Source: Candidatus Spongiisociaceae bacterium
GTDB lineage: Bacteria > Actinomycetota > Acidimicrobiia > Spongiisociales > Spongiisociaceae
Length of the DNA: 64,000 bases
Assembly (NCBI GenBank): GCA_965262915.1
Contig: OZ253564.1
Coordinates: forward strand, 2,720,001-2,784,000
Direction of reading: 5' to 3'
Both the position numbers and the translations under genes were made by a program. Below are positions 1-64,000 of this stretch, piece by piece. Each line of letters opens with the position of its first letter. Position 1 is the stretch's first letter. The notes under the pieces are model-generated. The model was not told the DNA's origin, searched no databases, and saw nothing but the letters and a program-made list of their open reading frames with translations.

Positions 1-11
1 TTGGCGTCCTG

Positions 12-1118
12 ATGGTGCTGTCCGCATGCGGGTCCGACGAGACGACCAGCACGACGGCCGCAGCACCGGCAACCACCCAAGCACCCGCAACCACCCAAGC
101 ACCGGCAACCACCCAGACACCGGCAACCACGGAAGCGGCTACTACCACCCAACCAGAGGAACCCGAGGAACCGGTCACGGTGACGTTGTATGTCGGAGGT
201 GTTACGAGCAGTGCACCGCAAGATTACGCGGCCCAGGCACAAGGTTTCTTCGAGGAGCAGAACATCGACATCAAGGTGGTTGTTCTCGATGGAACGTCTC
301 AGGCGGTCTTGGCGGTGGCAGCCGATAGAAGTGGCTTCGCCTACACCCAGGGCAGCATTCTGGACGAGATGCTGATAGCTCACAATAACCCGGATGCGCC
401 TCCGCTCATTGCCATCTCGGCTGGCGCGATGCGCAATCCCGTGGCCCTCATGTTCCTGGAAGGAAAAGGGATAAGCACTCCGGCTGATCTTACCGGTAAA
501 ACGATCGCTGTCCCCCAGGGCAGCCTGTCAGCGCTGTATCTCGATGTGTTCCTGGAAACCCAAGGCATCTCGAAGAGCGATGTCACGATCCAGAATATCG
601 GTTTCGGTGCTCTGAACCCTGCGCTGCTCACGGGAAAGGTAGACGCGATCGTGGCTTTTGCCAGAGCGATCGCGAGCCTCTCGATCGTTGCTCCTGAGCA
701 AGGCGACAGCGTCGGGGCCTTCCTGTTTGCTGACTACGGCATCGCTTCACCGATGACCGGCGTTGTGATCCAGAAGCGCCTATTGGACGAGCATCCCGAC
801 GTGGCTAGGGCGATCGCCGAGGTCACCACTCGCTCACTACACTTCTGTGCCATCAATGCAGAGCAATGCGTAACTGACTTCGTCACGATCAACGACGGTC
901 GTGACTTTGACCAGACCTTGGCGGAATGGCGGGTGGCTCTGGAAGCTCAGTATGGGATCGATCCGGAGGAAGCCGCAAATATGGATCCCCTGGCAGTTGG
1001 GTGGTTCGACCCAGAGCTCATTGCCAGCACCCTCCCTGACCTTCGACTCCTGTTTGACATAGGCACGGACTTTGAACCGACGTCCCTGTATACGAACGAG
1101 TTCGTCCGGGCACCTTAA
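12..1118 (+). CDS. ABC transporter substrate-binding lipoprotein, NMT1/THI5 (SsuA/TauA-like); true start may lie at or before the window edge
   Basis: Lipobox LSACG, Thr/Ala/Pro linker, GFFEEQNIDI and PADLTGKTIAV motifs; followed by permease and ATPase. Confidence 0.88.
   Translation: MVLSACGSDETTSTTAAAPATTQAPATTQAPATTQTPATTEAATTTQPEEPEEPVTVTLYVGGVTSSAPQDYAAQAQGFFEEQNIDIKVVVLDGTSQAVLAVAADRSGFAYTQGSILDEMLIAHNNPDAPPLIAISAGAMRNPVALMFLEGKGISTPADLTGKTIAVPQGSLSALYLDVFLETQGISKSDVTIQNIGFGALNPALLTGKVDAIVAFARAIASLSIVAPEQGDSVGAFLFADYGIASPMTGVVIQKRLLDEHPDVARAIAEVTTRSLHFCAINAEQCVTDFVTINDGRDFDQTLAEWRVALEAQYGIDPEEAANMDPLAVGWFDPELIASTLPDLRLLFDIGTDFEPTSLYTNEFVRAP
69..137 (+). repeat. 18-bp tandem repeat x~4 encoding an ATTQAP linker
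   Basis: gcaaccacccaagcacc(c/g) units read directly. Confidence 0.8.
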
Positions 1119-1129
1119 GGAACGCTCAG

Positions 1130-1915
1130 TTGGCTCGGAGTAGCATGAACATCGGCCGCGGCCTGTCTTCGTTGACAGGCCGCGGCCTGTCCCTGTTGTC
1201 CTTCGTTGTCGGGCTGGTTCTCTGGGAGTGGCTAGTTGATGTCTTTGACATTCCGAGGTTCCTATTTCCACCACCAACAGACATATTCAAGGCATATTTC
1301 ACAGGTGATATCAGGTGGGTCGATCACACTCTTGTGACTCTCCGCGAGGCACTCACCGGATTCGTTATTGGTGTAGCGTTCGGGTTCATACTTGCAGTAG
1401 TGATTACTATTTCCGACTTACTGAGTCGAGTCATCATGCCCTATGTGATCGCACTCCAGGTGTTACCTAAGGTGGCGATCGCTCCAATTCTTTACGTCAT
1501 GCTTGGGTTCACCAATACCTCCCGAGTCATACTAATCGTGATTCTCACATTCTTTCCGATTGTCATCAATGTGAGTACGGGTTTGAGCTCTGTGGATAGA
1601 AATCTCATTTACCTTCTCAACTCGCTGGGTGCTCACAGCCTCACGGCGTTCTACAAAGTCAGGCTGCCCAACTCCCTACCGTATTTCTTCGATGGCTTGC
1701 GGATTGCGGTATCCGGTGCTCTGGTAGGCGCGATCGTTGCGGAGTTCGTAAGTTCAAGTGAAGGGCTCGGTTTTCTCATCCTGAACTCTCAGTTCACTTT
1801 CAACACTACTGCCGCCTTTGGAGCCTTCGTGATACTGACGGTTCTTGGCCTGGCCCTCTATGGAAGCGTAGTGTTTCTCGGGCGGCGGTTGATGCCGTGG
1901 TACGAACGCGTATGA
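1130..1915 (+). CDS. ABC transporter permease (SsuC/TauC-like)
   Basis: Multiple TM segments, PKVAIAP and VGAIVAEF..SSEGLG motifs. Confidence 0.9.
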   Translation: MARSSMNIGRGLSSLTGRGLSLLSFVVGLVLWEWLVDVFDIPRFLFPPPTDIFKAYFTGDIRWVDHTLVTLREALTGFVIGVAFGFILAVVITISDLLSRVIMPYVIALQVLPKVAIAPILYVMLGFTNTSRVILIVILTFFPIVINVSTGLSSVDRNLIYLLNSLGAHSLTAFYKVRLPNSLPYFFDGLRIAVSGALVGAIVAEFVSSSEGLGFLILNSQFTFNTTAAFGAFVILTVLGLALYGSVVFLGRRLMPWYERV

Positions 1916-2682
1916 GTCCGCCGAATGTCGTCACGATGGAGGGCGTTAACAAGCGCTATCCGACAGCCAAAGGCGACGATGTGGTTGCCGTGACAGATGT
2001 GTCGTTTGAGGTCCGTAGAAAGGAGACACTCGCCATCGTCGGACCAAGTGGCTGTGGTAAGAGTACCCTCCTCAGACTGATCGCCGGCGTAGACACTCCA
2101 AGCGACGGAAGGATCGAGCGCGAGCGGTCGGATGGCAGGTTTGTCGTCGGGTACGTCTTTCAGGAATCAAGTCTTATGCCTTGGAGAACGGTATACGACA
2201 ATATCAAGCTTCCGCTGGAAGTTGTTAAGGACGGGGGGTCTACTGACAACGTAGACAAGCTTATTACGATGATAGGAATGAAGGGCTTCGAGAATTCTTA
2301 CCCGATCGAGCTATCGGGTGGTATGCAGCGACGCGTCTCGCTCGCAAGAGCCTTTGTTCATGGGCCTTCGATCGTCTTGATGGACGAACCATTCACCGGT
2401 GTGGACGAACTGACCAAGGAAGCACTACAGCACGAGTTGGGTACGCTGATCAGAGATCTGGGCGCGACGACGATGCTCGTTACACACGATATCGAGGAAG
2501 CCGTGTTCCTTTCCCACCGGATCCTCATAATGTCACCAAGGCCCGGGACCATCGTAAGCGAGGTGCCGGTGAACTTGCCCCTTGTTAGGAATCCTGAAAT
2601 GAGGACCAGTATCGAGTTCTTCGATACTGCTCGGCAAGTACGAGAGAAGCTCCTTGAGATACATACTGCGAGGGTTGAGTAG
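1912..2682 (+). CDS. ABC transporter ATP-binding protein (NitT/TauB family)
   Basis: GPSGCGKS, LSGGMQRR, LMDEPF; ATGA overlap with the permease stop. Confidence 0.93.
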   Translation: MSPPNVVTMEGVNKRYPTAKGDDVVAVTDVSFEVRRKETLAIVGPSGCGKSTLLRLIAGVDTPSDGRIERERSDGRFVVGYVFQESSLMPWRTVYDNIKLPLEVVKDGGSTDNVDKLITMIGMKGFENSYPIELSGGMQRRVSLARAFVHGPSIVLMDEPFTGVDELTKEALQHELGTLIRDLGATTMLVTHDIEEAVFLSHRILIMSPRPGTIVSEVPVNLPLVRNPEMRTSIEFFDTARQVREKLLEIHTARVE

Positions 2683-2698
2683 ACGAACCGACCGTCTA

Positions 2699-3748
2699 TT
2701 AGGAGTCGGTTGCCCTGGTAACGAAGTGCGGCATCACCTGCTTCGCAAAAGGTATAATTACCTTTTCGTGCTCTACCTCGGACCGGGGAGCCGAGAAGCA
2801 CCTCAGCCAGATTTCATCGATTCCCATTGAGATGATCTCTCGTATCTTGTGGATACAGTCATCGGCGGTGCCAGCAACCGAGAACCGTTTGATCACCTCA
2901 TCCGTCAAGTACTTCCTATCTCTGTATGCTGCCTCTACGCCTTCACGACCTAACTGCCGACACCGCATGAGGAAACCGGGCAGACCTTCATCGAATCCGT
3001 GGAGGATCGTCGTATATGTGTCGGGAGAAGTGTTGACTAGCGCTTGGGTCACGAACGGCCGCACGTTCTCGACAGCTTGCTGGCCATCTTCGGAAATCGA
3101 GGTATACACCCAAGAAACCAGCCGGATATCGTCGAGGCACCTCGCGGACTTCTCGGCTCCATGCCGGACTCGTTCGATCGCAAACTCAAGCTGCTCCTTC
3201 GACACGTACGTAGCGATCACCGCGCCGTCGGCCAGCTCACCAGCGAGCTCAAGGTTCCTCGGACTGCGACTAGCGATCAGTATTGGGATGTCCGGCCTTA
3301 CATCAAGGTTCAATTGTGCGTCAGAGAGCTTGAAGAGGCTTCCGTCGAAATTGACCGTCTCTCCACTGAACAGCGAGCGGATCATGAGGACTGTCTCTCG
3401 CAATGCCTGGTTCACGCGCGTTCGTTCCAGGTGCATCTGCTGGAATCCTGATCCCCCGGCTCCAAGGGTCAGGAGGGTCCGTCCCCCGGACAACTCATCC
3501 AGGGTTGCGATCGCCACGGCAAGCATGGCGGGAATCCTGGTGTACGGGTCGGCGACGCAGGGCCCTATCTGGATTCGGCTCGTAGCGATGGCGTCGGCTG
3601 CGAGTGTTACGAATACATCTTTCTCGCCAGCGAACCTCTGATCGGCATGTACGAAGTATTCGAACCCAAGTTCCTCCGCCATCTTGGCGACCGATATGAT
3701 CTTCTCAAGGGGCTCTACTGGAGCCATCCCCACACCGAACGAGACCAC
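2699..3748 (-). CDS. LLM-class flavin/F420-dependent oxidoreductase (Mer-like)
   Basis: AEELGFE, ATLDELSGGR, LAGELADG motifs; GTG start with AGGAG RBS. Confidence 0.88.
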   Translation of the reverse strand: MVSFGVGMAPVEPLEKIISVAKMAEELGFEYFVHADQRFAGEKDVFVTLAADAIATSRIQIGPCVADPYTRIPAMLAVAIATLDELSGGRTLLTLGAGGSGFQQMHLERTRVNQALRETVLMIRSLFSGETVNFDGSLFKLSDAQLNLDVRPDIPILIASRSPRNLELAGELADGAVIATYVSKEQLEFAIERVRHGAEKSARCLDDIRLVSWVYTSISEDGQQAVENVRPFVTQALVNTSPDTYTTILHGFDEGLPGFLMRCRQLGREGVEAAYRDRKYLTDEVIKRFSVAGTADDCIHKIREIISMGIDEIWLRCFSAPRSEVEHEKVIIPFAKQVMPHFVTRATDS

Positions 3749-3758
3749 TAGGTGACTC

Positions 3759-5348
3759 CTATCCTTTTCCGGCAGTGAGCACCTTTCCGGGTCTGTTCCC
3801 GGTGTGTGTACCTTGCTCGACCACCACTTGGCCATTGACAATTACGTATGGGATCCCGGCGGGGAACTCCCGCGGATGTTCGAAGGTCGCCCTATCCGCC
3901 ACGCTGTCCGGATCGAAGATGGTCAGGTCCGCATACCAATCAGGCTGGATTTTCCCTCGTTGGTCGAGCCCGAACTGCTCAGAAGGTAAGGACGTCATCT
4001 TCTTCACAGCTTCTTCGATTCTTGTGAGCCTTCTATCCCGGACAAAGTCCCCTAGTACCTTTGGGAAGCATCCATAGTTTCGTGGATGAGGGTAGTAGTC
4101 CGCGGCTAGCTTGCCATGGGGAGCTACTGCTGAGCCGTCGCTCGCGACCATGACGTAGGAAGTTACGAATATTCTCTCGATGTCTGCCTTCTCAAGAGTG
4201 TGGAAGACCATGCTTACATGGCCACTTGATCTCTCCAGCAACTCAAGAGCAGTATCGAACTCGCAAGCCCCGTGTTGCCCAGCGATCTGTGTCAGGGTCT
4301 TCCCTTCCAGTGATGGATCAGGGCGGTACTCCGAGACGGTCATCCGGGATCCTCCGCCTCGCAGATGGAGAGATCTCGTGAATGAGGTTTCGATATTCGC
4401 CCGTTGTCTCGTATCGGTCGCCCTCTCTAGTAAGGCGTCGACTCCGCCTTCCTGAGACCACTGGGGGAACAGAAGAAGGAGTGTGCTGCTCGTCGCCTCG
4501 TACGGATACTGATCACACATCACATCGACACCCTGTTCTCTGGCAGCTTCAATTGCAGAGAGTGCCTTCTGGCTTTGCCCCCAAACGTCGGCTCCAAGTG
4601 CCTTCAGATGTGAGATCTGCACCGGGACCCCGGCGCCACGTCCGATGGCCAGAGCCTCTTCAATTGCGTCGAACCAGTCGCCGTTGTCGCCCTCGCTTCG
4701 AATATGGCTTGCGTAGAGACCACCGTATTCGTTCACGACCTTGGCAAGCTCAATCAGCTCCCTCTCACTCGCGTAGCCGCTCGGAACATATCTCAGGCCA
4801 GAGCACATCCCCCTTGCACCGCTTCGCATTGCCTCGTGGATATGGTCCTTCATGGCTTCAAGCTGCGAGGGCGACGGCACCTCGTTGCTGAACCCCATGA
4901 CTGCCATCCGGACCGTCCCTTGGGCTACCATCGGTACGACATTGATTGCTGGACCGGCAACTCGAACCCGCTCGAAGTACTGACCTACGGACTCCCAGTC
5001 AACCTCGAGCCCGAAACGTTCAACCCTCTCTACGATGTCCCGTAACGCCCCCCCGACCGCCGGTGCCAGTCCCATCCCGCAATTCGGGAAGACCTGAGTA
5101 GTTACACCTTGGCGTACCGCGCTTTCCGCCCTCGGATCGACCAGAATAGTGACATCCGAATGCGTGTGTACATCGATAAACCCGGGGGCGACTATGAGCC
5201 TGTTCGCGTCGATCGATGTGTGGCCATCATCGTCACCGAGCTTTCCCACCCGAACGATCTTCTCGCCGACGATACCAACATCGGCGGTGTAGAGCGGGTC
5301 CCCAGATCCGTCCGCTATCCGGCCACCGAGGATTACTAAGTCAAGCAC
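3759..5348 (-). CDS. N-acyl-D-amino-acid deacylase (D-aminoacylase family amidohydrolase)
   Basis: APGFIDVHTHSD, GVTT..PNCG, HIRSE, ISHLK, ASDG, HPRNYG. Confidence 0.92.
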   Translation of the reverse strand: MLDLVILGGRIADGSGDPLYTADVGIVGEKIVRVGKLGDDDGHTSIDANRLIVAPGFIDVHTHSDVTILVDPRAESAVRQGVTTQVFPNCGMGLAPAVGGALRDIVERVERFGLEVDWESVGQYFERVRVAGPAINVVPMVAQGTVRMAVMGFSNEVPSPSQLEAMKDHIHEAMRSGARGMCSGLRYVPSGYASERELIELAKVVNEYGGLYASHIRSEGDNGDWFDAIEEALAIGRGAGVPVQISHLKALGADVWGQSQKALSAIEAAREQGVDVMCDQYPYEATSSTLLLLFPQWSQEGGVDALLERATDTRQRANIETSFTRSLHLRGGGSRMTVSEYRPDPSLEGKTLTQIAGQHGACEFDTALELLERSSGHVSMVFHTLEKADIERIFVTSYVMVASDGSAVAPHGKLAADYYPHPRNYGCFPKVLGDFVRDRRLTRIEEAVKKMTSLPSEQFGLDQRGKIQPDWYADLTIFDPDSVADRATFEHPREFPAGIPYVIVNGQVVVEQGTHTGNRPGKVLTAGKG

Positions 5349-5362
5349 GTCACCCCCGACCC

Positions 5363-5821
5363 TCAGAGCGCGCTTATCGCGAGCTCTCCGAAGCCTTCTC
5401 TGCGCATCCGCGGAGCTTCGTGGGCCAGGGCATCCATCCCTTCAGTGATCCTGCCGACGATGTTGGTGGCCAGCGCTCCATTCATACCCCTGATCGCGCT
5501 GTCACGCTCGTATATGAACCCGATGACGAGAAACGTGCGATCATGTCGTGGCCACACTGGTTGTACGAAGATGGCTGGTTTATGGTAAACGAACAGGTCT
5601 CCCACGCACTGATAGATAGTCTGATTCTCTTCTGGCACTTGATCATGCCCGTCGAGCAAGGTATATACTTCCCTGCCATTCTCCATGCTGTGTATGGCCC
5701 GGTTCTTTATCGGGAGTATTGCTCTCAACCATTCACTTGTCTTGGGCGCACCGGCCTCGTCCAGTTCTGCAATAGCTACAGCCGAGCCCAGTGTTATTTG
5801 TACTCTTGCCATCCGACCCAA
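5363..5821 (-). CDS. DUF3830-like (cyclophilin-like fold) protein, copy 1
   Basis: AELDEAGAPKT..LP...HS..GREVY..ENQT...GD pattern shared with neighbours. Confidence 0.72.
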   Translation of the reverse strand: MGRMARVQITLGSAVAIAELDEAGAPKTSEWLRAILPIKNRAIHSMENGREVYTLLDGHDQVPEENQTIYQCVGDLFVYHKPAIFVQPVWPRHDRTFLVIGFIYERDSAIRGMNGALATNIVGRITEGMDALAHEAPRMRREGFGELAISAL

Positions 5822-5825
5822 CCCG

Positions 5826-6332
5826 TCATGCTTCGAATCTCTTGACGATTAGCCTTCCTAACCCGTTATGACGTATATCCTCACATCTATCAGTAAAGGT
5901 CACGGGAAGGTCAATAAAGCTCGCAAACAGTGTCGTCACTTGAAGCTCAGGATCCGCACTACGGGCTGGATCGTTCGCCGCCAAGCCACCCGCGGAAGGG
6001 TCACCGTAAAAGATAGCGAACTCCGAAAGCTCACGCTGAAACTCTGAACTGTAAGCAAGCTGCTTACCTCGAGACATCTGAGGAGACCGCCAAAAATAGA
6101 GTATGTCTCCCGGTGCAATTATCCCATGGTGTGGCGGTCCCTCGGGAGGTAGTCTCAGGATCTTGTCTCCCTCAAGGTGCAGCATGATCTCGCGGCTTGC
6201 CCAGTTCGCGTGGAGGGACATTCCCGTAACAGGGAGAATGTCCCATACGGCGTTGCACGTGTTCGGCACGACATCGTCGTGCATCTCCGCTATTGCGGTT
6301 GTCCCTGCCAGTTCGAAGAGCAGCCTTCTCAA
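5826..6332 (-). CDS. DUF3830-like protein, copy 2
   Basis: VPNTCNAVWDILP..HANWASREI..PGDILYF..EFAIFYG. Confidence 0.75.
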   Translation of the reverse strand: MRRLLFELAGTTAIAEMHDDVVPNTCNAVWDILPVTGMSLHANWASREIMLHLEGDKILRLPPEGPPHHGIIAPGDILYFWRSPQMSRGKQLAYSSEFQRELSEFAIFYGDPSAGGLAANDPARSADPELQVTTLFASFIDLPVTFTDRCEDIRHNGLGRLIVKRFEA

Positions 6333-6826
6333 CCTTCATCCACTCTCTCGATGACCAGTTCTCTTTGACCTTCGTATATCATCGCCTCGCAGGCCTTGCC
6401 AAGTTCCTCGAAACCCGAGGAGATCTCGGCGAAGAGATTCACAGCCTCAGGCCCCCGTGGACCCTGTGGCCTTGTGTCTCGTTCGTACACGATCCCTATT
6501 TCGGCAGACTCCAACCTGCCGTACGGTGCACCGCGGTAGTAGTTGGCCGGCCTGTAGTAGTAGAAAATATCACCGGGAACAGGGATGTAGGTGAGAACGT
6601 TCTCCGGCCGGAGAACAGGGTTGCTCTCTAGATGACAGCGGATTAGATGTCCCGACCAGATGTCGTGTGTCGCCTTGAGACGAAGTGGAAGCATGTTCCA
6701 CAGGGCCGAGCAGGTATCGGGACAATCGTCGTCCAAGAGATTAGCGATAGCGGTGGTGTCTGAACCCGGAAACGATATCCTGATCCGACGAGGCAAGAAC
6801 GAGGACCCAGACTGCTCGTCAGACAT
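6329..6826 (-). CDS. DUF3830-like protein, copy 3
   Basis: LLDDDCPDTCSALWNMLP..HDIWSG..PEN..PVPGDIFYY..EIGIVYER..NLFAEI. Confidence 0.78.
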   Translation of the reverse strand: MSDEQSGSSFLPRRIRISFPGSDTTAIANLLDDDCPDTCSALWNMLPLRLKATHDIWSGHLIRCHLESNPVLRPENVLTYIPVPGDIFYYYRPANYYRGAPYGRLESAEIGIVYERDTRPQGPRGPEAVNLFAEISSGFEELGKACEAMIYEGQRELVIERVDEG

Positions 6827-7417
6827 GCGAACGTGCTTCCCCCGACTGTGGAATCGCCAACTCGCTTCCTCCTGTGAGGGATCTGACGTGCTGACGATCG
6901 TATATCGCACTTGTATGCCCGTCAAGTAGCGGCTTTGGTGTTGATCACGTTCCTCTTGCTGATGAGACGCTCGCTACGCCGCAACAGACGACGAGCAGGG
7001 ATACGTACTGTATTGCTCCTGGTTCAGCCCCTGATGGTCGGGCGTGGGAGTCGCCGTAGCATCGACCGGTCTCCTAACTATCGGTGCGGTCGATCCGACG
7101 GGTCGAGCAATCACGGGTGGTTGGCCGGCTTTATGGCGGAGAGGGGGTTGGCAGCCCCCGAGGTTCCCAACAGGGCAGGCTCTCCACCGTGGTGGGGTCC
7201 ACTCCCCTGGTGGCCAGGCAGTCCCGCCCGGCCGGCTCGTTCCCGATCGGAGTCGGAGGCTACCGTCCGGTCCTCAGGAACGTGACATTCGCTCCCCGCA
7301 TGCCGGGCGTCTGGTCGGTGTCCAACAGGAATGCCGATGGACCCGGACCCGATCCCGTCGGCCGGCCGTTCATCCTCCGGCCGCAGGGTGCAGTTCCCAC
7401 CGGGAAGGAGCAGTCGA

Positions 7418-7882
7418 ATGAGCTACACCATGGATGATGTAGGCCGGTTCGCGGGCGCCGATCAGGGCCTGTCGGTGGTCTCGTTCGCCCGTCCCGACCA
7501 GTCTGTGCACTCCAGCCTGGTCAACGCCGGTGTGATCGACCATCCAATGACCGGCGAGTGGGTGGTGGCCCTGGTGGTGCCGGGCAACACGGTCAAGCTC
7601 CGCCACTGGCGCCACACCCCGAGGGCCACCATCGTCTTCCGGTCGGGATGGTTCTGGATAGGCATGGAAGGCAGCACCACCATCATCGGCCCGGACGACC
7701 TGTACGAGGGCTTCGACCCTTCAGCTGTTCCGCAGTTGCTTCGGGACGTGTTCACCGCCGCCGGCGGAACCCACGAGGACTGGGACCACTACGACCGAGC
7801 CATGGCGGCCGAGCGAAGCGCGGCGGTCTTTATCCACCCCACCCGCATCACCGGCGTCGGCCAACCCTTAGCCAGGACCTAA
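7418..7882 (+). CDS. PPOX-class (pyridoxamine 5'-phosphate oxidase-like) putative F420-dependent enzyme
   Basis: HSSLVNAG, VFTAAGGTHEDWDHYDRAM motifs; GGAAGGAG RBS. Confidence 0.82.
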   Translation: MSYTMDDVGRFAGADQGLSVVSFARPDQSVHSSLVNAGVIDHPMTGEWVVALVVPGNTVKLRHWRHTPRATIVFRSGWFWIGMEGSTTIIGPDDLYEGFDPSAVPQLLRDVFTAAGGTHEDWDHYDRAMAAERSAAVFIHPTRITGVGQPLART

Positions 7883-8128
7883 GGCCAGCGCTGAATTGTC
7901 GGGGCTGCCAGGCCAAACGGACAACCGAGGGCGGCGAGGTCGTCGGGATTACCAGTCACAATGTCCTCTCCCGGCCGGAATGCCAATAGGACCGGCCCTG
8001 TTGCCTGGTTACCGAGCCGCCGTTGGCCTCCCCAGGCTGCCGCGACATGTCGGAAAGGCCTCACCCTTCACCTGGATCAGGACAAGTAGCTATCGCTATC
8101 CTTTCGGATAGCCACGGGAAGGGAAAGC

Positions 8129-8329
8129 GTGGTGGTGGTCGAATGGGGAACCGTGATAGCAATACTGGTCCCGGTGGCTGGGCTGGTGGCCGGTGTGTTC
8201 CGGGTGCTCGATGGCAGGCTGACTCGGATCGACCGTCGGGCAGAGGGCCGGCATGAGGATCTGGTGAGGCTGATCCGTGGCTACCCCCCATCTGTTTCTG
8301 CTCATTCTGATCCGGAAATCGGTTCATAA
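8129..8329 (+). CDS. Small single-TM hypothetical protein
   Basis: Hydrophobic N-terminus followed by a short charged helix; no family recognised. Confidence 0.4.
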   Translation: MVVVEWGTVIAILVPVAGLVAGVFRVLDGRLTRIDRRAEGRHEDLVRLIRGYPPSVSAHSDPEIGS

Positions 8330-8592
8330 GTCCATCGGGGCGTTCCCCCGGCTTGCAGGGTCGAGAGTCAGAGTGCCCACCCTCGGCCACCTCGTGAACG
8401 GACGCCGGACAGGGAGGCGGCCACTCCGGCCAGCCAGGTTATCGAACCGCATATATCTGCCGGGAACGAGCGGCGATCCGGTGCCTGGCAACCGGCGTCC
8501 TTGGTCGGTCACGGTGAGCCATGCCCGCCCTGTCTCATTAACCTTGTGCTAGACGCTGCGCCAAATCCAGGGATGGGAAGGGAGGTGGTTGT

Positions 8593-8838
8593 ATGTCGAT
8601 ATGGGAGACCTGCGAAGCCGTAGAGCGGATTCCGGGCAAGGTCAGTGGAGCTTGGATCTTCCGCGGGACTCGCCTACCACTGTCACATCTATTCGAGAAT
8701 CTTGCATCGGGCGCGTCCGTCGAGGACTTCCTAGACTGGTTCGACGGTGCGGAGAAGGACGCTGTGTTGGCTGTCTTCGGTCACCTGGCTGAAGTTACGC
8801 TGGCAGAAGATAGGAGAGCGTGGCTCCAACGTCGGTGA
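8593..8838 (+). CDS. DUF433 antitoxin
   Basis: PGKVSGAWIFRGTRLP..LFENLASGASVEDFLDWF; GGAGG RBS. Confidence 0.88.
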   Translation: MSIWETCEAVERIPGKVSGAWIFRGTRLPLSHLFENLASGASVEDFLDWFDGAEKDAVLAVFGHLAEVTLAEDRRAWLQRR

Positions 8839-9150
8839 GAATCCTGTTCGACCACGGTACACCGCGACCACTACACCGGTTTCTCGTAGGGCACACGGTT
8901 GACAGTTGCCACGAGAAGGGGTGGGAGGAGCTGGCCAATAGAGCGCTGTTCGACGCCGCGGAGGGGGAAGGTTAACGACGTTCTGATTGCTGCCGATCAA
9001 GGGATCCGGTATCAGCAGAATCTCGCGGCGAGACGATTGGGCATCATCGTCATCAGGGCGGACTGGCGAGATGTACAAAGGAGAGCCGACACCATTATTC
9101 GGACTATCGACGAGATCATCCCCAGTCAGCTTGTGGAGGTGCTCGACTAG
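8835..9150 (+). pseudogene. DUF5615-type PIN toxin, frameshifted
   Basis: GTGA overlap; MRILFDHGTPRPL..GWEELAN..EG stops at TAA 8973-8975; the C-terminus DVLIAADQGIRYQQNL continues in another frame. Confidence 0.82.
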
Positions 9151-9174
9151 ATGTCGGGGACGGCGTATACGGCC

Positions 9175-9735
9175 TCAACCGCCGAAGACGGCGCTCACCG
9201 CACAGGAGAAGCCGGGTAAGACGTCCGCACCGTCGAGGAAGGCGTCCTCGCCGAGCGTCGATACAGCTAGATCGGGGCGGTACACGTGAACGGTGCGCGT
9301 ATCCGGATGCACTACCCAGACCAGACGTACACCGTGGCTCAGCCACATCCACGCCTTATCCCGGACCTCGCGCCGGCTGTCGCCAGGCGACACGACCTCC
9401 GCCACCAGGTCGGGGACCGTCTCCGAATACCCGGTCACCCGCATCCCCGGCGGTACCTTCTCCGCGGAGAAAAACGCAACATCGGGCTCCCGAACCGTAT
9501 CAGGATCACGTTCCAGCCAGACACCCGCGTCCGAGGCCGTCAAGCGTCCCAACCGCCGGGGTTTCACGAAGCCACCCAGCTCAAACCCCAGGTTCATCAC
9601 TATCTCGCCGTGCTCCTGTCCGGTCGGCATGGTCTCGTGCAGCACCCCCCGGATGAGTTCACCGCGCACACCCCGGCTGTAGAGTCGGAGCAACTCATCT
9701 GCGGTCAGCAGCTTGGTGTCGGTGGCCGTCGTCAT
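9175..9735 (-). CDS. Uma2 family endonuclease
   Basis: ELIRG, VREPDVAF, PDLVAEVVSPGD, VRLVWVVHP, LPGF. Confidence 0.92.
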   Translation of the reverse strand: MTTATDTKLLTADELLRLYSRGVRGELIRGVLHETMPTGQEHGEIVMNLGFELGGFVKPRRLGRLTASDAGVWLERDPDTVREPDVAFFSAEKVPPGMRVTGYSETVPDLVAEVVSPGDSRREVRDKAWMWLSHGVRLVWVVHPDTRTVHVYRPDLAVSTLGEDAFLDGADVLPGFSCAVSAVFGG

Positions 9736-9757
9736 TTCCGCTCGCTCTCTGGCCGCG

Positions 9758-9991
9758 TCATTGTAGACAATACGATAGTTTACGGAGACAACACCGTCGG
9801 GTTAACGCTTGCGCAGCCGGTTGCGGCACCGGCCGTGCCCGACCAGGAAGAAAGGCCACGCCGGCGAGCCAGGTGATGGAGTCCCAGGCCGGGAGGGGGT
9901 CGCCGTCGCGGACTGCTGCGATGAAGAACACCACGCCGGATACAGCGAACAGGGCCCAGCCGATCAGTTCGGACCGGCTGCCTGTCGTCAT
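9758..9991 (-). CDS. Small membrane protein (possibly degenerate at the 3' end)
   Basis: ATGA overlap with the upstream PLP enzyme; IGWALFAVSGVVFFIAAVRDGD hydrophobic segment. Confidence 0.45.
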   Translation of the reverse strand: MTTGSRSELIGWALFAVSGVVFFIAAVRDGDPLPAWDSITWLAGVAFLPGRARPVPQPAAQALTRRCCLRKLSYCLQ

Positions 9992-11448
9992 CCGAGTCCG
10001 GTTAGGTTGTTGAACTCCTCGATGAGTCGGTCGACGGGATCGGCAAGGGCCTGGATACCGGTCCAGTAGTCGTCGTCGTACCACTGTGCCTGGATCTCGT
10101 CGTAGGTCTTGCCCTGCTGCTCGACCCAGGTGTAGTACTTGAGGTTGTGGATGCGTTTGCGGTCGTAGTAGCCGAGTTCGTGGACGTGTTCGGTGGATGT
10201 CCCGAGGAGGTGGCGGTGGTAGGCGGCTACCGCGTCGTGGGTGGTGAAGGTGCCGCGGTCCTCGCTGAGTTCGTGGAGGCGGCTGCGGTACATGTCCATC
10301 GAGTCGGTGGCGATGGTGACCACCACGTCTCGGGAGGTCATCTCGTAGTACTTGGCCAACTTGATGGCGGAGAGCAGGTTGGCGGCGCCGGAGATGCCGA
10401 GCAGGGGCAGGCTTTCGAGGACATCGGGATCGACTCCTTGGGACACGAGGTACTCCTGTCCGGGCGGCTCGTTGAACAGGCGGGTGAGGGACATGGCCGC
10501 CTCGTCGTCCAACCCGATGGCGAAGTCGGTGTTCTTGACGTTGTGGACCCACGGGATGTGCTTGTCGCCGATCCCTTCGATGCGATGCTCCCCGAAGCCG
10601 TTGAGGAGCATCGTCGGGCACTGGACGGCCTCCCCGCCGGCGATGACCGAGCTGGGGAAGCGCTGCTTCAGGTAGTCGCCGGCGGCGATGGTGCCGGCCG
10701 ATCCGGTGGTGACAGTGAAGCCCCGGAACCGATCCCGCTCCCCCATCACCTCGCCGAGCACCTCCTCGACGGCCGGGCCGGTGACCGACACGTGCCACAG
10801 GTAGTTACCGAACTCGTCGAACTGGTTGAAGATGATCAGGTCCTCGCCGGAGGCGGCCAGTTCGTTACACTTGTCGAAGATCTCCTTGACGTTGGACTCC
10901 GATCCGGGCGTCTTGATGATCTCCCCCGCTACCGTCTGCAACCATTCGAACCGCTCGCGGCTCATTCCCTCCGGCAGGATCGCCACCGACTCGCAGCCCA
11001 ACAGGTTGGAGTCGTAGGCGCCGCCCCGGCAATAGTTGCCGGTGGACGGCCACACCGCTTTCTGGGTCGCCGGGTCGAACTGGCCGGTAACCAGGCGGGG
11101 AACCAGGCACCCGAAGGCGGCTCCCACCTTGTGCGCACCGGTCGGGAACCACTTGCCGATCAGCGACACGATCCGGGCGTCGGTGCCGGTGAGAGCGGAC
11201 GGCCATTCGACGTAGTTGACGCCCCCGAACCCGCCCCCGTGGACGACGGGCTCGTTGTGCCAGGTGATCCGGTACAGGTTGAGAGGGTGGAGGTCCCACA
11301 GGCCGATGTCCACGAGCCCTGTTTGGACATCGGAGGGAATCAGGCCCGGATCCTGCATCTGGGCGAGGGTCGGGATGCGAACCCGGCGGTCCCTGGTGTG
11401 GGCGGCCACCGCATCGAGGGCGGTCTCGTCAACTGTCAGATCGATCAT
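9988..11448 (-). CDS. Fold-type II PLP-dependent enzyme (TrpB/cysteine-synthase superfamily), function unknown
   Basis: PTGAHKVG PLP lysine, STGNY, TTGSAGT, IEGIG; ATGA overlap with thrC. Confidence 0.85.
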   Translation of the reverse strand: MIDLTVDETALDAVAAHTRDRRVRIPTLAQMQDPGLIPSDVQTGLVDIGLWDLHPLNLYRITWHNEPVVHGGGFGGVNYVEWPSALTGTDARIVSLIGKWFPTGAHKVGAAFGCLVPRLVTGQFDPATQKAVWPSTGNYCRGGAYDSNLLGCESVAILPEGMSRERFEWLQTVAGEIIKTPGSESNVKEIFDKCNELAASGEDLIIFNQFDEFGNYLWHVSVTGPAVEEVLGEVMGERDRFRGFTVTTGSAGTIAAGDYLKQRFPSSVIAGGEAVQCPTMLLNGFGEHRIEGIGDKHIPWVHNVKNTDFAIGLDDEAAMSLTRLFNEPPGQEYLVSQGVDPDVLESLPLLGISGAANLLSAIKLAKYYEMTSRDVVVTIATDSMDMYRSRLHELSEDRGTFTTHDAVAAYHRHLLGTSTEHVHELGYYDRKRIHNLKYYTWVEQQGKTYDEIQAQWYDDDYWTGIQALADPVDRLIEEFNNLTGLG

Positions 11449-12752
11449 GCCTGCTTCCTTAGGTTCTCGAGCCACCGTTCCATTCTGGCGGATATCTCGA
11501 TCGGGTCGAGTCCATCCGGACCCGGGCGGACGGGCAGCGGTACAGCGCCGATCCTTTCGATCCCGCCCATGACCCCGCGGATGTCCTTCAACCCCGATCC
11601 GGTGGAGATGACCACCACCCGGTCAAGGGTCCCCACCTCCGGTACGCTCCCCTGTGATCCTTCCGCCACTTCGGCCAGCCCGGCGAAGGCCGCCGCTGCG
11701 GCCGGCTCCGGGAAGATACCGGAATCGGCCGAAACCGTCGGGATCATCTTCAGGATGGCCTCGTCATCGACTACCACCCATGCACCGCCCGTGTCGACAA
11801 CCGCGGCCATCGCCTTGACCCGATCGCGGGGCAGGTCGGCGCTGATCGAGTCGGCGGCGGTATCTGCACTGATCGGCGGTTTCGTAACCACATCCTCCTC
11901 CTTTAGCCAGGCCTCGGCCAGGTAGGAGCTGCCGGCGGCCTGCACCCCGTAGATGCGGGGCATACGGTCGATCCACCCCAGCTCCAAGGCGTCTAGAAAG
12001 CCCTTATGCACCCCTCCGATGATCGACCCGTCACCCACGCTCACAAAGACCGCATCGGGCGCCTCCCACCCCAGTTGCTCGGCGATCTCCAGAGCCACCG
12101 TTTTCTTACCTTCTCCTACGTAGGGATTGATCCCGGTGTTCCGGTTGTACCAACCGAAGCGGCCTACCGTTTCCTGGCACAATCGGAAGGCGTCGTCGTA
12201 GGTGCCTTCTACGAGTATCACAAAAGCCCCGTAGGCAAGCAGTTGGGCCACCTTCGCCTCGGGTGCTGTCTCGGGGACGAAGATCACCGCGGTCTGGCCG
12301 GTTCCGGCTGCCAGACCGGCCAGAGCGGCGGCTGCGTTTCCCGTGGAGGCGGTGGTGACGGTCTTGGCCCCCTCTTGGGCAGCTCTTGCCAGTGCCACCG
12401 CCGAGGCCCGGTCCTTGAGGGAGGCGGTGGGTTGGCGGCCTTCGTCCTTGATCCACAGCCGCTCCACCCCCCAGCGCCGGGCCAGTCTCTCCGCCTCGAT
12501 AAGCGGTGTCCATCCCACTCCCAGAGCGGAAACAGCCGTACGGGACCCGACAGGAAGCAGGGGTCGGTAGCGCCACATGGATCGCTCCGGGTCGGCGGTC
12601 AGACTCTCGGGGGTCAGCACCTCGCCGATGGCTGCGTAGTCGTAGCGGGCATCGAGGGTGCCGGCGTCGCCGCAACGGTCGCACACATAGCGGCCCGGCT
12701 CGGGTGCGTAGGACGCTGCACAGACGGTGCAGCGCAGCGACGTCAGGAACAT
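11445..12752 (-). CDS. thrC: Threonine synthase (or paralogue)
   Basis: N-terminal CxxC..CxxC, PTASLKDR, ASTGNAA, EGKKT, STGSGLK. Confidence 0.82.
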   Translation of the reverse strand: MFLTSLRCTVCAASYAPEPGRYVCDRCGDAGTLDARYDYAAIGEVLTPESLTADPERSMWRYRPLLPVGSRTAVSALGVGWTPLIEAERLARRWGVERLWIKDEGRQPTASLKDRASAVALARAAQEGAKTVTTASTGNAAAALAGLAAGTGQTAVIFVPETAPEAKVAQLLAYGAFVILVEGTYDDAFRLCQETVGRFGWYNRNTGINPYVGEGKKTVALEIAEQLGWEAPDAVFVSVGDGSIIGGVHKGFLDALELGWIDRMPRIYGVQAAGSSYLAEAWLKEEDVVTKPPISADTAADSISADLPRDRVKAMAAVVDTGGAWVVVDDEAILKMIPTVSADSGIFPEPAAAAAFAGLAEVAEGSQGSVPEVGTLDRVVVISTGSGLKDIRGVMGGIERIGAVPLPVRPGPDGLDPIEISARMERWLENLRKQA

Positions 12753-12755
12753 CCG

Positions 12756-13694
12756 CTATTCGGGGGGTATGGCGCCACGCCGCTGGGTGATCAGCCCGTA
12801 GTGCTCGTGCATCCGGTAGAAATCGAAGTCGAAGAGGGTGTTCTTGTAGGTGTCGCAGAAGTCGAGGTCGATGGCCGCCGAGATCACCTCGTCGGCGGTG
12901 GTGACCGACTGGGCGATTATCTGCCCGGAAGGGGCGATAATGACGCTCTGGGCGAGGCTGTCCACGCCCTCCTCGATACCTCCCTTGGCCACCCCCACCA
13001 CGTAGGCCCCGTTCTGGTAGGCGCCCGCCTGCATGACCAGATGGTTGTGGAATCCCGACAAAGCGTTCTGGGTGGGGTCGGGTGCGTAGTGGAGCGGGGT
13101 GTTGTAGCCGATCAGGATCACCTCGGCGCCCTGCAGGCCGAGCACCCGGTAGGTCTCGGGCCACCGCCGGTCGTTGCAGATCGCCATTCCGACGATTCCT
13201 CCGAAGGCCCGCCAGGCCCCGAACCCGTCCGGGCCCGGCTCGAAGTAGTGGCGCTCGGCGTGCTGGAACTCGCGCCAAGGCTCGTAGTGGGCATGGCCCG
13301 GGATGTGTACCTTGCGGAACTTCGACACCACCGTGCCGTCACGCTCCACCAGGATATAGGTGTTGTAGCGGTGCTCTGTGCCGTCCTCGCCGGTGTGGAT
13401 CTCGGCGTATCCGAGGGCGAACCCGATTCCCAGGCTTCGGGCCTCGTCGAACAGCGGCTTGGTGTCCTGGTCGGGCATCTCCCGGTGGTAGTAATGCTCG
13501 AAGTCGGCCGGATCCGGCATGAACCACCGGGGGAAGAAAGTCGTCATGGCAAGTTCCGGGTAGACCAGGAGATCGACCCGTTGCTCGTGCGCTTCGTGGA
13601 GCAGGGCCATCAGGCGGTCGACCACCTCGCTCTTGGTTTCCTCCCGGGCGATGGGGCCCATCTGGGCCGCGCCGACAGTGACTCGTCGTGACAT
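12756..13694 (-). CDS. N-carbamoyl-D-amino-acid hydrolase (nitrilase family)
   Basis: YPELAMTTFFPRW, RKVHIPGH, ICNDRRWPE, GYNTP. Confidence 0.9.
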   Translation of the reverse strand: MSRRVTVGAAQMGPIAREETKSEVVDRLMALLHEAHEQRVDLLVYPELAMTTFFPRWFMPDPADFEHYYHREMPDQDTKPLFDEARSLGIGFALGYAEIHTGEDGTEHRYNTYILVERDGTVVSKFRKVHIPGHAHYEPWREFQHAERHYFEPGPDGFGAWRAFGGIVGMAICNDRRWPETYRVLGLQGAEVILIGYNTPLHYAPDPTQNALSGFHNHLVMQAGAYQNGAYVVGVAKGGIEEGVDSLAQSVIIAPSGQIIAQSVTTADEVISAAIDLDFCDTYKNTLFDFDFYRMHEHYGLITQRRGAIPPE

Positions 13695-13725
13695 CTGAGA
13701 ACCTTCCTCGGTTTACCGTTGCCAT

Positions 13726-13740
13726 TTTACAGTTTGTAAA
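13726..13740. promoter_or_regulatory. Palindromic operator candidate TTTACA-N3-TGTAAA
   Basis: Perfect AT-rich inverted repeat in the 91-bp gap between divergent hydrolases. Confidence 0.55.
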
Positions 13741-13785
13741 CTTGCCCGGATTCCTGACCGGGACATCGTCGCAAGGAGGAACAGA

Positions 13786-14628
13786 ATGGCAAATGTGGTG
13801 CGGGCGGCGCTCGTCCAGAGCGAGTGGACGGGTGACAAGCAGTCCATGGTCGAAAAGAACGTCGGGTACGCCCGCCAGGCCGCCGCGCAGGGCGCCCGGA
13901 TCCTCTGCTTCCAGGAGATCTTCAACACTCCCTACTTCTGCACGGACCAAGAGAACCAGCACTTCGCCACCGCCGAACCCATCCCGGACGGACCCACCGT
14001 ATCGCGGATGATCGAGTTGGCCCGCGAGACCGGGATGGTGCTGATAGTGCCCATCTTCGAGGTGGAGGACACCGGTCACTACTACAACGCCGCGGCGGTG
14101 ATCGACTCCGACGGCACCTACCTGGGCAAGTACCGCAAGACCCACATCCCCCAGGTGGCCGGATTCTGGGAGAAGTTCTATTTCCGGCCGGGAAACCTCG
14201 GCTACCCGGTGTTCGACACCGCGGTGGGGCGGGTCGGCGTGTACATCTGCTACGACCGGCACTTCCCCGAGGGCTGGCGGGAACTCGGCCTCGCCGGTGC
14301 GAAGATCGTCTTCAACCCGTCCGCAACCACCCGCGGGCATTCGAAGTACCTGTGGGAACTGGAGCAGCCTGCGGCGGCGGTGGCCAACGAGTACTTCGTC
14401 GGCGCCATCAACCGGGTCGGCAGCGAGAACCTCGAGGGTACCGACTACTACGGCAGTTCCTACTTCGCCTCACCGCGAGGGGAGATCATCGGTGGGACCG
14501 CCTCCGATACCGCCGACGAGGTGGTGATACGGGACCTGGACCTGGACCTGATCGAAGAGGTCCGCCATCACTGGGCCTTCTACCGGGATCGCCGCCCCGA
14601 GATATACGAGACGATCGCCACACCATAG
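13786..14628 (+). CDS. Beta-ureidopropionase-like carbon-nitrogen hydrolase
   Basis: CFQEIF..PYFC, YRKTHIP, FWEKFYFRPGN, ICYDRHFPE, NPSAT. Confidence 0.88.
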   Translation: MANVVRAALVQSEWTGDKQSMVEKNVGYARQAAAQGARILCFQEIFNTPYFCTDQENQHFATAEPIPDGPTVSRMIELARETGMVLIVPIFEVEDTGHYYNAAAVIDSDGTYLGKYRKTHIPQVAGFWEKFYFRPGNLGYPVFDTAVGRVGVYICYDRHFPEGWRELGLAGAKIVFNPSATTRGHSKYLWELEQPAAAVANEYFVGAINRVGSENLEGTDYYGSSYFASPRGEIIGGTASDTADEVVIRDLDLDLIEEVRHHWAFYRDRRPEIYETIATP

Positions 14629-14645
14629 GAGGGTGGCGACGGCTT

Positions 14646-15575
14646 CTACCCGTGGTCGGCGGTGGCCGACCGTTCGGCCCATGTGGCGACGCCGACCACC
14701 AGCAGAGCCGAGACGACGGCCAGCAGTACGGGTATCGCGATGTCGGGTCCGGGTGTCCCAAGCGTCGTGGCGCCGACCCCCGCCTCGTTGCCCAATCCGG
14801 CCGGCCAGGGCCACAGGATCCGGAACGACCCGAGCATCAGGCCGATCATCGCGGCCACCACCAGATCGTGGTGACGGTCAAGCAACCATTCCAGGAATCG
14901 GGAGAATGAGCCCAGGCCTACCGCGGCTCCGATCCCGAAACTCACCAGTGACGCCAGACGGAAGTCGTTGATCGCTCCCAGCACGTGTTGGTACATGCCG
15001 ATGGCCAGCAAGAGGAACGATCCGCTGACTCCGGGGAGTATGAACGCGCAGACACCCAGGGCGCCGGCGCCCAGGAAGAGGTACCAGTCCGGGTTGGGGA
15101 TGGCCGAAGTGCGGAAGCCGAACAGGACGAATGCGGCGACGCCGACCACTCCTGCAACAGCCGCATGAACCCCGCCGGGTACCCGGATGAGCCACCAGGC
15201 CACTACGACCGCACCGGCGATCAGCCCGAAGAACACCGCAGCCGCTCTGACGGGATGGTCCCGCAACAGTCCTTCCGCTATCCGTGCCAACGCCGCCACG
15301 GCCAGGCCGGCCCCCGCTACGACCGGTACCAGGAATCGCCACTCGACCTCCTTGAGGGCTGTGGCCGCCCCGGTGATATCTCCCCTGATCAACCGGCCCG
15401 CAGCAGACGCCCCGCTGCCGATGGCGGAGACCAATCGCCGGTAGATACCGCTTACCAGCGCTACCGTGCCGCCCGACACTCCCGGAATCAGGTCGGCGGT
15501 GCCGATGGCGAACCCTCGCACGACCAGCCCGACCAATTCGCCTCTCGGAGGTGGCGCGGGCCTGCTCATGAGCAC
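14646..15575 (-). CDS. DUF368 family membrane protein (undecaprenyl-phosphate translocase-like)
   Basis: ADLIPGVSGGTVAL and ILPGVSGSFLLL signatures. Confidence 0.9.
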   Translation of the reverse strand: MLMSRPAPPPRGELVGLVVRGFAIGTADLIPGVSGGTVALVSGIYRRLVSAIGSGASAAGRLIRGDITGAATALKEVEWRFLVPVVAGAGLAVAALARIAEGLLRDHPVRAAAVFFGLIAGAVVVAWWLIRVPGGVHAAVAGVVGVAAFVLFGFRTSAIPNPDWYLFLGAGALGVCAFILPGVSGSFLLLAIGMYQHVLGAINDFRLASLVSFGIGAAVGLGSFSRFLEWLLDRHHDLVVAAMIGLMLGSFRILWPWPAGLGNEAGVGATTLGTPGPDIAIPVLLAVVSALLVVGVATWAERSATADHG

Positions 15576-15609
15576 GGTGGGTACGGGTGGCGACCCGCAC
15601 GGCGCCGTC

Positions 15610-16674
15610 TCATACAGAGAACCTCACGAGCATCACATCCCCATCCCGCATCCGGTAGTCCCTTCCCTCCACCCTGACCACACCACCTGCGGCTCTGGCG
15701 CCGGCCCATCCGCCACACCGGATCACATCTTCGATGGAGCCTACCTCGGCCCGGATGAATCCCCGCTCCATGTCGGAGTGGACCTTGCCGGCCGCCTGCC
15801 GCGCGGTGGTTCCCTCGGGAACCGTCCATACCCGGCACTCCCTCCGGCTGACGGTGTAGAAACTGACCAGCCCGAGAGCCTCGTAGACGGCCCGGGCTAT
15901 GGCTGCGCCCGCACCTTCTCCCAATCCCAGCCCTTCGTAAAGATCGTTCCGTTCGGCGGGATCGAGGCGGATCACTTCCTCCTCGAGGAGGGCGGAGACC
16001 GCCAGAACGGGATCGGTAGCCGGGACGATCTCCGCCAAGCTATCAATCCGGCTGTCCCGATCGGCGCCGTCCTCGGCCACATTCACCACCCAGATGCAGG
16101 GAACCAGGCTCAGTGGCGCCAAGTCCCGGAAGGCTCGTAGTTCCGCTTCGGACCACGAGAGTTCGCGCAACGGGGTCCCCTCCCCCAGCCGTTCCGCCGC
16201 CCGGGCGATCGTTTCGGACGCCGGACGGATGGACGGGTCGGCGGATGCCTCCTTGACGATCCGCTCCCTGCGCCGGTCGAACACCTCGAAGTCGGCCAGT
16301 GCCAGCTCCACCAGCAGTTCCTCGGCCTGGGCCACCGGGTCGGTTCCGTGCGAGCCGGCGGGTACCCACTCCGCCTCGTGGCCTCTCAGCACCGCCAGTA
16401 GCGCGTCCGGCTCTCTCCCGGGACCCAGGCTGCGGACCGATCCGGGCCGGACGGCCGGAAGGTCGTGCAGGTCGAGGTTCGCATAGGTCGACTTGCGGGA
16501 TCCCTCCAACGTTGCGATCCGGTCGAGATGCGGGTCGTCCACCCTGACCACCCCCAGGTTCGTCTCCGTGGTGGTGTACGGGTGGGGAGCGGTGGGGGCT
16601 TCCAGGCCGGTCAAGGCGTTGAAGAGGGTTGTCTTACCGGAGTTGGGATATCCGAGGAGGCCGATGCATGTCAT
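15610..16674 (-). CDS. ychF: YchF-like Obg-family ATPase with TGS (DUF933) domain
   Basis: GYPNSGKTTLFNALT, AAGKVHSDMERGFIRAEV, EGRDY..DGDV. Confidence 0.8.
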   Translation of the reverse strand: MTCIGLLGYPNSGKTTLFNALTGLEAPTAPHPYTTTETNLGVVRVDDPHLDRIATLEGSRKSTYANLDLHDLPAVRPGSVRSLGPGREPDALLAVLRGHEAEWVPAGSHGTDPVAQAEELLVELALADFEVFDRRRERIVKEASADPSIRPASETIARAAERLGEGTPLRELSWSEAELRAFRDLAPLSLVPCIWVVNVAEDGADRDSRIDSLAEIVPATDPVLAVSALLEEEVIRLDPAERNDLYEGLGLGEGAGAAIARAVYEALGLVSFYTVSRRECRVWTVPEGTTARQAAGKVHSDMERGFIRAEVGSIEDVIRCGGWAGARAAGGVVRVEGRDYRMRDGDVMLVRFSV

Positions 16675-16780
16675 CCGAATCGGAAGGCTAGCCCGTTGTC
16701 CGTTGTCCGTTGCCGCTTCAACTCCTAAAGGTATTCGACTACCGAGCTAGGTAATTCTCACGATGGTCGAGGTGTGGCAC

Positions 16781-17490
16781 CTAATGGGGGTCCACCACTT
16801 CTGCTGGTTTGTCTGGGAGGGTGTGGTGGTTGAGCTGGCTGGCCGGTGAGTACTGGTGGCACCCGGGGTCCTGCCAGACGATCGCTGTTCATGCGTTTGG
16901 TGGTTGTCGGGGCCGGTTCTTGGGGAACGACCGTTGCTGCGATCGCGTCCGCCATCGGCCAACGCCGAGGTGGTCCTGTGGGCTCGGCGTCCGGAGTTGG
17001 CCGACCGCATCAACTCGGATCGTGCCAACCCCGACTACCTACCCGGGTTCTCACTGCCCGAACGGCTGGTCGCCACCTCCGGGATCGGCCGCGCCCTGCG
17101 TGACGCCGACATGGTGGTGGTCGGCGTTCCGTCGCACGGGTATCGGGCGGTCTCGCAGGAACTACGCCGGCACGTCGCCCATCACAGTGGCGTCAGGCCG
17201 CAAGCACGCTGTCCTGGCTCGCCAGGTCCGTAACCGGCGTCTCTACGACGCCCTGGACCAATGGGCGTTCTGTTCCCTAAAGAACAGTCCAGGAGCCCGA
17301 GCCTTCTACGACAAACGCCGAGCAGCCGACGACCTCCACCACCAAGCACTCCGAGCCCTCGCCAACCGACTCGTCGGCATCCTCCACGGCTGCCTCAAAC
17401 ACCAAACCCCCTACAACGAACACACCGCATGGGCACACCGAACCACCATCGACCGAGCCGCAGCTTGACATTTACGCTCCTGGGGTGTCT
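16781..17490 (+). mobile_element. IS110-family remnant, internally replaced by a gpsA 5' copy
   Basis: CT at both ends (16781-82, 17489-90); transposase C-terminus 17154-17468 ([39 protein letters not shown]); TTGACA near the right end. Confidence 0.82.
16878..17153 (+). repeat. ~275-bp duplicate of the gpsA 5' end (second copy ~17511-17777), frameshifted
   Basis: Near-identical sequence; this copy has a 1-nt insertion before the ATG and a 7-nt insertion near 16951-16960. Confidence 0.92.
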
Positions 17491-17522
17491 GGCACCTGGC
17501 AACAGGGTCTACGATCCTGTTC

Positions 17523-18536
17523 ATGCGTTTGGTGGTTGTCGGGGCCGGTTCTTGGGGAACGACCGTTGCTGCGATCGCGTCCGCCAACGCCGAGGTGGTC
17601 CTGTGGGCTCGGCGTCCGGAGTTGGCCGACCGCATCAACTCGGATCGTGCCAACCCCGACTACCTACCCGGGTTCTCACTGCCCGAACGGCTGGTCGCCA
17701 CCTCCGGGATCGGCCGCGCCCTGCGTGACGCCGACATGGTGGTGGTCGGCGTTCCGTCGCACGGGTATCGGGCGGTCCTGGAACGGGCCAAGGGCCTGAT
17801 CGCTCCTTCGACACCCGTGGTAAGCCTCACCAAGGGAATCGAGGTCGACACCGGCCTGCGGATGTCGCAGGTGACCTTGGAAGTTCTCGCAGGGCACGAC
17901 CCGGCCGCGGTGGGCGTGCTGTCCGGTCCGAATCTGGCCGTGGAGATCATGGAAGGCCAACCGGCCGCCACCGTCATCGCAATGGGCGATCCCGCATCGG
18001 CCCGGCGGATACAGCCCGTCCTCACCACGCCGATGTTCCGCGTCTATACGAACCCCGACGTGGTCGGGGTGGAGGTGGCCGGCGCCACAAAGAACGTCAT
18101 CGCTATCGCGGCCGGGGCCTCGACCGGGCTGGGCTTCGGGATGAACACGACGGCCAGCCTCGTCACCCGGGGTCTGGCCGAGATGACCCGTCTCGGTATC
18201 GCCCTGGGAGGCGAGGCGCTCACGTTCGGGGGGCTAGCCGGTGTGGGTGACCTCATGGCGACGTGCGGGAGCCCGCGCAGCCGCAACAACCGGGTGGGTT
18301 ACCAGTTGGGCAGGGGACGGCGGATCGAGGAGATCGTTGCGGAGATGAACATGGTGGCCGAAGGGGTGAAGACGACTAGGGCAGTTCTCGATCTGGCTTC
18401 CCGGCATGGTGTGGAGATGCCGATCGCGGAGGCGGTGGGACGGATCCTCTACGAGGGAGAGACGGTGCAGCAGGCGATGGCAACCCTGATGGGCCGCGCG
18501 CTCACATCGGAGGGTCACGGGATAGTGCTCCCGTAG
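17523..18536 (+). CDS. gpsA: NAD(P)H-dependent glycerol-3-phosphate dehydrogenase
   Basis: GAGSWGT, LTKGIE, SGPNLA, KNVIAIAAG, GDLMATC..SRN. Confidence 0.96.
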   Translation: MRLVVVGAGSWGTTVAAIASANAEVVLWARRPELADRINSDRANPDYLPGFSLPERLVATSGIGRALRDADMVVVGVPSHGYRAVLERAKGLIAPSTPVVSLTKGIEVDTGLRMSQVTLEVLAGHDPAAVGVLSGPNLAVEIMEGQPAATVIAMGDPASARRIQPVLTTPMFRVYTNPDVVGVEVAGATKNVIAIAAGASTGLGFGMNTTASLVTRGLAEMTRLGIALGGEALTFGGLAGVGDLMATCGSPRSRNNRVGYQLGRGRRIEEIVAEMNMVAEGVKTTRAVLDLASRHGVEMPIAEAVGRILYEGETVQQAMATLMGRALTSEGHGIVLP

Positions 18537-18584
18537 CAGCGACACCCGGATCGGGCGACGACGGTCGTCCGGTACCATCCCGGT

Positions 18585-18875
18585 ATGACTGCTCAACTCC
18601 GCATCTATGACATCAAGCCGGGAATGATGGAAGAATTCGCGGCCAAGGTCGACGAGGAACTCATCCCGATACGCCTCGACCACGGCTTCCGGCGCAGCGG
18701 CCCGTGGATCGTCGAGGAGAACTACCAGTACGTGTGGATCGTTCACTACGACGGCGAGGAGGCGTTCGAGGAAGTCGACAAACGCTACTACGCCGATCCG
18801 CGCCGGGGCGAGATGTCGTTCAACCCGATGGACTACATCGACAAAGTCGACGCCAGGATGCTGACTGCTCTCTAG
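18585..18875 (+). CDS. NIPSNAP family protein
   Basis: QLRIYDIKPG..YY.DP.R pattern, ~100 aa. Confidence 0.8.
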   Translation: MTAQLRIYDIKPGMMEEFAAKVDEELIPIRLDHGFRRSGPWIVEENYQYVWIVHYDGEEAFEEVDKRYYADPRRGEMSFNPMDYIDKVDARMLTAL

Positions 18876-19243
18876 AAGTGGTGGACCCCCTTCAGGAGGG
18901 TGCTCATAAACGGTGATAGTGGTTGGCTCTCCGTCCGATGTCCCGGCATTCTGTCATCGACAGTCGAGCCAACTGGGCGTTTCTCAGCACCCTGCGAGTG
19001 TTCTGATTCGGGAATTCTTTGCAGGTGTTCGGAGGAACCTTCCTTCCCACCCGGCAGGCCCGGGACGACCGAGAACGCGAAAAACACCCGACCGGACCCT
19101 AGCCGTGGGCCCTCCCCCAACCGCCACCTCCTCGGCTCCGACCGCGTTCCTCCCTCCCCGAGAGGTTCGGCTTCGACAACATGATCCCTGCCCCGGTCCG
19201 GTCGGTACCGGAAACGGACCGGTGGTGTTTACGGTTACTCACC

Positions 19244-19265
19244 ATTATGCAACGGGGGTGTGACA
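19244..19265 (-). promoter_or_regulatory. PafBC-type (RecA-NDp-like) promoter TGTCAC-N10-CATAAT
   Basis: Same spacing as mycobacterial TGTCGG-N10-TA-N3-T and as the motif at 32853. Confidence 0.4.
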
Positions 19266-19280
19266 CGCTCAACCCCTTAG

Positions 19281-20315
19281 CTAACCGAACAATCTGCGGA
19301 CCTGGGTACCCGACCGTTTCTTGACCGCCAGCACCGACAATGCTTCCATCACCACGCGGTTGGCCGCCATCGAGGTCAGGTCGGCATGGTCGAACGGAGG
19401 GGACACCTCAACGACGTCCATACCCGCGAGATCGACCGCATTGACTACTTGCCGGACTGCCCGCAGCAGTTCTCGGGTGCTCAGCCCGCCCGGCTCGGCC
19501 GTACCCGTCCCCGGAGCGTACGCGGGATCGAGAACGTCGATGTCGACGCTGAGGTAGACGGCATCGGCGCCGTCGAGCGCTTCGTCGATCGCCTTGTCCA
19601 CGACCGCCTCGGCGCCGTGTTCCTCGATCTCGGTGATGAAATGCGATCGGAAGCCCTTCTCCTTCATCCAGGCGAGGGTCTCCCCGTCCGGCCAGTAGCC
19701 CCTGAGGCCGACCTGGACGAAGTTCGGTCCCGCTATCGCACCCGACTCCAGCAGCTTGCGCATGGGCGATCCGTGGTTGGCGATCGGTCCGGTGACCTCG
19801 CCCGTGTCGGCGTGTGCATCGAAGTGGACCATCCCGATCCTCGTCGGGTCGTTGACCTCAGCGATGGCAGTGGCTGACGGCCAGGTGATACCGTGGTCGC
19901 CTCCGAGAACGATCGGTACCGCGCCGGTTCTCGCCAGATCGCGAACCTTTCGATAGATCATCGCGTAGCCCCGTTCCAGCCACACCGGTTCGATGTTGGC
20001 GTCGCCGGCATCCACCACGTCGAGAACCTCGAAAACGTCCACGCCCAACTGGAGCGAGTAGAAGCCGCCGTAGTTGTTGTTGGCCGTGCGTATGGCCCTC
20101 GGCCCGAATCTGGCGCCCGGCCGGTATGTGCTGCCGTCATCGAGCGGCGCACCGACGATGACCGCATCCGGTGCCCGGGCGGCAACCTCCCCGATGTCCT
20201 CGACCAGAGGCAGCTTGGCGAATGTGGTAGCTCCCATGTACGCAGGCAGGGAGAAGTCCGGGCGCTCTACGAACTCCTGCTTGTCCCATCCGTGCATGTT
20301 GGCGTAATCAGCCAT
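19281..20315 (-). CDS. speB: Agmatinase/guanidinobutyrase family ureohydrolase
   Basis: RPGARFGP, GGDH, HFDAHAD, HGSP, SVDIDVLDPAYAPGTG. Confidence 0.88.
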   Translation of the reverse strand: MADYANMHGWDKQEFVERPDFSLPAYMGATTFAKLPLVEDIGEVAARAPDAVIVGAPLDDGSTYRPGARFGPRAIRTANNNYGGFYSLQLGVDVFEVLDVVDAGDANIEPVWLERGYAMIYRKVRDLARTGAVPIVLGGDHGITWPSATAIAEVNDPTRIGMVHFDAHADTGEVTGPIANHGSPMRKLLESGAIAGPNFVQVGLRGYWPDGETLAWMKEKGFRSHFITEIEEHGAEAVVDKAIDEALDGADAVYLSVDIDVLDPAYAPGTGTAEPGGLSTRELLRAVRQVVNAVDLAGMDVVEVSPPFDHADLTSMAANRVVMEALSVLAVKKRSGTQVRRLFG

Positions 20316-20352
20316 TGCCCACCCTCCGGTTATCGCCTTCCTTGGCTCAGAT

Positions 20353-21300
20353 CTATCGTGAGACCTCGTCCAGCGCAGCCATCTGGCCTTCCGTGAGCGT
20401 CAGCGTCGTGTATTCGATCAGCGCTTCCAGTTGCTCCGGCGTGCGGGCGCTCGCTAGCACCGCCCCCACTCCCGGGCGGGCGGCTACCCACGCCAGGGCC
20501 ACGGAGGCCAGCGCGACTCCGTGGGCCCCCGACACTTCTTCCATCGCGGCGATGATGCGCCTTCCCTTGTCGGTCAGGTAGGCGGAGGCGGTTCCGGCCC
20601 GGGGGCTGTCGACCCGGTGCTCCGATGTGTATTTGCCGGTCAGGAAGCCGCATGCCAGCGCGTAGTACGGGAGGAAGGCCCATCCTTGATCCTGGGCGAC
20701 GGGGAGGGTGCTCTGTTCGACGCCCCTCTCTACCAAGCTATACATCTGCTGCAGCGCGATGGGTCGATGGAACCCGCCGGCCCGGGTGATCCGCACCCAC
20801 TCCTCCAGGCGTTCGGCTGAGTAGTTGGAGACGCCCAGATACCGCACCTTGCCCTCGTCCACCAGCTCCGACAGGGCCCCGATGGTCTCCTCGAGTGGCG
20901 TGTCGGGGTCGTCGAAGTGGGCGTAGTAGAGGTCGATGACGTCGACGCCGAGACGCCGGAGCGAGGCTTCGATCGCGGCTCTGATCGTGGCGGGCGCCAG
21001 ACCTATGTACCGGGGATGCTGGCTTACTTTGGTGGCGATCACCATGTCGTCACGATTGGCCCGTTTCTTCAGCCACCGGCCGATGATGGTCTCGGTTTCC
21101 CCTCCCTCGTTTCCGGGGGCCCACATCGGATACGAGTCTGCGGTGTCGAGGAAGTTGCCGCCGGCGGCGACGTACGCGTCCAAAACCGCGAAGGAGGTGG
21201 GCTCGTCCGCCGTCCAACTGAAGGTGTTCGTCCCCAGAGCCAGTGGATACACCTCCAGATCGGAACCTTCGAGCCTTCGTCTTTGGGGAGTGGTCGCCAA
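20353..21300 (-). CDS. Aldo/keto reductase
   Basis: LGTNTF, DTADSY, IATK, SLRRL..DLYYAH, GVSNY. Confidence 0.93.
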   Translation of the reverse strand: MATTPQRRRLEGSDLEVYPLALGTNTFSWTADEPTSFAVLDAYVAAGGNFLDTADSYPMWAPGNEGGETETIIGRWLKKRANRDDMVIATKVSQHPRYIGLAPATIRAAIEASLRRLGVDVIDLYYAHFDDPDTPLEETIGALSELVDEGKVRYLGVSNYSAERLEEWVRITRAGGFHRPIALQQMYSLVERGVEQSTLPVAQDQGWAFLPYYALACGFLTGKYTSEHRVDSPRAGTASAYLTDKGRRIIAAMEEVSGAHGVALASVALAWVAARPGVGAVLASARTPEQLEALIEYTTLTLTEGQMAALDEVSR

Positions 21301-21451
21301 GGTACCTTCCTATCGTGATGTCGGGTATTCAAGCAACGGCGTGCACGATTTGGCAACAGTTCCTTCGGGCCCCGGCAGCCTGTGCGTGTGGCCCGGACGA
21401 AGTTTGGGACCTATTGGCCTGGCGACAGGACAGATCAACGAGGAGTTGAGC

Positions 21452-22078
21452 TCAACGAACTCCACCGTGGGCGACTATCGAGTCTCCGGTTAGCGGGTCC
21501 TTATCTAGGACTATCAGATCCTCGATGCGTTGGCGCAGTTCGCTTACATGCGAAACCACCACGACGAGGCGTTGGCGGCGCTCCGCCACCAACGATTCCA
21601 CGCCTTCCATGGCTAGGTCGAGATGCTCCGGGTCGAGGGTACCGAGACCCTCGTCGAGGAAGAAGGCGTCCAGCCGCCCTCCCCTGCGGCCGACCATTTC
21701 GGCCAGCCCCAGCGCGAGGGACAGCGAAGCGAGGAAGGTCTCACCACCTGAGAGGCCGTCAGCTCGGTGGATAGCGTCGGCGGAGTTGAGATCCATCACA
21801 TGGAACTGCCCGTCCTCCGTGAAGCGGTAGCGTCCGGACGAGAGGCGCTCGAAGTGGTCGGATCCCAGACCGGCCAGGACCGCCCGTTCCTCGTCGAGCA
21901 GGAACCGGATGAAGCGGGCATCGGTCAGGCCACGGACCAGTCGTCGGTTCAGGCGCACGCCGTTCTCCCGTCTTCGGCGTTCACGCAACAGCTCGACCAC
22001 GCCGGCTACCAGTTCCTCTTCCCACTCGAAGTCGGCGGCGATCTGATCCCGCCTCGCCCTGACTTCGGCCAGGGCCAC
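21452..22078 (-). pseudogene. sbcC: C-terminal fragment of a Rad50/SbcC paralogue
   Basis: LSGGETFL, FFLDEGLG, VSH present; no Walker A; 5' end lies ~35 bp from an IS630 end. Confidence 0.82.
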
Positions 22079-22114
22079 ATCGATCGAACTCTCGATTCCA
22101 TGTTGGGACGGTGA

Positions 22115-23013
22115 CTAGTGCCCTGTGTTGGGAATCCACTGAAGATATGCGGTGAGGTTGTTGAGTGTCTGGTCGGCGGTCTTGCGCCAGACGAACGGTT
22201 TCGTTGATGGATGCGTTGAGTTCGCGTACCGACCGGCGGGTGCCGCGTCGTCGCCGTTTGGTGGTCAGCTCGGAGAACCATTGTTCGACGGGGTTCATCC
22301 ACGAGGAATAGGTGGGTGTGTGATGGAACGTGAACGGTGGATGGCGTTGTAGCCGGCGGTTGATGGAGGCGGTTTTGTGGGTGGAGACGTTGTCGAGGAT
22401 CACATGCACATCGAGCTCCGGGGGGGGGTTCAGGTACAAACCACCACGTCGTGGACCTTATTCGACGAACTGGGGATCAGGCGAAATCTTGAAGTCCTCG
22501 GTCCGGTGCGCCTTGAGGCGGGAAGCCCGCGAAATCTTGGAGATCGACGACGCGGACAGCCCAACCGCCGCCGCCATCCTGCGGGTCGACCACTGCGTCG
22601 CTCCCCGAGGGCTCCCCTCCAAGGTCATGACCAACACCTCTTCGACTTTCTCGTTGGTGATCTTCCGCGGCGGTCCCGGCCGAGGCTGATCACAGAGCCC
22701 ATCCACACGGCGGACGGCGAAACGGTTCCGCCATCTGCCCACCGTCGTCGGATGACAACCCTGCTCCGCGGCGACATCCACATTGGCCCGACCCTGCGAC
22801 GCTTCCAACACGATCCGGCACCGCATCGCCAACGCCTGAGATGTGGTATGCCGCCGTACCCAACGCTGCAGGGTCTCCCGCTCGTCGCTGCTCAGCTCGG
22901 TCACCACCGGTTGACGCCCCCGGCTAGTACTCATCGATATCTTCTCTAATCAATAACAATCCATCTCTAACTCATACTACAAAATATGGCGATATAGAAC
23001 TACAGGACACTAG
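22115..23013 (-). mobile_element. IS630-family element, internally deleted/frameshifted
   Basis: CTAG at both ends, terminal IR tagtg(c/t)cctgt; HTH part 22458-22934; DDE part HVILDNVSTHK..HHTPTYSSWMNPVE.WF. Confidence 0.88.
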
Positions 23014-23098
23014 GTGGTCACCTAAGTCAAAGGACCCCCACACCCATACACCACAAGAATGGACACTACTCGTGATCCTTGGTCTAGATTTGTGACGG

Positions 23099-24247
23099 AT
23101 GAGAGTTCTGCACACTTCGGACTGGCATGTGGGGCGTGCGATTCGCGGCAGGAGTCGGGCGGATGAGCACAGAGCGGTCCTTTCTGAGATCGTGCGCATC
23201 GGGCAGCAGTGGGAAGTTGATCTAGTCCTGGTCGCGGGCGATGTGTTTGACTCGGCGGCACCGTCACCTGAGTCGGAGCGGATTGTTTATCGGACTTTGC
23301 TTGACTTGGCCGACGTGGCGCCGGTGGTCATAGTTGCTGGCAATCACGACAATCCGCGTCGGCTGCGGGCTGTGACACCGCTCTTGAAACTCGGCCGCGT
23401 CACCTCTCTAGGCTTCGTTACGCGTCCAGAGGATGGTGGGGTGGTTGTCGGGTCCGACATCGGGTTGGGATGCCCGACTCGCGTGGCTTTGCTCCCGTGG
23501 CAAAACCAGCGCGGGATAGTGACGGCTGCTGATTTGATGTCGAAACAGGCCGATCAGACTACCTCTGACTACGCGGGTCGAATGGGTCTTATTATCAACG
23601 CTTTGTGTCAGAGTATGACTCTCGATTCGGTTAATCTGCTGGTCAGTCATCTGACTGTACATGGTGCCCGAGATGTGGGAAGCGAGAGAGCCGCCCATGT
23701 CTTCGGTTATGCCGTAGCTGCTCAGACTTTCCCTGGTCACCTCTCTTATGTGGCATTGGGTCATTTCCACCGACAGCAGCAGATCCCCGCTTCGGCACCG
23801 GTGTGGTATGCGGGATCCCCTCTTCAACTTGACTTCGGGGAAGCGGGGGAAGACAAGGGGGTTTTGGTGATTGAGGCCGAGCCGGGTCTTCCGGCGGCTG
23901 TAAATCCAGTTCGGTTAGTGTCCGGCAAGCGGCTAGTGGTGCTGCGCGGGACCCTTGACGAGGTTGTCACGGCTGCCGGGGACCATTTGGGTTCCTACAT
24001 CAAGGTGGAGATCGACGAACCCGCCCGGGCTGGGATGGCTGACGAGGTACGGGCGAGGATCCCCGGCGTGGTTGACGTGACGCTCTCTGTTGTCCACCGT
24101 CAGTCGGCCGCATCTGATGTGCCCAAGCGTGTGGGTCGTAGTCCTCGGGACCTGTTTCGCGAATACCTGTCAGAGTGTGGCATTGAGGACAAGCGGGTGA
24201 GCGAACTGTTCGACCAACTGGTGGATGAGTCCTCCGATGAGACCTAG
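23099..24247 (+). CDS. sbcD: Mre11/SbcD metallophosphoesterase nuclease
   Basis: HTSDWHVG, AGDVFD, AGNHD, SHL, YVALGHFH, YAGSP..DFGE. Confidence 0.95.
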   Translation: MRVLHTSDWHVGRAIRGRSRADEHRAVLSEIVRIGQQWEVDLVLVAGDVFDSAAPSPESERIVYRTLLDLADVAPVVIVAGNHDNPRRLRAVTPLLKLGRVTSLGFVTRPEDGGVVVGSDIGLGCPTRVALLPWQNQRGIVTAADLMSKQADQTTSDYAGRMGLIINALCQSMTLDSVNLLVSHLTVHGARDVGSERAAHVFGYAVAAQTFPGHLSYVALGHFHRQQQIPASAPVWYAGSPLQLDFGEAGEDKGVLVIEAEPGLPAAVNPVRLVSGKRLVVLRGTLDEVVTAAGDHLGSYIKVEIDEPARAGMADEVRARIPGVVDVTLSVVHRQSAASDVPKRVGRSPRDLFREYLSECGIEDKRVSELFDQLVDESSDET

Positions 24248-27200
24248 CCGTCTGGAACTCGAAGGATTCTCCGTGTTCGGCGAGCGCATCGTAGTCGAGT
24301 TCGGTACTGCTGACCTGTTCGTCATCACGGGTCCGACGGGTGTCGGCAAATCATCAATCCTCGATGCGATCGTTTTCGCTCTTTACGGGTCTGTCTATCG
24401 GTACGGGAAGCGAGCGGTGAAACCCGTGATCACCCAGGGGCTGCTCCAAGCTCGGGTACGCCTCGACTTCACCGTGGGTCACGATTCATACACCGTGGCC
24501 CGGCTGGTCCGCCGGAAGGGCGCAGGCGATGCGATGCTTGAGGGGGAAGGTGTCACGCTGGCCCAAGGCGCCCGGGGCGTGAACGCACGGGTGGAGAGAA
24601 CATTGGGCCTCGACTTCAATCAGTTCACTACATGCGTGGCTCTCCCACAGGGCGACTTCCATAGGTTCCTTCGGGCAAGCGCAAGGGATCGCCAAGATCT
24701 ACTGATAAAGCTGCTAGACCTCGACATATACGAACGGGTTGGTCGCCTCGCGTCTGAGAGACGTAAGTCCACAGAAGGCCGAGCGGAGGAGATAAGAGCA
24801 CAACTTCGGGCCATTGGAGACTTCCTAGAGGTGAAAGACGCCGAGGCGCGTGTCGTGAAAATCGAGTCGGTGATAGACCTGTTGGATCGGGCGGAGTCGG
24901 AGATCGAAGAACTGACTCGCAAAGAAGCTGAGGCACGAGCCGGATCCGAAGACTATCACAGGCGCAGTTCCAGACTCGCCGCGCTACGTCGACCTCAAGG
25001 CCTTGACCGATTGATGAACGACATCAGCCAGGCATGTGAAGCAGCTACCGCTGCGGAGGAAGGCAGGAAGCAGGCCATCCGCGTGGTGTTGGACGCTGAG
25101 GAGGCGCTGGCTAGGCGCTCCTCAAACGAGATCACGGTGGCTATTGACCGTCGGCGGGAGCTTAGCAACGCTGAGCAGCGACTTAGCGATGCCAGATGTG
25201 ACGCCGCAGAGGCGTTGGCTCAGCGCCAGGAAGCAGACATTGGTGCGACGGAGGCGGTTGCTAGGGCGAAGGCGGCGGATGAGGCCGCGGACGCCGTGGA
25301 AGCCCAAACCGCGGTGGCGGAGAAGGAGGCACGAGAGTTGGAAGGTCAGGACGCGGACGCGGATCGGCAAGCCTTGAAGGCGGAGGGCCGAGCCCAGATG
25401 GCCGAGAAGGACGCTGCAGAGGCGGAAGCCCGCGCGAAGGCGGTGGATGTGGCGGCCGAGGCTGAGGAGGCTCGAGCCCGTGAAGCCGAGCGAGATGTTG
25501 CAGAGGCGGAAGCCCGCGCGAAGGCGGTGGATGTGGCGGCCGAGGCTGAGGAGGCTCGAGCCCGTGAAGCCGAGCGAGATGTTGCAGAGGCGGAAGCCCG
25601 CGCGAAGGCGGTGGATGTGGCGGCCGAGGCTGAGGAGGCTCAAGCCCGTGAAGCCGAGCGAGATGCTGTGGAGCAGGAAGGTCGGGCCGCGGACGCCGAT
25701 CGAGAAGCTGTTGCGGCGGAAGGCCGGTTTGAGATAGCGGAGAAGGACGCCCGGGAGGCGGAGCGCCGGGCCGAAGACGCGGACAGAGCGGCTGAGACCA
25801 CGGCGAGTGAAGCAGAAGTAGCAGAGGAACGAGCAGCCGCAGCTGATCAGCAAGCTCGGTTAGCGAAGCGACAAACCGGGCAAGCAATAGCGGACCGAGA
25901 CGAGCGTCGGATAGAGTTGGGCCTGATTTCGGGAGAAGTGGAGTCGACGGAACCGTATCCGCTTATGACCCGACGTTTGGCCGCGACATTTGGGTTGGGG
26001 GCAGCGGTGGGCGCTGCTGCCGGGGCCATTGTGCCAGACCTAATTCATCCTGCTATCGGCGCTGCCATAGGTGCCGCTTCAGCGATTCTGTTGTCGACCC
26101 TTCTTCAGATGCGTGGCAGAAAACAGATCGCTGCCATCATGCGAGCAGCCGACGAACGCGTGAGTAACGCACGTGCGTCCACCGAAGAGGCGTTGAGTGT
26201 GGCTTATCAGGAGAGAGGAGACGCACAAGCAGCATCGGAAGCCGCGGAGCGCAGGAAAGCGGCTCTGGGTCGAGCTCAAGCAGATACGGTTCGAGTTGGG
26301 AAGCTGGCGAGCGACATGTCGATGTCCGCTGACCTGATACGACAGGACGCAACTCGCGCGCGAGCAAGGGCGCTCCAGGCCAGGGAGTCCGCTAACGGGA
26401 AAAGACGGGAAGCGGACGCGGCGGGTGACGCAGCGAGAGGGGCGCGGGCGGGTGCGGTAAGGGCGGGGGAGTTGGCGGGCGAAGTTAGGGTGTCCGCCGT
26501 GTCGGCGAGGGAGGTGGCCAAGGGTGCGCGGGCCGATGCGGTCCGGGCTAGAGAGTCCGCGGACGAAACGCGGCAGAGGTCCGATCAGGCGCAGGACGCG
26601 CTGTGTGGGGCGCGGGCGGGTGCGGTACGGGCGGGGGAGTTGGCGGGCGAAGTTAGGGTGTCCGCCGTGTCGGCGAGGGAGGTGGCCAAGGGTGCGCGGG
26701 CCGATGCGGTCCGGGCTAGAGAGTCCGCGGACGAAACGCGGCAGAGGTCCGATCAGGCGCACGATGCGGCCAGAAACGAGAGGTCCCGCGCGGCATCAGC
26801 CGCTGAGATGCTGGCTTCCGTGAGCAGCCGCGCCGAGGAGAAGGAACGTACAGTGCAAACTATCTGTGCCACGGTGGCCGACCTACGTGCAGGGCTGCGA
26901 GGTGTGGGAGATATCGGAGCGCTAGAGGTCGAACTCAGCGAAGTGGTAGCAGCGGAACAACAGTTGGTCGCGGGACGAACAGCCCAGACGGAGGCGGAGA
27001 AAGCCAAGACGAGAGCCGATCTGCAAGTTGCGAAACTCGAGCGCGAGCGAACGACCGCCGTTGGTGCGCTAAAGGAAACCTGTGGTCGGCTGGACGAACT
27101 TGGGCCACCAGAGTTCGATGTGGAGGATCCGGCCGAGGGCTGGTCCAGATTGCTCGATTGGGCGCAGGTGGCCGGGTGTGATGCGGATCGGCGTGCCGCA

Positions 27201-27917
27201 TTGTCTTCTGAGGGGGCGGACCGCTTTCTCTCCGGACGGCGCGAGTTGAGCCAGGCGCTCGAGGCTGCTTGTCGGCGCGTCAGCGTCGACACTACGGGTC
27301 GTCGGATGCGGGACGCGGTCGTGGATGCTGCCGCGCTGGCTAGGAATAACGTGGCCAGAGCGCGCGAGGGAGCCGAGGTGCGCGAACGGCTACGTGAGAT
27401 TACCGAGCAGGCTCAAGTAGTTGAAGTTCTAGCCCGTCTGATGCGTGTCAGTCGTTTTCCGAAGTGGTTGCTTGCCACAGAGCTGCAGCATTTGGCCGAC
27501 CGTACCGAACGCCGTCTCTCGGAACTCACAGGAGGTCGCTACCAACTTGCTGTTTCCTCAGATCTGGACCTCGAGATCGTCGATCACCACGCGGCGAGCG
27601 AGCGGCGTTCGGTGCAGAGCCTCTCCGGTGGTGAGACCTTCCTGGTGTCTTTGGCGTTAGCGCTGGCCTTAGCGGATCATGTGGCCGACACAGCTGAAGG
27701 TGTGACACGCCTCGAATCGCTATTCCTTGACGAGGGCTTCGGCGCGCTCGATCCGGAAACGTTAGAGGTTGTCTCCGCCGCGGTTGGGGAGCTAGGGGCG
27801 TCCGGCAAAACTGTCGGAGTGATCACGCACGTCAAGGAGTTAGCAGACCAGGTTCCGGTACGGTTCGAGGTGCGCAAGACCGCAGCCGGAGCGGAAGTCA
27901 TGAAGGTGGAGACGTGA
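24237..27917 (+). CDS. sbcC: Rad50/SbcC-type SMC ATPase with extended coiled coil and central hydrophobic hairpin
   Basis: GPTGVGKS, LPQGDF, LSGGE, LFLDEGFG.LD, ITH; no CxxC; overlaps the sbcD stop. Confidence 0.9.
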   Translation: MRPSRLELEGFSVFGERIVVEFGTADLFVITGPTGVGKSSILDAIVFALYGSVYRYGKRAVKPVITQGLLQARVRLDFTVGHDSYTVARLVRRKGAGDAMLEGEGVTLAQGARGVNARVERTLGLDFNQFTTCVALPQGDFHRFLRASARDRQDLLIKLLDLDIYERVGRLASERRKSTEGRAEEIRAQLRAIGDFLEVKDAEARVVKIESVIDLLDRAESEIEELTRKEAEARAGSEDYHRRSSRLAALRRPQGLDRLMNDISQACEAATAAEEGRKQAIRVVLDAEEALARRSSNEITVAIDRRRELSNAEQRLSDARCDAAEALAQRQEADIGATEAVARAKAADEAADAVEAQTAVAEKEARELEGQDADADRQALKAEGRAQMAEKDAAEAEARAKAVDVAAEAEEARAREAERDVAEAEARAKAVDVAAEAEEARAREAERDVAEAEARAKAVDVAAEAEEAQAREAERDAVEQEGRAADADREAVAAEGRFEIAEKDAREAERRAEDADRAAETTASEAEVAEERAAAADQQARLAKRQTGQAIADRDERRIELGLISGEVESTEPYPLMTRRLAATFGLGAAVGAAAGAIVPDLIHPAIGAAIGAASAILLSTLLQMRGRKQIAAIMRAADERVSNARASTEEALSVAYQERGDAQAASEAAERRKAALGRAQADTVRVGKLASDMSMSADLIRQDATRARARALQARESANGKRREADAAGDAARGARAGAVRAGELAGEVRVSAVSAREVAKGARADAVRARESADETRQRSDQAQDALCGARAGAVRAGELAGEVRVSAVSAREVAKGARADAVRARESADETRQRSDQAHDAARNERSRAASAAEMLASVSSRAEEKERTVQTICATVADLRAGLRGVGDIGALEVELSEVVAAEQQLVAGRTAQTEAEKAKTRADLQVAKLERERTTAVGALKETCGRLDELGPPEFDVEDPAEGWSRLLDWAQVAGCDADRRAALSSEGADRFLSGRRELSQALEAACRRVSVDTTGRRMRDAVVDAAALARNNVARAREGAEVRERLREITEQAQVVEVLARLMRVSRFPKWLLATELQHLADRTERRLSELTGGRYQLAVSSDLDLEIVDHHAASERRSVQSLSGGETFLVSLALALALADHVADTAEGVTRLESLFLDEGFGALDPETLEVVSAAVGELGASGKTVGVITHVKELADQVPVRFEVRKTAAGAEVMKVET
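25416..25667 (+). repeat. 84-bp (28-aa) tandem repeat x3 in the N-terminal coiled-coil arm
   Basis: Units start at 25416, 25500, 25584: AEAEARAKAVDVAAEAEEARAREAERDV. Confidence 0.95.
26439..26768 (+). repeat. 168-bp (56-aa) tandem repeat x2 in the C-terminal coiled-coil arm
   Basis: Units start at 26439 and 26607: GARAGAVRAGELAGEVRVSAVSAREVAKGARADAVRARESADETRQRSDQA. Confidence 0.95.
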
Positions 27918-28825
27918 GGTTCAGCGTTGAGACATGGTCTTCGGAGTACGGCACCCCGATGGCGTCGGATATCGTCCAATCCGACGTTGTGCCGGATGTG
28001 GGCCGTGAGGTAAGCGCCGATTATTGGTCGCCGCTCCGGCCATCGACAGATCCGGCGCGCGATGTGTTATTTGTGGACGGAGTGCGGCGCGTCGACGCAA
28101 ACCTTTGGATAGAACAATCCGGATCTGATCCAGTGCTTGGATTGTGCGCATCCTACTCTGCCGGAGCGATACGCTCAGTGCAGCACACAGCGCGCTTGGT
28201 GGCTAGCCGCGTCGAGCGGTGTCTGTTTACCGTGGCCAGGCAAGCACTGGATGTCGCCACTCGATATGGAACGTATGCCGTTCAACCAACCAAGGGAAGC
28301 ACCCCGGAGGAATTGTGGCTGGCGATACAGGACCGGATGGGACGGCTCGAGGGGCAGGTCTCAGGTGGACTTAGTGGCATGGGCCTAGTCGTTGTTGATG
28401 GTCCACTATCGCATCATCGGCATGTACCGGACGCAGTAGGGTACGTAAAGACACATCATCGTTACTATCTGCCAGAGAAGCTGCGAGGAATCCTCCCCGC
28501 GCTTCCTGCCGGATGCCGTACCCCGCTGTTTTTCCTCGGAAACGGAACCTACCGCTGGTCTTGGTACCTGCGTGTCGCTCAGGGTGCCGGACCGATGGGT
28601 GGGATAGTGAGATGCGAATTGGCAGCAGATCGGGCTGTCACCGATGCAGCGCGGATGGCCGATCTGGTGACCGCTACCCTGCCCAGATACGCGTCCGAGG
28701 AACACAAGGATCCTAGAGCACCTCAGAACCTCTATCCGGTGGGGGCTCTGGAGCGGCAGCTACACCACCGGATGGGAGACCAGCAGCTACTGTTCCGAGC
28801 GTTGCGCCAGGCAGCAATCGGATAG
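27914..28825 (+). CDS. nurA: NurA-family nuclease (Deinococcus/Thermus type)
   Basis: FVDGVRR, VVDGPL, GYVKTH, SWYLR, DPRAPQNLYP..LE..L; GTGA overlap with sbcC. Confidence 0.85.
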   Translation: MRFSVETWSSEYGTPMASDIVQSDVVPDVGREVSADYWSPLRPSTDPARDVLFVDGVRRVDANLWIEQSGSDPVLGLCASYSAGAIRSVQHTARLVASRVERCLFTVARQALDVATRYGTYAVQPTKGSTPEELWLAIQDRMGRLEGQVSGGLSGMGLVVVDGPLSHHRHVPDAVGYVKTHHRYYLPEKLRGILPALPAGCRTPLFFLGNGTYRWSWYLRVAQGAGPMGGIVRCELAADRAVTDAARMADLVTATLPRYASEEHKDPRAPQNLYPVGALERQLHHRMGDQQLLFRALRQAAIG

Positions 28826-28942
28826 CCTTGCACACAGCATCCGACTACGCCGGGTTCGAAATCAAGAGATGGCCCTTCTGCTTACACCTTCAACAAAGTA
28901 ACCGCTCAGTTCTCTTTCTACAACGCCAGCGGGTGTCCGTCT

Positions 28943-30634
28943 TTAACGGTCAAGACCCGCGAACGGGTCTCCAGAGATAGAATCCGGCGACGGATTGGGG
29001 GCACACTCCGAGGCCCGTGTAGCCCATGCAGGAAATGGGAACTCTACCACCAACGGCAGCGGCAACTCAGGTTGGGAGACCACCATAGTGCCCGGCTCCA
29101 GGAAGGTGGCACGCTGGCGCAAAGATGCAGGAAGGAACCCATACTCCGGCCGAGAGGCTTCCGCCGAGTCGAGTCGGCCGACTACGCGTAGCGAAGAGTT
29201 AGCGATGATACGCCGCTCGACCTCCGACGCGGTTTGCTGAGCACCGAAAAGAATGACGCCCAAGCTCCTCCCCCGCTCTGATACATCAAGCAGGACCTCC
29301 TTGATGGGACTCGACCCGTCCCGCGGTGCGTACTTGTTCAGCTCGTCCAACACCAGAAACAGCAGTTCGCCCGACTGTCCGGCCGCTTCCCGATCCTCGA
29401 AAGCCTTCCGGACTATTACGCCCACGACAAACCGCTTAGCGCGGTCATGAAGGTTATGCAGATCGACCACCGTCACCTGATGACGGAGCGGAATCACAGC
29501 GTGCCGTGCAGACTCCGGTACGTCGCCGCGGATCAGCCGCTCGACATGGCGTACCGCCCCCATCAGTCGGCGGATGAACGCGTTTATGGTGCCGGCACCG
29601 ATGGCCGGGCCTGCCCATTGTCGGCGCGTGCTCTCGTCTTGGACCATGCTGCTTACCACCTCGGCCAAGTCACGGAATGTGTGTACCGTCTTCTCACCTA
29701 CACGTACTCCCCCGTCCGGTAACTCGGGGACACAACGGAGCTGTGCCATGACGTTGTGGACCACCATCGAGTAATGGGCACGATCATCCTCGGCGTCGGC
29801 GAACAAGAAAGGAAGCAGGTCCTCTCTACAGAATTCGGCCAACGTCCAGAAGAAGGAGGTGACGCCATCGGTACGGGCAGCCACGTCAGGAGCAGCATCC
29901 GCAGAGTGGCGCCTGGGCGGTGCGTAGATCCCTACTGACCGGAATGGCCTACTAGGCAGCCCAAGTCGTTTGTAACGATCAGGTTGGTCCGCGTCGAGAT
30001 ACTTATTGGCACGGTCCAAAAACAACAGATCCTCGCCTTTAACATTGAAGACCAACGCCTTGGTGTTCACACCCCGAACACCCAACACACGACTCGTGAA
30101 CAAGGAATGGAGCAGAAACGTGGCGTAACTGGTCTTGGTGGCCACTCCCGAGATTCCGGAAATGTTGGCATGGGCACCACGGCGGCCGTCCACGAACTCC
30201 AGATTGACGAATACCGGATCTCCTACCCGGGAAAGCCCAATCGGAAGGCGTTCCCTCATGCGATCGAAAGACAGGGCAAGGTCGCGCTCTTCATCACGCG
30301 CCTTGTATACCTCTAGCCCGGGAAGGGGCGGCACGAACACCTCGGGGACGAAGCGCGTAGTCGTCACCTGTGCGGCCTCGGCAACCTCCGCGGGAAGACG
30401 ACCATCGGAAACTAAGAACACGTCAGAGTCGAATCTGGTACCCTCATGGCGCGCGCGTACCTGTACCACAACGCCAAAGATCCGCACCCTTCCACCGTCA
30501 GGCAGCGACCTCTCCAGCGCCACCACGTCATCGAGTTGCAAATAGCTGCCGGGGGCGATGCCAACCCAGAAGTCCAACGGAGTGGCGAACTCAGTTCCCA
30601 GCACACGGCCCACAACCGGTCCACGTTCAACCAT
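28943..30634 (-). CDS. herA: HerA-family DNA translocase ATPase
   Basis: N-terminal HAS barrel-like region, HANISGISGVATKT Walker A variant, LDELNKYAP, ERGRSLG, AQQ. Confidence 0.88.
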   Translation of the reverse strand: MVERGPVVGRVLGTEFATPLDFWVGIAPGSYLQLDDVVALERSLPDGGRVRIFGVVVQVRARHEGTRFDSDVFLVSDGRLPAEVAEAAQVTTTRFVPEVFVPPLPGLEVYKARDEERDLALSFDRMRERLPIGLSRVGDPVFVNLEFVDGRRGAHANISGISGVATKTSYATFLLHSLFTSRVLGVRGVNTKALVFNVKGEDLLFLDRANKYLDADQPDRYKRLGLPSRPFRSVGIYAPPRRHSADAAPDVAARTDGVTSFFWTLAEFCREDLLPFLFADAEDDRAHYSMVVHNVMAQLRCVPELPDGGVRVGEKTVHTFRDLAEVVSSMVQDESTRRQWAGPAIGAGTINAFIRRLMGAVRHVERLIRGDVPESARHAVIPLRHQVTVVDLHNLHDRAKRFVVGVIVRKAFEDREAAGQSGELLFLVLDELNKYAPRDGSSPIKEVLLDVSERGRSLGVILFGAQQTASEVERRIIANSSLRVVGRLDSAEASRPEYGFLPASLRQRATFLEPGTMVVSQPELPLPLVVEFPFPAWATRASECAPNPSPDSISGDPFAGLDR

Positions 30635-30643
30635 TACCCGTCG

Positions 30644-30665
30644 AGCATAGGCCCTCGGACGGACA
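30644..30665 (-). promoter_or_regulatory. PafBC-type DNA-damage promoter TGTCCG-N10-TATGCT upstream of herA
   Basis: Correct TGTC..-N10-TA-N3-T geometry, ending 9 nt before the ATG. Confidence 0.6.
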
Positions 30666-30794
30666 TAACGGCAAAACACCCGGAAGACGGATCGAGCACC
30701 CGCGACTAAGCACCGGTGTAGTGGCCGACCGACACGCGTGTTCCGAGCCCAGGCTAGATCAGCGCGCGCAGGCCGCCACGCTGCCTGGCCACGT

Positions 30795-30987
30795 GGAGGG
30801 CTCCCAGATCGTCACACGTCGCGGTATCGAAATGGCGGTTGTCGTCCCGATCTGGCAATGGCGCCGGATGGAACGCACGAGACGACGGAACAGCAAAGAG
30901 TGGCTACTCACGCCTGAGGCACGCACCGAGACGCTGACACCCCGGCGAGGACAACTCAACAGCCGTCCACCGCCCGCATCCGACTAG
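30795..30987 (+). pseudogene. Phd/YefM antitoxin remnant (N-terminus not recognisable)
   Basis: EGSQIVTRRGIEMAVVVPI..W pattern directly upstream of the PIN gene. Confidence 0.6.
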
Positions 30988-30993
30988 CCGGCC

Positions 30994-31416
30994 GTGTACT
31001 TGCTGGATTCCAACGTCGTCTCCGAGTTACGGCGACCACGTCTGGACGCGTCCCTAGTTGACTGGATTGCCGGCGTACCGGCCGAACAGCTATTCGTATC
31101 CGCCGTCACGATCGGTGAGATCCAAGCGGGGATAGAGATCACCCGTCGCCATGACCCCGCCAAAGCAGAGGAACTCGAAGAGCGGCTTGACGAGCAGGTG
31201 CTCGGGGGATACGATGTCTTGGCGCTGGACGCCGTCGCGTTTCGCGAATAGGCCCGGCTCATGCGCCGTCGATCCGACACCCTGATACAAGACGCCATGA
31301 TCGCCGCAGTCGCCGTTACCTATCGACTGACGGTGGTCACTCGCAACGTAGGGGACTTCGAGACGCTAGGGGTGGCGGTCTACAACCCGTTCGATGACCC
31401 CGATGGAAACAGTTGA
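30994..31416 (+). pseudogene. vapC: VapC PIN toxin with in-frame nonsense codon
   Basis: YLLDSNVVSE..; TAG at 31249-51, then in-frame ARLM..DAMIAAVA..LTVVTRNV.DF...V.NPF. Confidence 0.88.
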
Positions 31417-31484
31417 ACCACCACCAGGGTCGGATCTGTCCGAGTGACGGCCTTCCCGCGTGGAGGTTCGAGACGGCGGCGCCG

Positions 31485-32693
31485 TCAGATCCTTTCGACG
31501 ACGACGGAAATACCCTGGCCGACTCCTATGCACATGGTGGCCAGGCCGTAGCGTCCCTCCCGCTTCTTGAGTTCGTGAACCAGGGTGGTGAGAATCCGGG
31601 CCCCGGAGCAGCCCAGCGGGTGCCCGAGGGCGATAGCCCCTCCGTTCACGTTGAGGGTTTTCGGGTCGATACCGAGTTCGTTGCGGCAGGCCACCCCTTG
31701 GGCGGCGAAGGCCTCGTTGAGTTCCACCAGGTCTAGGTCGGACACGCTCAGACCGGCGCGATCCAATGCTTTCAGGGTGGAGGGCACCGGGCCGATTCCC
31801 ATCAGGTCGGGATGGACTCCGGCCACGGCCGAGGCGACCAGGCGGGCGATGGGTGTAAGGCCGGTCTCCTCCAAGCCCTTGGAGGTCGCCAGGATCACTC
31901 CGGCGGCGCCGTCGTTCATCGGCGAGGAATTGCCCGCGGTGACCGTTCCCCCTTTCCTGAACACGGGCCGGAGTCTGGCCAGCGCTTCCATCGAGGTGTC
32001 CGTCCGGGGCCCTTCGTCGGATGTGATCAGAGCCATGGTGCGACCCTTGGGTCCTGACGGAGCTTCGATGGGGACCACCTCGGCGTCGAACCGGCCCGCG
32101 CCTTGGGCGGCGATTGCCCGGCGGTGGCTGGTCAGGGCGAACTCATCCTGGTCGGTACGGGAGACATCGTATTTGGCCGCTACCTCTTCTGCGGTCTCGC
32201 CCAAAGTGATGGGCGGGTACATCATCCGCATGCGCGGATTGGTGAGCCGCCAGCCGAGAACGGTGTCCACCATTCGAGGGGCTCCCACCCCGTAGGCTCG
32301 CTCGGGCTTCGTCACTACGAAGGGAGCGCGGCTCATGGATTCGGATCCCCCGGCGATCATCACGTCTCCCCACCCCGAGGCCAAGGCCTGAGCCGCGGTG
32401 ATGATGGCCTGGAGTCCCGATCCGCACAGACGGTTAACGGTCTGGCCGGTGATCTCGATACCCAGTCCGGCCAGCAACACGGCCATACGCGCCACGTTGC
32501 GGTTGTCCTCCCCGGCCTGGTTGGCGGCGCCCCACACCACGTCCTCGATGTCGGATGGGTGGAGGCCGGGGTTGCGCTCCATCAGGGCGCCCACCACGTG
32601 GGCCGCCAGGTCGTCGGGCCGCAGTGCGGCCAGTTGCCCTCCGATCCGCCCCATGGGAGTGCGGCATGCGTCTGCGATGTATATCTCGGTCAT
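31485..32693 (-). CDS. Acetyl-CoA C-acyltransferase (thiolase, PaaJ/PcaF-like)
   Basis: GEDNRNVARM, NRLCGSG, NEAFA, GHPLG.SG, CIGVGQG. Confidence 0.93.
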   Translation of the reverse strand: MTEIYIADACRTPMGRIGGQLAALRPDDLAAHVVGALMERNPGLHPSDIEDVVWGAANQAGEDNRNVARMAVLLAGLGIEITGQTVNRLCGSGLQAIITAAQALASGWGDVMIAGGSESMSRAPFVVTKPERAYGVGAPRMVDTVLGWRLTNPRMRMMYPPITLGETAEEVAAKYDVSRTDQDEFALTSHRRAIAAQGAGRFDAEVVPIEAPSGPKGRTMALITSDEGPRTDTSMEALARLRPVFRKGGTVTAGNSSPMNDGAAGVILATSKGLEETGLTPIARLVASAVAGVHPDLMGIGPVPSTLKALDRAGLSVSDLDLVELNEAFAAQGVACRNELGIDPKTLNVNGGAIALGHPLGCSGARILTTLVHELKKREGRYGLATMCIGVGQGISVVVERI

Positions 32694-32852
32694 GGCTCTC
32701 GGTACTCGCGCATGCCGGTACCGTACTCCCCTCGGGCGGCGGTCGTTCGGCCATTCCCAACTCGATTCCCGGGACCCGGTGTTCGGGTCTCTTCGAAGTC
32801 GGGGAGAAGGTCCTAACATAAGTGCTGGTTTGCCGTGTTGACGGCTGTTTTA

Positions 32853-32890
32853 TGTCACACCCGGCCGGTATGATCCGAACATATGTACGA
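32853..32890 (+). promoter_or_regulatory. PafBC-type promoter (TGTCAC-N10-TATGAT) plus LexA-box-like CGAAC-ATAT-GTACG over the start codon
   Basis: Read directly; one mismatch to actinobacterial CGAAC-N4-GTTCG. Confidence 0.62.
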
Positions 32891-34253
32891 ATACCTTCTC
32901 GACATTGGCGAACCCGACCCCATCACCCCCAGCCACGGTGTGGTGTCCGAGGCGGAGCGGTCATTCGCCGGTATGTTCATGACCCGCTACCAGAAACAAC
33001 GCCAGCGCGCCTACGACCGGGCGGCGCATATGGTCAACAGCGCTGGTCATCATCCGCATCGGGAAACCGAGGACGCCAAAGCAGAAGCCGGACTGGTAAG
33101 GGCCCAGGTCCGCATCAGCCGGGCCTAGGGCGACCAAGTGGGGTGGGTGAAGAGCATGCTGCGGTTCAACATGGCCGCACACCGTGGGTACCGGACCCCG
33201 GTGGACATGGTGGTCTCCCTGGCAGATGTGCCATGCTCGGCCGCCCGCGAGCTCGTGTATCTGGCCGAGCGGCTGGACGAAGGCGAGATTGCGCGGATAC
33301 GGGCGGGCGAGGTCTCCTATGCCCGACTGTTGGAAGAAACCCGCCTGCGAGAAGCCGGAGCGTCTGCCGGGGAGGTGGAAGCAACCCGTGAGTTGGATCT
33401 CGATCGGGTCAAGCGGGTCTGCCAGCAGCGGAGGAAGATGACCCGGGAGGATGAGCGGCGGGTGTTCGAGGGCCAGTATGTGGCGTTGCAGCCGTCTCTG
33501 GACGGAACGCATATGCGGGTGATGGGCAAACTCGGTGCTTACGAGGGGGAGTTGTGCCGCAAGGCCCTCAACCAACTGGGCGACCGGCTCATACCCGCCG
33601 GCGAGACCCGTCCCGATCCGGGGCACCGAAGGGCGCTGGCGCTCACCGCCCTGTGCCAGGACGAATTGGACCGGGACCCGAGCTCCGGACCGAGATCAGA
33701 CAACCCGGATGCTTCATCATCGGGGAAGCGGCGGGAGCCGCTGCTCATGGTCGTAGCCCACCATCCCCTCGCCGAGGAGTCCGGCTACGAGCAGGGCGCC
33801 GGGGTACTGGCCGGCGGCAGGGTGGGGCCGGACACCATCGATATGCTCACCTGTCGGGGCCGGGTCGAACACGTCACGGTCGGGGGACAGAGCCTCACCT
33901 ACCACGGCTCGACGTCTTCGATACGGCCTTCGCTGCGCCGAGCTGTCCTGGCCCGAGATGATGGGTGCACTATCGATGGCTGCACTTCCACCTACCGGCT
34001 CGAAGTCCACCACATCATCAGGAGGTCCGGGGGTGGGGATCACTCCGCGGAGAACCTCACTACCCTCTGCTGGTGGCACCACCACGTAGCCATCCACCGG
34101 CGAGGAATGCGCATCGACCCCCAATCCCCACCCCGCAGAAGGCGGCTACTACCCCCACGGGCACGGTGCGGCTACCAGCCACCCGGCCCCGACCCTCACA
34201 CCGTGGCCATCCTCCGCATCCTCGAACAACACTCCAACCGATCCCCACCCTGA
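32883..34253 (+). pseudogene. DUF222-like/HNH endonuclease (13E12-type) with one in-frame TAG
   Basis: RRAVLARDDGCTIDGC, LEVHHI..GGDHS.ENL.TLCWWHH; TAG at 33126-28 with the frame preserved; the downstream part may be expressed from 33138. Confidence 0.72.
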
Positions 34254-34307
34254 GGGGGTCCGGGCGACACCTCGCGCAAGATCTCATTCGCCCGCCGTTG
34301 CTCGCAC

Positions 34308-34796
34308 TCATGTGGTGAGCGGAAAGCCGGGCACACTGCCCGCGAGGAGATTTCCGACCAGCGCCACGAATCCCTCGGGAAAGAACAACTCATCCGACTC
34401 ACGGAGGGCTTCCAACGACCACCAGCGTATGTCTCGAATCGGTTCGTCCGTCCGGTTGTACAGCGAATCAGGCTTTGGCGCCCGGCCGACGAAGTAGCGT
34501 TCGTCGTACTCCTTGAGTTCTCCTCGATGCTTCAGGAGGGGCTGGCGGGTACAGACACATGGACCCACCGTCGTCAGCACGATGCCGGTCTCCTCCTCGA
34601 GTTCTCGTGCCGCCGCTTCCTCGAAGGTCTCTCCATCTCCGACCCCGCCACCAGGTGGGACCCAAAACTCCAGATGGTGTGGATTGGCCGGATCAGCGGG
34701 CTCCTGTTCGCGGTACTGCACCATGAGAACCTCGTGCTGCGGCCTCACAACAATGATTCGGGCAGTTCTACGGATCCTCATGGGTATGGCGATCAT
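34308..34796 (-). CDS. NUDIX hydrolase
   Basis: Nudix box PGGGVGDGETFEEAAARELEEETG; ATGA overlap. Confidence 0.9.
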   Translation of the reverse strand: MIAIPMRIRRTARIIVVRPQHEVLMVQYREQEPADPANPHHLEFWVPPGGGVGDGETFEEAAARELEEETGIVLTTVGPCVCTRQPLLKHRGELKEYDERYFVGRAPKPDSLYNRTDEPIRDIRWWSLEALRESDELFFPEGFVALVGNLLAGSVPGFPLTT

Positions 34797-36124
34797 CCGC
34801 GTTCGGCGACCAGGAGCAGCACGGATCCCTCGGCCGTCATCACGTACACCTCCCCCGCCCTGTCCATCCCGAATGACACCACGTGCCCGGCGTTGCCCAC
34901 CTCGCCGGTCCAGTCGAGGGGTTGGTCGACCGAGCCCTCGATGGGAAAGCTGCGCAGGTACTCCCCGCAGTAGTCGGAGAAGAGGTAGTGCCCGTACAGC
35001 TCCGGGATCGAGGTTCCCCGGTAGACGACTCCCCCGGTGATGGAGCACGTGCCGGCGTCCCCGTGTTCCACCTCGAGAACCGGCAGGGTCAGGCCGGCGG
35101 CATCGCAGCCCGAGGGCGGTCGGAAACAGTGGAGACCTTCCGTGATGGGCCAGCCGTAGTTGAGGCCAGGTGTACTGATCGAGGCCACAGAGACCTCTTC
35201 GAAGCGATCCTGGCCGACATCGGCGATCACGATGAGACCCGACGGGGGATCGATAGCGAAGCGCCACGGATTGCGGAGGCCTATCGCCCATACCTCCGGC
35301 GCCGGGAAGGGGTTGCCCGCCGCGGGGAGGAGGGCGCCGGGAACCGAGACATCGAACCGGAGCAGGGCGCCGAGCGGGCTCCGGTCGTTCTGACCGTGTC
35401 CGAACTGGTCGTTCGCCCCTCCCCCGTCTCCGAGGCCCATGTAGAGGTACCCGTCCGGTCCGAAGGCGACGGTCCCGCCGTTGTGGTTGGCGGCCGGCTG
35501 CGGGATCCGGAACAGAACGGCCTCTCCGTCGGCGTCGACCTCCCCGTTGGCAGCCGCGTACTCCGCCAGGACGGTGTCCCCGTTGCGGGCCGTGTAGTGG
35601 ACGAACAGGCGACCGGAGTCGGGGTAGTCGGGAGAGAAGGCCAAGCCGAGCAAACCCTGCTCGCCCCGGTCCCGGACCCGATCACTGATGTCGAGAAACG
35701 GTTCGTCGGCCAATCCGTCCGCCCCGTACAGCCAGAGATATCCACCCTTGGAGGCGATGACCAGGAGCCGGGTTCCGGGAAGTGGCGCCAGGTCGATCGG
35801 AAACGGTACCGTCGTCACCTCCCGGTAGGCGAGGGAACGGAGCGGCGCGAGAGATGCGGTGGTGGAAGTGCCCGGCGGCTCCGCGGATGGTTCGGCCGGA
35901 TCCTCGGAGCTTGCGCCCGTGGTTGCGACCGTAACCAACGTTGCGGGTGTCGCGGTGCTTGCCAGGATCGGTGTCGTGGTGCTTGCTAGGACGGGCGCCG
36001 CGGTTGTGGAGGTGGACGGGGACGTGCTGGTGGGTGGGACGGTAACGACGGCAGGCTCGGCTGCGCCGCCACAGGCAGCCACCACCACCGCGGGCAGGAT
36101 GAGGACGGATATCCATCGGCGCAT
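34793..36124 (-). CDS. PQQ-dependent sugar dehydrogenase family lipoprotein
   Basis: AACG lipobox, EQGLLGLAFSP, NHNGG..FGPDGYLY..GDGG, GLRNPWRF. Confidence 0.92.
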   Translation of the reverse strand: MRRWISVLILPAVVVAACGGAAEPAVVTVPPTSTSPSTSTTAAPVLASTTTPILASTATPATLVTVATTGASSEDPAEPSAEPPGTSTTASLAPLRSLAYREVTTVPFPIDLAPLPGTRLLVIASKGGYLWLYGADGLADEPFLDISDRVRDRGEQGLLGLAFSPDYPDSGRLFVHYTARNGDTVLAEYAAANGEVDADGEAVLFRIPQPAANHNGGTVAFGPDGYLYMGLGDGGGANDQFGHGQNDRSPLGALLRFDVSVPGALLPAAGNPFPAPEVWAIGLRNPWRFAIDPPSGLIVIADVGQDRFEEVSVASISTPGLNYGWPITEGLHCFRPPSGCDAAGLTLPVLEVEHGDAGTCSITGGVVYRGTSIPELYGHYLFSDYCGEYLRSFPIEGSVDQPLDWTGEVGNAGHVVSFGMDRAGEVYVMTAEGSVLLLVAERG

Positions 36125-36265
36125 GCCGGAAGAGTATTGGCGCCCGGCCGGTTATCGGACCCGTAGCGTCGTATGTTCATCCGTCGGGCGGTCGCCAATA
36201 CCCGTGAGACGGGCTGCGGTGGTGCTACCGTCGGAGCGTCCCCGACCTTTCCTTGGGTGCTGACC

Positions 36266-37597
36266 TTGACCGATCTGGTGCGTAACGATCGCAAGACGAT
36301 CTTCGGCTGGGCCATGTACGACTGGGCCAACTCCGCCTTCGCCGTCACGCTCGGCGCGGTGATCGCTCCGTTCTTCGCCGAAGTAATCGTGCCGGAAGGA
36401 GGCTGGAACGGCTGGTCGGCCGAGACCATATGGGCGGCCGTAGTGTCCATCGGTTCCATCATTCTCTTCCTCCTGATGCCGGTCCTTGGGGTGATCGCCG
36501 ACTTCAACTCGGCCAGGCGCAGGTTCCTCCGCAACTGCGCCGTGGCGGGAGGAATCACGGTGCTGGTGCTTCCCTTCGTACCCGATGGGGCGGTTCCGTG
36601 GTTCCTGGTAGTGGCGGTGACGGCCCACATCGGGTTCGTGGCGGCCAACGTGTTCTACGACGCTTTCCTCCCGGGCCTGACCACCGAGGACACCATCGAT
36701 CGGGTGTCCTCGAAGGGATTCGCCTTCGGCTACGTGGGAGGCGGCCTGTATCTGGTCTTGGCCCTGGCTCTATTGCTGTCGAGCGGTGACGATGGCTTTA
36801 CGGGCCTGTCGACCAGCGGGGCGGCCCGCGTCGCCATCTTCGGCTCCGGATTGTGGTGGATGGGCTTCAGCGTCTATGCCCTCCGCTTGCTGCCGGAGGT
36901 CGGTGTGGCATCCCCGATCCCGTCACGCTACCGGCACATGCAGCCGTGGCGCGCGTACACGGCCATAGGCTTCGGCAGGACTATGACGACGGCGAAGAAG
37001 TTGGTCGGGTTCCCGCAGCTGCTGCTCTTCGTGGTCGCGTTCATCTTTTACAACGACGGGACCATGACCGTCATCAACATCTCCGGGTCGTACGCTTCCG
37101 AAACGCTCGATCTTGAGATAGCCGAGATATCGATAGCGTTCCTCATCGTGCAGTTCGTGGCCTTCGGGGGGGCCCTCTTCTTCGGGATGGTGGCGGACAG
37201 GATCGGAGCGAAACAGGCCATTATCTGGTCGCTGGTCGTGTGGTCCCTTATCGCGGTGGCGGCTTACTTCCTCCCGGCCGGAGAGGTGATGCCCTTCTAC
37301 ATCATCGCGGTGGTGCTCGGCTGGGTTCTCGGTGGCGTTCAGGCGCTGAGCCGCAGCCTCTACGCGACGATGATTCCGGAGGAGGCCTCGGCCGAGTTCT
37401 TCGGTTTCTTCTCAGTTTTCTCGAAGTTCTCGGCGATCTGGGGACCGCTCGTGTTCAGCATCGTCAGCCATCGGACCGGGTCGGGGCGGCCGGCTATCCT
37501 CTCTATCGTCGCCTTCTTCGTAGTCGGAGGCTTCCTGCTGGCGAGGGTGAACGTGGACGAGGCGAGGGCTACCCGACATCGATGGGTATCACATTGA
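36266..37597 (+). CDS. MFS transporter (UMF1/Atg22-like); start uncertain
   Basis: WAMYDWANSAF, FYDAFLP, GYVGG, QALSRS, EFFGF. Confidence 0.9.
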   Translation: MTDLVRNDRKTIFGWAMYDWANSAFAVTLGAVIAPFFAEVIVPEGGWNGWSAETIWAAVVSIGSIILFLLMPVLGVIADFNSARRRFLRNCAVAGGITVLVLPFVPDGAVPWFLVVAVTAHIGFVAANVFYDAFLPGLTTEDTIDRVSSKGFAFGYVGGGLYLVLALALLLSSGDDGFTGLSTSGAARVAIFGSGLWWMGFSVYALRLLPEVGVASPIPSRYRHMQPWRAYTAIGFGRTMTTAKKLVGFPQLLLFVVAFIFYNDGTMTVINISGSYASETLDLEIAEISIAFLIVQFVAFGGALFFGMVADRIGAKQAIIWSLVVWSLIAVAAYFLPAGEVMPFYIIAVVLGWVLGGVQALSRSLYATMIPEEASAEFFGFFSVFSKFSAIWGPLVFSIVSHRTGSGRPAILSIVAFFVVGGFLLARVNVDEARATRHRWVSH

Positions 37598-37598
37598 A

Positions 37599-37940
37599 AT
37601 GACCGAGGAATCGACCAAGGGTCCTGAGGAGGGCGGGAGTTCCGCGGCACCGCCGCTAACCGAAGCCCCCGAGCGGCTGCGATCACGTGTCAGGTGGGGC
37701 TTGGTGGCCCTCGTGGCGTTGGCCGTGGCCCTAGGGTTCATCGCGTACCAGAACATCGGGGATGTATCGGTCCGGGCGTTCTGGTGGGAGTTCAAGATCC
37801 CGCTCCTGGTTGTCATCGTGGCCACCGCTATTCTCACGCTCGTAGTCCAGAGGCTGGTCTGGCTGGTTCTCCGGTGGAGAAGGCGCAGAACGCGTCACGA
37901 TGGCGAGCGGACGCCTCGCCATGGCAGGCGGAGAAGGTGA
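37599..37940 (+). CDS. LapA/DUF1049-like small membrane protein
   Basis: Two TM segments with F..QN...V.V.F.WEF..PL. Confidence 0.65.
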   Translation: MTEESTKGPEEGGSSAAPPLTEAPERLRSRVRWGLVALVALAVALGFIAYQNIGDVSVRAFWWEFKIPLLVVIVATAILTLVVQRLVWLVLRWRRRRTRHDGERTPRHGRRRR

Positions 37941-38051
37941 AATCACACCTGCTAGAGACCCGATTCGATGTCTACTGCGTCGCATGTCTCGGGAACGGGA
38001 CATCCATACGGAAAACACCAACTACGATTCTGACCGCATCGGGAGGTTGAG

Positions 38052-38603
38052 ATGAAGATCACACAGGAGTTCCAGGTCGCCAGCAGCCCGGAGGCCGTGT
38101 TCCGGTTCTTCCAGGACGTACCGTCGGTCGTCCAGTGCATGCCCGGGGCCGAGCTGACCGAGGACAGGGGCGACGGGGAGTACACGGGCAAGATCTCCGT
38201 CCGGCTCGGACCGATGACAGCCGGTTTCGAAGGCCAGGCCACCGTCACGTCGGATGCCGGCACCCGGACCGGCAACATAGCCGGCAAGGGGGTCGATCGT
38301 CGGGGAGGTTCCCGGGGCCAGGTGAATGTCCACTACTCGGTCTCGGAGACCGACGGCGGGTCGGCAATATCTGTGAACGCCGACATCAAGATCTCGGGCG
38401 CCGCAGCCCAGTTCGGGCGCACCGGGTTGATCAACCAGATTTCCCAGCGTCTGATCCAGGACTTCGTCAAGTGCCTGGAGGCCAAACTCGAGGCCGAGAA
38501 CCAGGCGGCAGCAGCCGAGATAGAAGCGTCCGATGTGAAGGGCGTGTCGCTGGTTGCGTCCACCTTAGCTTCAGGAGTCAAGAAACTGTTCAAACGCGGG
38601 TGA
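38052..38603 (+). CDS. coxG: CoxG/SRPBCC family protein
   Basis: CMPGAEL, V.LGPM...F.G, G.AAQFGR. Confidence 0.82.
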   Translation: MKITQEFQVASSPEAVFRFFQDVPSVVQCMPGAELTEDRGDGEYTGKISVRLGPMTAGFEGQATVTSDAGTRTGNIAGKGVDRRGGSRGQVNVHYSVSETDGGSAISVNADIKISGAAAQFGRTGLINQISQRLIQDFVKCLEAKLEAENQAAAAEIEASDVKGVSLVASTLASGVKKLFKRG

Positions 38604-38642
38604 CGGAGATGCGCGTGAGGAACGGCGGGTTCCGGTTGCCGG

Positions 38643-39767
38643 TCAGCTGCCGATAGCCTCGATCACGTAGTCGATACAGGCGGTCAGGGCTTCGACATCC
38701 GAGGGGGGGATCGTCGGCCACAACCCTATCCGCAGTTGGTTGCGTCCCAGCTTCTGGTACGACTCGGTGTCCACCACCCCGTTGGCCCGCAGCGTGGCGG
38801 CCAGGTGGTCGCCGGACAGCGGCGGTTCGAAGTCGATGGTGGCGGTAACACGGGACCGGATGGACGGATCGGCGACGAAGGGTTCGGCCATGGAATGGGC
38901 ATCGGCCCAGCCGTACAGGATGTCGGCGTTGCGGGCGCAGCGTTGCGCCGACCAGGCCAGGCCACCCCGCCCGTTGATCCACTCGACGGTGTCGGTCAGC
39001 AGGTAGATGGTGGCCAGGGCGGGCGTGTTGTACGTCTGGTCCTTGCGGGAGTTGCTGACGGCCGCGGCGAGGGAGAGGAAGGGTGGCATCCATCGTCCGG
39101 ATGCCGCGACCTGCTCGATCCGCTCGACCGCCTTCGGTGAACAGAGGGCGACGTACAGCCCGCCGTCGCCCCCGAAGGCCTTCTGGGGCGAGAAGTAGTA
39201 GACATCGAACTGGGCCGGGTCGACCGGGATCCCGCCCGCGGCCGACGTGGCGTCGACGACGGTCAGCCCTTCCGCCTCCACCATGGTCACAGGCATGGTC
39301 ACCCCGGTCGAGGTCTCGTTGTGGGTGAGCGCGTAGACATCGATCCGGTCCGACGGCACGGGCGAGGGATGCGTACCGGGAACCGATTCGATCACCTGGG
39401 GAGGATCCAGGTGGGGGGCGCCGGTCACCGCCCGGGCGAACTTGGATGAGAATTCGCCGAAGCTGAGATGCTGGCTTGCACGGTCGATCAGGCCGAAGGC
39501 GGCGGCGTCCCAGAAAGCCGTGGCCCCGCCGTTGCCGAGGACGACTTCGTACCCGTCGGGCAGGTGGAACAGTTCGGCCAAGCCCTCCCGCAGCCGGCCC
39601 ACCATCGCACGCACGGTCGGTCGGCGGTGTGAAGTGCCGATATAGGACGTGCCCGAGGCCGCCAGACTATCCAGCGCCTCTTGGCGGACTCTGGTGGGGC
39701 CGCAACCGAACCGGCCGTCCGCCGGGAGCAGGTCGGACGGTATCTGGATCGAGATGTGTTCCGGCAT
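38643..39767 (-). CDS. serC: Phosphoserine transaminase (actinobacterial type)
   Basis: [44 protein letters not shown]. Confidence 0.95.
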
Positions 39768-39807
39768 GTCTATCGTTCCATCCCTGGGACCGGATACGGA
39801 GAGTGTG

Positions 39808-41004
39808 ATGCCAGGATTATCGCAGCGAATCCAATCGATGGCCGAATCGGCCACCATGGCAATCACCGCCAAGGCGAAGGCTCTGCGCGCCGCCGGTCAT
39901 GACGTGATCGGCTATGGGGCTGGCGAGCCTGACTTCCCCACTCCCTCCCCCATTGTGGCCGCCGCCATAGAAGCTGCCGCTGACCCGGTCATGCACAGGT
40001 ACACCCCGGCACCCGGCCTCCCTTCGCTCCGTGAGGCGGTGGCCGCCAAGACCTACCGGGATTCGGGCTACGAGGTGGCGCCTTCGCAGGTGATCATCAC
40101 CAACGGCGGCAAGCAAGGTGTCTACACGGGGATTCACTGCCTGGTCGATCCGGGGGACGAGGTCTTGCTGCCGGCGCCCTATTGGGTCACCTATCCGGCG
40201 GTGGTCGACCTGGCCGGCGGGGTGACCGTTCCCATCGAGACCGATGAGGGCAGCGGTTTCAAGGTGACGGTGGATCAACTCGAGGCCGCCTACACCCCCC
40301 GTACCAAGCTGTTGATCTTCGTGTCCCCGTCCAACCCGACCGGTGCGGTATACAACGCGTTTGAAGTAGCCGAGATCGGGCGTTGGGCGGTCGATCGAGG
40401 TATCTGGGTGCTGACCGATGAGATCTACGAGCATCTCGTGTACGGGGATGCCGAGTTCGCATCGCTGCCGGTGGAGGCGCCCGAGTTGGCCGAACGGTGC
40501 GTCATAGTGAACGGGGTGGCCAAGACCTACGCGATGACCGGTTGGAGGGTGGGATGGATGGTCGCCCCGGCCCATGTGATCGCGGGAGCTACCAAGCTCC
40601 AGGGCCACCTGACATCCAACGTGTCCAACATTGCGCAGGCCGGCGCCATTGCTGCCGTGTCGGGGCCCCTCGACGATGTGTACATGATGAGAGAGGCGTT
40701 CGACCGGCGCAGACGAATCATGCACCGGATGCTCAACGAGACGAAAGGCATCGACTGCATCGAACCGGAAGGAGCTTTCTACTGCTTCGCGTCGGTACGG
40801 GGGGCGCTCGGCCGCCGTGTGGGAGATGTCCGGCCCGCCACCGCACTGGAACTGGCCGACGCCTGCCTCGATCAGGCCGGGGTGGCCTTCGTTCCCGGTG
40901 AGGCGTTCGGGGCCCCGGGCTACGCCCGCTTCTCCTATGCACTCGGTGATGAAGACCTCGTGACCGGATTGGCCAGATTCCAAGACCTCCTCGGAACCTC
41001 TTGA
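39808..41004 (+). CDS. Class I PLP aminotransferase (aspartate aminotransferase)
   Basis: [30 protein letters not shown]. Confidence 0.93.
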
Positions 41005-41088
41005 GAGAGCAAGAAGGGTCTCGATTTACTCAGTACCCAAAATAGAATCACTCAATCCTGTGAGTCGGCGGCTGGCGAGGGGTTTCTT

Positions 41089-41877
41089 CTAGGGCGTGTT
41101 CACGTTTCTGAGCGTGTCGTGTATGAGCGCGAGGGTGATGAATGCTAGGAACATCACGTCGAGTTTGTCGTAGCGGGTGAAGACACGCCGGTAGCCTTTG
41201 AGCCGTCGGAAGAGCCGTTCGACCTCGTTCCGTCGCTTGTATATCGGACGGTTGTAGTCCCACGGGTGGCGGCGGTTGCTTCGGGGTGGGATGACCGGCG
41301 TGTAGCCCAGAGCGACGGCCAGTTGCCGTGTTTCGTCCCCTTCATAGGCGCGGTCCGCTACCAGGAACAGCTCTAGCTGCTCCCCTTCCTGCTCCTTTTT
41401 TCGTGGGCCCATCTTTTTGAGGAGCTCCCGCCCATGGGGAGCATCATGGTCCTGACCTGGGGAAAGAGCGAATAAGACGGCGCTACAAGCGCTGGCCGCG
41501 ACCATGTGGATCTTGGTGTTCAACCCTCCCCGGGAGCGACCGATGGCCTGGGGACCCCGCTTTCGGAGAGCACCACAGCCGTCGGGATGAACCTTGACCG
41601 ACGTGCTGTCCAGGCCCAGAACTTCGAGGTCGATGAGCTGTTCCTGCTGTAGACGCTGGAACACCCGGTCCAAGACGCCGCTGGCCGCCCAGCGGCTCAT
41701 CCGCATGTAAACGGTGTGCCAGTTCCCGAACCGTTCGGGAAGCGCCCGCCATTTGCAGCCGTGCTCCAGTACGTACAGGATGCCGTTGAGGGCTTGGAGG
41801 TTGGATACCTTGACGGTACCGCGGGGTTTCGGGAACACGTCTACTATGAGTTGGTATTGTTCTTGTGTTATTGTCAT
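41089..41877 (-). CDS. IS5-family transposase (single ORF)
   Basis: GCKWRALP..FG.W.TVY, LDST.VKVH, GRSRGG.NTKIH, ADRAY, YKRRNEVER.F. Confidence 0.93.
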   Translation of the reverse strand: MTITQEQYQLIVDVFPKPRGTVKVSNLQALNGILYVLEHGCKWRALPERFGNWHTVYMRMSRWAASGVLDRVFQRLQQEQLIDLEVLGLDSTSVKVHPDGCGALRKRGPQAIGRSRGGLNTKIHMVAASACSAVLFALSPGQDHDAPHGRELLKKMGPRKKEQEGEQLELFLVADRAYEGDETRQLAVALGYTPVIPPRSNRRHPWDYNRPIYKRRNEVERLFRRLKGYRRVFTRYDKLDVMFLAFITLALIHDTLRNVNTP

Positions 41878-41921
41878 ATCGTAATGATATCACATCAGTG
41901 TAACTTTAGGTGAACACGCCC
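41092..41921 (-). mobile_element. IS5-family (IS427-group-like) insertion sequence, apparently intact
   Basis: Perfect 12-bp IR GGGCGTGTTCAC/GTGAACACGCCC flanked by TA on both sides. Confidence 0.92.
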
Positions 41922-41970
41922 TAATAGACGACTCCGGTACGGTCAGTCCGAGAAGTTGCACTTGCTCACC

Positions 41971-43638
41971 ATGCCTCCGACAGAGATGATTGGATACCGG
42001 GGCCCCGTCTTCCGGTGCTTTGTCCTGGGCGTTGTCGCACTGGTTGCGGTTGCGCTGTCCGGTTGTGGGAACAGTCCAAGACCGACACCACCGCTAACTA
42101 CTGTGACTACCTCCCCATCTGTCGTTCCGAGCACAGCGGCCCCCCTCACGCCTGTAGCCACTGCGACTAGTACCACCACCGTTGCGATCCCATCGTCGGC
42201 ACCTGTCGAGACTCCAGCTTCGACAACGTCTACCACCAGTAAGTCGCCTACCACGAGTACGTCGATATCGACGTCTGTGACCCCGACCGTGTCCCGCCCC
42301 CCGGACACTCTTGCGGAGTCCGATGAGCGACCGGCGCTGGAGGGCAAGTTCATCTCAGTGATAGTGTCGGAAATCTCGGAGACTGGCGCGGAAGCGGCGC
42401 GCGCTGATCTCGAGAGCCGATTCGGGCTGCAGTTTGGGATTCTCCGTAGCGATGACTTCAGGAGCCTCAATCCGGGCTACTGGGTCGTCTATGCGGGGCC
42501 ATTTGCCACCGCCGAGGAGTCCCAGGATGCCTGCTGGTCCGACCTGGACATGCGGACCGCCTCTCGGTGTTACGGTCGACGCCTCTCTCAGAATGCTGAG
42601 GATGTGGAGATTGTCTATCCGCCTGCACCTGCTCGTCGTAGATCCGCACCTAGTGCGATCGCGACTCCCGATGAGGAGTTGTCAGCACCTGGCGTGTACC
42701 AAATGATTGCCCCGTCGGTGGCGTTCATCGTGAATGGCGATGGCACCGGTTCGGGGAGTGGAATACTGATCGAGGGCGGCTACGTGGTAACGAACCACCA
42801 TGTTGTCGAGCCGCATACTGCGGTTATGTGGATGGTCTTTCCTGATGGCACAGAGTTCCGGGATGTTCCGGTGGTGGGGTGGGCAACAGCGGCTGACCTA
42901 GCCGTGCTGGGGCCGGTCACTGTTCATATCCCGCCGTTGAGGCTCCAGAACGGAGAGGAAATGGCTCCTGGTAGTGATGTCTTCCTGGTGGGTTACCCCG
43001 CCGAGGTGACGCTCTACCCGCAGGCGTCTATCACCCAGGGTGTCTTGTCGCGGTCTTACGAAGAAGAGGCGACCGGACTCACGGTATTTCGGACCGACGC
43101 GGCCGCTATGGGTGGACAGAGCGGAGGGGCGATGGTCAACGCGCTGGGTGAGGTAATCGGAGTGACAACGCGAGGTATCAGGTCCCGCATAAGCGACCAA
43201 CCGGTTTTCACTGAGGCTTACTCGGCGGCCGACTACGAAGCCATTGTGGACAGGATAATCCGAGACGCGAATCCGACGGCGCCTGTCACGACGGTCAGGG
43301 CAGGACGCACGGGGACAGAGGCCGAACGGCCGAAGCCGTTCGAGGGCACGTTCGTTTCGGTGGTAGTGTCGGCGACGTCCGGGACAGCTGCGGAGCAGGC
43401 GCGCGATGACCTCGAGGGTCGATTGGGGTTCCGGTTCGGGATTCTCCGAAGTGATGACTTCAAGAGCCTTAATCCGGGCTATTGGGTCGTTTATGCCGGA
43501 CCATTCGCAACCGCTGCGGAGTCCCAAGACGTCTGCTGGTCCGATCTGAACATGCGCAGCGCCTCTCTCTGCTACGGGCGACGCCTCTCCCAGGATCCTG
43601 CCGATAGGGAGATCGTCTACGCGCCCGCACGACGTTGA
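41971..43638 (+). CDS. Lipoprotein: Thr/Ser linker, trypsin-like (S1C) protease flanked by two copies of a ~95-aa domain; start uncertain
   Basis: LSGC lipobox; GSG..VVTNHHVV, DLAVL, GQSGG triad; duplicated ILRSDDF.SLNPGYWVVYAGPF..C..C domain. Confidence 0.82.
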   Translation: MPPTEMIGYRGPVFRCFVLGVVALVAVALSGCGNSPRPTPPLTTVTTSPSVVPSTAAPLTPVATATSTTTVAIPSSAPVETPASTTSTTSKSPTTSTSISTSVTPTVSRPPDTLAESDERPALEGKFISVIVSEISETGAEAARADLESRFGLQFGILRSDDFRSLNPGYWVVYAGPFATAEESQDACWSDLDMRTASRCYGRRLSQNAEDVEIVYPPAPARRRSAPSAIATPDEELSAPGVYQMIAPSVAFIVNGDGTGSGSGILIEGGYVVTNHHVVEPHTAVMWMVFPDGTEFRDVPVVGWATAADLAVLGPVTVHIPPLRLQNGEEMAPGSDVFLVGYPAEVTLYPQASITQGVLSRSYEEEATGLTVFRTDAAAMGGQSGGAMVNALGEVIGVTTRGIRSRISDQPVFTEAYSAADYEAIVDRIIRDANPTAPVTTVRAGRTGTEAERPKPFEGTFVSVVVSATSGTAAEQARDDLEGRLGFRFGILRSDDFKSLNPGYWVVYAGPFATAAESQDVCWSDLNMRSASLCYGRRLSQDPADREIVYAPARR

Positions 43639-43724
43639 CTACGAATCGGCGTACTCCGGAACATCTTGGTCTCATGACCGGCCAATAGGACGTATATGTT
43701 GTGTCGCCGGGACGGTCTATCGAC

Positions 43725-44882
43725 TCACTGTTCCGGTGTGTGGTTGATAGTCGGGTCCAGGTGGCGCCGGAGCCAGAGAGCACCTCCGAGGACCACCGTT
43801 CCTATTCCGGCCCACACCATTTCGAGGATCCGTCGGGACCGGCTGTCCGGTGACTCCGGGCTCGGATCGGGCGGAGGAGAAGCAACGCCAATCTCCTCGC
43901 CACCGGCTTGGGCGGGTAAGAGGCCAGAGGTCGGAGGCGACTGTTCATGCGGTTGGATCGTTGAGGGGGCTGTCGGAGCGGGCGATACCAACGTGACGGA
44001 TGTGGTGTCGGGTGGAACGTCGATGGTCGTCTCCGGCAGATCTACCGGCTGCGCGGGAGCCGACGTGGTTGATGTCGTAGTCGCCGCGGCTGTGGTGGAC
44101 CGCGTGGGTGATGAAGAGGAAGCGGGTCCTGCTACCGAGAGAGCGGCCGTAACTGCCGCCGGGAAGCTGTGCTCAACCAGCGCGAAGGCCTGGTCGCCGG
44201 GGCAGGTGGTCCTCGACATGGTCCGGTGGCCGGTGATGGTCGGTGTCACCACCAACTTTCCCTCTGGGTGGAGGTTCGATCCGCGGGAGACGAACTCGAC
44301 GGTCGACCCGGGGCGGGGATCGATTTTGTAAGTATTCGCCAGCCAGGCCAGGAGAGCGACCATGGCCGATCGGGCATCCTCGGTGGGGGCGACATCCTGG
44401 TGATTGCCGATAAAGCATGTCAGGAGAGCGAACCCTTGGCTCCCGCCGGTGGCGTCACCCCGTACCGGCCACTCGATGCTCCCCTGCCGCCCCTCGAAGA
44501 TCTGCCCATGCTCGTCGACGAGGAAGTTGTAGGCGATATCGGGCCAACCCTTCGCGGCCGACGTGTGGTAGTGGTAGAAGCTGCGCAGATACCGGATGGA
44601 CTGTTCAGCCGAATAGTCGTTGGGCGATGCGCTGTGATGCACCAGGAGAAAGCGCACATCGCCTGGCGCCTCCCTCTTCATCGGTCCGGTCGGCGGCAGG
44701 CCGGCACCCCACACGTCGCGAGGCAGGATCACGTGACCGGCTCCGATGGAGACACCATCCGCCTGAGCGGCAGCACGAGAGGCGGAGGCTGTCGGCAGGA
44801 GCAATCCGGCCGCGGCGCCGAGTCCGCCCAGTACCAGGAATCCGCGCCGTGTAAGCGACCCGCCATCAGACGGCTCACACAC
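43725..44882 (-). CDS. Tat-exported N-acetylmuramoyl-L-alanine amidase (Amidase_2/PGRP-like) with C-terminal TM anchor
   Basis: LTRRGFL, VHHSA, GWPDIAYNFLVD..G.IFEGR, GHR..T.CPG. Confidence 0.88.
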   Translation of the reverse strand: MCEPSDGGSLTRRGFLVLGGLGAAAGLLLPTASASRAAAQADGVSIGAGHVILPRDVWGAGLPPTGPMKREAPGDVRFLLVHHSASPNDYSAEQSIRYLRSFYHYHTSAAKGWPDIAYNFLVDEHGQIFEGRQGSIEWPVRGDATGGSQGFALLTCFIGNHQDVAPTEDARSAMVALLAWLANTYKIDPRPGSTVEFVSRGSNLHPEGKLVVTPTITGHRTMSRTTCPGDQAFALVEHSFPAAVTAALSVAGPASSSSPTRSTTAAATTTSTTSAPAQPVDLPETTIDVPPDTTSVTLVSPAPTAPSTIQPHEQSPPTSGLLPAQAGGEEIGVASPPPDPSPESPDSRSRRILEMVWAGIGTVVLGGALWLRRHLDPTINHTPEQ

Positions 44883-45146
44883 GATAGGCGACCTCGCTTT
44901 CGGTAGTGATCACAGCCGGCCAGGGTCGGCGGCCGGGTTGGTCCTTCGCGCGATTGCAGCATTGAAGGTTCGCGGTCTCAGGTGAGCCCCTCTCATGTTA
45001 GAAGGATCCCGCGGACAGCCCCGTATGGGTTGGGGAGAAAGACCATCATCGACACTCCGTCGCCTGCGCCCGATCGGCATCTTCATCCAACGGCAGAACC
45101 GGCGCTTCCCATGAGGGTCAGGAACCTCTCGGGTGCCCTGTCAGGT

Positions 45147-46421
45147 TCACCCGGCGCCTGCTCCGGACCACAGGCGGTCGATCGGCAGGGCAATGATGCC
45201 CGCATCTGCGCCTCTGTAGCGGATGCTGTGCGGGCCCGTATACAGCACCGCGCCGACAGTGAAGCGGTCGCCGAGCGCGTCGCGTAGTATCCGCAGACCC
45301 CGACGGTCCTTGGGATGAATCCTCGAACCGGCCTTCACCTCGATACCGACCACCGAGCCGTCCCGCCCATCCTCGAGGACGATGTCCACCTCGGCGCCGT
45401 TATGCGTGCGCCAGTGGCCGACATGGGGCCGATGTTCCATCCAGGAAACCTGTTTGAGTACCTCGCCGACGACGAAGGTCTCCAGCAGATGCCCGAACTG
45501 CTGCAGCGCCGCCGCATCCAGCCCTGCCAGCTTCTCAGGTGGGAGTCGAAGCAGCCGTGCAGCCAGACCCGAGTCCACTATGTGGAGTTTGGGACGCGCT
45601 CCCGTCGCCGAGCGCAGAGTTCTGCCCCAAGCAGGCAGTAACCGCACCAGGAAGCCGGCTTCGAAAAGCTTGACATAGTCGGACGCTGTGCTGGCTGCCA
45701 GCCCCGCCGCCCCTCCCGCGCGTGACACGTTGACGACCTGAGCCGTCTGCGACGCGAGGCGCAAGAGCAGCGGAGCGAGCGCGGCAGGCTGCCGCACACG
45801 GCCGACCTCCAGCAGGTCCCGCTCCAGACAGAGAGCCAAGTAGTCGTCGAACCAGCGAATCCGCGCCGCCTCGGTTCGCGTCAGAGCCAACGGGAAGCCA
45901 CCCCGTGCAATACGCTCCGCGTACCGGTGACGGGTAGTAGTAGACGGCTCGGGGGATACGGTCACCGCCGGATCATCGAAGAATGCCTCGATCAGGTTCT
46001 CACGGGTTCCGTCGATTTCTCCCTGTGAGAGCGGGAGGATCTCAAGCCGGTGCAGCCGACCGGTCAGGGACTGCGTCGCGAGTGGTAGCGCTTCGAAGCG
46101 GGTGGATCCGGCCAGCACGAACCGTCCCGGCTCACCATCCCGGTTCAACTCGGCCTTGATCGAGTCCAGCAAGACCGGGACATGCTGGTACTCGTCGATG
46201 AACACCGGCCCGGGACCAGAGACGAACAGCCCGGGATCGTCGCGAGCCGCCGCGCGCACTCCCGGATCGTCGAGATCGACCACATAGGCGCTGTGACGCG
46301 CAGCCAGCGCCTGCAATAGCGTCGACTTGCCGACGGACCGAGGACCCTGCAGCAACACCACCGGCGACTCTGCCATACGACGAACGGCAATGTTCTCCAA
46401 TCGTCGCCGAATCAACTCCAC
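45147..46421 (-). CDS. AAA_14 ATPase with DUF4143 and PD-(D/E)xK C-terminus
   Basis: GPRSVGKST, FIDEYQ, SLTGR, GGFP, DSGL, EVDIVLE..IEVK. Confidence 0.9.
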   Translation of the reverse strand: MELIRRRLENIAVRRMAESPVVLLQGPRSVGKSTLLQALAARHSAYVVDLDDPGVRAAARDDPGLFVSGPGPVFIDEYQHVPVLLDSIKAELNRDGEPGRFVLAGSTRFEALPLATQSLTGRLHRLEILPLSQGEIDGTRENLIEAFFDDPAVTVSPEPSTTTRHRYAERIARGGFPLALTRTEAARIRWFDDYLALCLERDLLEVGRVRQPAALAPLLLRLASQTAQVVNVSRAGGAAGLAASTASDYVKLFEAGFLVRLLPAWGRTLRSATGARPKLHIVDSGLAARLLRLPPEKLAGLDAAALQQFGHLLETFVVGEVLKQVSWMEHRPHVGHWRTHNGAEVDIVLEDGRDGSVVGIEVKAGSRIHPKDRRGLRILRDALGDRFTVGAVLYTGPHSIRYRGADAGIIALPIDRLWSGAGAG

Positions 46422-46436
46422 CGGCCAGTCTCCTCC

Positions 46437-46540
46437 CCGTGAAACTCCGGGCTATTCTACCGTGAAATTTAGGGCTGTTCTACCGGCAAACTCGAAGGGA
46501 ACTTACCGTGAAACACTACGAGGCTTTGCTGCGAACTCCA
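46437..46540. repeat. Imperfect 23-bp-period array (x5), core CCGTGAAA
   Basis: Cores at 46437, 46460, 46483, 46506, 46529. Confidence 0.72.
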
Positions 46541-46648
46541 GACCCGAAGGAACGTGCAGGTGATCGGCAATGGATTGATCGAGGGGGTTCGGGGTCGGGA
46601 GTGGTGGAGATGCGCGGAAAGCGTCCCTGAGCTTGCATCAGTGGGTAT

Positions 46649-48910
46649 TCAGGCTCGAGCGGATTCTCCATCCGCCACTCGACACCGGCCGCTGAGAGCG
46701 ACGTGTTCGGGTCTGACGGGGGTGCGGTTTAGTTCGAGGCCGGTGGCTTGTCGGATGGCCGCCACCACCGAGGCCGTGGAGGACACGGTAGGTGGCTCCC
46801 CGACGCCCTTGGCGCCGAACGGACCGAAGGAACTGGGTTCTTCGATTACCTGGATTTCGATCGGCGGGGCGTCCAGGAAGGTGGGGAGCAGGTAGTCGGT
46901 GAAGGTGGGGTTCTTGATGACGCCATCTTCGACCACCACTTCCTCCAGGGTGGCGAGACCGATGCCCTGCATGGTCCCGCCCTCGATCTGGCCGACCACG
47001 GAGCGGGGGTTGATCATGAAACCGACGTCCTGGACCGTGTCGATCTGCACCACTTTGAACAGTCCCAGTTCCTGATCCACGTCGACCACCGCCCGGTGAA
47101 CCGCGAACCCGAAATCGACGTACAGATCGCCCTGGCCGTTGTGGTCCGGCGCCTCGGTTGGGGGGTGGTGGAACCGGGTGTGGTATTCGATGTTCTGGTT
47201 GCCCACGAGGTCTCTCATCGAGGTGACCAGCATCCCGTCTTTCCACACGCCCGACGCGTCCAGCTCGTCGCCCCCGCCCCGGCTGAGGGCGATCTCCCGC
47301 GCCATGCCGGCGGCTTCGAGCACCGCTCCCCCGGTCATCTGCGTCTGGCGGGACGCCGATGTGGACCCTGCCGATCCGATCTTGGAGGTGTCGTCGAAGT
47401 AGACCACCACGTCCTCGATCCCGAGGACGGTCCGGGCGATCTGGGCACATGACGCGCCGAGACCCTGGCCTACTTCCACTGCTGCGGTATGCACCTCGAC
47501 ACCGAATGGCGTGATGCAGACCCGTGCTTCGGCGTAGTCATCGAAGCCACCGGAGAAACACAGGTTCTTGACCCCGACGGCGTAGCCAACTCCACGATTC
47601 ACCGCGCCGCGGGGGGTGGTGAGGCCGGTACCGCCCGGGAGTAGCCGAGGGTCCTCGCTCAGGTTTTCCGGGGGCAGCGGCATGCGGCGCACCCGTTCCA
47701 GTATCTCCACGACGGGCGCCGATGTGTCGATCAGCTGCCCGGAGGTGGCCAGCGGGTCACCGCGCCGTAGCGCGTTCTTGATTCTGAGTTCGACCCGGTC
47801 CATGCCGAGGGCGTCGGCCAGCTTGTCCATCTGGGCTTCGTGGCCGAAGCAGGCCTGTACGGCGCCGAACCCGCGCATCGCCCCGCACGGAGGGTTGTTG
47901 GTCCTGGCAGCCACGCCGTCGACCGCCACCGAGTCACAGCGGTAAGGACCGGCGGCGTGGTAGACGGCGTTGAGGATCACCGAGTTGCTGGTCGATTGGA
48001 ATGCGCCCCCGTCGATGATGATCTTGGCTTCGATCCGCCGGAGAGTCCCGTCCGTATCGGCCTCGTGGCGGAACCAGAGGCGGGCCGGATGCCGGTGAAC
48101 GTGGCCCACGAAGCTCTCGGCTCGGCTATAGACCATCTTGACGGGCTTGCCCGTGTAGAGAGCCAGCAGACAGAGGTGGATCTGGAGGCTCACGTCTTCC
48201 CGGGCGCCGAAGGCCCCTCCCACGCCGGCATGATGCACCCGCACCGCATCGTCCTCCAGACCGAGCCCGGCCACGATCTGCTCGTGGTCGGAGTGGGTCC
48301 ATTGGGTGGCTATGTGCAGGTCGACTCCACCCCGGTCGTCGGGGATCGCCATACCGGACTCGGTGCCGAGGGGCGCCTGGTCTTGCATTCCCACCTCGTA
48401 ATAACCCTCCACCACCACCGAGCTTTGGAGGTCCTGCGGGCCCCGGCGGCAACTGAGCCGGTGGAAGACCGAATCGATCTTGTCGGCCTCCTCGGGATCG
48501 GTGAGCGGCGCCAGCACTTCGTACTCGATGTCGATGGCTTCCACCGCCAAACGAGCCGTCTCGGGATCGTCGGCCGCCACCAGGGCGATGGGCTGGCCCC
48601 AGAACTCCACCGTCTCCGAACCGAGGATGGGTTGGTCGGCGTGCTCGAGACCGAACGTCTTGCGTCCCGGAACGTCGTCGCCGGTGAGCACCGCGTGGAC
48701 ACCGGTCATCGCCACGGCGGAGCCGATGTCCAGCTTCGTGATGTTGGCCTTGGGGTGGGGACTGCGCAGGGTGGCGCCCCAGAGCATCCGGTCCATATAC
48801 AGGTCGGAGGAGTACGTGTAGGTTCCGTCCACCTTGGGGATACCGTCCCAACGGTGGGTCGACTCGCCGACACCGCCCCGGACCCTCCGCGTGCGGACCC
48901 GGGTCGTCAT
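46649..48910 (-). CDS. pucD: Xanthine dehydrogenase molybdopterin-binding subunit
   Basis: GGAFGARED, CGAMRGFG, GSTSASRQT, GQIEGG, AKGVGE. Confidence 0.88.
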   Translation of the reverse strand: MTTRVRTRRVRGGVGESTHRWDGIPKVDGTYTYSSDLYMDRMLWGATLRSPHPKANITKLDIGSAVAMTGVHAVLTGDDVPGRKTFGLEHADQPILGSETVEFWGQPIALVAADDPETARLAVEAIDIEYEVLAPLTDPEEADKIDSVFHRLSCRRGPQDLQSSVVVEGYYEVGMQDQAPLGTESGMAIPDDRGGVDLHIATQWTHSDHEQIVAGLGLEDDAVRVHHAGVGGAFGAREDVSLQIHLCLLALYTGKPVKMVYSRAESFVGHVHRHPARLWFRHEADTDGTLRRIEAKIIIDGGAFQSTSNSVILNAVYHAAGPYRCDSVAVDGVAARTNNPPCGAMRGFGAVQACFGHEAQMDKLADALGMDRVELRIKNALRRGDPLATSGQLIDTSAPVVEILERVRRMPLPPENLSEDPRLLPGGTGLTTPRGAVNRGVGYAVGVKNLCFSGGFDDYAEARVCITPFGVEVHTAAVEVGQGLGASCAQIARTVLGIEDVVVYFDDTSKIGSAGSTSASRQTQMTGGAVLEAAGMAREIALSRGGGDELDASGVWKDGMLVTSMRDLVGNQNIEYHTRFHHPPTEAPDHNGQGDLYVDFGFAVHRAVVDVDQELGLFKVVQIDTVQDVGFMINPRSVVGQIEGGTMQGIGLATLEEVVVEDGVIKNPTFTDYLLPTFLDAPPIEIQVIEEPSSFGPFGAKGVGEPPTVSSTASVVAAIRQATGLELNRTPVRPEHVALSGRCRVADGESARA

Positions 48911-49362
48911 GGCCCGACCACCAGGGTCTCGAGACCGCGCAGGATCGCACCGTAGCCGGTGCAGCGGCAGATGTTACCGGCCAGGGCCTCCCTTATCTCG
49001 TCGGAGGTAGGGGCCGGGTTCTCGTCGAGCAGGGCAGCGGCGGCCACCACGAACCCCGGGGTGCAGAAGCCGCACTGCACGGCGCCCGAGTCGACCAGCG
49101 CTCTCTGCACGGGATGTAGTTCCGATCCGCCCAGTCCTTCCACCGTGACGATCTCGGAGCCCTCCGCATCCACCGCCATCACGAGGCAGGCGCAGACGAG
49201 GTTGCCGTCGAGGAGTACCGAGCAGGAACCGCACTCCCCCTGCTCGCATGCGCCCTTGGATCCGGGAAGCCCGAGCCGCTCCCGCAGGGCGAACAGCAGG
49301 CTTTCGGAGCCCTTGACCTCGCACTCCCTGAATTCTCCGTTGATCGTGGCTCGGATCCTCAT
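48907..49362 (-). CDS. pucE: Xanthine dehydrogenase 2Fe-2S subunit
   Basis: CEQGECGSC, QCGFCTPG, GNICRCTGY. Confidence 0.9.
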   Translation of the reverse strand: MRIRATINGEFRECEVKGSESLLFALRERLGLPGSKGACEQGECGSCSVLLDGNLVCACLVMAVDAEGSEIVTVEGLGGSELHPVQRALVDSGAVQCGFCTPGFVVAAAALLDENPAPTSDEIREALAGNICRCTGYGAILRGLETLVVGP

Positions 49363-50162
49363 GCTGCAAGGCACCTTTCCAGCAGGCGCCGCGCCAGTAC
49401 GCCGGAGGCATGGCGCCGGTAGTCCTCGGTACCCCGGTGATCGGTGATCGGACGCACCTCCTCGGAGACGAGCCGGGCGAAATGGTCCAGGGCCGCCGGT
49501 CCGGGGTTCGGTTCCCGGGAGATCATCTCCTCGGCCCGACGGGCCCGGATCGGGGTGGGACCGACCGAACCGAGCGCCACCCGGGTGCGCCCGCCATGCC
49601 ACCGGAACACGCAGGCCGACACGATGGAGATCACCATGGCGCTTCGCTGGCCGATCTTGGCGAACTCCTGGCGGTCAGGCAACTCGTCGGGCAACAGGAC
49701 CGCGGTTATCAGTTCGTCAGGCCGCTTCGAGGTCCGTTTCACGCCGGTGAAGAACTCGTCCCAACGGACGCGACGAGTCCCGCGGACCGATGCGAGCTCG
49801 ATCTCGGCATCCAGTCCGGCCAGGAACGGAAGCGCGTCTCCCGCCGGGCTGGCAGTGCCGATGTTGCCGCCGATGGTCCCGGCTGCCCGGATCTGGGGCG
49901 ATCCGATGGTTCGGGCCAGCTGTGCCAGCGCATTGTGATCCCCCGACTCGAGGGATCGGAAGGTCACGCCCGCCCCTATCCGCTGCCGGGAAACGCTTCG
50001 GAGCTCCTCGACACGGCGGAGGGTGATCACCGCCTCGGGACGCAGGAGTCCGAAGTTGACCTCCACCATCAGGTCGGTTCCCCCGGCGAGGGGCACGGCG
50101 CGCGGGCACGCCTCCAAGGCTGCTACCGCCTCCTGGATGTCCGCCGGACGGATTACCTCCAC
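49359..50162 (-). CDS. pucC: Xanthine dehydrogenase FAD-binding subunit
   Basis: LAGGTDLMV, GSPQIR..GTIGGN..ASPAGD, PITDHRGT..YR. Confidence 0.88.
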   Translation of the reverse strand: MEVIRPADIQEAVAALEACPRAVPLAGGTDLMVEVNFGLLRPEAVITLRRVEELRSVSRQRIGAGVTFRSLESGDHNALAQLARTIGSPQIRAAGTIGGNIGTASPAGDALPFLAGLDAEIELASVRGTRRVRWDEFFTGVKRTSKRPDELITAVLLPDELPDRQEFAKIGQRSAMVISIVSACVFRWHGGRTRVALGSVGPTPIRARRAEEMISREPNPGPAALDHFARLVSEEVRPITDHRGTEDYRRHASGVLARRLLERCLAA

Positions 50163-50302
50163 CTCGGGCTGCTCCCTAGTTCTGGTTGCTTTACGAGTTA
50201 TAGAGAATAGCTGATCGGCAGGACACCTCTCGGGATCAGCCCGGGAGTGTGATCGAGAGCTCGGACTTACCAGACCCTCGGCGGTCTCCTACCCTTCCGG
50301 AT

Positions 50303-51256
50303 ATGGAACGACTCCTGTTGTGCGCCAATCCGGCGGCGTCGGGCTTCACCGGAGGTCTTCATCGGGCCGTCCTGGCGCGCCTGCGCCGGCAGTTCGATGT
50401 GGAGTCGGAATGGCCCGAGACGGCCGCAGATACCCGGGCTACCAGTGCGGCTGCCGCCGCGGACGGATACGACATCGTGGTGGCGATGGGCGGGGACGGA
50501 GTGGTGCACCATGTGGCCAACGGGATCGGCGGTACGCCGACCGCCCTCGGAATCATCCCGGTGGGTTCTGCCAACGTGCTCGCCCGTCTGCAGGGTGTCC
50601 CGTCCAGAGCCGTCCCGGCAGCCGAGTTCATCTGCACCCGACCGCCGGCCCGCCCGATGCCGGCTGCCATGCTCACCCTGGATCACGGTGAGCGAGGGGT
50701 CGAGAGCCGCCTCGCCACCTTCTCGTGCGGTGTCGGTTTCGACGCCGCGGTTGTGGAGCGGGCCGAGCAGGAGCCGCACCGTAAGTACCACCTCGCCGGA
50801 CTCCACTACGCCAGGTCGGCCGTCTCGGTGGCGTGGACCGAATTCGCCGGACGTGAGCCCGTGCTGGCGGTCAGCGCCCGGGACCGGTCGGCCGATGCAG
50901 TGGCGGTTTTCGTCCGGCTCTACGACAGGTATACCTATTTCGGTCGGATACCCGTCCGCTTCGGATCTCACCGGCCGGACACGTTGGCGGTACTGGTGGC
51001 GCGTTCGTTGTGCCGCCGCCGGATCCCATCGGTGCTGTGGCGGGCCGTGACGGGCGCCGATCTGGAAAGGATTGAGGGATTCGAGGTCTGGTCGGGGATC
51101 ACCTCGTTGGGCGTGGTCGGGGGCGCCGACGGCATACCCGTCCAGGCCGACGGGGAGTTACTCGGTTCACCCCGGAAGTTCTCCGTTGCAGTTCGTGCAA
51201 ACCACCTCCGGATATTGACAGCCGATTCGCCGCCGGGCGACCGGTTGTCCCGGTGA
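50303..51256 (+). CDS. Diacylglycerol/lipid kinase family protein
   Basis: NPAAS, MGGDG, IIPVGSANVLAR, GFDA, QADGE. Confidence 0.88.
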   Translation: MERLLLCANPAASGFTGGLHRAVLARLRRQFDVESEWPETAADTRATSAAAAADGYDIVVAMGGDGVVHHVANGIGGTPTALGIIPVGSANVLARLQGVPSRAVPAAEFICTRPPARPMPAAMLTLDHGERGVESRLATFSCGVGFDAAVVERAEQEPHRKYHLAGLHYARSAVSVAWTEFAGREPVLAVSARDRSADAVAVFVRLYDRYTYFGRIPVRFGSHRPDTLAVLVARSLCRRRIPSVLWRAVTGADLERIEGFEVWSGITSLGVVGGADGIPVQADGELLGSPRKFSVAVRANHLRILTADSPPGDRLSR

Positions 51257-51333
51257 GACCTCCCGATCCGACCTCCTGTCACCGGGGTCCGGATCGTCGG
51301 AGGTGCTAGGTTTTCGGCGGCCCCGCATTATGA

Positions 51334-53211
51334 TTGACTCGGTGGTTCCCGATCCACATGTCTAAGCCCCTCCGAGCAGTTCTCTATATCGTCGCGATGG
51401 CCGCCGCGGTCGGCTTGGTGCTCGTCGTACTCGATGCCATCGACCGTTCGCCGGAACCACCGGAACCGTCCGGTCCGACCAGCGACGATGCCATCGAAGC
51501 CATACTCGAGTTGGAGGGCAAGCTCGCCAGGATCCCAATCTGGGTCGATGTCGCGGGGACCCGGTTCGAGTTGATCCCCGCCGCCATCGGCTTCGACCTC
51601 GACGAGTACTCCATTCTGGACGCGGCGCTCGAGACAGGTTCTGCGGAGTCGGTTCTCGAAGCGGTCAAGCTCTGGGTCGAGCAGGACCAGGCAACCGTCT
51701 CCTGGCCGATCGTGCCCACTGTCGACGAGGCGGCGCTGTCCAGGATGCTCGACGAGTACGACTCGCTTCTGCATGGACCGCAGGAGGGGAATATCGTCGT
51801 GGAGGGGACGACCCCTGTCCCGCAGTACCCGCGGTCGGGCTTGGTGATCGATCGCTCGACCGCCGGATCCCGCATAGTCGAGGCGTTGGGTGGGTGGCCC
51901 AGGCCCGAGTTGGTGCTCATCGACACCATCGAGGAGATGCCGGTCCTTTCGATCGAGGCCGTGGATTCGGCACTCGACGAAGCGAGGCTTCTGCTGGACG
52001 GGCCGGTGACGCTCACCCGAACCGATCCGGATGCCACCCTCGTGCTGAGCGTGGAGCGGTTGGCGCGGGCCTTGCTGGTGCGGGTGGAGCGGGTGCCCGA
52101 ACCGCGCCTGGTGGTGGGTCTCGACCCCGCCGTGATCGACGGATACATCGAACCTCTCCGGACCAGCTTCGTCCCCGCCCCGGTCGACGCCCGCTTCGTC
52201 ATCGACGACGAGGACAACATCACCATCGTTCCGGGAATCCCCGGCGCCATCATCGACGCGGAGTTGGCCGCCCTCCAGGCGGTCCAAGGGGCCCGGAATC
52301 CGAACAGGACCACAGTCCTCCCCCTCGTCGCAGGAGTGGTGCCCCAGGTCAGCGCGGAGGAACTCGAGGCTCTCGGTGTGAAGGGCAAGATCAGCGAGTT
52401 CACCACCAAGCATCCGTGCTGCCAACCGCGGGTCAACAACATCCAGCTGTTCGCGAGGACCATCGACGGCTTGATCGTGTGGCCCGGCCAGATCGTGTCG
52501 CTGAACGACGCAGTCGGAGAGCGGACGTTCGAGAAGGGTTACGTTCCGGCGCCGACCATCATCAGAGGTGAGATTACCGATACCGTGGGGGGTGGCGTGA
52601 GCCAGTTCGCCACCACGTTCTACAACGCGGTGTTCTGGGCCGGGCTGGAGATCATCGAGCACCAGCCCCACAGCTATTACTTCTCACGGTACCCGGAGGG
52701 TATAGAGGCGACGATCAGTTGGCGACAGCCCGAGTTGGTCTTCCGTAACGATACGAACCATGCGGTGGTTATCAAGACCGCATACACAAGCACTTCGATA
52801 ACCGTCAAGCTGTTCGGCGACAACTCCGACCGGAGGGTGGACGCGTGGGTGACGGGCCGGTTCGATCCCAAGGAGTTTCCCACGGTCTACTTCCCCAACC
52901 CCGAACTGATGCCCTGGGACGAGGAATTGGAGGTGCAGCGGGGCGCCGACGGATGGTCCGTAAAGGTGACACGCGACCTCACCTTCGTGGACGGCTCGAC
53001 CACTACCGAGGATTGGATCGTGCGTTACCGGCCCTGGCCGCGCCATGTCGAGGTCCATCCGTGCCTGCTTCCCGAAGACTCGGAGGACTACACAGGTGAG
53101 GAGTGTCCCCTCGAGCCGGCCACCATCCCGACGACCGAAGACTCCCCCACCTCGACGGAACCCTCCCCGGACTCCGAAGCCGCGTCACCCACCACCACGT
53201 CGGAAGGTTGA
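51334..53211 (+). CDS. VanW family protein with N-terminal TM and PG-binding-like regions
   Basis: RVNNI, SLN..VGERT, GGGVSQFATT.YNA, HS.Y.SRYP.G.EAT, FRNDT. Confidence 0.9.
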   Translation: MTRWFPIHMSKPLRAVLYIVAMAAAVGLVLVVLDAIDRSPEPPEPSGPTSDDAIEAILELEGKLARIPIWVDVAGTRFELIPAAIGFDLDEYSILDAALETGSAESVLEAVKLWVEQDQATVSWPIVPTVDEAALSRMLDEYDSLLHGPQEGNIVVEGTTPVPQYPRSGLVIDRSTAGSRIVEALGGWPRPELVLIDTIEEMPVLSIEAVDSALDEARLLLDGPVTLTRTDPDATLVLSVERLARALLVRVERVPEPRLVVGLDPAVIDGYIEPLRTSFVPAPVDARFVIDDEDNITIVPGIPGAIIDAELAALQAVQGARNPNRTTVLPLVAGVVPQVSAEELEALGVKGKISEFTTKHPCCQPRVNNIQLFARTIDGLIVWPGQIVSLNDAVGERTFEKGYVPAPTIIRGEITDTVGGGVSQFATTFYNAVFWAGLEIIEHQPHSYYFSRYPEGIEATISWRQPELVFRNDTNHAVVIKTAYTSTSITVKLFGDNSDRRVDAWVTGRFDPKEFPTVYFPNPELMPWDEELEVQRGADGWSVKVTRDLTFVDGSTTTEDWIVRYRPWPRHVEVHPCLLPEDSEDYTGEECPLEPATIPTTEDSPTSTEPSPDSEAASPTTTSEG

Positions 53212-53233
53212 ACGGACGACCGGCGACCGGTGG

Positions 53234-53539
53234 CTACTGCCGGTTCTCTGCGTAGTGGATCAGAGAGTTCCGGATGGTGCCGGCGGCCAACTCGGCCTGC
53301 TCGTCGGTCCAATCCCCTGAACGTCTGGCCGAGATGGCGTTCGAGAACACGTACACGGAGACGAGAGAAGGAATGGAGGCGAAGAGGGCGCTCGCCAACT
53401 TGGCCGGGAACGTATTCGAGGCGGCCGCGGATTCGGGGCCGGGGTACGTCTCGCCTTCCTGACCGGACAGGCTGCGGTCGGTGTCGAAGACGGCCACGTC
53501 ACCGAGCAGCAGACGATCGACTTCGATCAGTTGACCCAA
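53234..53539 (-). CDS. Hypothetical protein, Nfu/NifU N-terminal-like
   Basis: AAGGAGA RBS plus TTG; LA..LF....V.SVYV..N.I pattern. Confidence 0.6.
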   Translation of the reverse strand: MGQLIEVDRLLLGDVAVFDTDRSLSGQEGETYPGPESAAASNTFPAKLASALFASIPSLVSVYVFSNAISARRSGDWTDEQAELAAGTIRNSLIHYAENRQ

Positions 53540-53567
53540 TTGTCTCCTTGCGGCGCCGACAGGAACT

Positions 53568-55055
53568 CTAGGCGACCCCACGGCGGGTCACCAACCGGCG
53601 CCCGGTTTCCTGTCTGTGTCGCTGAGGAAACCTCAGACGCTCGCCGATGACGTGGAGTTTCACGAGGTTGGTGGACGCCTGGCTGTTGGGCGGTACGCCG
53701 GCGATCATCACGACACCCTCACCGCGCTCGCAGATACCGGTCTTCTCGAGGTACTTCTCGGCGGCCGCGAACATGAGATCGGTGGAGGACCGGCGCTCGA
53801 AGGGGATAGGCGTGACGCCCCAGTACAGGGCCATCCGGCGCCTGATCCGGGCGCTGGGAGCGAAGACCATGATGTCGGCGGACGGCCGGTACTTGGATAG
53901 GAGCCGGGCTGTACCGCCCGACTCGGTGAAGGCGACGATGGTCCGGAAGCCCAGATCCCGGGCGGCTTCGGTCCCCGCCTTGGCGGTCGCCGAAGCGAAG
54001 CTCATCGAGCTCTCCAGGAAGTCCACCTCGTCGTCGTCGGCCATGTGTATGTCGCGGTAACGTTCCGCTTCGAGACAGATGGACGACATGGCCTCGATCA
54101 CCCGGACCGGGTGCCGTCCCACAGCGGTCTCGGCGGAGAGCATCACCGCGTCGGTGCCCGACGCCACCGCGTTGGCCACGTCGGTCACCTCCGCCCGGCT
54201 GGGGCGCAGAGCAGTCACCATCGACTCGAGCATCTCGGTGGCCGTGATCGAGATCAGACCGGCCCGGTTGGTGCGCCGCAGGATGTCCGACTGGACGTTG
54301 GGGATGGTCTCGAGCGGGAGCTGCACGCCGAGATCCCCCCGCGCCACCATCACCCCGTCCGCCGCCTCGAGGATCGAATCGAGGTTCTGGTAGGCGAGGG
54401 CCAGTTCCACCTTGGCGATGATCGGCACATCGGGGCCGGCGAGTTCGCGCACCTCGGTGATGTCGTCGCCTTCCTTGACGAAGGAGGCGGCCACGTAGTC
54501 CACGCCGAGTTCGCGACCCACTTCGAGATCCTCACGATCCTTCTCCGTGACCGGACCTACCTGGAGGTCGCTGTCGGGAAACGCGACACCCTTGCGATCT
54601 CGTAAGGTACCGCCCCGGTGGATCAGGACCTCGAGGGTGTCACCGACTACATCGGTTACCCGGCCGCCGATCACCCCGTCCGACATCACCACCCGGGCCC
54701 CGACCTCCACATCGTCAATCAGGTGGTCGTAGTCGACCGGTATCAGGCCCGGGCTCCCCTTCCTGTCGGTGGCGATCATGCGTACCACGTCACCGCGGCT
54801 CAACTCCATCTCGCCGCCCTCGAAGAGGCCCACCCGCGTCTTGGGGCCTTGAATGTCCTGGAGCACCGCCACCGACCGCCCCGCCTCTGCGGCGGCCGCG
54901 CGCAGCCATCCGATCATCCGGCGATGGGATTCGTGGTCGCCGTGGCTGAAGTTGAGCCTGGCCACGTCGATCCCCGCCTCGACCAGGGCCTTCACCGAGT
55001 CGGGGTGGGCGACCGCGGGGCCCATCGTGGCCACGATCTTCGTCCTGCGTAACAC
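53568..55055 (-). CDS. pyk: Pyruvate kinase
   Basis: RRTKIVAT.GP, RLNFSHG, D.QGPK, VMVARGDLG, D.VMLS.ETA. Confidence 0.96.
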   Translation of the reverse strand: MLRRTKIVATMGPAVAHPDSVKALVEAGIDVARLNFSHGDHESHRRMIGWLRAAAAEAGRSVAVLQDIQGPKTRVGLFEGGEMELSRGDVVRMIATDRKGSPGLIPVDYDHLIDDVEVGARVVMSDGVIGGRVTDVVGDTLEVLIHRGGTLRDRKGVAFPDSDLQVGPVTEKDREDLEVGRELGVDYVAASFVKEGDDITEVRELAGPDVPIIAKVELALAYQNLDSILEAADGVMVARGDLGVQLPLETIPNVQSDILRRTNRAGLISITATEMLESMVTALRPSRAEVTDVANAVASGTDAVMLSAETAVGRHPVRVIEAMSSICLEAERYRDIHMADDDEVDFLESSMSFASATAKAGTEAARDLGFRTIVAFTESGGTARLLSKYRPSADIMVFAPSARIRRRMALYWGVTPIPFERRSSTDLMFAAAEKYLEKTGICERGEGVVMIAGVPPNSQASTNLVKLHVIGERLRFPQRHRQETGRRLVTRRGVA

Positions 55056-55136
55056 CTGACCCCAAGCTACACAGACGGCGCCGCTACTCCAAGGTTCTCG
55101 GACGGCGGCATGCGAACGGGGCGCCCCCCATGTGCT

Positions 55137-55800
55137 TCAGGAGCCGGACAGCGGAACCGAAGCGAGCAGTTCGGTGAGATCCGACACGCCGATGCTATCG
55201 AGGTGCTTCGTCGCAGAGACGATCTTGGTTCGCAACGCCTTATCGACCCGTTCGGCTGCCAGCCTGACGAACTTCTCTTCCAGCAGATCCCACGACTCGG
55301 GACCGGTGTGCGAACCTGTGTAGTCGTTCTTGACGTTGACGAGCACGGTTCCGTCCTGCAGATGGAGCCGCACCCGGCACGGCAGTTCGGCGGGGAAGCG
55401 GGCGCTCATCTCGTCATCCTCTCGCACGATCACCTTCCTGAGCAGGTCCTGGACATCCCTCCTGGAGATCCGCTCCGGCGCGAACTGCCGAGGAGTGACT
55501 TCACCGTCGATGAGAGCAACGGCCACGAGGTAGACGAGCGAGTGATCGGCTTCCTCCTTGGTGGCGACCAGAGTCTTGTCTCCTGCCCCACTCCCGATGA
55601 TCTCGTAGGCAGCGTCGAACACGTCCACCTCGATGTAGTGCAGTTGGGACGGTGAGACAGAATGTCTCTCTCGTAGCTCGAGGAGGGCTTCGATAACCGA
55701 CTGGGCGTGGCCCTCGGCGTTGTACCTCTTGATGATCGTGGCGTGCACCCTGTCGACCATCTCGTCCGGCCAGGCCACCTCGAAGTCCCCGCTTCGGTGC
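55137..55800 (-). pseudogene. C-terminal fragment of MmgE/PrpD (2-methylcitrate dehydratase)
   Basis: IIKRYNAE.HAQS, TKEEADHSL.Y, KF..LA; the N-terminal half is absent. Confidence 0.72.
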
Positions 55801-55948
55801 CCTACTCCGGCGTCCGCCGCGACGGCCGCCACCTGTACTACTACGTCGATGAGTTCTACTCAGCCCCCGACGCGGACCGGGCTTTGGTGGGGAGCGGTTA
55901 CTGCGATGAGTAGCCTATTGGTGGCCGGGCAGTCGGAAGGAGGCGGAA

Positions 55949-56593
55949 GTGGACGTGTTCGAGTTGATGCGGACGCAACGTAGCGTCAAAGCTTTCAGGC
56001 CGGACCCGGTGTCCGACGATGACATCCGCACCATCCTGACCGCAGCTACCTGGGCTCCGAACGGCACCAACGCGCAGCCGTGGGAGTTCATCGTCATCAA
56101 GGACCCCGACGTCAAGAGGAGAGTTGCCGACATCTATCGGGAGGGTTTGAGATTCCTGCTGGACCACCCTCGACGCCAGGGTCACAAGCAGCCCGACAAG
56201 CGCACCTTCCACAAGACGATGATGCGCAAGTCTCGCTTCTTGCGTGACCACCTCGAGGAGAGCCCGGTACTCATCGTCGTCGCGATGAACAAGGAAAAGG
56301 ACCACCTCCCCCGCTATGGGGTACTCAAGGCTATCCGCGCCGAGGCGACCTTCACATCGATCATGCCCTGCGTCCAGAACCTGATGCTGGCGGCCCGCAG
56401 TCTCGGTCTCGGTACGTGCCTCACGACGGCTCTCAACATCTTGGAGGAAGACGCCAAGATCGCGCTGGGGATGCCCGAGGAGACCCAGATCATCGCCCTG
56501 ATTCCTCTTGGATATCCCGCGGATGACTTCAAGCCCGTCACGAGGATCCCCGCCGAGGAGTTCACGCACTGGGACAGATGGCAGCGAGACTGA
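55949..56593 (+). CDS. Nitroreductase family protein
   Basis: RSVKAF, WAPNGTNAQPWEF, QNLMLAARSLGLG, IPLGYP. Confidence 0.92.
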   Translation: MDVFELMRTQRSVKAFRPDPVSDDDIRTILTAATWAPNGTNAQPWEFIVIKDPDVKRRVADIYREGLRFLLDHPRRQGHKQPDKRTFHKTMMRKSRFLRDHLEESPVLIVVAMNKEKDHLPRYGVLKAIRAEATFTSIMPCVQNLMLAARSLGLGTCLTTALNILEEDAKIALGMPEETQIIALIPLGYPADDFKPVTRIPAEEFTHWDRWQRD

Positions 56594-56744
56594 CAGCCCG
56601 GCGAGTGAAACGTTGCCGGGGTTCCCGGAGCGGCTCACAAACCAGGTTCGGCGTATACGGGTGGACAGCTCACTCGACCACACCTACAACACCGGAACCG
56701 ACCCACCATGAGCCGCCGCTTGGCAACTACGGCTCCCGGGGTGT

Positions 56745-57743
56745 CTAGACCTTCATCAGCACCTTCATCGATGACGAGTCCTGGACCAGCTCGAACGCTC
56801 GCGCCGCCTCGCTCAGATCGAGCTGGTGGGTGACGATCGGCTCCAGGCTGACCGACCCTGCGGCGGTGAGCGCGATCCCACTGGCGTAGTCGCTGATGAG
56901 CGCCGCGCGGGGGTGGTGGATGGTCAGTTCCTTGAAGTAGAGGTCGTAGTAAGGGAGACCTTTACCGGCTCCAACCAGAGTTCCATAAGAGAGGACTTCA
57001 CCACCGATACCGGTAAGAGAAATGGTGTCGGCGAGTGTGGCCTCGTACCCGGCAGCTTCCACCCCGAGATCGGCGCCTCTCCCATCTGTGTGCCCCAGGA
57101 CCACCTCCGTCGCCTCGGACGGGTCGGCTACGGCGATGGCCCCCAACTCGAGAGCCAGGTCGCGCTTCCACTCTGATCGGGTGATCCCGATCACATCCAT
57201 CCCCTTCAGACGGAGCAGCTGGGCCAGGATCTGGCCGCTCACGCCCAGCCCCACCACCACCGCCACCTGACCGGGGAAGGGGTGGAGCCGCTCCACAGCA
57301 TGGACGCAGGTCCCCAGGACCTGGAGCAGCCCCGACGCCTTTTCCGAAACGTTGGGGGGTATCGACACCAGGCGGTTGGTGGGTGCCGTGATGTACTCGG
57401 TAAACACCCCATCCATATCGCGACCGAGGAGCCCGCCGTTCCGGCACAGGTTGGGCCTACCCGCCGCACAGAGGTCGCACCACCCGCAAGACACTGCGGG
57501 GTCGACCAGGATCCGGGTCCCAACGCCGTAGAAAGATCCAGCGGGGGCCGAGACCACCTCACCTGCCATCTCGTGACCCATGATCAGTGGGTAGGCGACA
57601 CCGACCCTCCCGGTGAAGATCTCCGTGTCGGTCCCGCAGATACCCACCTGTTTGATCCGGACGACGACCTCGCCGTCAACTCCCGGCTCGGGCACGTCGG
57701 CGATCTCGACGGCGCCCGGGCCTACGAGACGTACCGCCTTCAA
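56745..57743 (-). CDS. Zn-binding alcohol/sorbitol-type dehydrogenase
   Basis: GICGTD, GHE.AG, CGWCDLC..G..NLC, GLGVSG. Confidence 0.92.
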   Translation of the reverse strand: MKAVRLVGPGAVEIADVPEPGVDGEVVVRIKQVGICGTDTEIFTGRVGVAYPLIMGHEMAGEVVSAPAGSFYGVGTRILVDPAVSCGWCDLCAAGRPNLCRNGGLLGRDMDGVFTEYITAPTNRLVSIPPNVSEKASGLLQVLGTCVHAVERLHPFPGQVAVVVGLGVSGQILAQLLRLKGMDVIGITRSEWKRDLALELGAIAVADPSEATEVVLGHTDGRGADLGVEAAGYEATLADTISLTGIGGEVLSYGTLVGAGKGLPYYDLYFKELTIHHPRAALISDYASGIALTAAGSVSLEPIVTHQLDLSEAARAFELVQDSSSMKVLMKV

Positions 57744-57983
57744 TCGGGCTCTCCTCCTCTATCGGGGAAATTGTAGGGGTCAACGATCGGGACCCGATCC
57801 GTGCCCGAGGCACAGCTCCGTCAGCGCTAGGAGCAAGGCAGATGGCGGATTTGGTCGGCCTGAGCTCTTTTCGATGGACGCCCGGGTCCAAGATGCGTTT
57901 CAATCGGACGCGCTCACGCGGTGCCAGGGCCTCGGGCGGCCCGGTTATGGTGCGTGGAGCCGAATCGAAGCGCACATGGGACC

Positions 57984-58982
57984 ATGAAGACGATCGATAT
58001 CCATAGCCATCTCGCGACGCCTGACGCCCGCTCCCCGGTCGAGATCCATCGACGGCCTGAGTTCGAACCCTACGACTACTTCATGGGTCAGGATTCAAAG
58101 GATCGCAACAAGCTCATGATCCCGGAGATCGCGGACAGTCTCACCGTTCCCTCGGCCCGGCTCGAGCTCATGGACCGGATGGGGGTGGAGGTCCAGGGTC
58201 TGGCTACGTTTGTTTCGGAGTATTTCTATTGGGCACCCGGGCCCGCCGCTGCCGAGTCGGCCAGGATCCAGAACGACAACCTCGCCGCCGCCGTCGCCGA
58301 CTATCCCCACCGTTTCGTCGCCCTGGGAGCGACGGTGCCCCTCCAGGACATCGATCTCGCGATCGCAGAGATGGACCGTGCTGTCGACGAACTCGGTTTC
58401 AGGGGGCTCCAGATCGGGGGAACCGTCGATGGCCACAATCTGGACGAGACGAGGTTCCGCCCTTTCTGGGCAGCGGTCGAGGCCAAGGGGGTGCCGGTGA
58501 TCCTCCATCCCAGCGGATACCCGGAGGGCCTGCGCTTCTCCGACTACTTCTTGGTGAACTGTATCGGTAACCCTCTGGAGACGATGGTCGCGGCCACCCG
58601 GATGATTTTCAGCGGGCTGTTCGAGGAGCACCCGGGCATCAGGCTGGTACTGCTCCACGGTGGTGGCTACCTCCCGTTCTATTGCTCCCGCGCCGATCAC
58701 ACCTGGAAGGTTCGCCCCGAAACACGGACCAGGATCCCCGACCATCCGCCCAGCCACTACATGAAGCGGCTCTTCTACGACACGATGGTCTTCCAGCCGG
58801 TCTACCTGCGTCATCTGATCGAGGTTGTCGGTGTCGACCGTGTGATGCTGGGCACCGACTTCCCGTTCGACATGGGCGAGACCGACCCGCTTGCCCTCAT
58901 CGGCGCCACGCCGGGGCTCGACGACGAGGACAGAGCCGCCATCTCCGGAGGCAACGCCGCCCGACTCTACGGGTTGGTCTGA
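57984..58982 (+). CDS. Amidohydrolase_2 family (ACMSD-like decarboxylase/hydratase)
   Basis: IDIHSH, ILHP, HGGGYLP, LGTDFPFDM. Confidence 0.9.
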   Translation: MKTIDIHSHLATPDARSPVEIHRRPEFEPYDYFMGQDSKDRNKLMIPEIADSLTVPSARLELMDRMGVEVQGLATFVSEYFYWAPGPAAAESARIQNDNLAAAVADYPHRFVALGATVPLQDIDLAIAEMDRAVDELGFRGLQIGGTVDGHNLDETRFRPFWAAVEAKGVPVILHPSGYPEGLRFSDYFLVNCIGNPLETMVAATRMIFSGLFEEHPGIRLVLLHGGGYLPFYCSRADHTWKVRPETRTRIPDHPPSHYMKRLFYDTMVFQPVYLRHLIEVVGVDRVMLGTDFPFDMGETDPLALIGATPGLDDEDRAAISGGNAARLYGLV

Positions 58983-59112
58983 CTCCGGGCTCGGCTCGCA
59001 TCGTTCGATCCGGGTGAGGAGTTCGGGGCTCCCACGGTCGCGCTGTATCTACGCATCGAGCCCCTGACTCCGTGATCGGATCCAGGTCCTCCGGCCCGCG
59101 AAGGGGCCCCGA

Positions 59113-59988
59113 TCACCTTTCCAGACCGGCCCTGATCTCGAGATAGCGACAGAGGACGGCGGCGTCGAGGCTGCCCATGCCGGCGGCGCTCGTCTCCCGA
59201 TAAGCCTCCAGTGCTGTGTCGAGCAGCGGCGTGGGAGCCCCGACACCCCTCGCGAAGTCCCGGATTATCTCGGCGTCCTTGAGGAGGATGTCGAGGCGGC
59301 CTGCCGGCGGGTAGTCGTCGACCACCATCATCGGTCCCCTGATCTCGAACATCTTCGAGGAGCCGACACCGTCCTCCATCACTCGCTGCACCGTCGCCGG
59401 GTCCATGCCGGCTGCCATGCCCAGAACATGAGCCTCAGCGGCGGCCAGGTTATGCACCGCCACCAGCAGGTTGGCGACGTACTTCATCCTCGACCCGTTC
59501 CCGAACCCCCCCAGATAGTGGCTGGAACGGCCGACAGCCGTCAAGACGGATTGAGCCCGGTAGAAGGCCTCGCGGCCCCCGGATGCGAACACGACAAGGG
59601 TGCCATCGGTTGCCTGGAGCCCGGTTCCCGAGAGTGGGGCGTCCATCAAGTCGATCCCCGACGCCGCCAGGACATCCCTGGCCGCAATCTTGGCTGCGAG
59701 GGGGAACGTCCCGGTCTCCAGGCAAAGCAGACCCTCCGGGCCATGGGCCGCCACCTGGGCGGCAACGTCGGCGAGGGCCGGCACGGTGGGCAGTGAGAAG
59801 ATGACAATCTGGGAGGCGGCTCCCACGGCTCCCGCCGAGTCCTCGATACGGACTCCTGCTTCGGCCGCGGAGGATCGTCGCCCCTGGTCGATGTCGAACC
59901 CGAGGACCGTGTGACCGGCGGCGACCAGGTTGGCTGCCATGGGCGAGCCCATGACCCCGAGCCCGATTACTCCGACCATCTCAGTCAT
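59113..59988 (-). CDS. Beta-hydroxyacid (3-hydroxyisobutyrate-type) NAD(P)-dependent dehydrogenase
   Basis: IGLGVMG, DAPLSGT, MKYVANLL, KD. Confidence 0.9.
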   Translation of the reverse strand: MTEMVGVIGLGVMGSPMAANLVAAGHTVLGFDIDQGRRSSAAEAGVRIEDSAGAVGAASQIVIFSLPTVPALADVAAQVAAHGPEGLLCLETGTFPLAAKIAARDVLAASGIDLMDAPLSGTGLQATDGTLVVFASGGREAFYRAQSVLTAVGRSSHYLGGFGNGSRMKYVANLLVAVHNLAAAEAHVLGMAAGMDPATVQRVMEDGVGSSKMFEIRGPMMVVDDYPPAGRLDILLKDAEIIRDFARGVGAPTPLLDTALEAYRETSAAGMGSLDAAVLCRYLEIRAGLER

Positions 59989-61639
59989 CTGTTTCTCCTT
60001 CGAGGGGAAGTGTCGCCACGACGCCGGCATGACCGTCTACGGCGATGATGCGGTCTGAAGATGTGCGAAGCCGGATCCCGCAGACTGCCGGGATTCCGAG
60101 CGCACGAGCCGCGTCGAAAAGGTGGGCCGCCGGGCTTCCGGTCTCGGTGACGATCCCTGACGCATCCCACAGCAGCGGGGCGAGCTCCGGGGTGGGGTAG
60201 ACAGAGGTGATCACCGATCGTGGGGTCGGGCGGTATCCGGGGTCGGCGAGATGTGGAGTTGTCCCCAACCCGGCTCCGAACCCCCTCGATGCCGGCGTTC
60301 CCCGATGTATCTCGCCCGTCTGGAGGACAACCGCCGTGATCAGGGGGTCCCAGCGCCCGATCCCGACACGCGATCCCGCCACGAGCGCCCCACCAGCGAG
60401 CACCCGTTCGACTTGCTCTGCGGTCAGGAACCAGGCGGCTCTGGGCTCGCCCACTACACCTCGGGCCACCATCTCATCCCGAATCCGGTCGAGATGACCG
60501 ATCAGCCGGCCTGCCAAGGCCTGACTCGGCTCCTGCAGGCGGCGTATCCGCTCCAGGGCAGCGGCCGGGTCGGGGCCTCGCAGCTTCCTGATCGTGTCCC
60601 GCGCCGCACGTCGAGCCTCGTCCCCGGGTAACTCCCAGACCTGGGAGACCAACTCGTCGCTGAGGTCGCGCGCCACCCGGAGGTCGGGGTTCGCAATCTC
60701 GGACCCCGCCGGCAGGCGCCCAGCGAATGCCCATGGGAGCACCATTTCCTCACCCAAGGGGCCCGGGGCGAGAACGGCCAGACGTGACACCCTGATCATC
60801 AGCGGGTCCACCTCAGTAAGGCTGTCGGCTTCGGTGAGTTGCATGGGAGTGGACTTACCGAGTTGAAGGATCCACACCTCTCCATCCCAGGCCCACTCAC
60901 ACCTGTTCGCTCCGATGGATTGATGGGCAACCTGGAGGACGGAGCGGATCCCTTCGAGGGCGTTCAATCCGAGCAACTCGATCAGGCCGTCGCCCACCCA
61001 ACCCTCGTCCCATCTGGCAGTATCGCCCACGACCCACCCCTGGAGGAGTGGGGCAGGTGATCCTTTGACCCCGTGGACCACTACCTTGCCATTTGCCAGT
61101 TCCGCGCTTCCTCCCGCCGCGGGCTCCAGCGCGGGCTGCACCAGAACCGCCATCGGCACGTTTCCCGGTTTGATCGAGGCGACACGCTGCCTTTCCAGTG
61201 CGGCGACCGCAAACGCCGAGGCCCAGCAGCCGACGATTGCGCGCGGTAGATCGCCGGGAGTCAGATCCTGATAGGAGGTGAACGCTCCTGACCACTCGCT
61301 CGATCCCTCCAAGCGGGTGGAGGAACGGGCAACGAGCCGCGGGCTCAGAGCAGAGCCGGAGGCGGCCAGCTCGTTCGCGTTGGGTACAGGCTCTTTGAGA
61401 ATGGCGAGACGGGCGGCACCAGACCCACGTCTGCTGAGGGCCCGCTCTCCTATCGCCATGTGATGCCGTGAGTCTCCGGCTTCGAGCACGAAGCCGGGAA
61501 GGACCGGGAGACCTGCTCGGCGACCCATGGCGAGCCAGGCTGCCTTGGCGCCGACCCTTCCCGGGTCGAGGCTTCCCTCGTGGTCGAGGTCGACGATCAA
61601 TCCAGAGGCCTGTCTGTGAAAAGGCGGCGTCGTATGCAA
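59981..61639 (-). CDS. PEP-synthase-like protein: ATP-grasp N-terminus plus phospho-His swivel C-terminus (rifampin-phosphotransferase-like order)
   Basis: GAKAA.L, VARSS..EGS...S.G.F.S, MAVLVQ; TETGSPAAH...AR.LGIPAV, VDG..G.V. Confidence 0.78.
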   Translation of the reverse strand: MHTTPPFHRQASGLIVDLDHEGSLDPGRVGAKAAWLAMGRRAGLPVLPGFVLEAGDSRHHMAIGERALSRRGSGAARLAILKEPVPNANELAASGSALSPRLVARSSTRLEGSSEWSGAFTSYQDLTPGDLPRAIVGCWASAFAVAALERQRVASIKPGNVPMAVLVQPALEPAAGGSAELANGKVVVHGVKGSPAPLLQGWVVGDTARWDEGWVGDGLIELLGLNALEGIRSVLQVAHQSIGANRCEWAWDGEVWILQLGKSTPMQLTEADSLTEVDPLMIRVSRLAVLAPGPLGEEMVLPWAFAGRLPAGSEIANPDLRVARDLSDELVSQVWELPGDEARRAARDTIRKLRGPDPAAALERIRRLQEPSQALAGRLIGHLDRIRDEMVARGVVGEPRAAWFLTAEQVERVLAGGALVAGSRVGIGRWDPLITAVVLQTGEIHRGTPASRGFGAGLGTTPHLADPGYRPTPRSVITSVYPTPELAPLLWDASGIVTETGSPAAHLFDAARALGIPAVCGIRLRTSSDRIIAVDGHAGVVATLPLEGETDD

Positions 61640-61780
61640 CCAGAGCGTGGCAAGTTGTCGTGCAGACAGAGCACTAGGAGGGTGGTGTAAGACCCCTCAA
61701 GGCCCGTCGATCGATGACATAACGCCTGTTCAGAGGAAGACGGGCCGTTGCTCCCCACCGTTTTAGACCACCCTAACGAG

Positions 61781-63019
61781 TCAGGTGATCGAGATGATCT
61801 CGTGCTGCTTGTACGTGGAGACCATCTCGTACCCGGTTTCTGTCACGTACAGCATTTCCTCGAGACGGACCCCGTGGTCGTGCATCTTCCCGTGCTGGGT
61901 CTCGAGTGCGAACGTCATCCCGGGTTGTATCTCGACCGGATGGTCCAGCGACCAGATCCGCGAGATGACCGGTGGGTCGTACTGGGCGAGACCGAGACCG
62001 TGGCCCCAGTTGTTCGCGGCGGCTTGATCCTCCTCCTCGTAGCCCCACGCCTCCCGGGCGGACGGCCACTTCGCGGCGACATCTGCTGTGGTCACCCCCG
62101 GCTTCACCGTCTCGATCGAATCCCAGAGCCACTTGTGGGCCGCGTCGTAGGTGGCCTGGTGCTCGTCGGTGGGCTTGCCACCCACACAGTAGGTGCGGTA
62201 CACGCAGGATTTGAAGCCGTTCCAGGTGAGGGCCGCGAGATCGACTATCACCAGCTCACCGGGTCTGATCATGCGATCGGAGAAGTTCCGCCAATTCGGC
62301 CACGCATTGGGTCCGGAAGAGACGATTACGTCTTCCACATCCTCCATGCCAGGAATCGAATACAGCTTCTCGAAAGCGAATGCCGCAACCTCGTTCTCGG
62401 TCATGCCCGGAGTCATGTGGTTGGTGATCGCGTAGTGGACGTAGTCACAGATGGCGCCCACGATGGAGAAGGCCTTGATCTCGTCCGGGCTCTTTATGGC
62501 TCGGGCGTTCATCATCGGCGTCATCCCGTCGGTCCAGTCGATGTCTCGTTTCTCGAACTCCCGCATCAGGTTGATGTCGATGAAGTCGACTCCGAGTGGC
62601 TGGTCTTCAACACCCGCCTCTTCGAGATCGTTCATCAAGGCGTTGACGAACTTCTGGACCTGCTGGTCGGCAGCGGGCCCGACGGCGCCCTTGATCCAGA
62701 TGTAGGAGTGACGGATGTTCTCCGTCGGGATCCAGGGATTGTGCACCTTGAGGTGGTAGCCGATGTCACCCTGCTCGTAGACGATCGGGGGCTTCCCCGC
62801 CGGCAGAACCACATAGCGCAGACCCGGCTTCAGACGGTTCCAGCCCGGGGTCAGCGTCGAGGAGACGTAGCGCATGTTCTCGTCGTAGAACAGGAGCAGG
62901 GCGCCTAGCCCTGCCTTCTCCATCTCGGCGTGGGCTCTCTTCAGCCGCCAGTCGCGGACTTTGGCCCAGTTGATGCCCTCTTTCCAATCGGTGCTGAGCC
63001 CGAAGAATGCTTCTCTCAT
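61781..63019 (-). CDS. M24 family Xaa-Pro peptidase/amidohydrolase-like protein
   Basis: RAIKSPDEI, GHGLGL, PGMTFALET, GVRLEE. Confidence 0.88.
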   Translation of the reverse strand: MREAFFGLSTDWKEGINWAKVRDWRLKRAHAEMEKAGLGALLLFYDENMRYVSSTLTPGWNRLKPGLRYVVLPAGKPPIVYEQGDIGYHLKVHNPWIPTENIRHSYIWIKGAVGPAADQQVQKFVNALMNDLEEAGVEDQPLGVDFIDINLMREFEKRDIDWTDGMTPMMNARAIKSPDEIKAFSIVGAICDYVHYAITNHMTPGMTENEVAAFAFEKLYSIPGMEDVEDVIVSSGPNAWPNWRNFSDRMIRPGELVIVDLAALTWNGFKSCVYRTYCVGGKPTDEHQATYDAAHKWLWDSIETVKPGVTTADVAAKWPSAREAWGYEEEDQAAANNWGHGLGLAQYDPPVISRIWSLDHPVEIQPGMTFALETQHGKMHDHGVRLEEMLYVTETGYEMVSTYKQHEIISIT

Positions 63020-63188
63020 GACTTGTCGAGTCCCTCCCCCGGTGTTAGTTGACCCTATCGGGGATCACCTCACGAACGACATCGATGAAACTCGTTATCG
63101 TCGAGGAGACCCTTGTTAGCCGACGATTCCCGTACACGATACTGCGGACGGGGCCGCTCGAGGTCATGGAGCGAATGTACAATGGCTT

Positions 63189-64000
63189 GTGGCTTCATCG
63201 ACATCGGGGGCGGACGGTACGCTTCTGGAGACCCGTCTGCTGAGCAAGTGGTTCCCGCGTCGGCGCACCGCGGCGGAGATCGTGACTCGTGCGAATAGGG
63301 ACTATCTCAAAGCCGTAGACGGCTTCTCGATCGTCATTCGGGCCGGAGAAGCGCTCGGGCTTGCCGGCGAAAGCGGTTCGGGTAAGACAGTGACCGCCGA
63401 GGTCATAGCCGGCCTGCAGCAGCCGACTTCGGGGAACGTCTATTTCAAGGGCGCGTCCATGACCGGGCGAATACCACGCTCCAGGAATGCCCGGTTCCGA
63501 CGATCGGTCAGCATGGTCTTCCAGGACCCCTTCGACTCGCTGAATCCCCAAAAGCGCGTCGGAAAGTTGGTGGCGGAACCCCTGGAGATCCACAAGGTGG
63601 GAACGGAGGCCGGGCGGCGGCGACAGGTCATGGAGACGCTCGAGCTAGTGCGCCTCATCCCTGCCGATAGGTTCATCAGCAAATACCCTTTCGAGTTGAG
63701 CGGCGGGGAACGCCAGCGGGTCGCGATTGCGCGTGCGCTGATCCTCGATCCGCAACTGCTCATCGCCGACGAGCCGACCACGATGTTGGATGTGTCGGTT
63801 CGGGCCGGCATTCTCAACCTGATCCGGGACCTACAGAAGTCAACTCAGATGTCGCTGCTCTTCATATCTCACGATTTCACAACGCTGCGTTACGTGTGTG
63901 ATCGCATCGCCATCATGTACCTGGGCCATCTCGTTGAGCTAGGCCCGGCGCATCGGGTCATGGCCGAGCGATTCCATCCGTACACGCAAGCGCTGGCCTC
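63189..64000 (+). CDS. Oligopeptide/dipeptide ABC ATP-binding protein, truncated by the window end
   Basis: Manual translation: KAVDG, GESGSGKT, FQDP..SLNP, ELSGGERQR, LIADEPT, ISHD, HPYT. Confidence 0.9.
   Translation, partial: MASSTSGADGTLLETRLLSKWFPRRRTAAEIVTRANRDYLKAVDGFSIVIRAGEALGLAGESGSGKTVTAEVIAGLQQPTSGNVYFKGASMTGRIPRSRNARFRRSVSMVFQDPFDSLNPQKRVGKLVAEPLEIHKVGTEAGRRRQVMETLELVRLIPADRFISKYPFELSGGERQRVAIARALILDPQLLIADEPTTMLDVSVRAGILNLIRDLQKSTQMSLLFISHDFTTLRYVCDRIAIMYLGHLVELGPAHRVMAERFHPYTQALA

What the first reader, a model, noticed from the sequence alone, without database searches (positions are those of the whole stretch)
23099..30665. Mre11-Rad50-NurA-HerA module built around a hook-less, putatively membrane-anchored Rad50
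Seen: translationally coupled sbcD-sbcC-nurA with herA convergent; all Rad50 ATPase motifs are intact; there is no CxxC anywhere in the 1226-aa protein, and a hydrophobic hairpin lies at its centre. Known: Mre11/Rad50/NurA/HerA is the archaeal and Deinococcus/Thermus end-resection set, and Rad50/SbcC normally carries a zinc hook; YhaN-type SMC-like proteins have central TM segments, but I do not know them as partners of NurA-HerA. Inference: a membrane-tethered machine that senses and degrades DNA ends, for repair, for processing incoming DNA, or for anti-phage/plasmid defence (neighbours are IS630, VapBC and HNH).
Basis: partly seen in the sequence, partly recalled or inferred. Interest (0 to 1): 0.8.

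Follow-up and report, generated by a model that had tools for sequence, protein, structure and literature searches.

The report
Hook-less SbcC with hydrophobic apex hairpin
An otherwise ordinary bacterial DNA-break repair gene set whose long-armed ATPase has swapped its usual zinc-binding tip for a greasy two-helix hairpin that may sit in the cell membrane, a change found in this species alone among its relatives.

Summary
Window 23099-30679 encodes SbcD, SbcC (1226-1230 aa) and NurA with overlapping stop and start codons, plus a convergent HerA. NurA and HerA match the Deinococcus NurA-HerA structure 7F6D. SbcC keeps all its ATPase motifs. It has no CxxC, and its midpoint is a 45-residue stretch with one charged residue, predicted as helix-turn-helix with glycine-zipper motifs.

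The four-gene module is standard for this Acidimicrobiia order. NurA lies within 5 kb of sbcC in 36 of 40 relatives. It sits among housekeeping genes and is not a defence island.

The tip is unique. All 177 relatives' SbcC that I could parse (18, 149 and 10) carry a central CxxC. A tree of the ATPase heads nests this protein inside the hook-bearing clade.

About 84 hook-bearing residues were replaced by 537. These form two helical arm extensions, built from 28/56-residue tandem repeats, and the hairpin. The newest duplications add 56 residues to each arm at facing positions.

The allele recurs almost unchanged in a second assembly and in contigs from three studies. The heads stay conserved, which argues for function. 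Membrane insertion is inferred, not shown.

This scan has noted hook-less, hairpin-tipped Rad50 proteins on other DNA before. This one looks like an independent origin.

The parts
23099..24247 (+). sbcD (Mre11-type nuclease), 382 aa
   Evidence: TIGR00619 sbcd scores 174.6 bits against a cut-off of 77.65. Pfam Metallophos E 2.3e-13.
24237..27917 (+). sbcC (Rad50-type ATPase), 1226 aa. An alternative ATG at 24225 gives 1230 aa, which is the numbering used in this report.
   Evidence: Pfam AAA_23, SMC_N and SbcC_Walker_B all hit. TIGR00618 scores 253 bits, below its cut-off of 478.5. The start was chosen by alignment to P0246. Junction sequence.
24330..24356 (+). Walker A (aa 36-44)
25200..26810 (+). 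Lineage-specific central replacement, aa 326-862 (537 aa). It stands where relatives have about 84 aa that include the CxxC hook.
   Evidence: BLASTP against P0246 aligns aa 5-325 with 1-328 and aa 863-1230 with 413-778. AF2 predicts it almost entirely helical.
25415..25665 (+). N-arm tandem repeat, 84 bp x 3 at 99% identity (aa 398-480, three 28-aa units). It lies inside an older 84/168-bp array spanning about 25298-25750.
25977..26111 (+). Apex hairpin. Helix 1 is aa 585-603, the turn PDLIHP is aa 604-609, and helix 2 is aa 610-629. Glycine-zipper patterns start at aa 586, 592 and 612. The hairpin is flanked by RR on one side and RGRK on the other.
   Evidence: Sub-threshold Pfam Gly-zipper_OmpA hit, 17.2 bits against a cut-off of 27.
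26439..26768 (+). C-arm tandem repeat, 168 bp x 2 at 98% identity (aa 740-845, two 56-aa units), inside an older 84-bp-period array.
27621..27833 (+). C-terminal head motifs: LSGGE signature (27621-27635), Walker B/D-loop (27720-27752), H-loop (27819-27833).
27914..28825 (+). nurA, 303 aa, GTG start overlapping the sbcC stop
   Evidence: A profile of 19 homologues hits NurA chain 7f6d_H at E 6.6e-32. Pfam NurA matches 19 of 19 family members at E<=1; this member alone scores 11.8 bits, below the cut-off of 21. Junction sequence.
28943..30679 (-). herA, longest ORF 578 aa. The database start, M16, gives 563 aa (start at 30634).
   Evidence: phmmer hits HerA chain 7f6d_B at E 1.9e-144, with the same Walker A-like and Walker B stretches.
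21452..22078 (-). Remnant (last 208 aa) of a second, different sbcC
   Evidence: Pfam SbcC_Walker_B E 8.5e-08. 74% identical over 208 aa to the C-terminus of the SbcC of same-genus genome G005.
21981..22934 (-). Degenerate IS630-type transposase in two ORFs (HTH part 22458-22934, DDE_3 part 21981-22439), lying between the sbcC remnant and sbcD

Best explanation
This is the standard SbcD(Mre11)-SbcC(Rad50)-NurA plus HerA machine for resecting double-strand-break ends in its Acidimicrobiia order, at its usual chromosomal place.

In this species alone, the tip of the SbcC coiled coil has been rebuilt. The segment that carries the CxxC zinc hook in every relative is replaced by two long helical arm extensions grown by tandem duplication. 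These are capped by a nearly charge-free helix-turn-helix with glycine-zipper motifs.

I read the protein as functional and the hairpin as its new apex. Most likely it inserts into the cytoplasmic membrane as a helical hairpin, with both arms in the cytoplasm. There it may also pack against the hairpin of the second SbcC through its glycine zippers. That would do the hook's job of joining the arm tips.

The arms are doubled, about 395-410 residues each against about 195-210 in relatives. At the textbook 0.15 nm per residue that is roughly 58 nm against 29 nm. This would let the ATPase-nuclease heads still reach the DNA. SbcCD would then recognise and clip ends, and NurA-HerA would resect them, as in Deinococcus and archaea.

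Shown: gene identities, loss of the hook, the composition of the hairpin and its predicted helicity, its uniqueness, the derived position on the tree, the balanced repeats, and conservation of the heads. Inferred: membrane insertion, self-association, and activity.
For: Module identity. It is typical of the order: SbcC matches in 38 of 41 genomes and NurA in 39 of 41 (both counts include the window's own genome). NurA lies within 5 kb of sbcC on the same strand in 36 of 40 relatives, by my reading of the coordinates.

Hairpin. There is no CxxC, and two hydrophobic windows score KD 1.86 and 1.83. The 45-residue run with one charge exceeds the relatives' maximum of 34. Six Arg/Lys lie in the 15 residues on each cytoplasmic flank and none in the six-residue turn, which fits the positive-inside rule (read from the sequence). 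(G/A/S)xxxGxxx(G/A/S) patterns start at aa 586, 592 and 612. AF2 places helices at 580/584-602 and 609-629, set off from long arm helices.

Derived and unique. The central CxxC is present in 18 of 18 parsed relatives (29 loci), 149 of 149 best representatives out of 1.84 billion, and 10 of 10 parsed loci next to the closest NurA genes (12 loci). The heads-only tree nests the protein in a 6-row group (SH-aLRT 90) inside a 28-row clade (98) of hook-bearing proteins.

Function retained. 74 of 78 head columns that are >=95% conserved are kept, and the 4 changes are conservative. Head identity is within about 1 SD of what NurA identity predicts. The newest duplications add 56 aa to each arm, at 104-187 residues before and 111-216 after the hairpin, so they face each other in an antiparallel coil.

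Not an assembly error. A second assembly differs at 4 of 1214 residues with no indel, a rate similar to NurA (1 of 303) and HerA (1 of 563). The apex DNA is found whole, with 0-1 mismatches, in contigs of runs from three studies. One of these may be the window's own source.

Precedent for a replaceable hook. Passages of review PMC7752040 say that hook and SMC/MukB hinge are interchangeable dimerisation modules.
Against: No dedicated TM predictor or experiment was available. Single Ala/Val-rich windows with KD above 1.5 also occur in the coiled coils of 16 of 149 hook-bearing relatives, so hydropathy alone is weak evidence. The helices are Gly/Ala-rich and only moderately hydrophobic. AF2 confidence is low at the hairpin, with 10-residue block means of about 30-70.

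Only one lineage carries the hairpin, so there is no comparative support for it. The terminal branch is 0.82 against 0.22-0.40 for its sisters. The protein differs at 4 highly conserved columns, against a median of 1 and a 90th percentile of 3 in relatives. Both figures would also fit relaxed constraint.

The genome also has an AdnAB-like pair and a RecC homologue, so SbcC may be dispensable. The locus has been rearranged: an sbcC remnant, an IS remnant, and a relocated herA.
Confidence: 0.45

Rival explanations
1. The hairpin is a soluble tip-to-tip dimerisation module and not a membrane anchor. Two Gly/Ala-rich hairpins would pack into a small helical bundle that replaces zinc-mediated joining, leaving the complex cytoplasmic.
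For: Glycine-zipper patterns occur on both helices. [quoted passage not shown] The helices are Ala/Gly-rich, not Leu/Ile/Phe-rich. Per review passages, the hook's essential role is dimerisation.
Against: A 45-residue run with a single charge, bracketed by RR and RGRK, is a membrane-like layout. The central domain of SbcE, the nearest described analogue, was insoluble when overproduced.
Confidence: 0.2
2. This is a neutral or decaying one-off allele. The hook was lost in a rearrangement-prone locus and the centre filled by slippage-driven repeat expansion. The protein would be impaired or inactive, tolerated because other resection systems exist, and the hydrophobic stretch would be incidental.
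For: All 177 parsed relatives keep the hook. The terminal branch is long. The allele has more changes at conserved columns than 90% of relatives. There is an IS remnant, an sbcC pseudogene remnant and a displaced herA beside it. An AdnAB-like pair and RecC are present. In yeast, hook mutants behave like nulls (review passage).
Against: The 1226-aa frame is open, while the other five frames of the same DNA hold 22-48 stops. All ATPase motifs are intact, and 74 of 78 conserved columns are kept. The arm gains are equal and face each other. A second assembly shows no indel, and its substitution rate is no higher than in NurA or HerA. sbcD and nurA remain translationally coupled to it.
Confidence: 0.27
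3. It is an anti-phage or anti-plasmid defence system that degrades incoming DNA ends at the membrane.
For: PADLOC gives partial hits of the SbcC head to mad3 and LmuB (E about 1e-20) and of HerA to mad8 and HerA models. A discussion passage of PMC3326311 speculates that HerA-NurA could destroy foreign DNA. A membrane position would suit incoming DNA.
Against: The hits cover only shared ATPase domains, and no complete known system is matched. The neighbours are YchF, GpsA, arginase, aldo-keto reductase, thiolase, NUDIX and an MFS transporter. The locus is syntenic within the genus. The module is near-universal in the order, as expected of core repair genes.
Confidence: 0.05

Closest known systems
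Canonical bacterial SbcCD with a CxxC zinc hook, as in the Acidimicrobiia relatives (for example P0246, 778 aa) and E. coli SbcCD
   Same: The head domains are 46% identical to P0246 by BLASTP, and up to 59% to P0247 over the aligned head columns. All ATPase motifs, the SbcD partner and the operon position upstream of nurA are the same.
   Different: There is no CxxC. About 84 hook-region residues are replaced by 537. The arms are roughly twice as long and partly made of recent tandem repeats. The apex is a hydrophobic helix-turn-helix.
Mre11-Rad50-NurA-HerA end-resection set of archaea, and the NurA-HerA complex of Deinococcus radiodurans (PDB 7F6D)
   Same: NurA and HerA are clear homologues of the Deinococcus proteins (E 6.6e-32 with a profile, and 1.9e-144). 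All four genes are clustered. Review PMC8708640 (passages) already lists Actinobacteria among the bacteria that have NurA/HerA homologues.
   Different: herA is convergent here. It is co-directional and upstream in the 6 of 12 closest loci where it was seen within the flank. The SbcC tip also differs, as described above.
SbcE (YhaN) with SbcF (YhaO) of Bacillus subtilis
   Same: It is an SbcC-like SMC-family ATPase that lacks CxxC. Its central domain has a hydrophobic first half and a conserved proline, and was insoluble on overproduction. It works with a nuclease partner in break repair (passages of PMC2811018).
   Different: The window protein is not a member by descent, because it nests among hook-bearing SbcC. 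Its hairpin has no detectable relatives. SbcE is not reported with NurA-HerA. I could not compare the central domains directly: I held no YhaN sequence, and the paper's Supplementary Figure S1B is closed.
Hook-less, hairpin-tipped Rad50 proteins noted earlier by this scan in other genomes (AI notes, mostly unchecked)
   Same: The design is the same: a Rad50/SbcC-type ATPase with a two-helix hydrophobic apex in place of the hook, often inside NurA-HerA-Mre11-Rad50 operons.
   Different: Those notes describe large clades defined by the trait. Here the trait is confined to one species-level lineage whose 149 nearest representatives all have hooks. That makes it an independent origin rather than membership. 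I did not test the notes' own claims.

Membership tests
SbcC/Rad50 ATPase of the SbcCD (Mre11-Rad50) complex | Split ABC-type head with Walker A, Q-loop, signature, Walker B/D-loop and H-loop | tested here: met
SbcC/Rad50 ATPase of the SbcCD (Mre11-Rad50) complex | Long helical arms between the two head halves | tested here: met
   AF2 predicts aa 379-565 and 632-861 as continuous helices. Antiparallel pairing itself was not shown, because the tool returns only secondary structure.
SbcC/Rad50 ATPase of the SbcCD (Mre11-Rad50) complex | Central CxxC zinc hook | tested here: not met
   There is no CxxC anywhere in the protein. It is present in 177 of 177 parsed relatives.
SbcC/Rad50 ATPase of the SbcCD (Mre11-Rad50) complex | Adjacent SbcD/Mre11 phosphoesterase partner | tested here: met
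   TIGR00619 above its cut-off. The genes overlap.
SbcC/Rad50 ATPase of the SbcCD (Mre11-Rad50) complex | Curated full-length model score (TIGR00618 sbcc) | tested here: not met
   253.4 bits against a cut-off of 478.5. Only the two heads match.
Bacterial NurA (Deinococcus type) | Sequence or profile match to a solved NurA and to Pfam NurA | tested here: met
   The profile hits 7f6d_H at E 6.6e-32 and TM1739 at 1.6e-11. Pfam NurA matches 19 of 19 family members at E<=1, though this member alone is below the cut-off.
Bacterial HerA (Deinococcus type) | Full-length match, with the ATPase motifs, to a solved HerA | tested here: met
   7f6d_B at E 1.9e-144 in two stretches covering aa 18-558. Pfam gave no hit at E<=0.01.
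SbcE/YhaN family | No CxxC and a hydrophobic central domain | tested here: met
   The family feature is taken from passages of PMC2811018.
SbcE/YhaN family | Common descent or sequence similarity with YhaN, including its conserved central domain | tested here: not met
   All nearest relatives are hook-bearing SbcC, and the tree nests the protein among them. PF13514 rings in 12 of 14 control genomes, so it does not discriminate. No direct comparison of the central domains was possible.
Known anti-phage systems in PADLOC (Lamassu LmuB, MADS mad3/mad8, HerA-containing systems) | Full-length matches to the system's component models, with the system's other genes present | tested here: not met
   Only partial head or ATPase-core hits were found. 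NurA had none, and SbcD only weak ones.
Transmembrane helical hairpin (glycine-zipper type) | Two helices of about 20 residues free of charge, a short turn, positive flanks, and GxxxG-type motifs | tested here: met
Transmembrane helical hairpin (glycine-zipper type) | Actual membrane insertion, or a call by a trained TM predictor | not testable with these tools
   No TM predictor is offered. Pfam Gly-zipper_OmpA scores 17.2 bits, below its cut-off of 27.

The most novel reading that the evidence does not exclude
A recent, independent natural swap of the supposedly universal Rad50/SbcC zinc hook for a membrane-inserted glycine-zipper hairpin, inside a clade where every other known member keeps the hook. 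The arm length doubled alongside it through matched tandem duplications in both arms.

If so, the hook is evolutionarily replaceable. Membrane tethering of the Mre11-Rad50-NurA-HerA machine would be a recurrent, selectable solution. This lineage would also offer a before-and-after pair (it versus about 46%-identical hooked sisters) for testing what the apex really does.
Probability: 0.35. Interest if true: 0.7.

Novelty: new variant of a known kind. Interest (0 to 1): 0.5.

Why it matters
A recent review calls the zinc hook 'absolutely conserved' and reports that hook mutants in yeast behave like nulls (passages of PMC7752040).

Here a natural SbcC lost the hook and apparently stays under constraint. 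It has a different apex and arms that grew in step, and it sits next to close hook-bearing sisters. That makes it a ready comparison for asking two questions. Does the apex only need to join the two arms? Is arm length tuned to where the apex is held?

If the hairpin is membrane-embedded, the whole end-resection machine would work from the membrane. That bears on the repair of membrane-proximal DNA and on the handling of incoming DNA.

If the allele is inert, it is simply a curiosity of one environmental species.

Tried and rejected
Searches for relatives or a donor of the hairpin:
- A word-indexed protein search with aa 555-660 found only the protein itself among 4296 candidates.
- A scan of JGI metagenome contigs with aa 566-660 matched 595 pattern stretches, none a relative.
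- tblastn and blastn of the central 501 aa / 1503 nt and of the hairpin against the own genome gave only self hits, compositional coiled-coil hits, and one weak hit (E 0.003) in an unrelated polytopic membrane protein.
- Three other SMC-like ORFs of the genome have no such hairpin.

An inverted or frameshifted hook: an antisense 'ACPVC' lies at 25871-25885, but a hook HMM built from 149 relatives scores it -4.5 bits, so I treat it as chance. No inverted DNA repeats were found in 25200-26900.

Structure:
- Complex prediction on two copies of aa 530-690 gave no verdict.
- Foldseek of the apex model against PDB gave no match at E<=0.001.
- The ESM Atlas search on aa 560-650 gave no score >=0.9.

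Expression: no RNA holder was listed for the apex DNA.

Other: Rfam found nothing in the window. Promoter- and terminator-like sites were no more frequent than in shuffled sequence. PF13514 (AAA_27) proved non-specific.

Literature: searches listed no paper describing a transmembrane-tipped SbcC/Rad50. I saw only titles and abstract starts, and subscription journals are not covered.

Repeat-number polymorphism therefore remains unexamined.


Full report
**What is there.** The window is bases 2,720,001-2,784,000 of a single 5.06-Mb contig. The names that sources give to close homologues place the organism in the Acidimicrobiia. The finding covers four genes.
- sbcD, 23099-24247 (+). It scores above the curated cut-off of TIGR00619.
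- sbcC, ending at 27917 (+). Its start, ATG 24237 or 24225, overlaps the sbcD stop codon. I number residues from 24225.
- nurA, from GTG 27914 in a GTGA overlap with the sbcC stop codon.
- herA, 28943-30679 (-), convergent.

Pfam alone did not name NurA or HerA. A profile of 19 NurA homologues hits the Deinococcus radiodurans NurA chain 7f6d_H at E 6.6e-32. HerA hits 7f6d_B at E 1.9e-144, with the same nucleotide-binding stretches.

**The SbcC.** Walker A, Q-loop, LSGGE, Walker B/D-loop and H-loop are all present. None of the 8 cysteines forms a CxxC.

At the midpoint, aa 585-603 and 610-629 are hydrophobic, with Kyte-Doolittle means of 1.86 and 1.83. Together they form a 45-residue run with one charged residue, bracketed by RR and RGRK. 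In the 149 nearest relatives the longest comparable run has a median of 18 and a maximum of 34, and it is often the hook region itself. Both helices carry (G/A/S)xxxGxxx(G/A/S) patterns.

Two single-sequence AlphaFold2 models, of aa 500-715 and aa 326-862, agree on the layout: a long N-arm helix, a loop, a helix at about 580/584-602, the turn PDLIHP, a helix at 609-629, and then a long C-arm helix. Confidence is good in the arms and low at the hairpin.

**The module is ordinary for the lineage.**
- Among the window's genome and 40 relatives of its order, 38 of 41 genomes match SbcC and 39 of 41 match NurA.
- By the coordinates in those two calls, nurA lies within 5 kb of sbcC on the same strand in 36 of 40 relatives. 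In 17 it is directly downstream, as here. In 19 it is about 3.8 kb upstream, in a nurA-herA-sbcD-sbcC order. One of the 17 is G039, an unpublished genome.
- The neighbours are YchF, GpsA, NIPSNAP, arginase and aldo-keto reductase on one side. On the other they are thiolase, an HNH protein, NUDIX, a glucose dehydrogenase and an MFS transporter.
- The same flanks surround the module in same-genus genomes.
- PADLOC gives only partial ATPase-domain hits.

A review already lists Actinobacteria among bacteria with NurA/HerA homologues (passages of PMC8708640). So the four-gene set is core repair equipment, not a defence island.

**The tip is unique and derived.** A central CxxC is present in the following sets.
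- 18 of 18 relatives' SbcC that my script could parse. These came from 29 loci; 11 were cut off or missed by my P-loop pattern. One of the 18 is from unpublished G039, which leaves 17 of 17 without it.
- 149 of 149 best hits among 1.84 billion representative proteins. All of these are 654-954 aa long and at most 45% identical.
- 10 of 10 parsed SbcC genes next to the closest NurA genes in species-representative genomes. These came from 12 loci; 2 were unparsed.

The only other protein with the hairpin is a 1214-aa entry from a 75,885-bp contig of a second assembly. It is identical at 1210 of 1214 positions.

I built a maximum-likelihood tree of the head domains only. It had 73 rows: the window, 56 of the 149 representatives, and 16 locus-derived proteins including four of the nurA-upstream type as outgroup. 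The remaining 93 representatives were left out for speed. The tree puts the window protein in a 6-row group (SH-aLRT 90) inside a 28-row clade (98) of hook-bearing proteins. The hook was therefore lost on the terminal branch.

**What replaced the hook.** Against the best relative, aa 5-325 and 863-1230 align with 1-328 and 413-778. So about 84 residues including the hook correspond to 537 residues here.

The insert has an 84/168-bp tandem periodicity on both sides of the hairpin. The youngest layers are 3 x 84 bp at 99% identity in the N arm (aa 398-480) and 2 x 168 bp at 98% in the C arm (aa 740-845). Each adds 168 bp, or 56 residues. They lie 104-187 residues before the hairpin and 111-216 after it, so they would face each other in an antiparallel coiled coil.

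The arms are about 395 and 411 residues long, against roughly 195-210 in relatives. I found no donor for the hairpin or the insert in the genome, in 5.8 billion indexed proteins, or in JGI metagenome contigs.

**Is it real and maintained?**
- The apex DNA (25670-26435) lies whole, with 0-1 mismatches, in contigs of runs from three studies, and partly in a fourth. One of these may be the window's own source.
- The second assembly differs by four substitutions and no indel. That rate is like NurA's (1 of 303) and HerA's (1 of 563).
- The coding frame is open across 1230 codons, while the other five frames hold 22-48 stops.
- Of 78 head columns at least 95% conserved in 147 relatives, 74 are kept and the four changes are conservative. 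Two of the 149 relatives were skipped for lacking my P-loop pattern. Relatives differ at a median of 1 such column, with a 90th percentile of 3.
- Head identity to nine canonical proteins is 48-53%, where NurA identity predicts 53-57%. The residuals run from 0 to -9, with an SD of 4.3 among canonical pairs.

On the other side, the terminal branch is two to almost four times longer than those of the sisters. The heads are conserved but somewhat accelerated.

**Reading.**
- Membrane-anchored apex (0.45, my preferred reading). The protein is functional and the hairpin is the new apex, most likely membrane-inserted and possibly self-associating through its glycine zippers. The lengthened arms would let the heads reach DNA from the membrane. 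The matched duplications in both arms are what selection for an intact coiled coil would produce, although a shared 84-bp periodicity makes equal increments less improbable by chance.
- Soluble dimerisation tip (0.2).
- Tolerated, decaying one-off (0.27). This is helped by redundancy, since an AdnAB-like pair and a RecC homologue exist. It is also helped by the disturbed locus.
- Defence (0.05).

**Known precedents.**
- B. subtilis SbcE/YhaN lacks CxxC and has a hydrophobic, insoluble central domain (passages of PMC2811018). Its Supplementary Figure S1B, which I could not open, would be needed to compare the domains.
- A review states that the hook and the SMC or MukB hinge are interchangeable dimerisation modules, and calls the hook absolutely conserved (passages of PMC7752040).
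- My four literature searches listed no paper on a transmembrane-tipped SbcC/Rad50.
- This scan's own earlier AI notes report hook-less, hairpin-tipped Rad50 proteins in at least 50 other genomes, described as large clades. I did not verify those claims. My data show only that the present protein is not a member of such a clade by descent, which makes it an independent origin of the same design.

**Verdict.** The module is ordinary. The SbcC tip is a real, lineage-specific variant of a known kind. Membrane anchoring is plausible but untested.

Noticed in passing
window 21452-22078 (-) and 21981-22934 (-): The last 208 aa of a second sbcC, 74% identical to the SbcC of same-genus genome G005, lies next to a degenerate IS630-type transposase split into two ORFs. 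The IS copy is unique at this identity. It is about 73% similar to a family with 13 copies in the genome and appears to lack about 240 bp that those copies have. It looks like the scar left when a nurA-herA-sbcD-sbcC type module was displaced.
   Followed up: partly
window 19281-32819; L032 (G005), L033 (G002): Within one genus the same chromosomal place, next to the thiolase gene, holds three different versions of the module. G005 has nurA-herA-sbcD-sbcC. G002 has herA-sbcD-sbcC-nurA between the aldo-keto reductase and the thiolase. The window has sbcD-sbcC-nurA with herA inverted downstream. The window's genes are closest to those of other families of the order (herA 72%, nurA 56% to G030), which suggests replacement by recombination or transfer.
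   Followed up: partly
window 25871-25885, antisense strand: The opposite strand just upstream of the hairpin encodes ACPVC, which resembles the relatives' PCPVCG hook motif. A hook HMM gives it no support (-4.5 bits), so it is probably chance.
   Followed up: yes
window 30984-31298 (-): A 104-aa ORF without a Pfam match lies between herA and the thiolase. It is 68% identical to an ORF at the same place, upstream of nurA, in G005. It may be a conserved small neighbour of the module.
   Followed up: no
SbcC aa 473 (aa 457 in the database protein's numbering), window about 25641-25643: One of the four differences in the second assembly (Q to R) makes the third 28-aa repeat identical to the other two. 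This hints at ongoing homogenisation or very recent duplication.
   Followed up: no
G000:C1:4485741-4489648 and 3837026-3838018 (outside the window): Two adjacent ORFs of about 1000 aa with C-terminal PDDEXK_1 nuclease domains (AdnAB-like) and a RecC homologue. The genome therefore has at least two further end-resection systems.
   Followed up: partly
window 33138-34253 (+): A 371-aa protein with an HNH endonuclease domain, about 2.5 kb beyond herA and past the thiolase. I saw no link to the module.
   Followed up: no
window 1-6000: G+C is 0.556-0.565 here against about 0.64-0.66 in most of the window. This may be foreign or otherwise different DNA.
   Followed up: no
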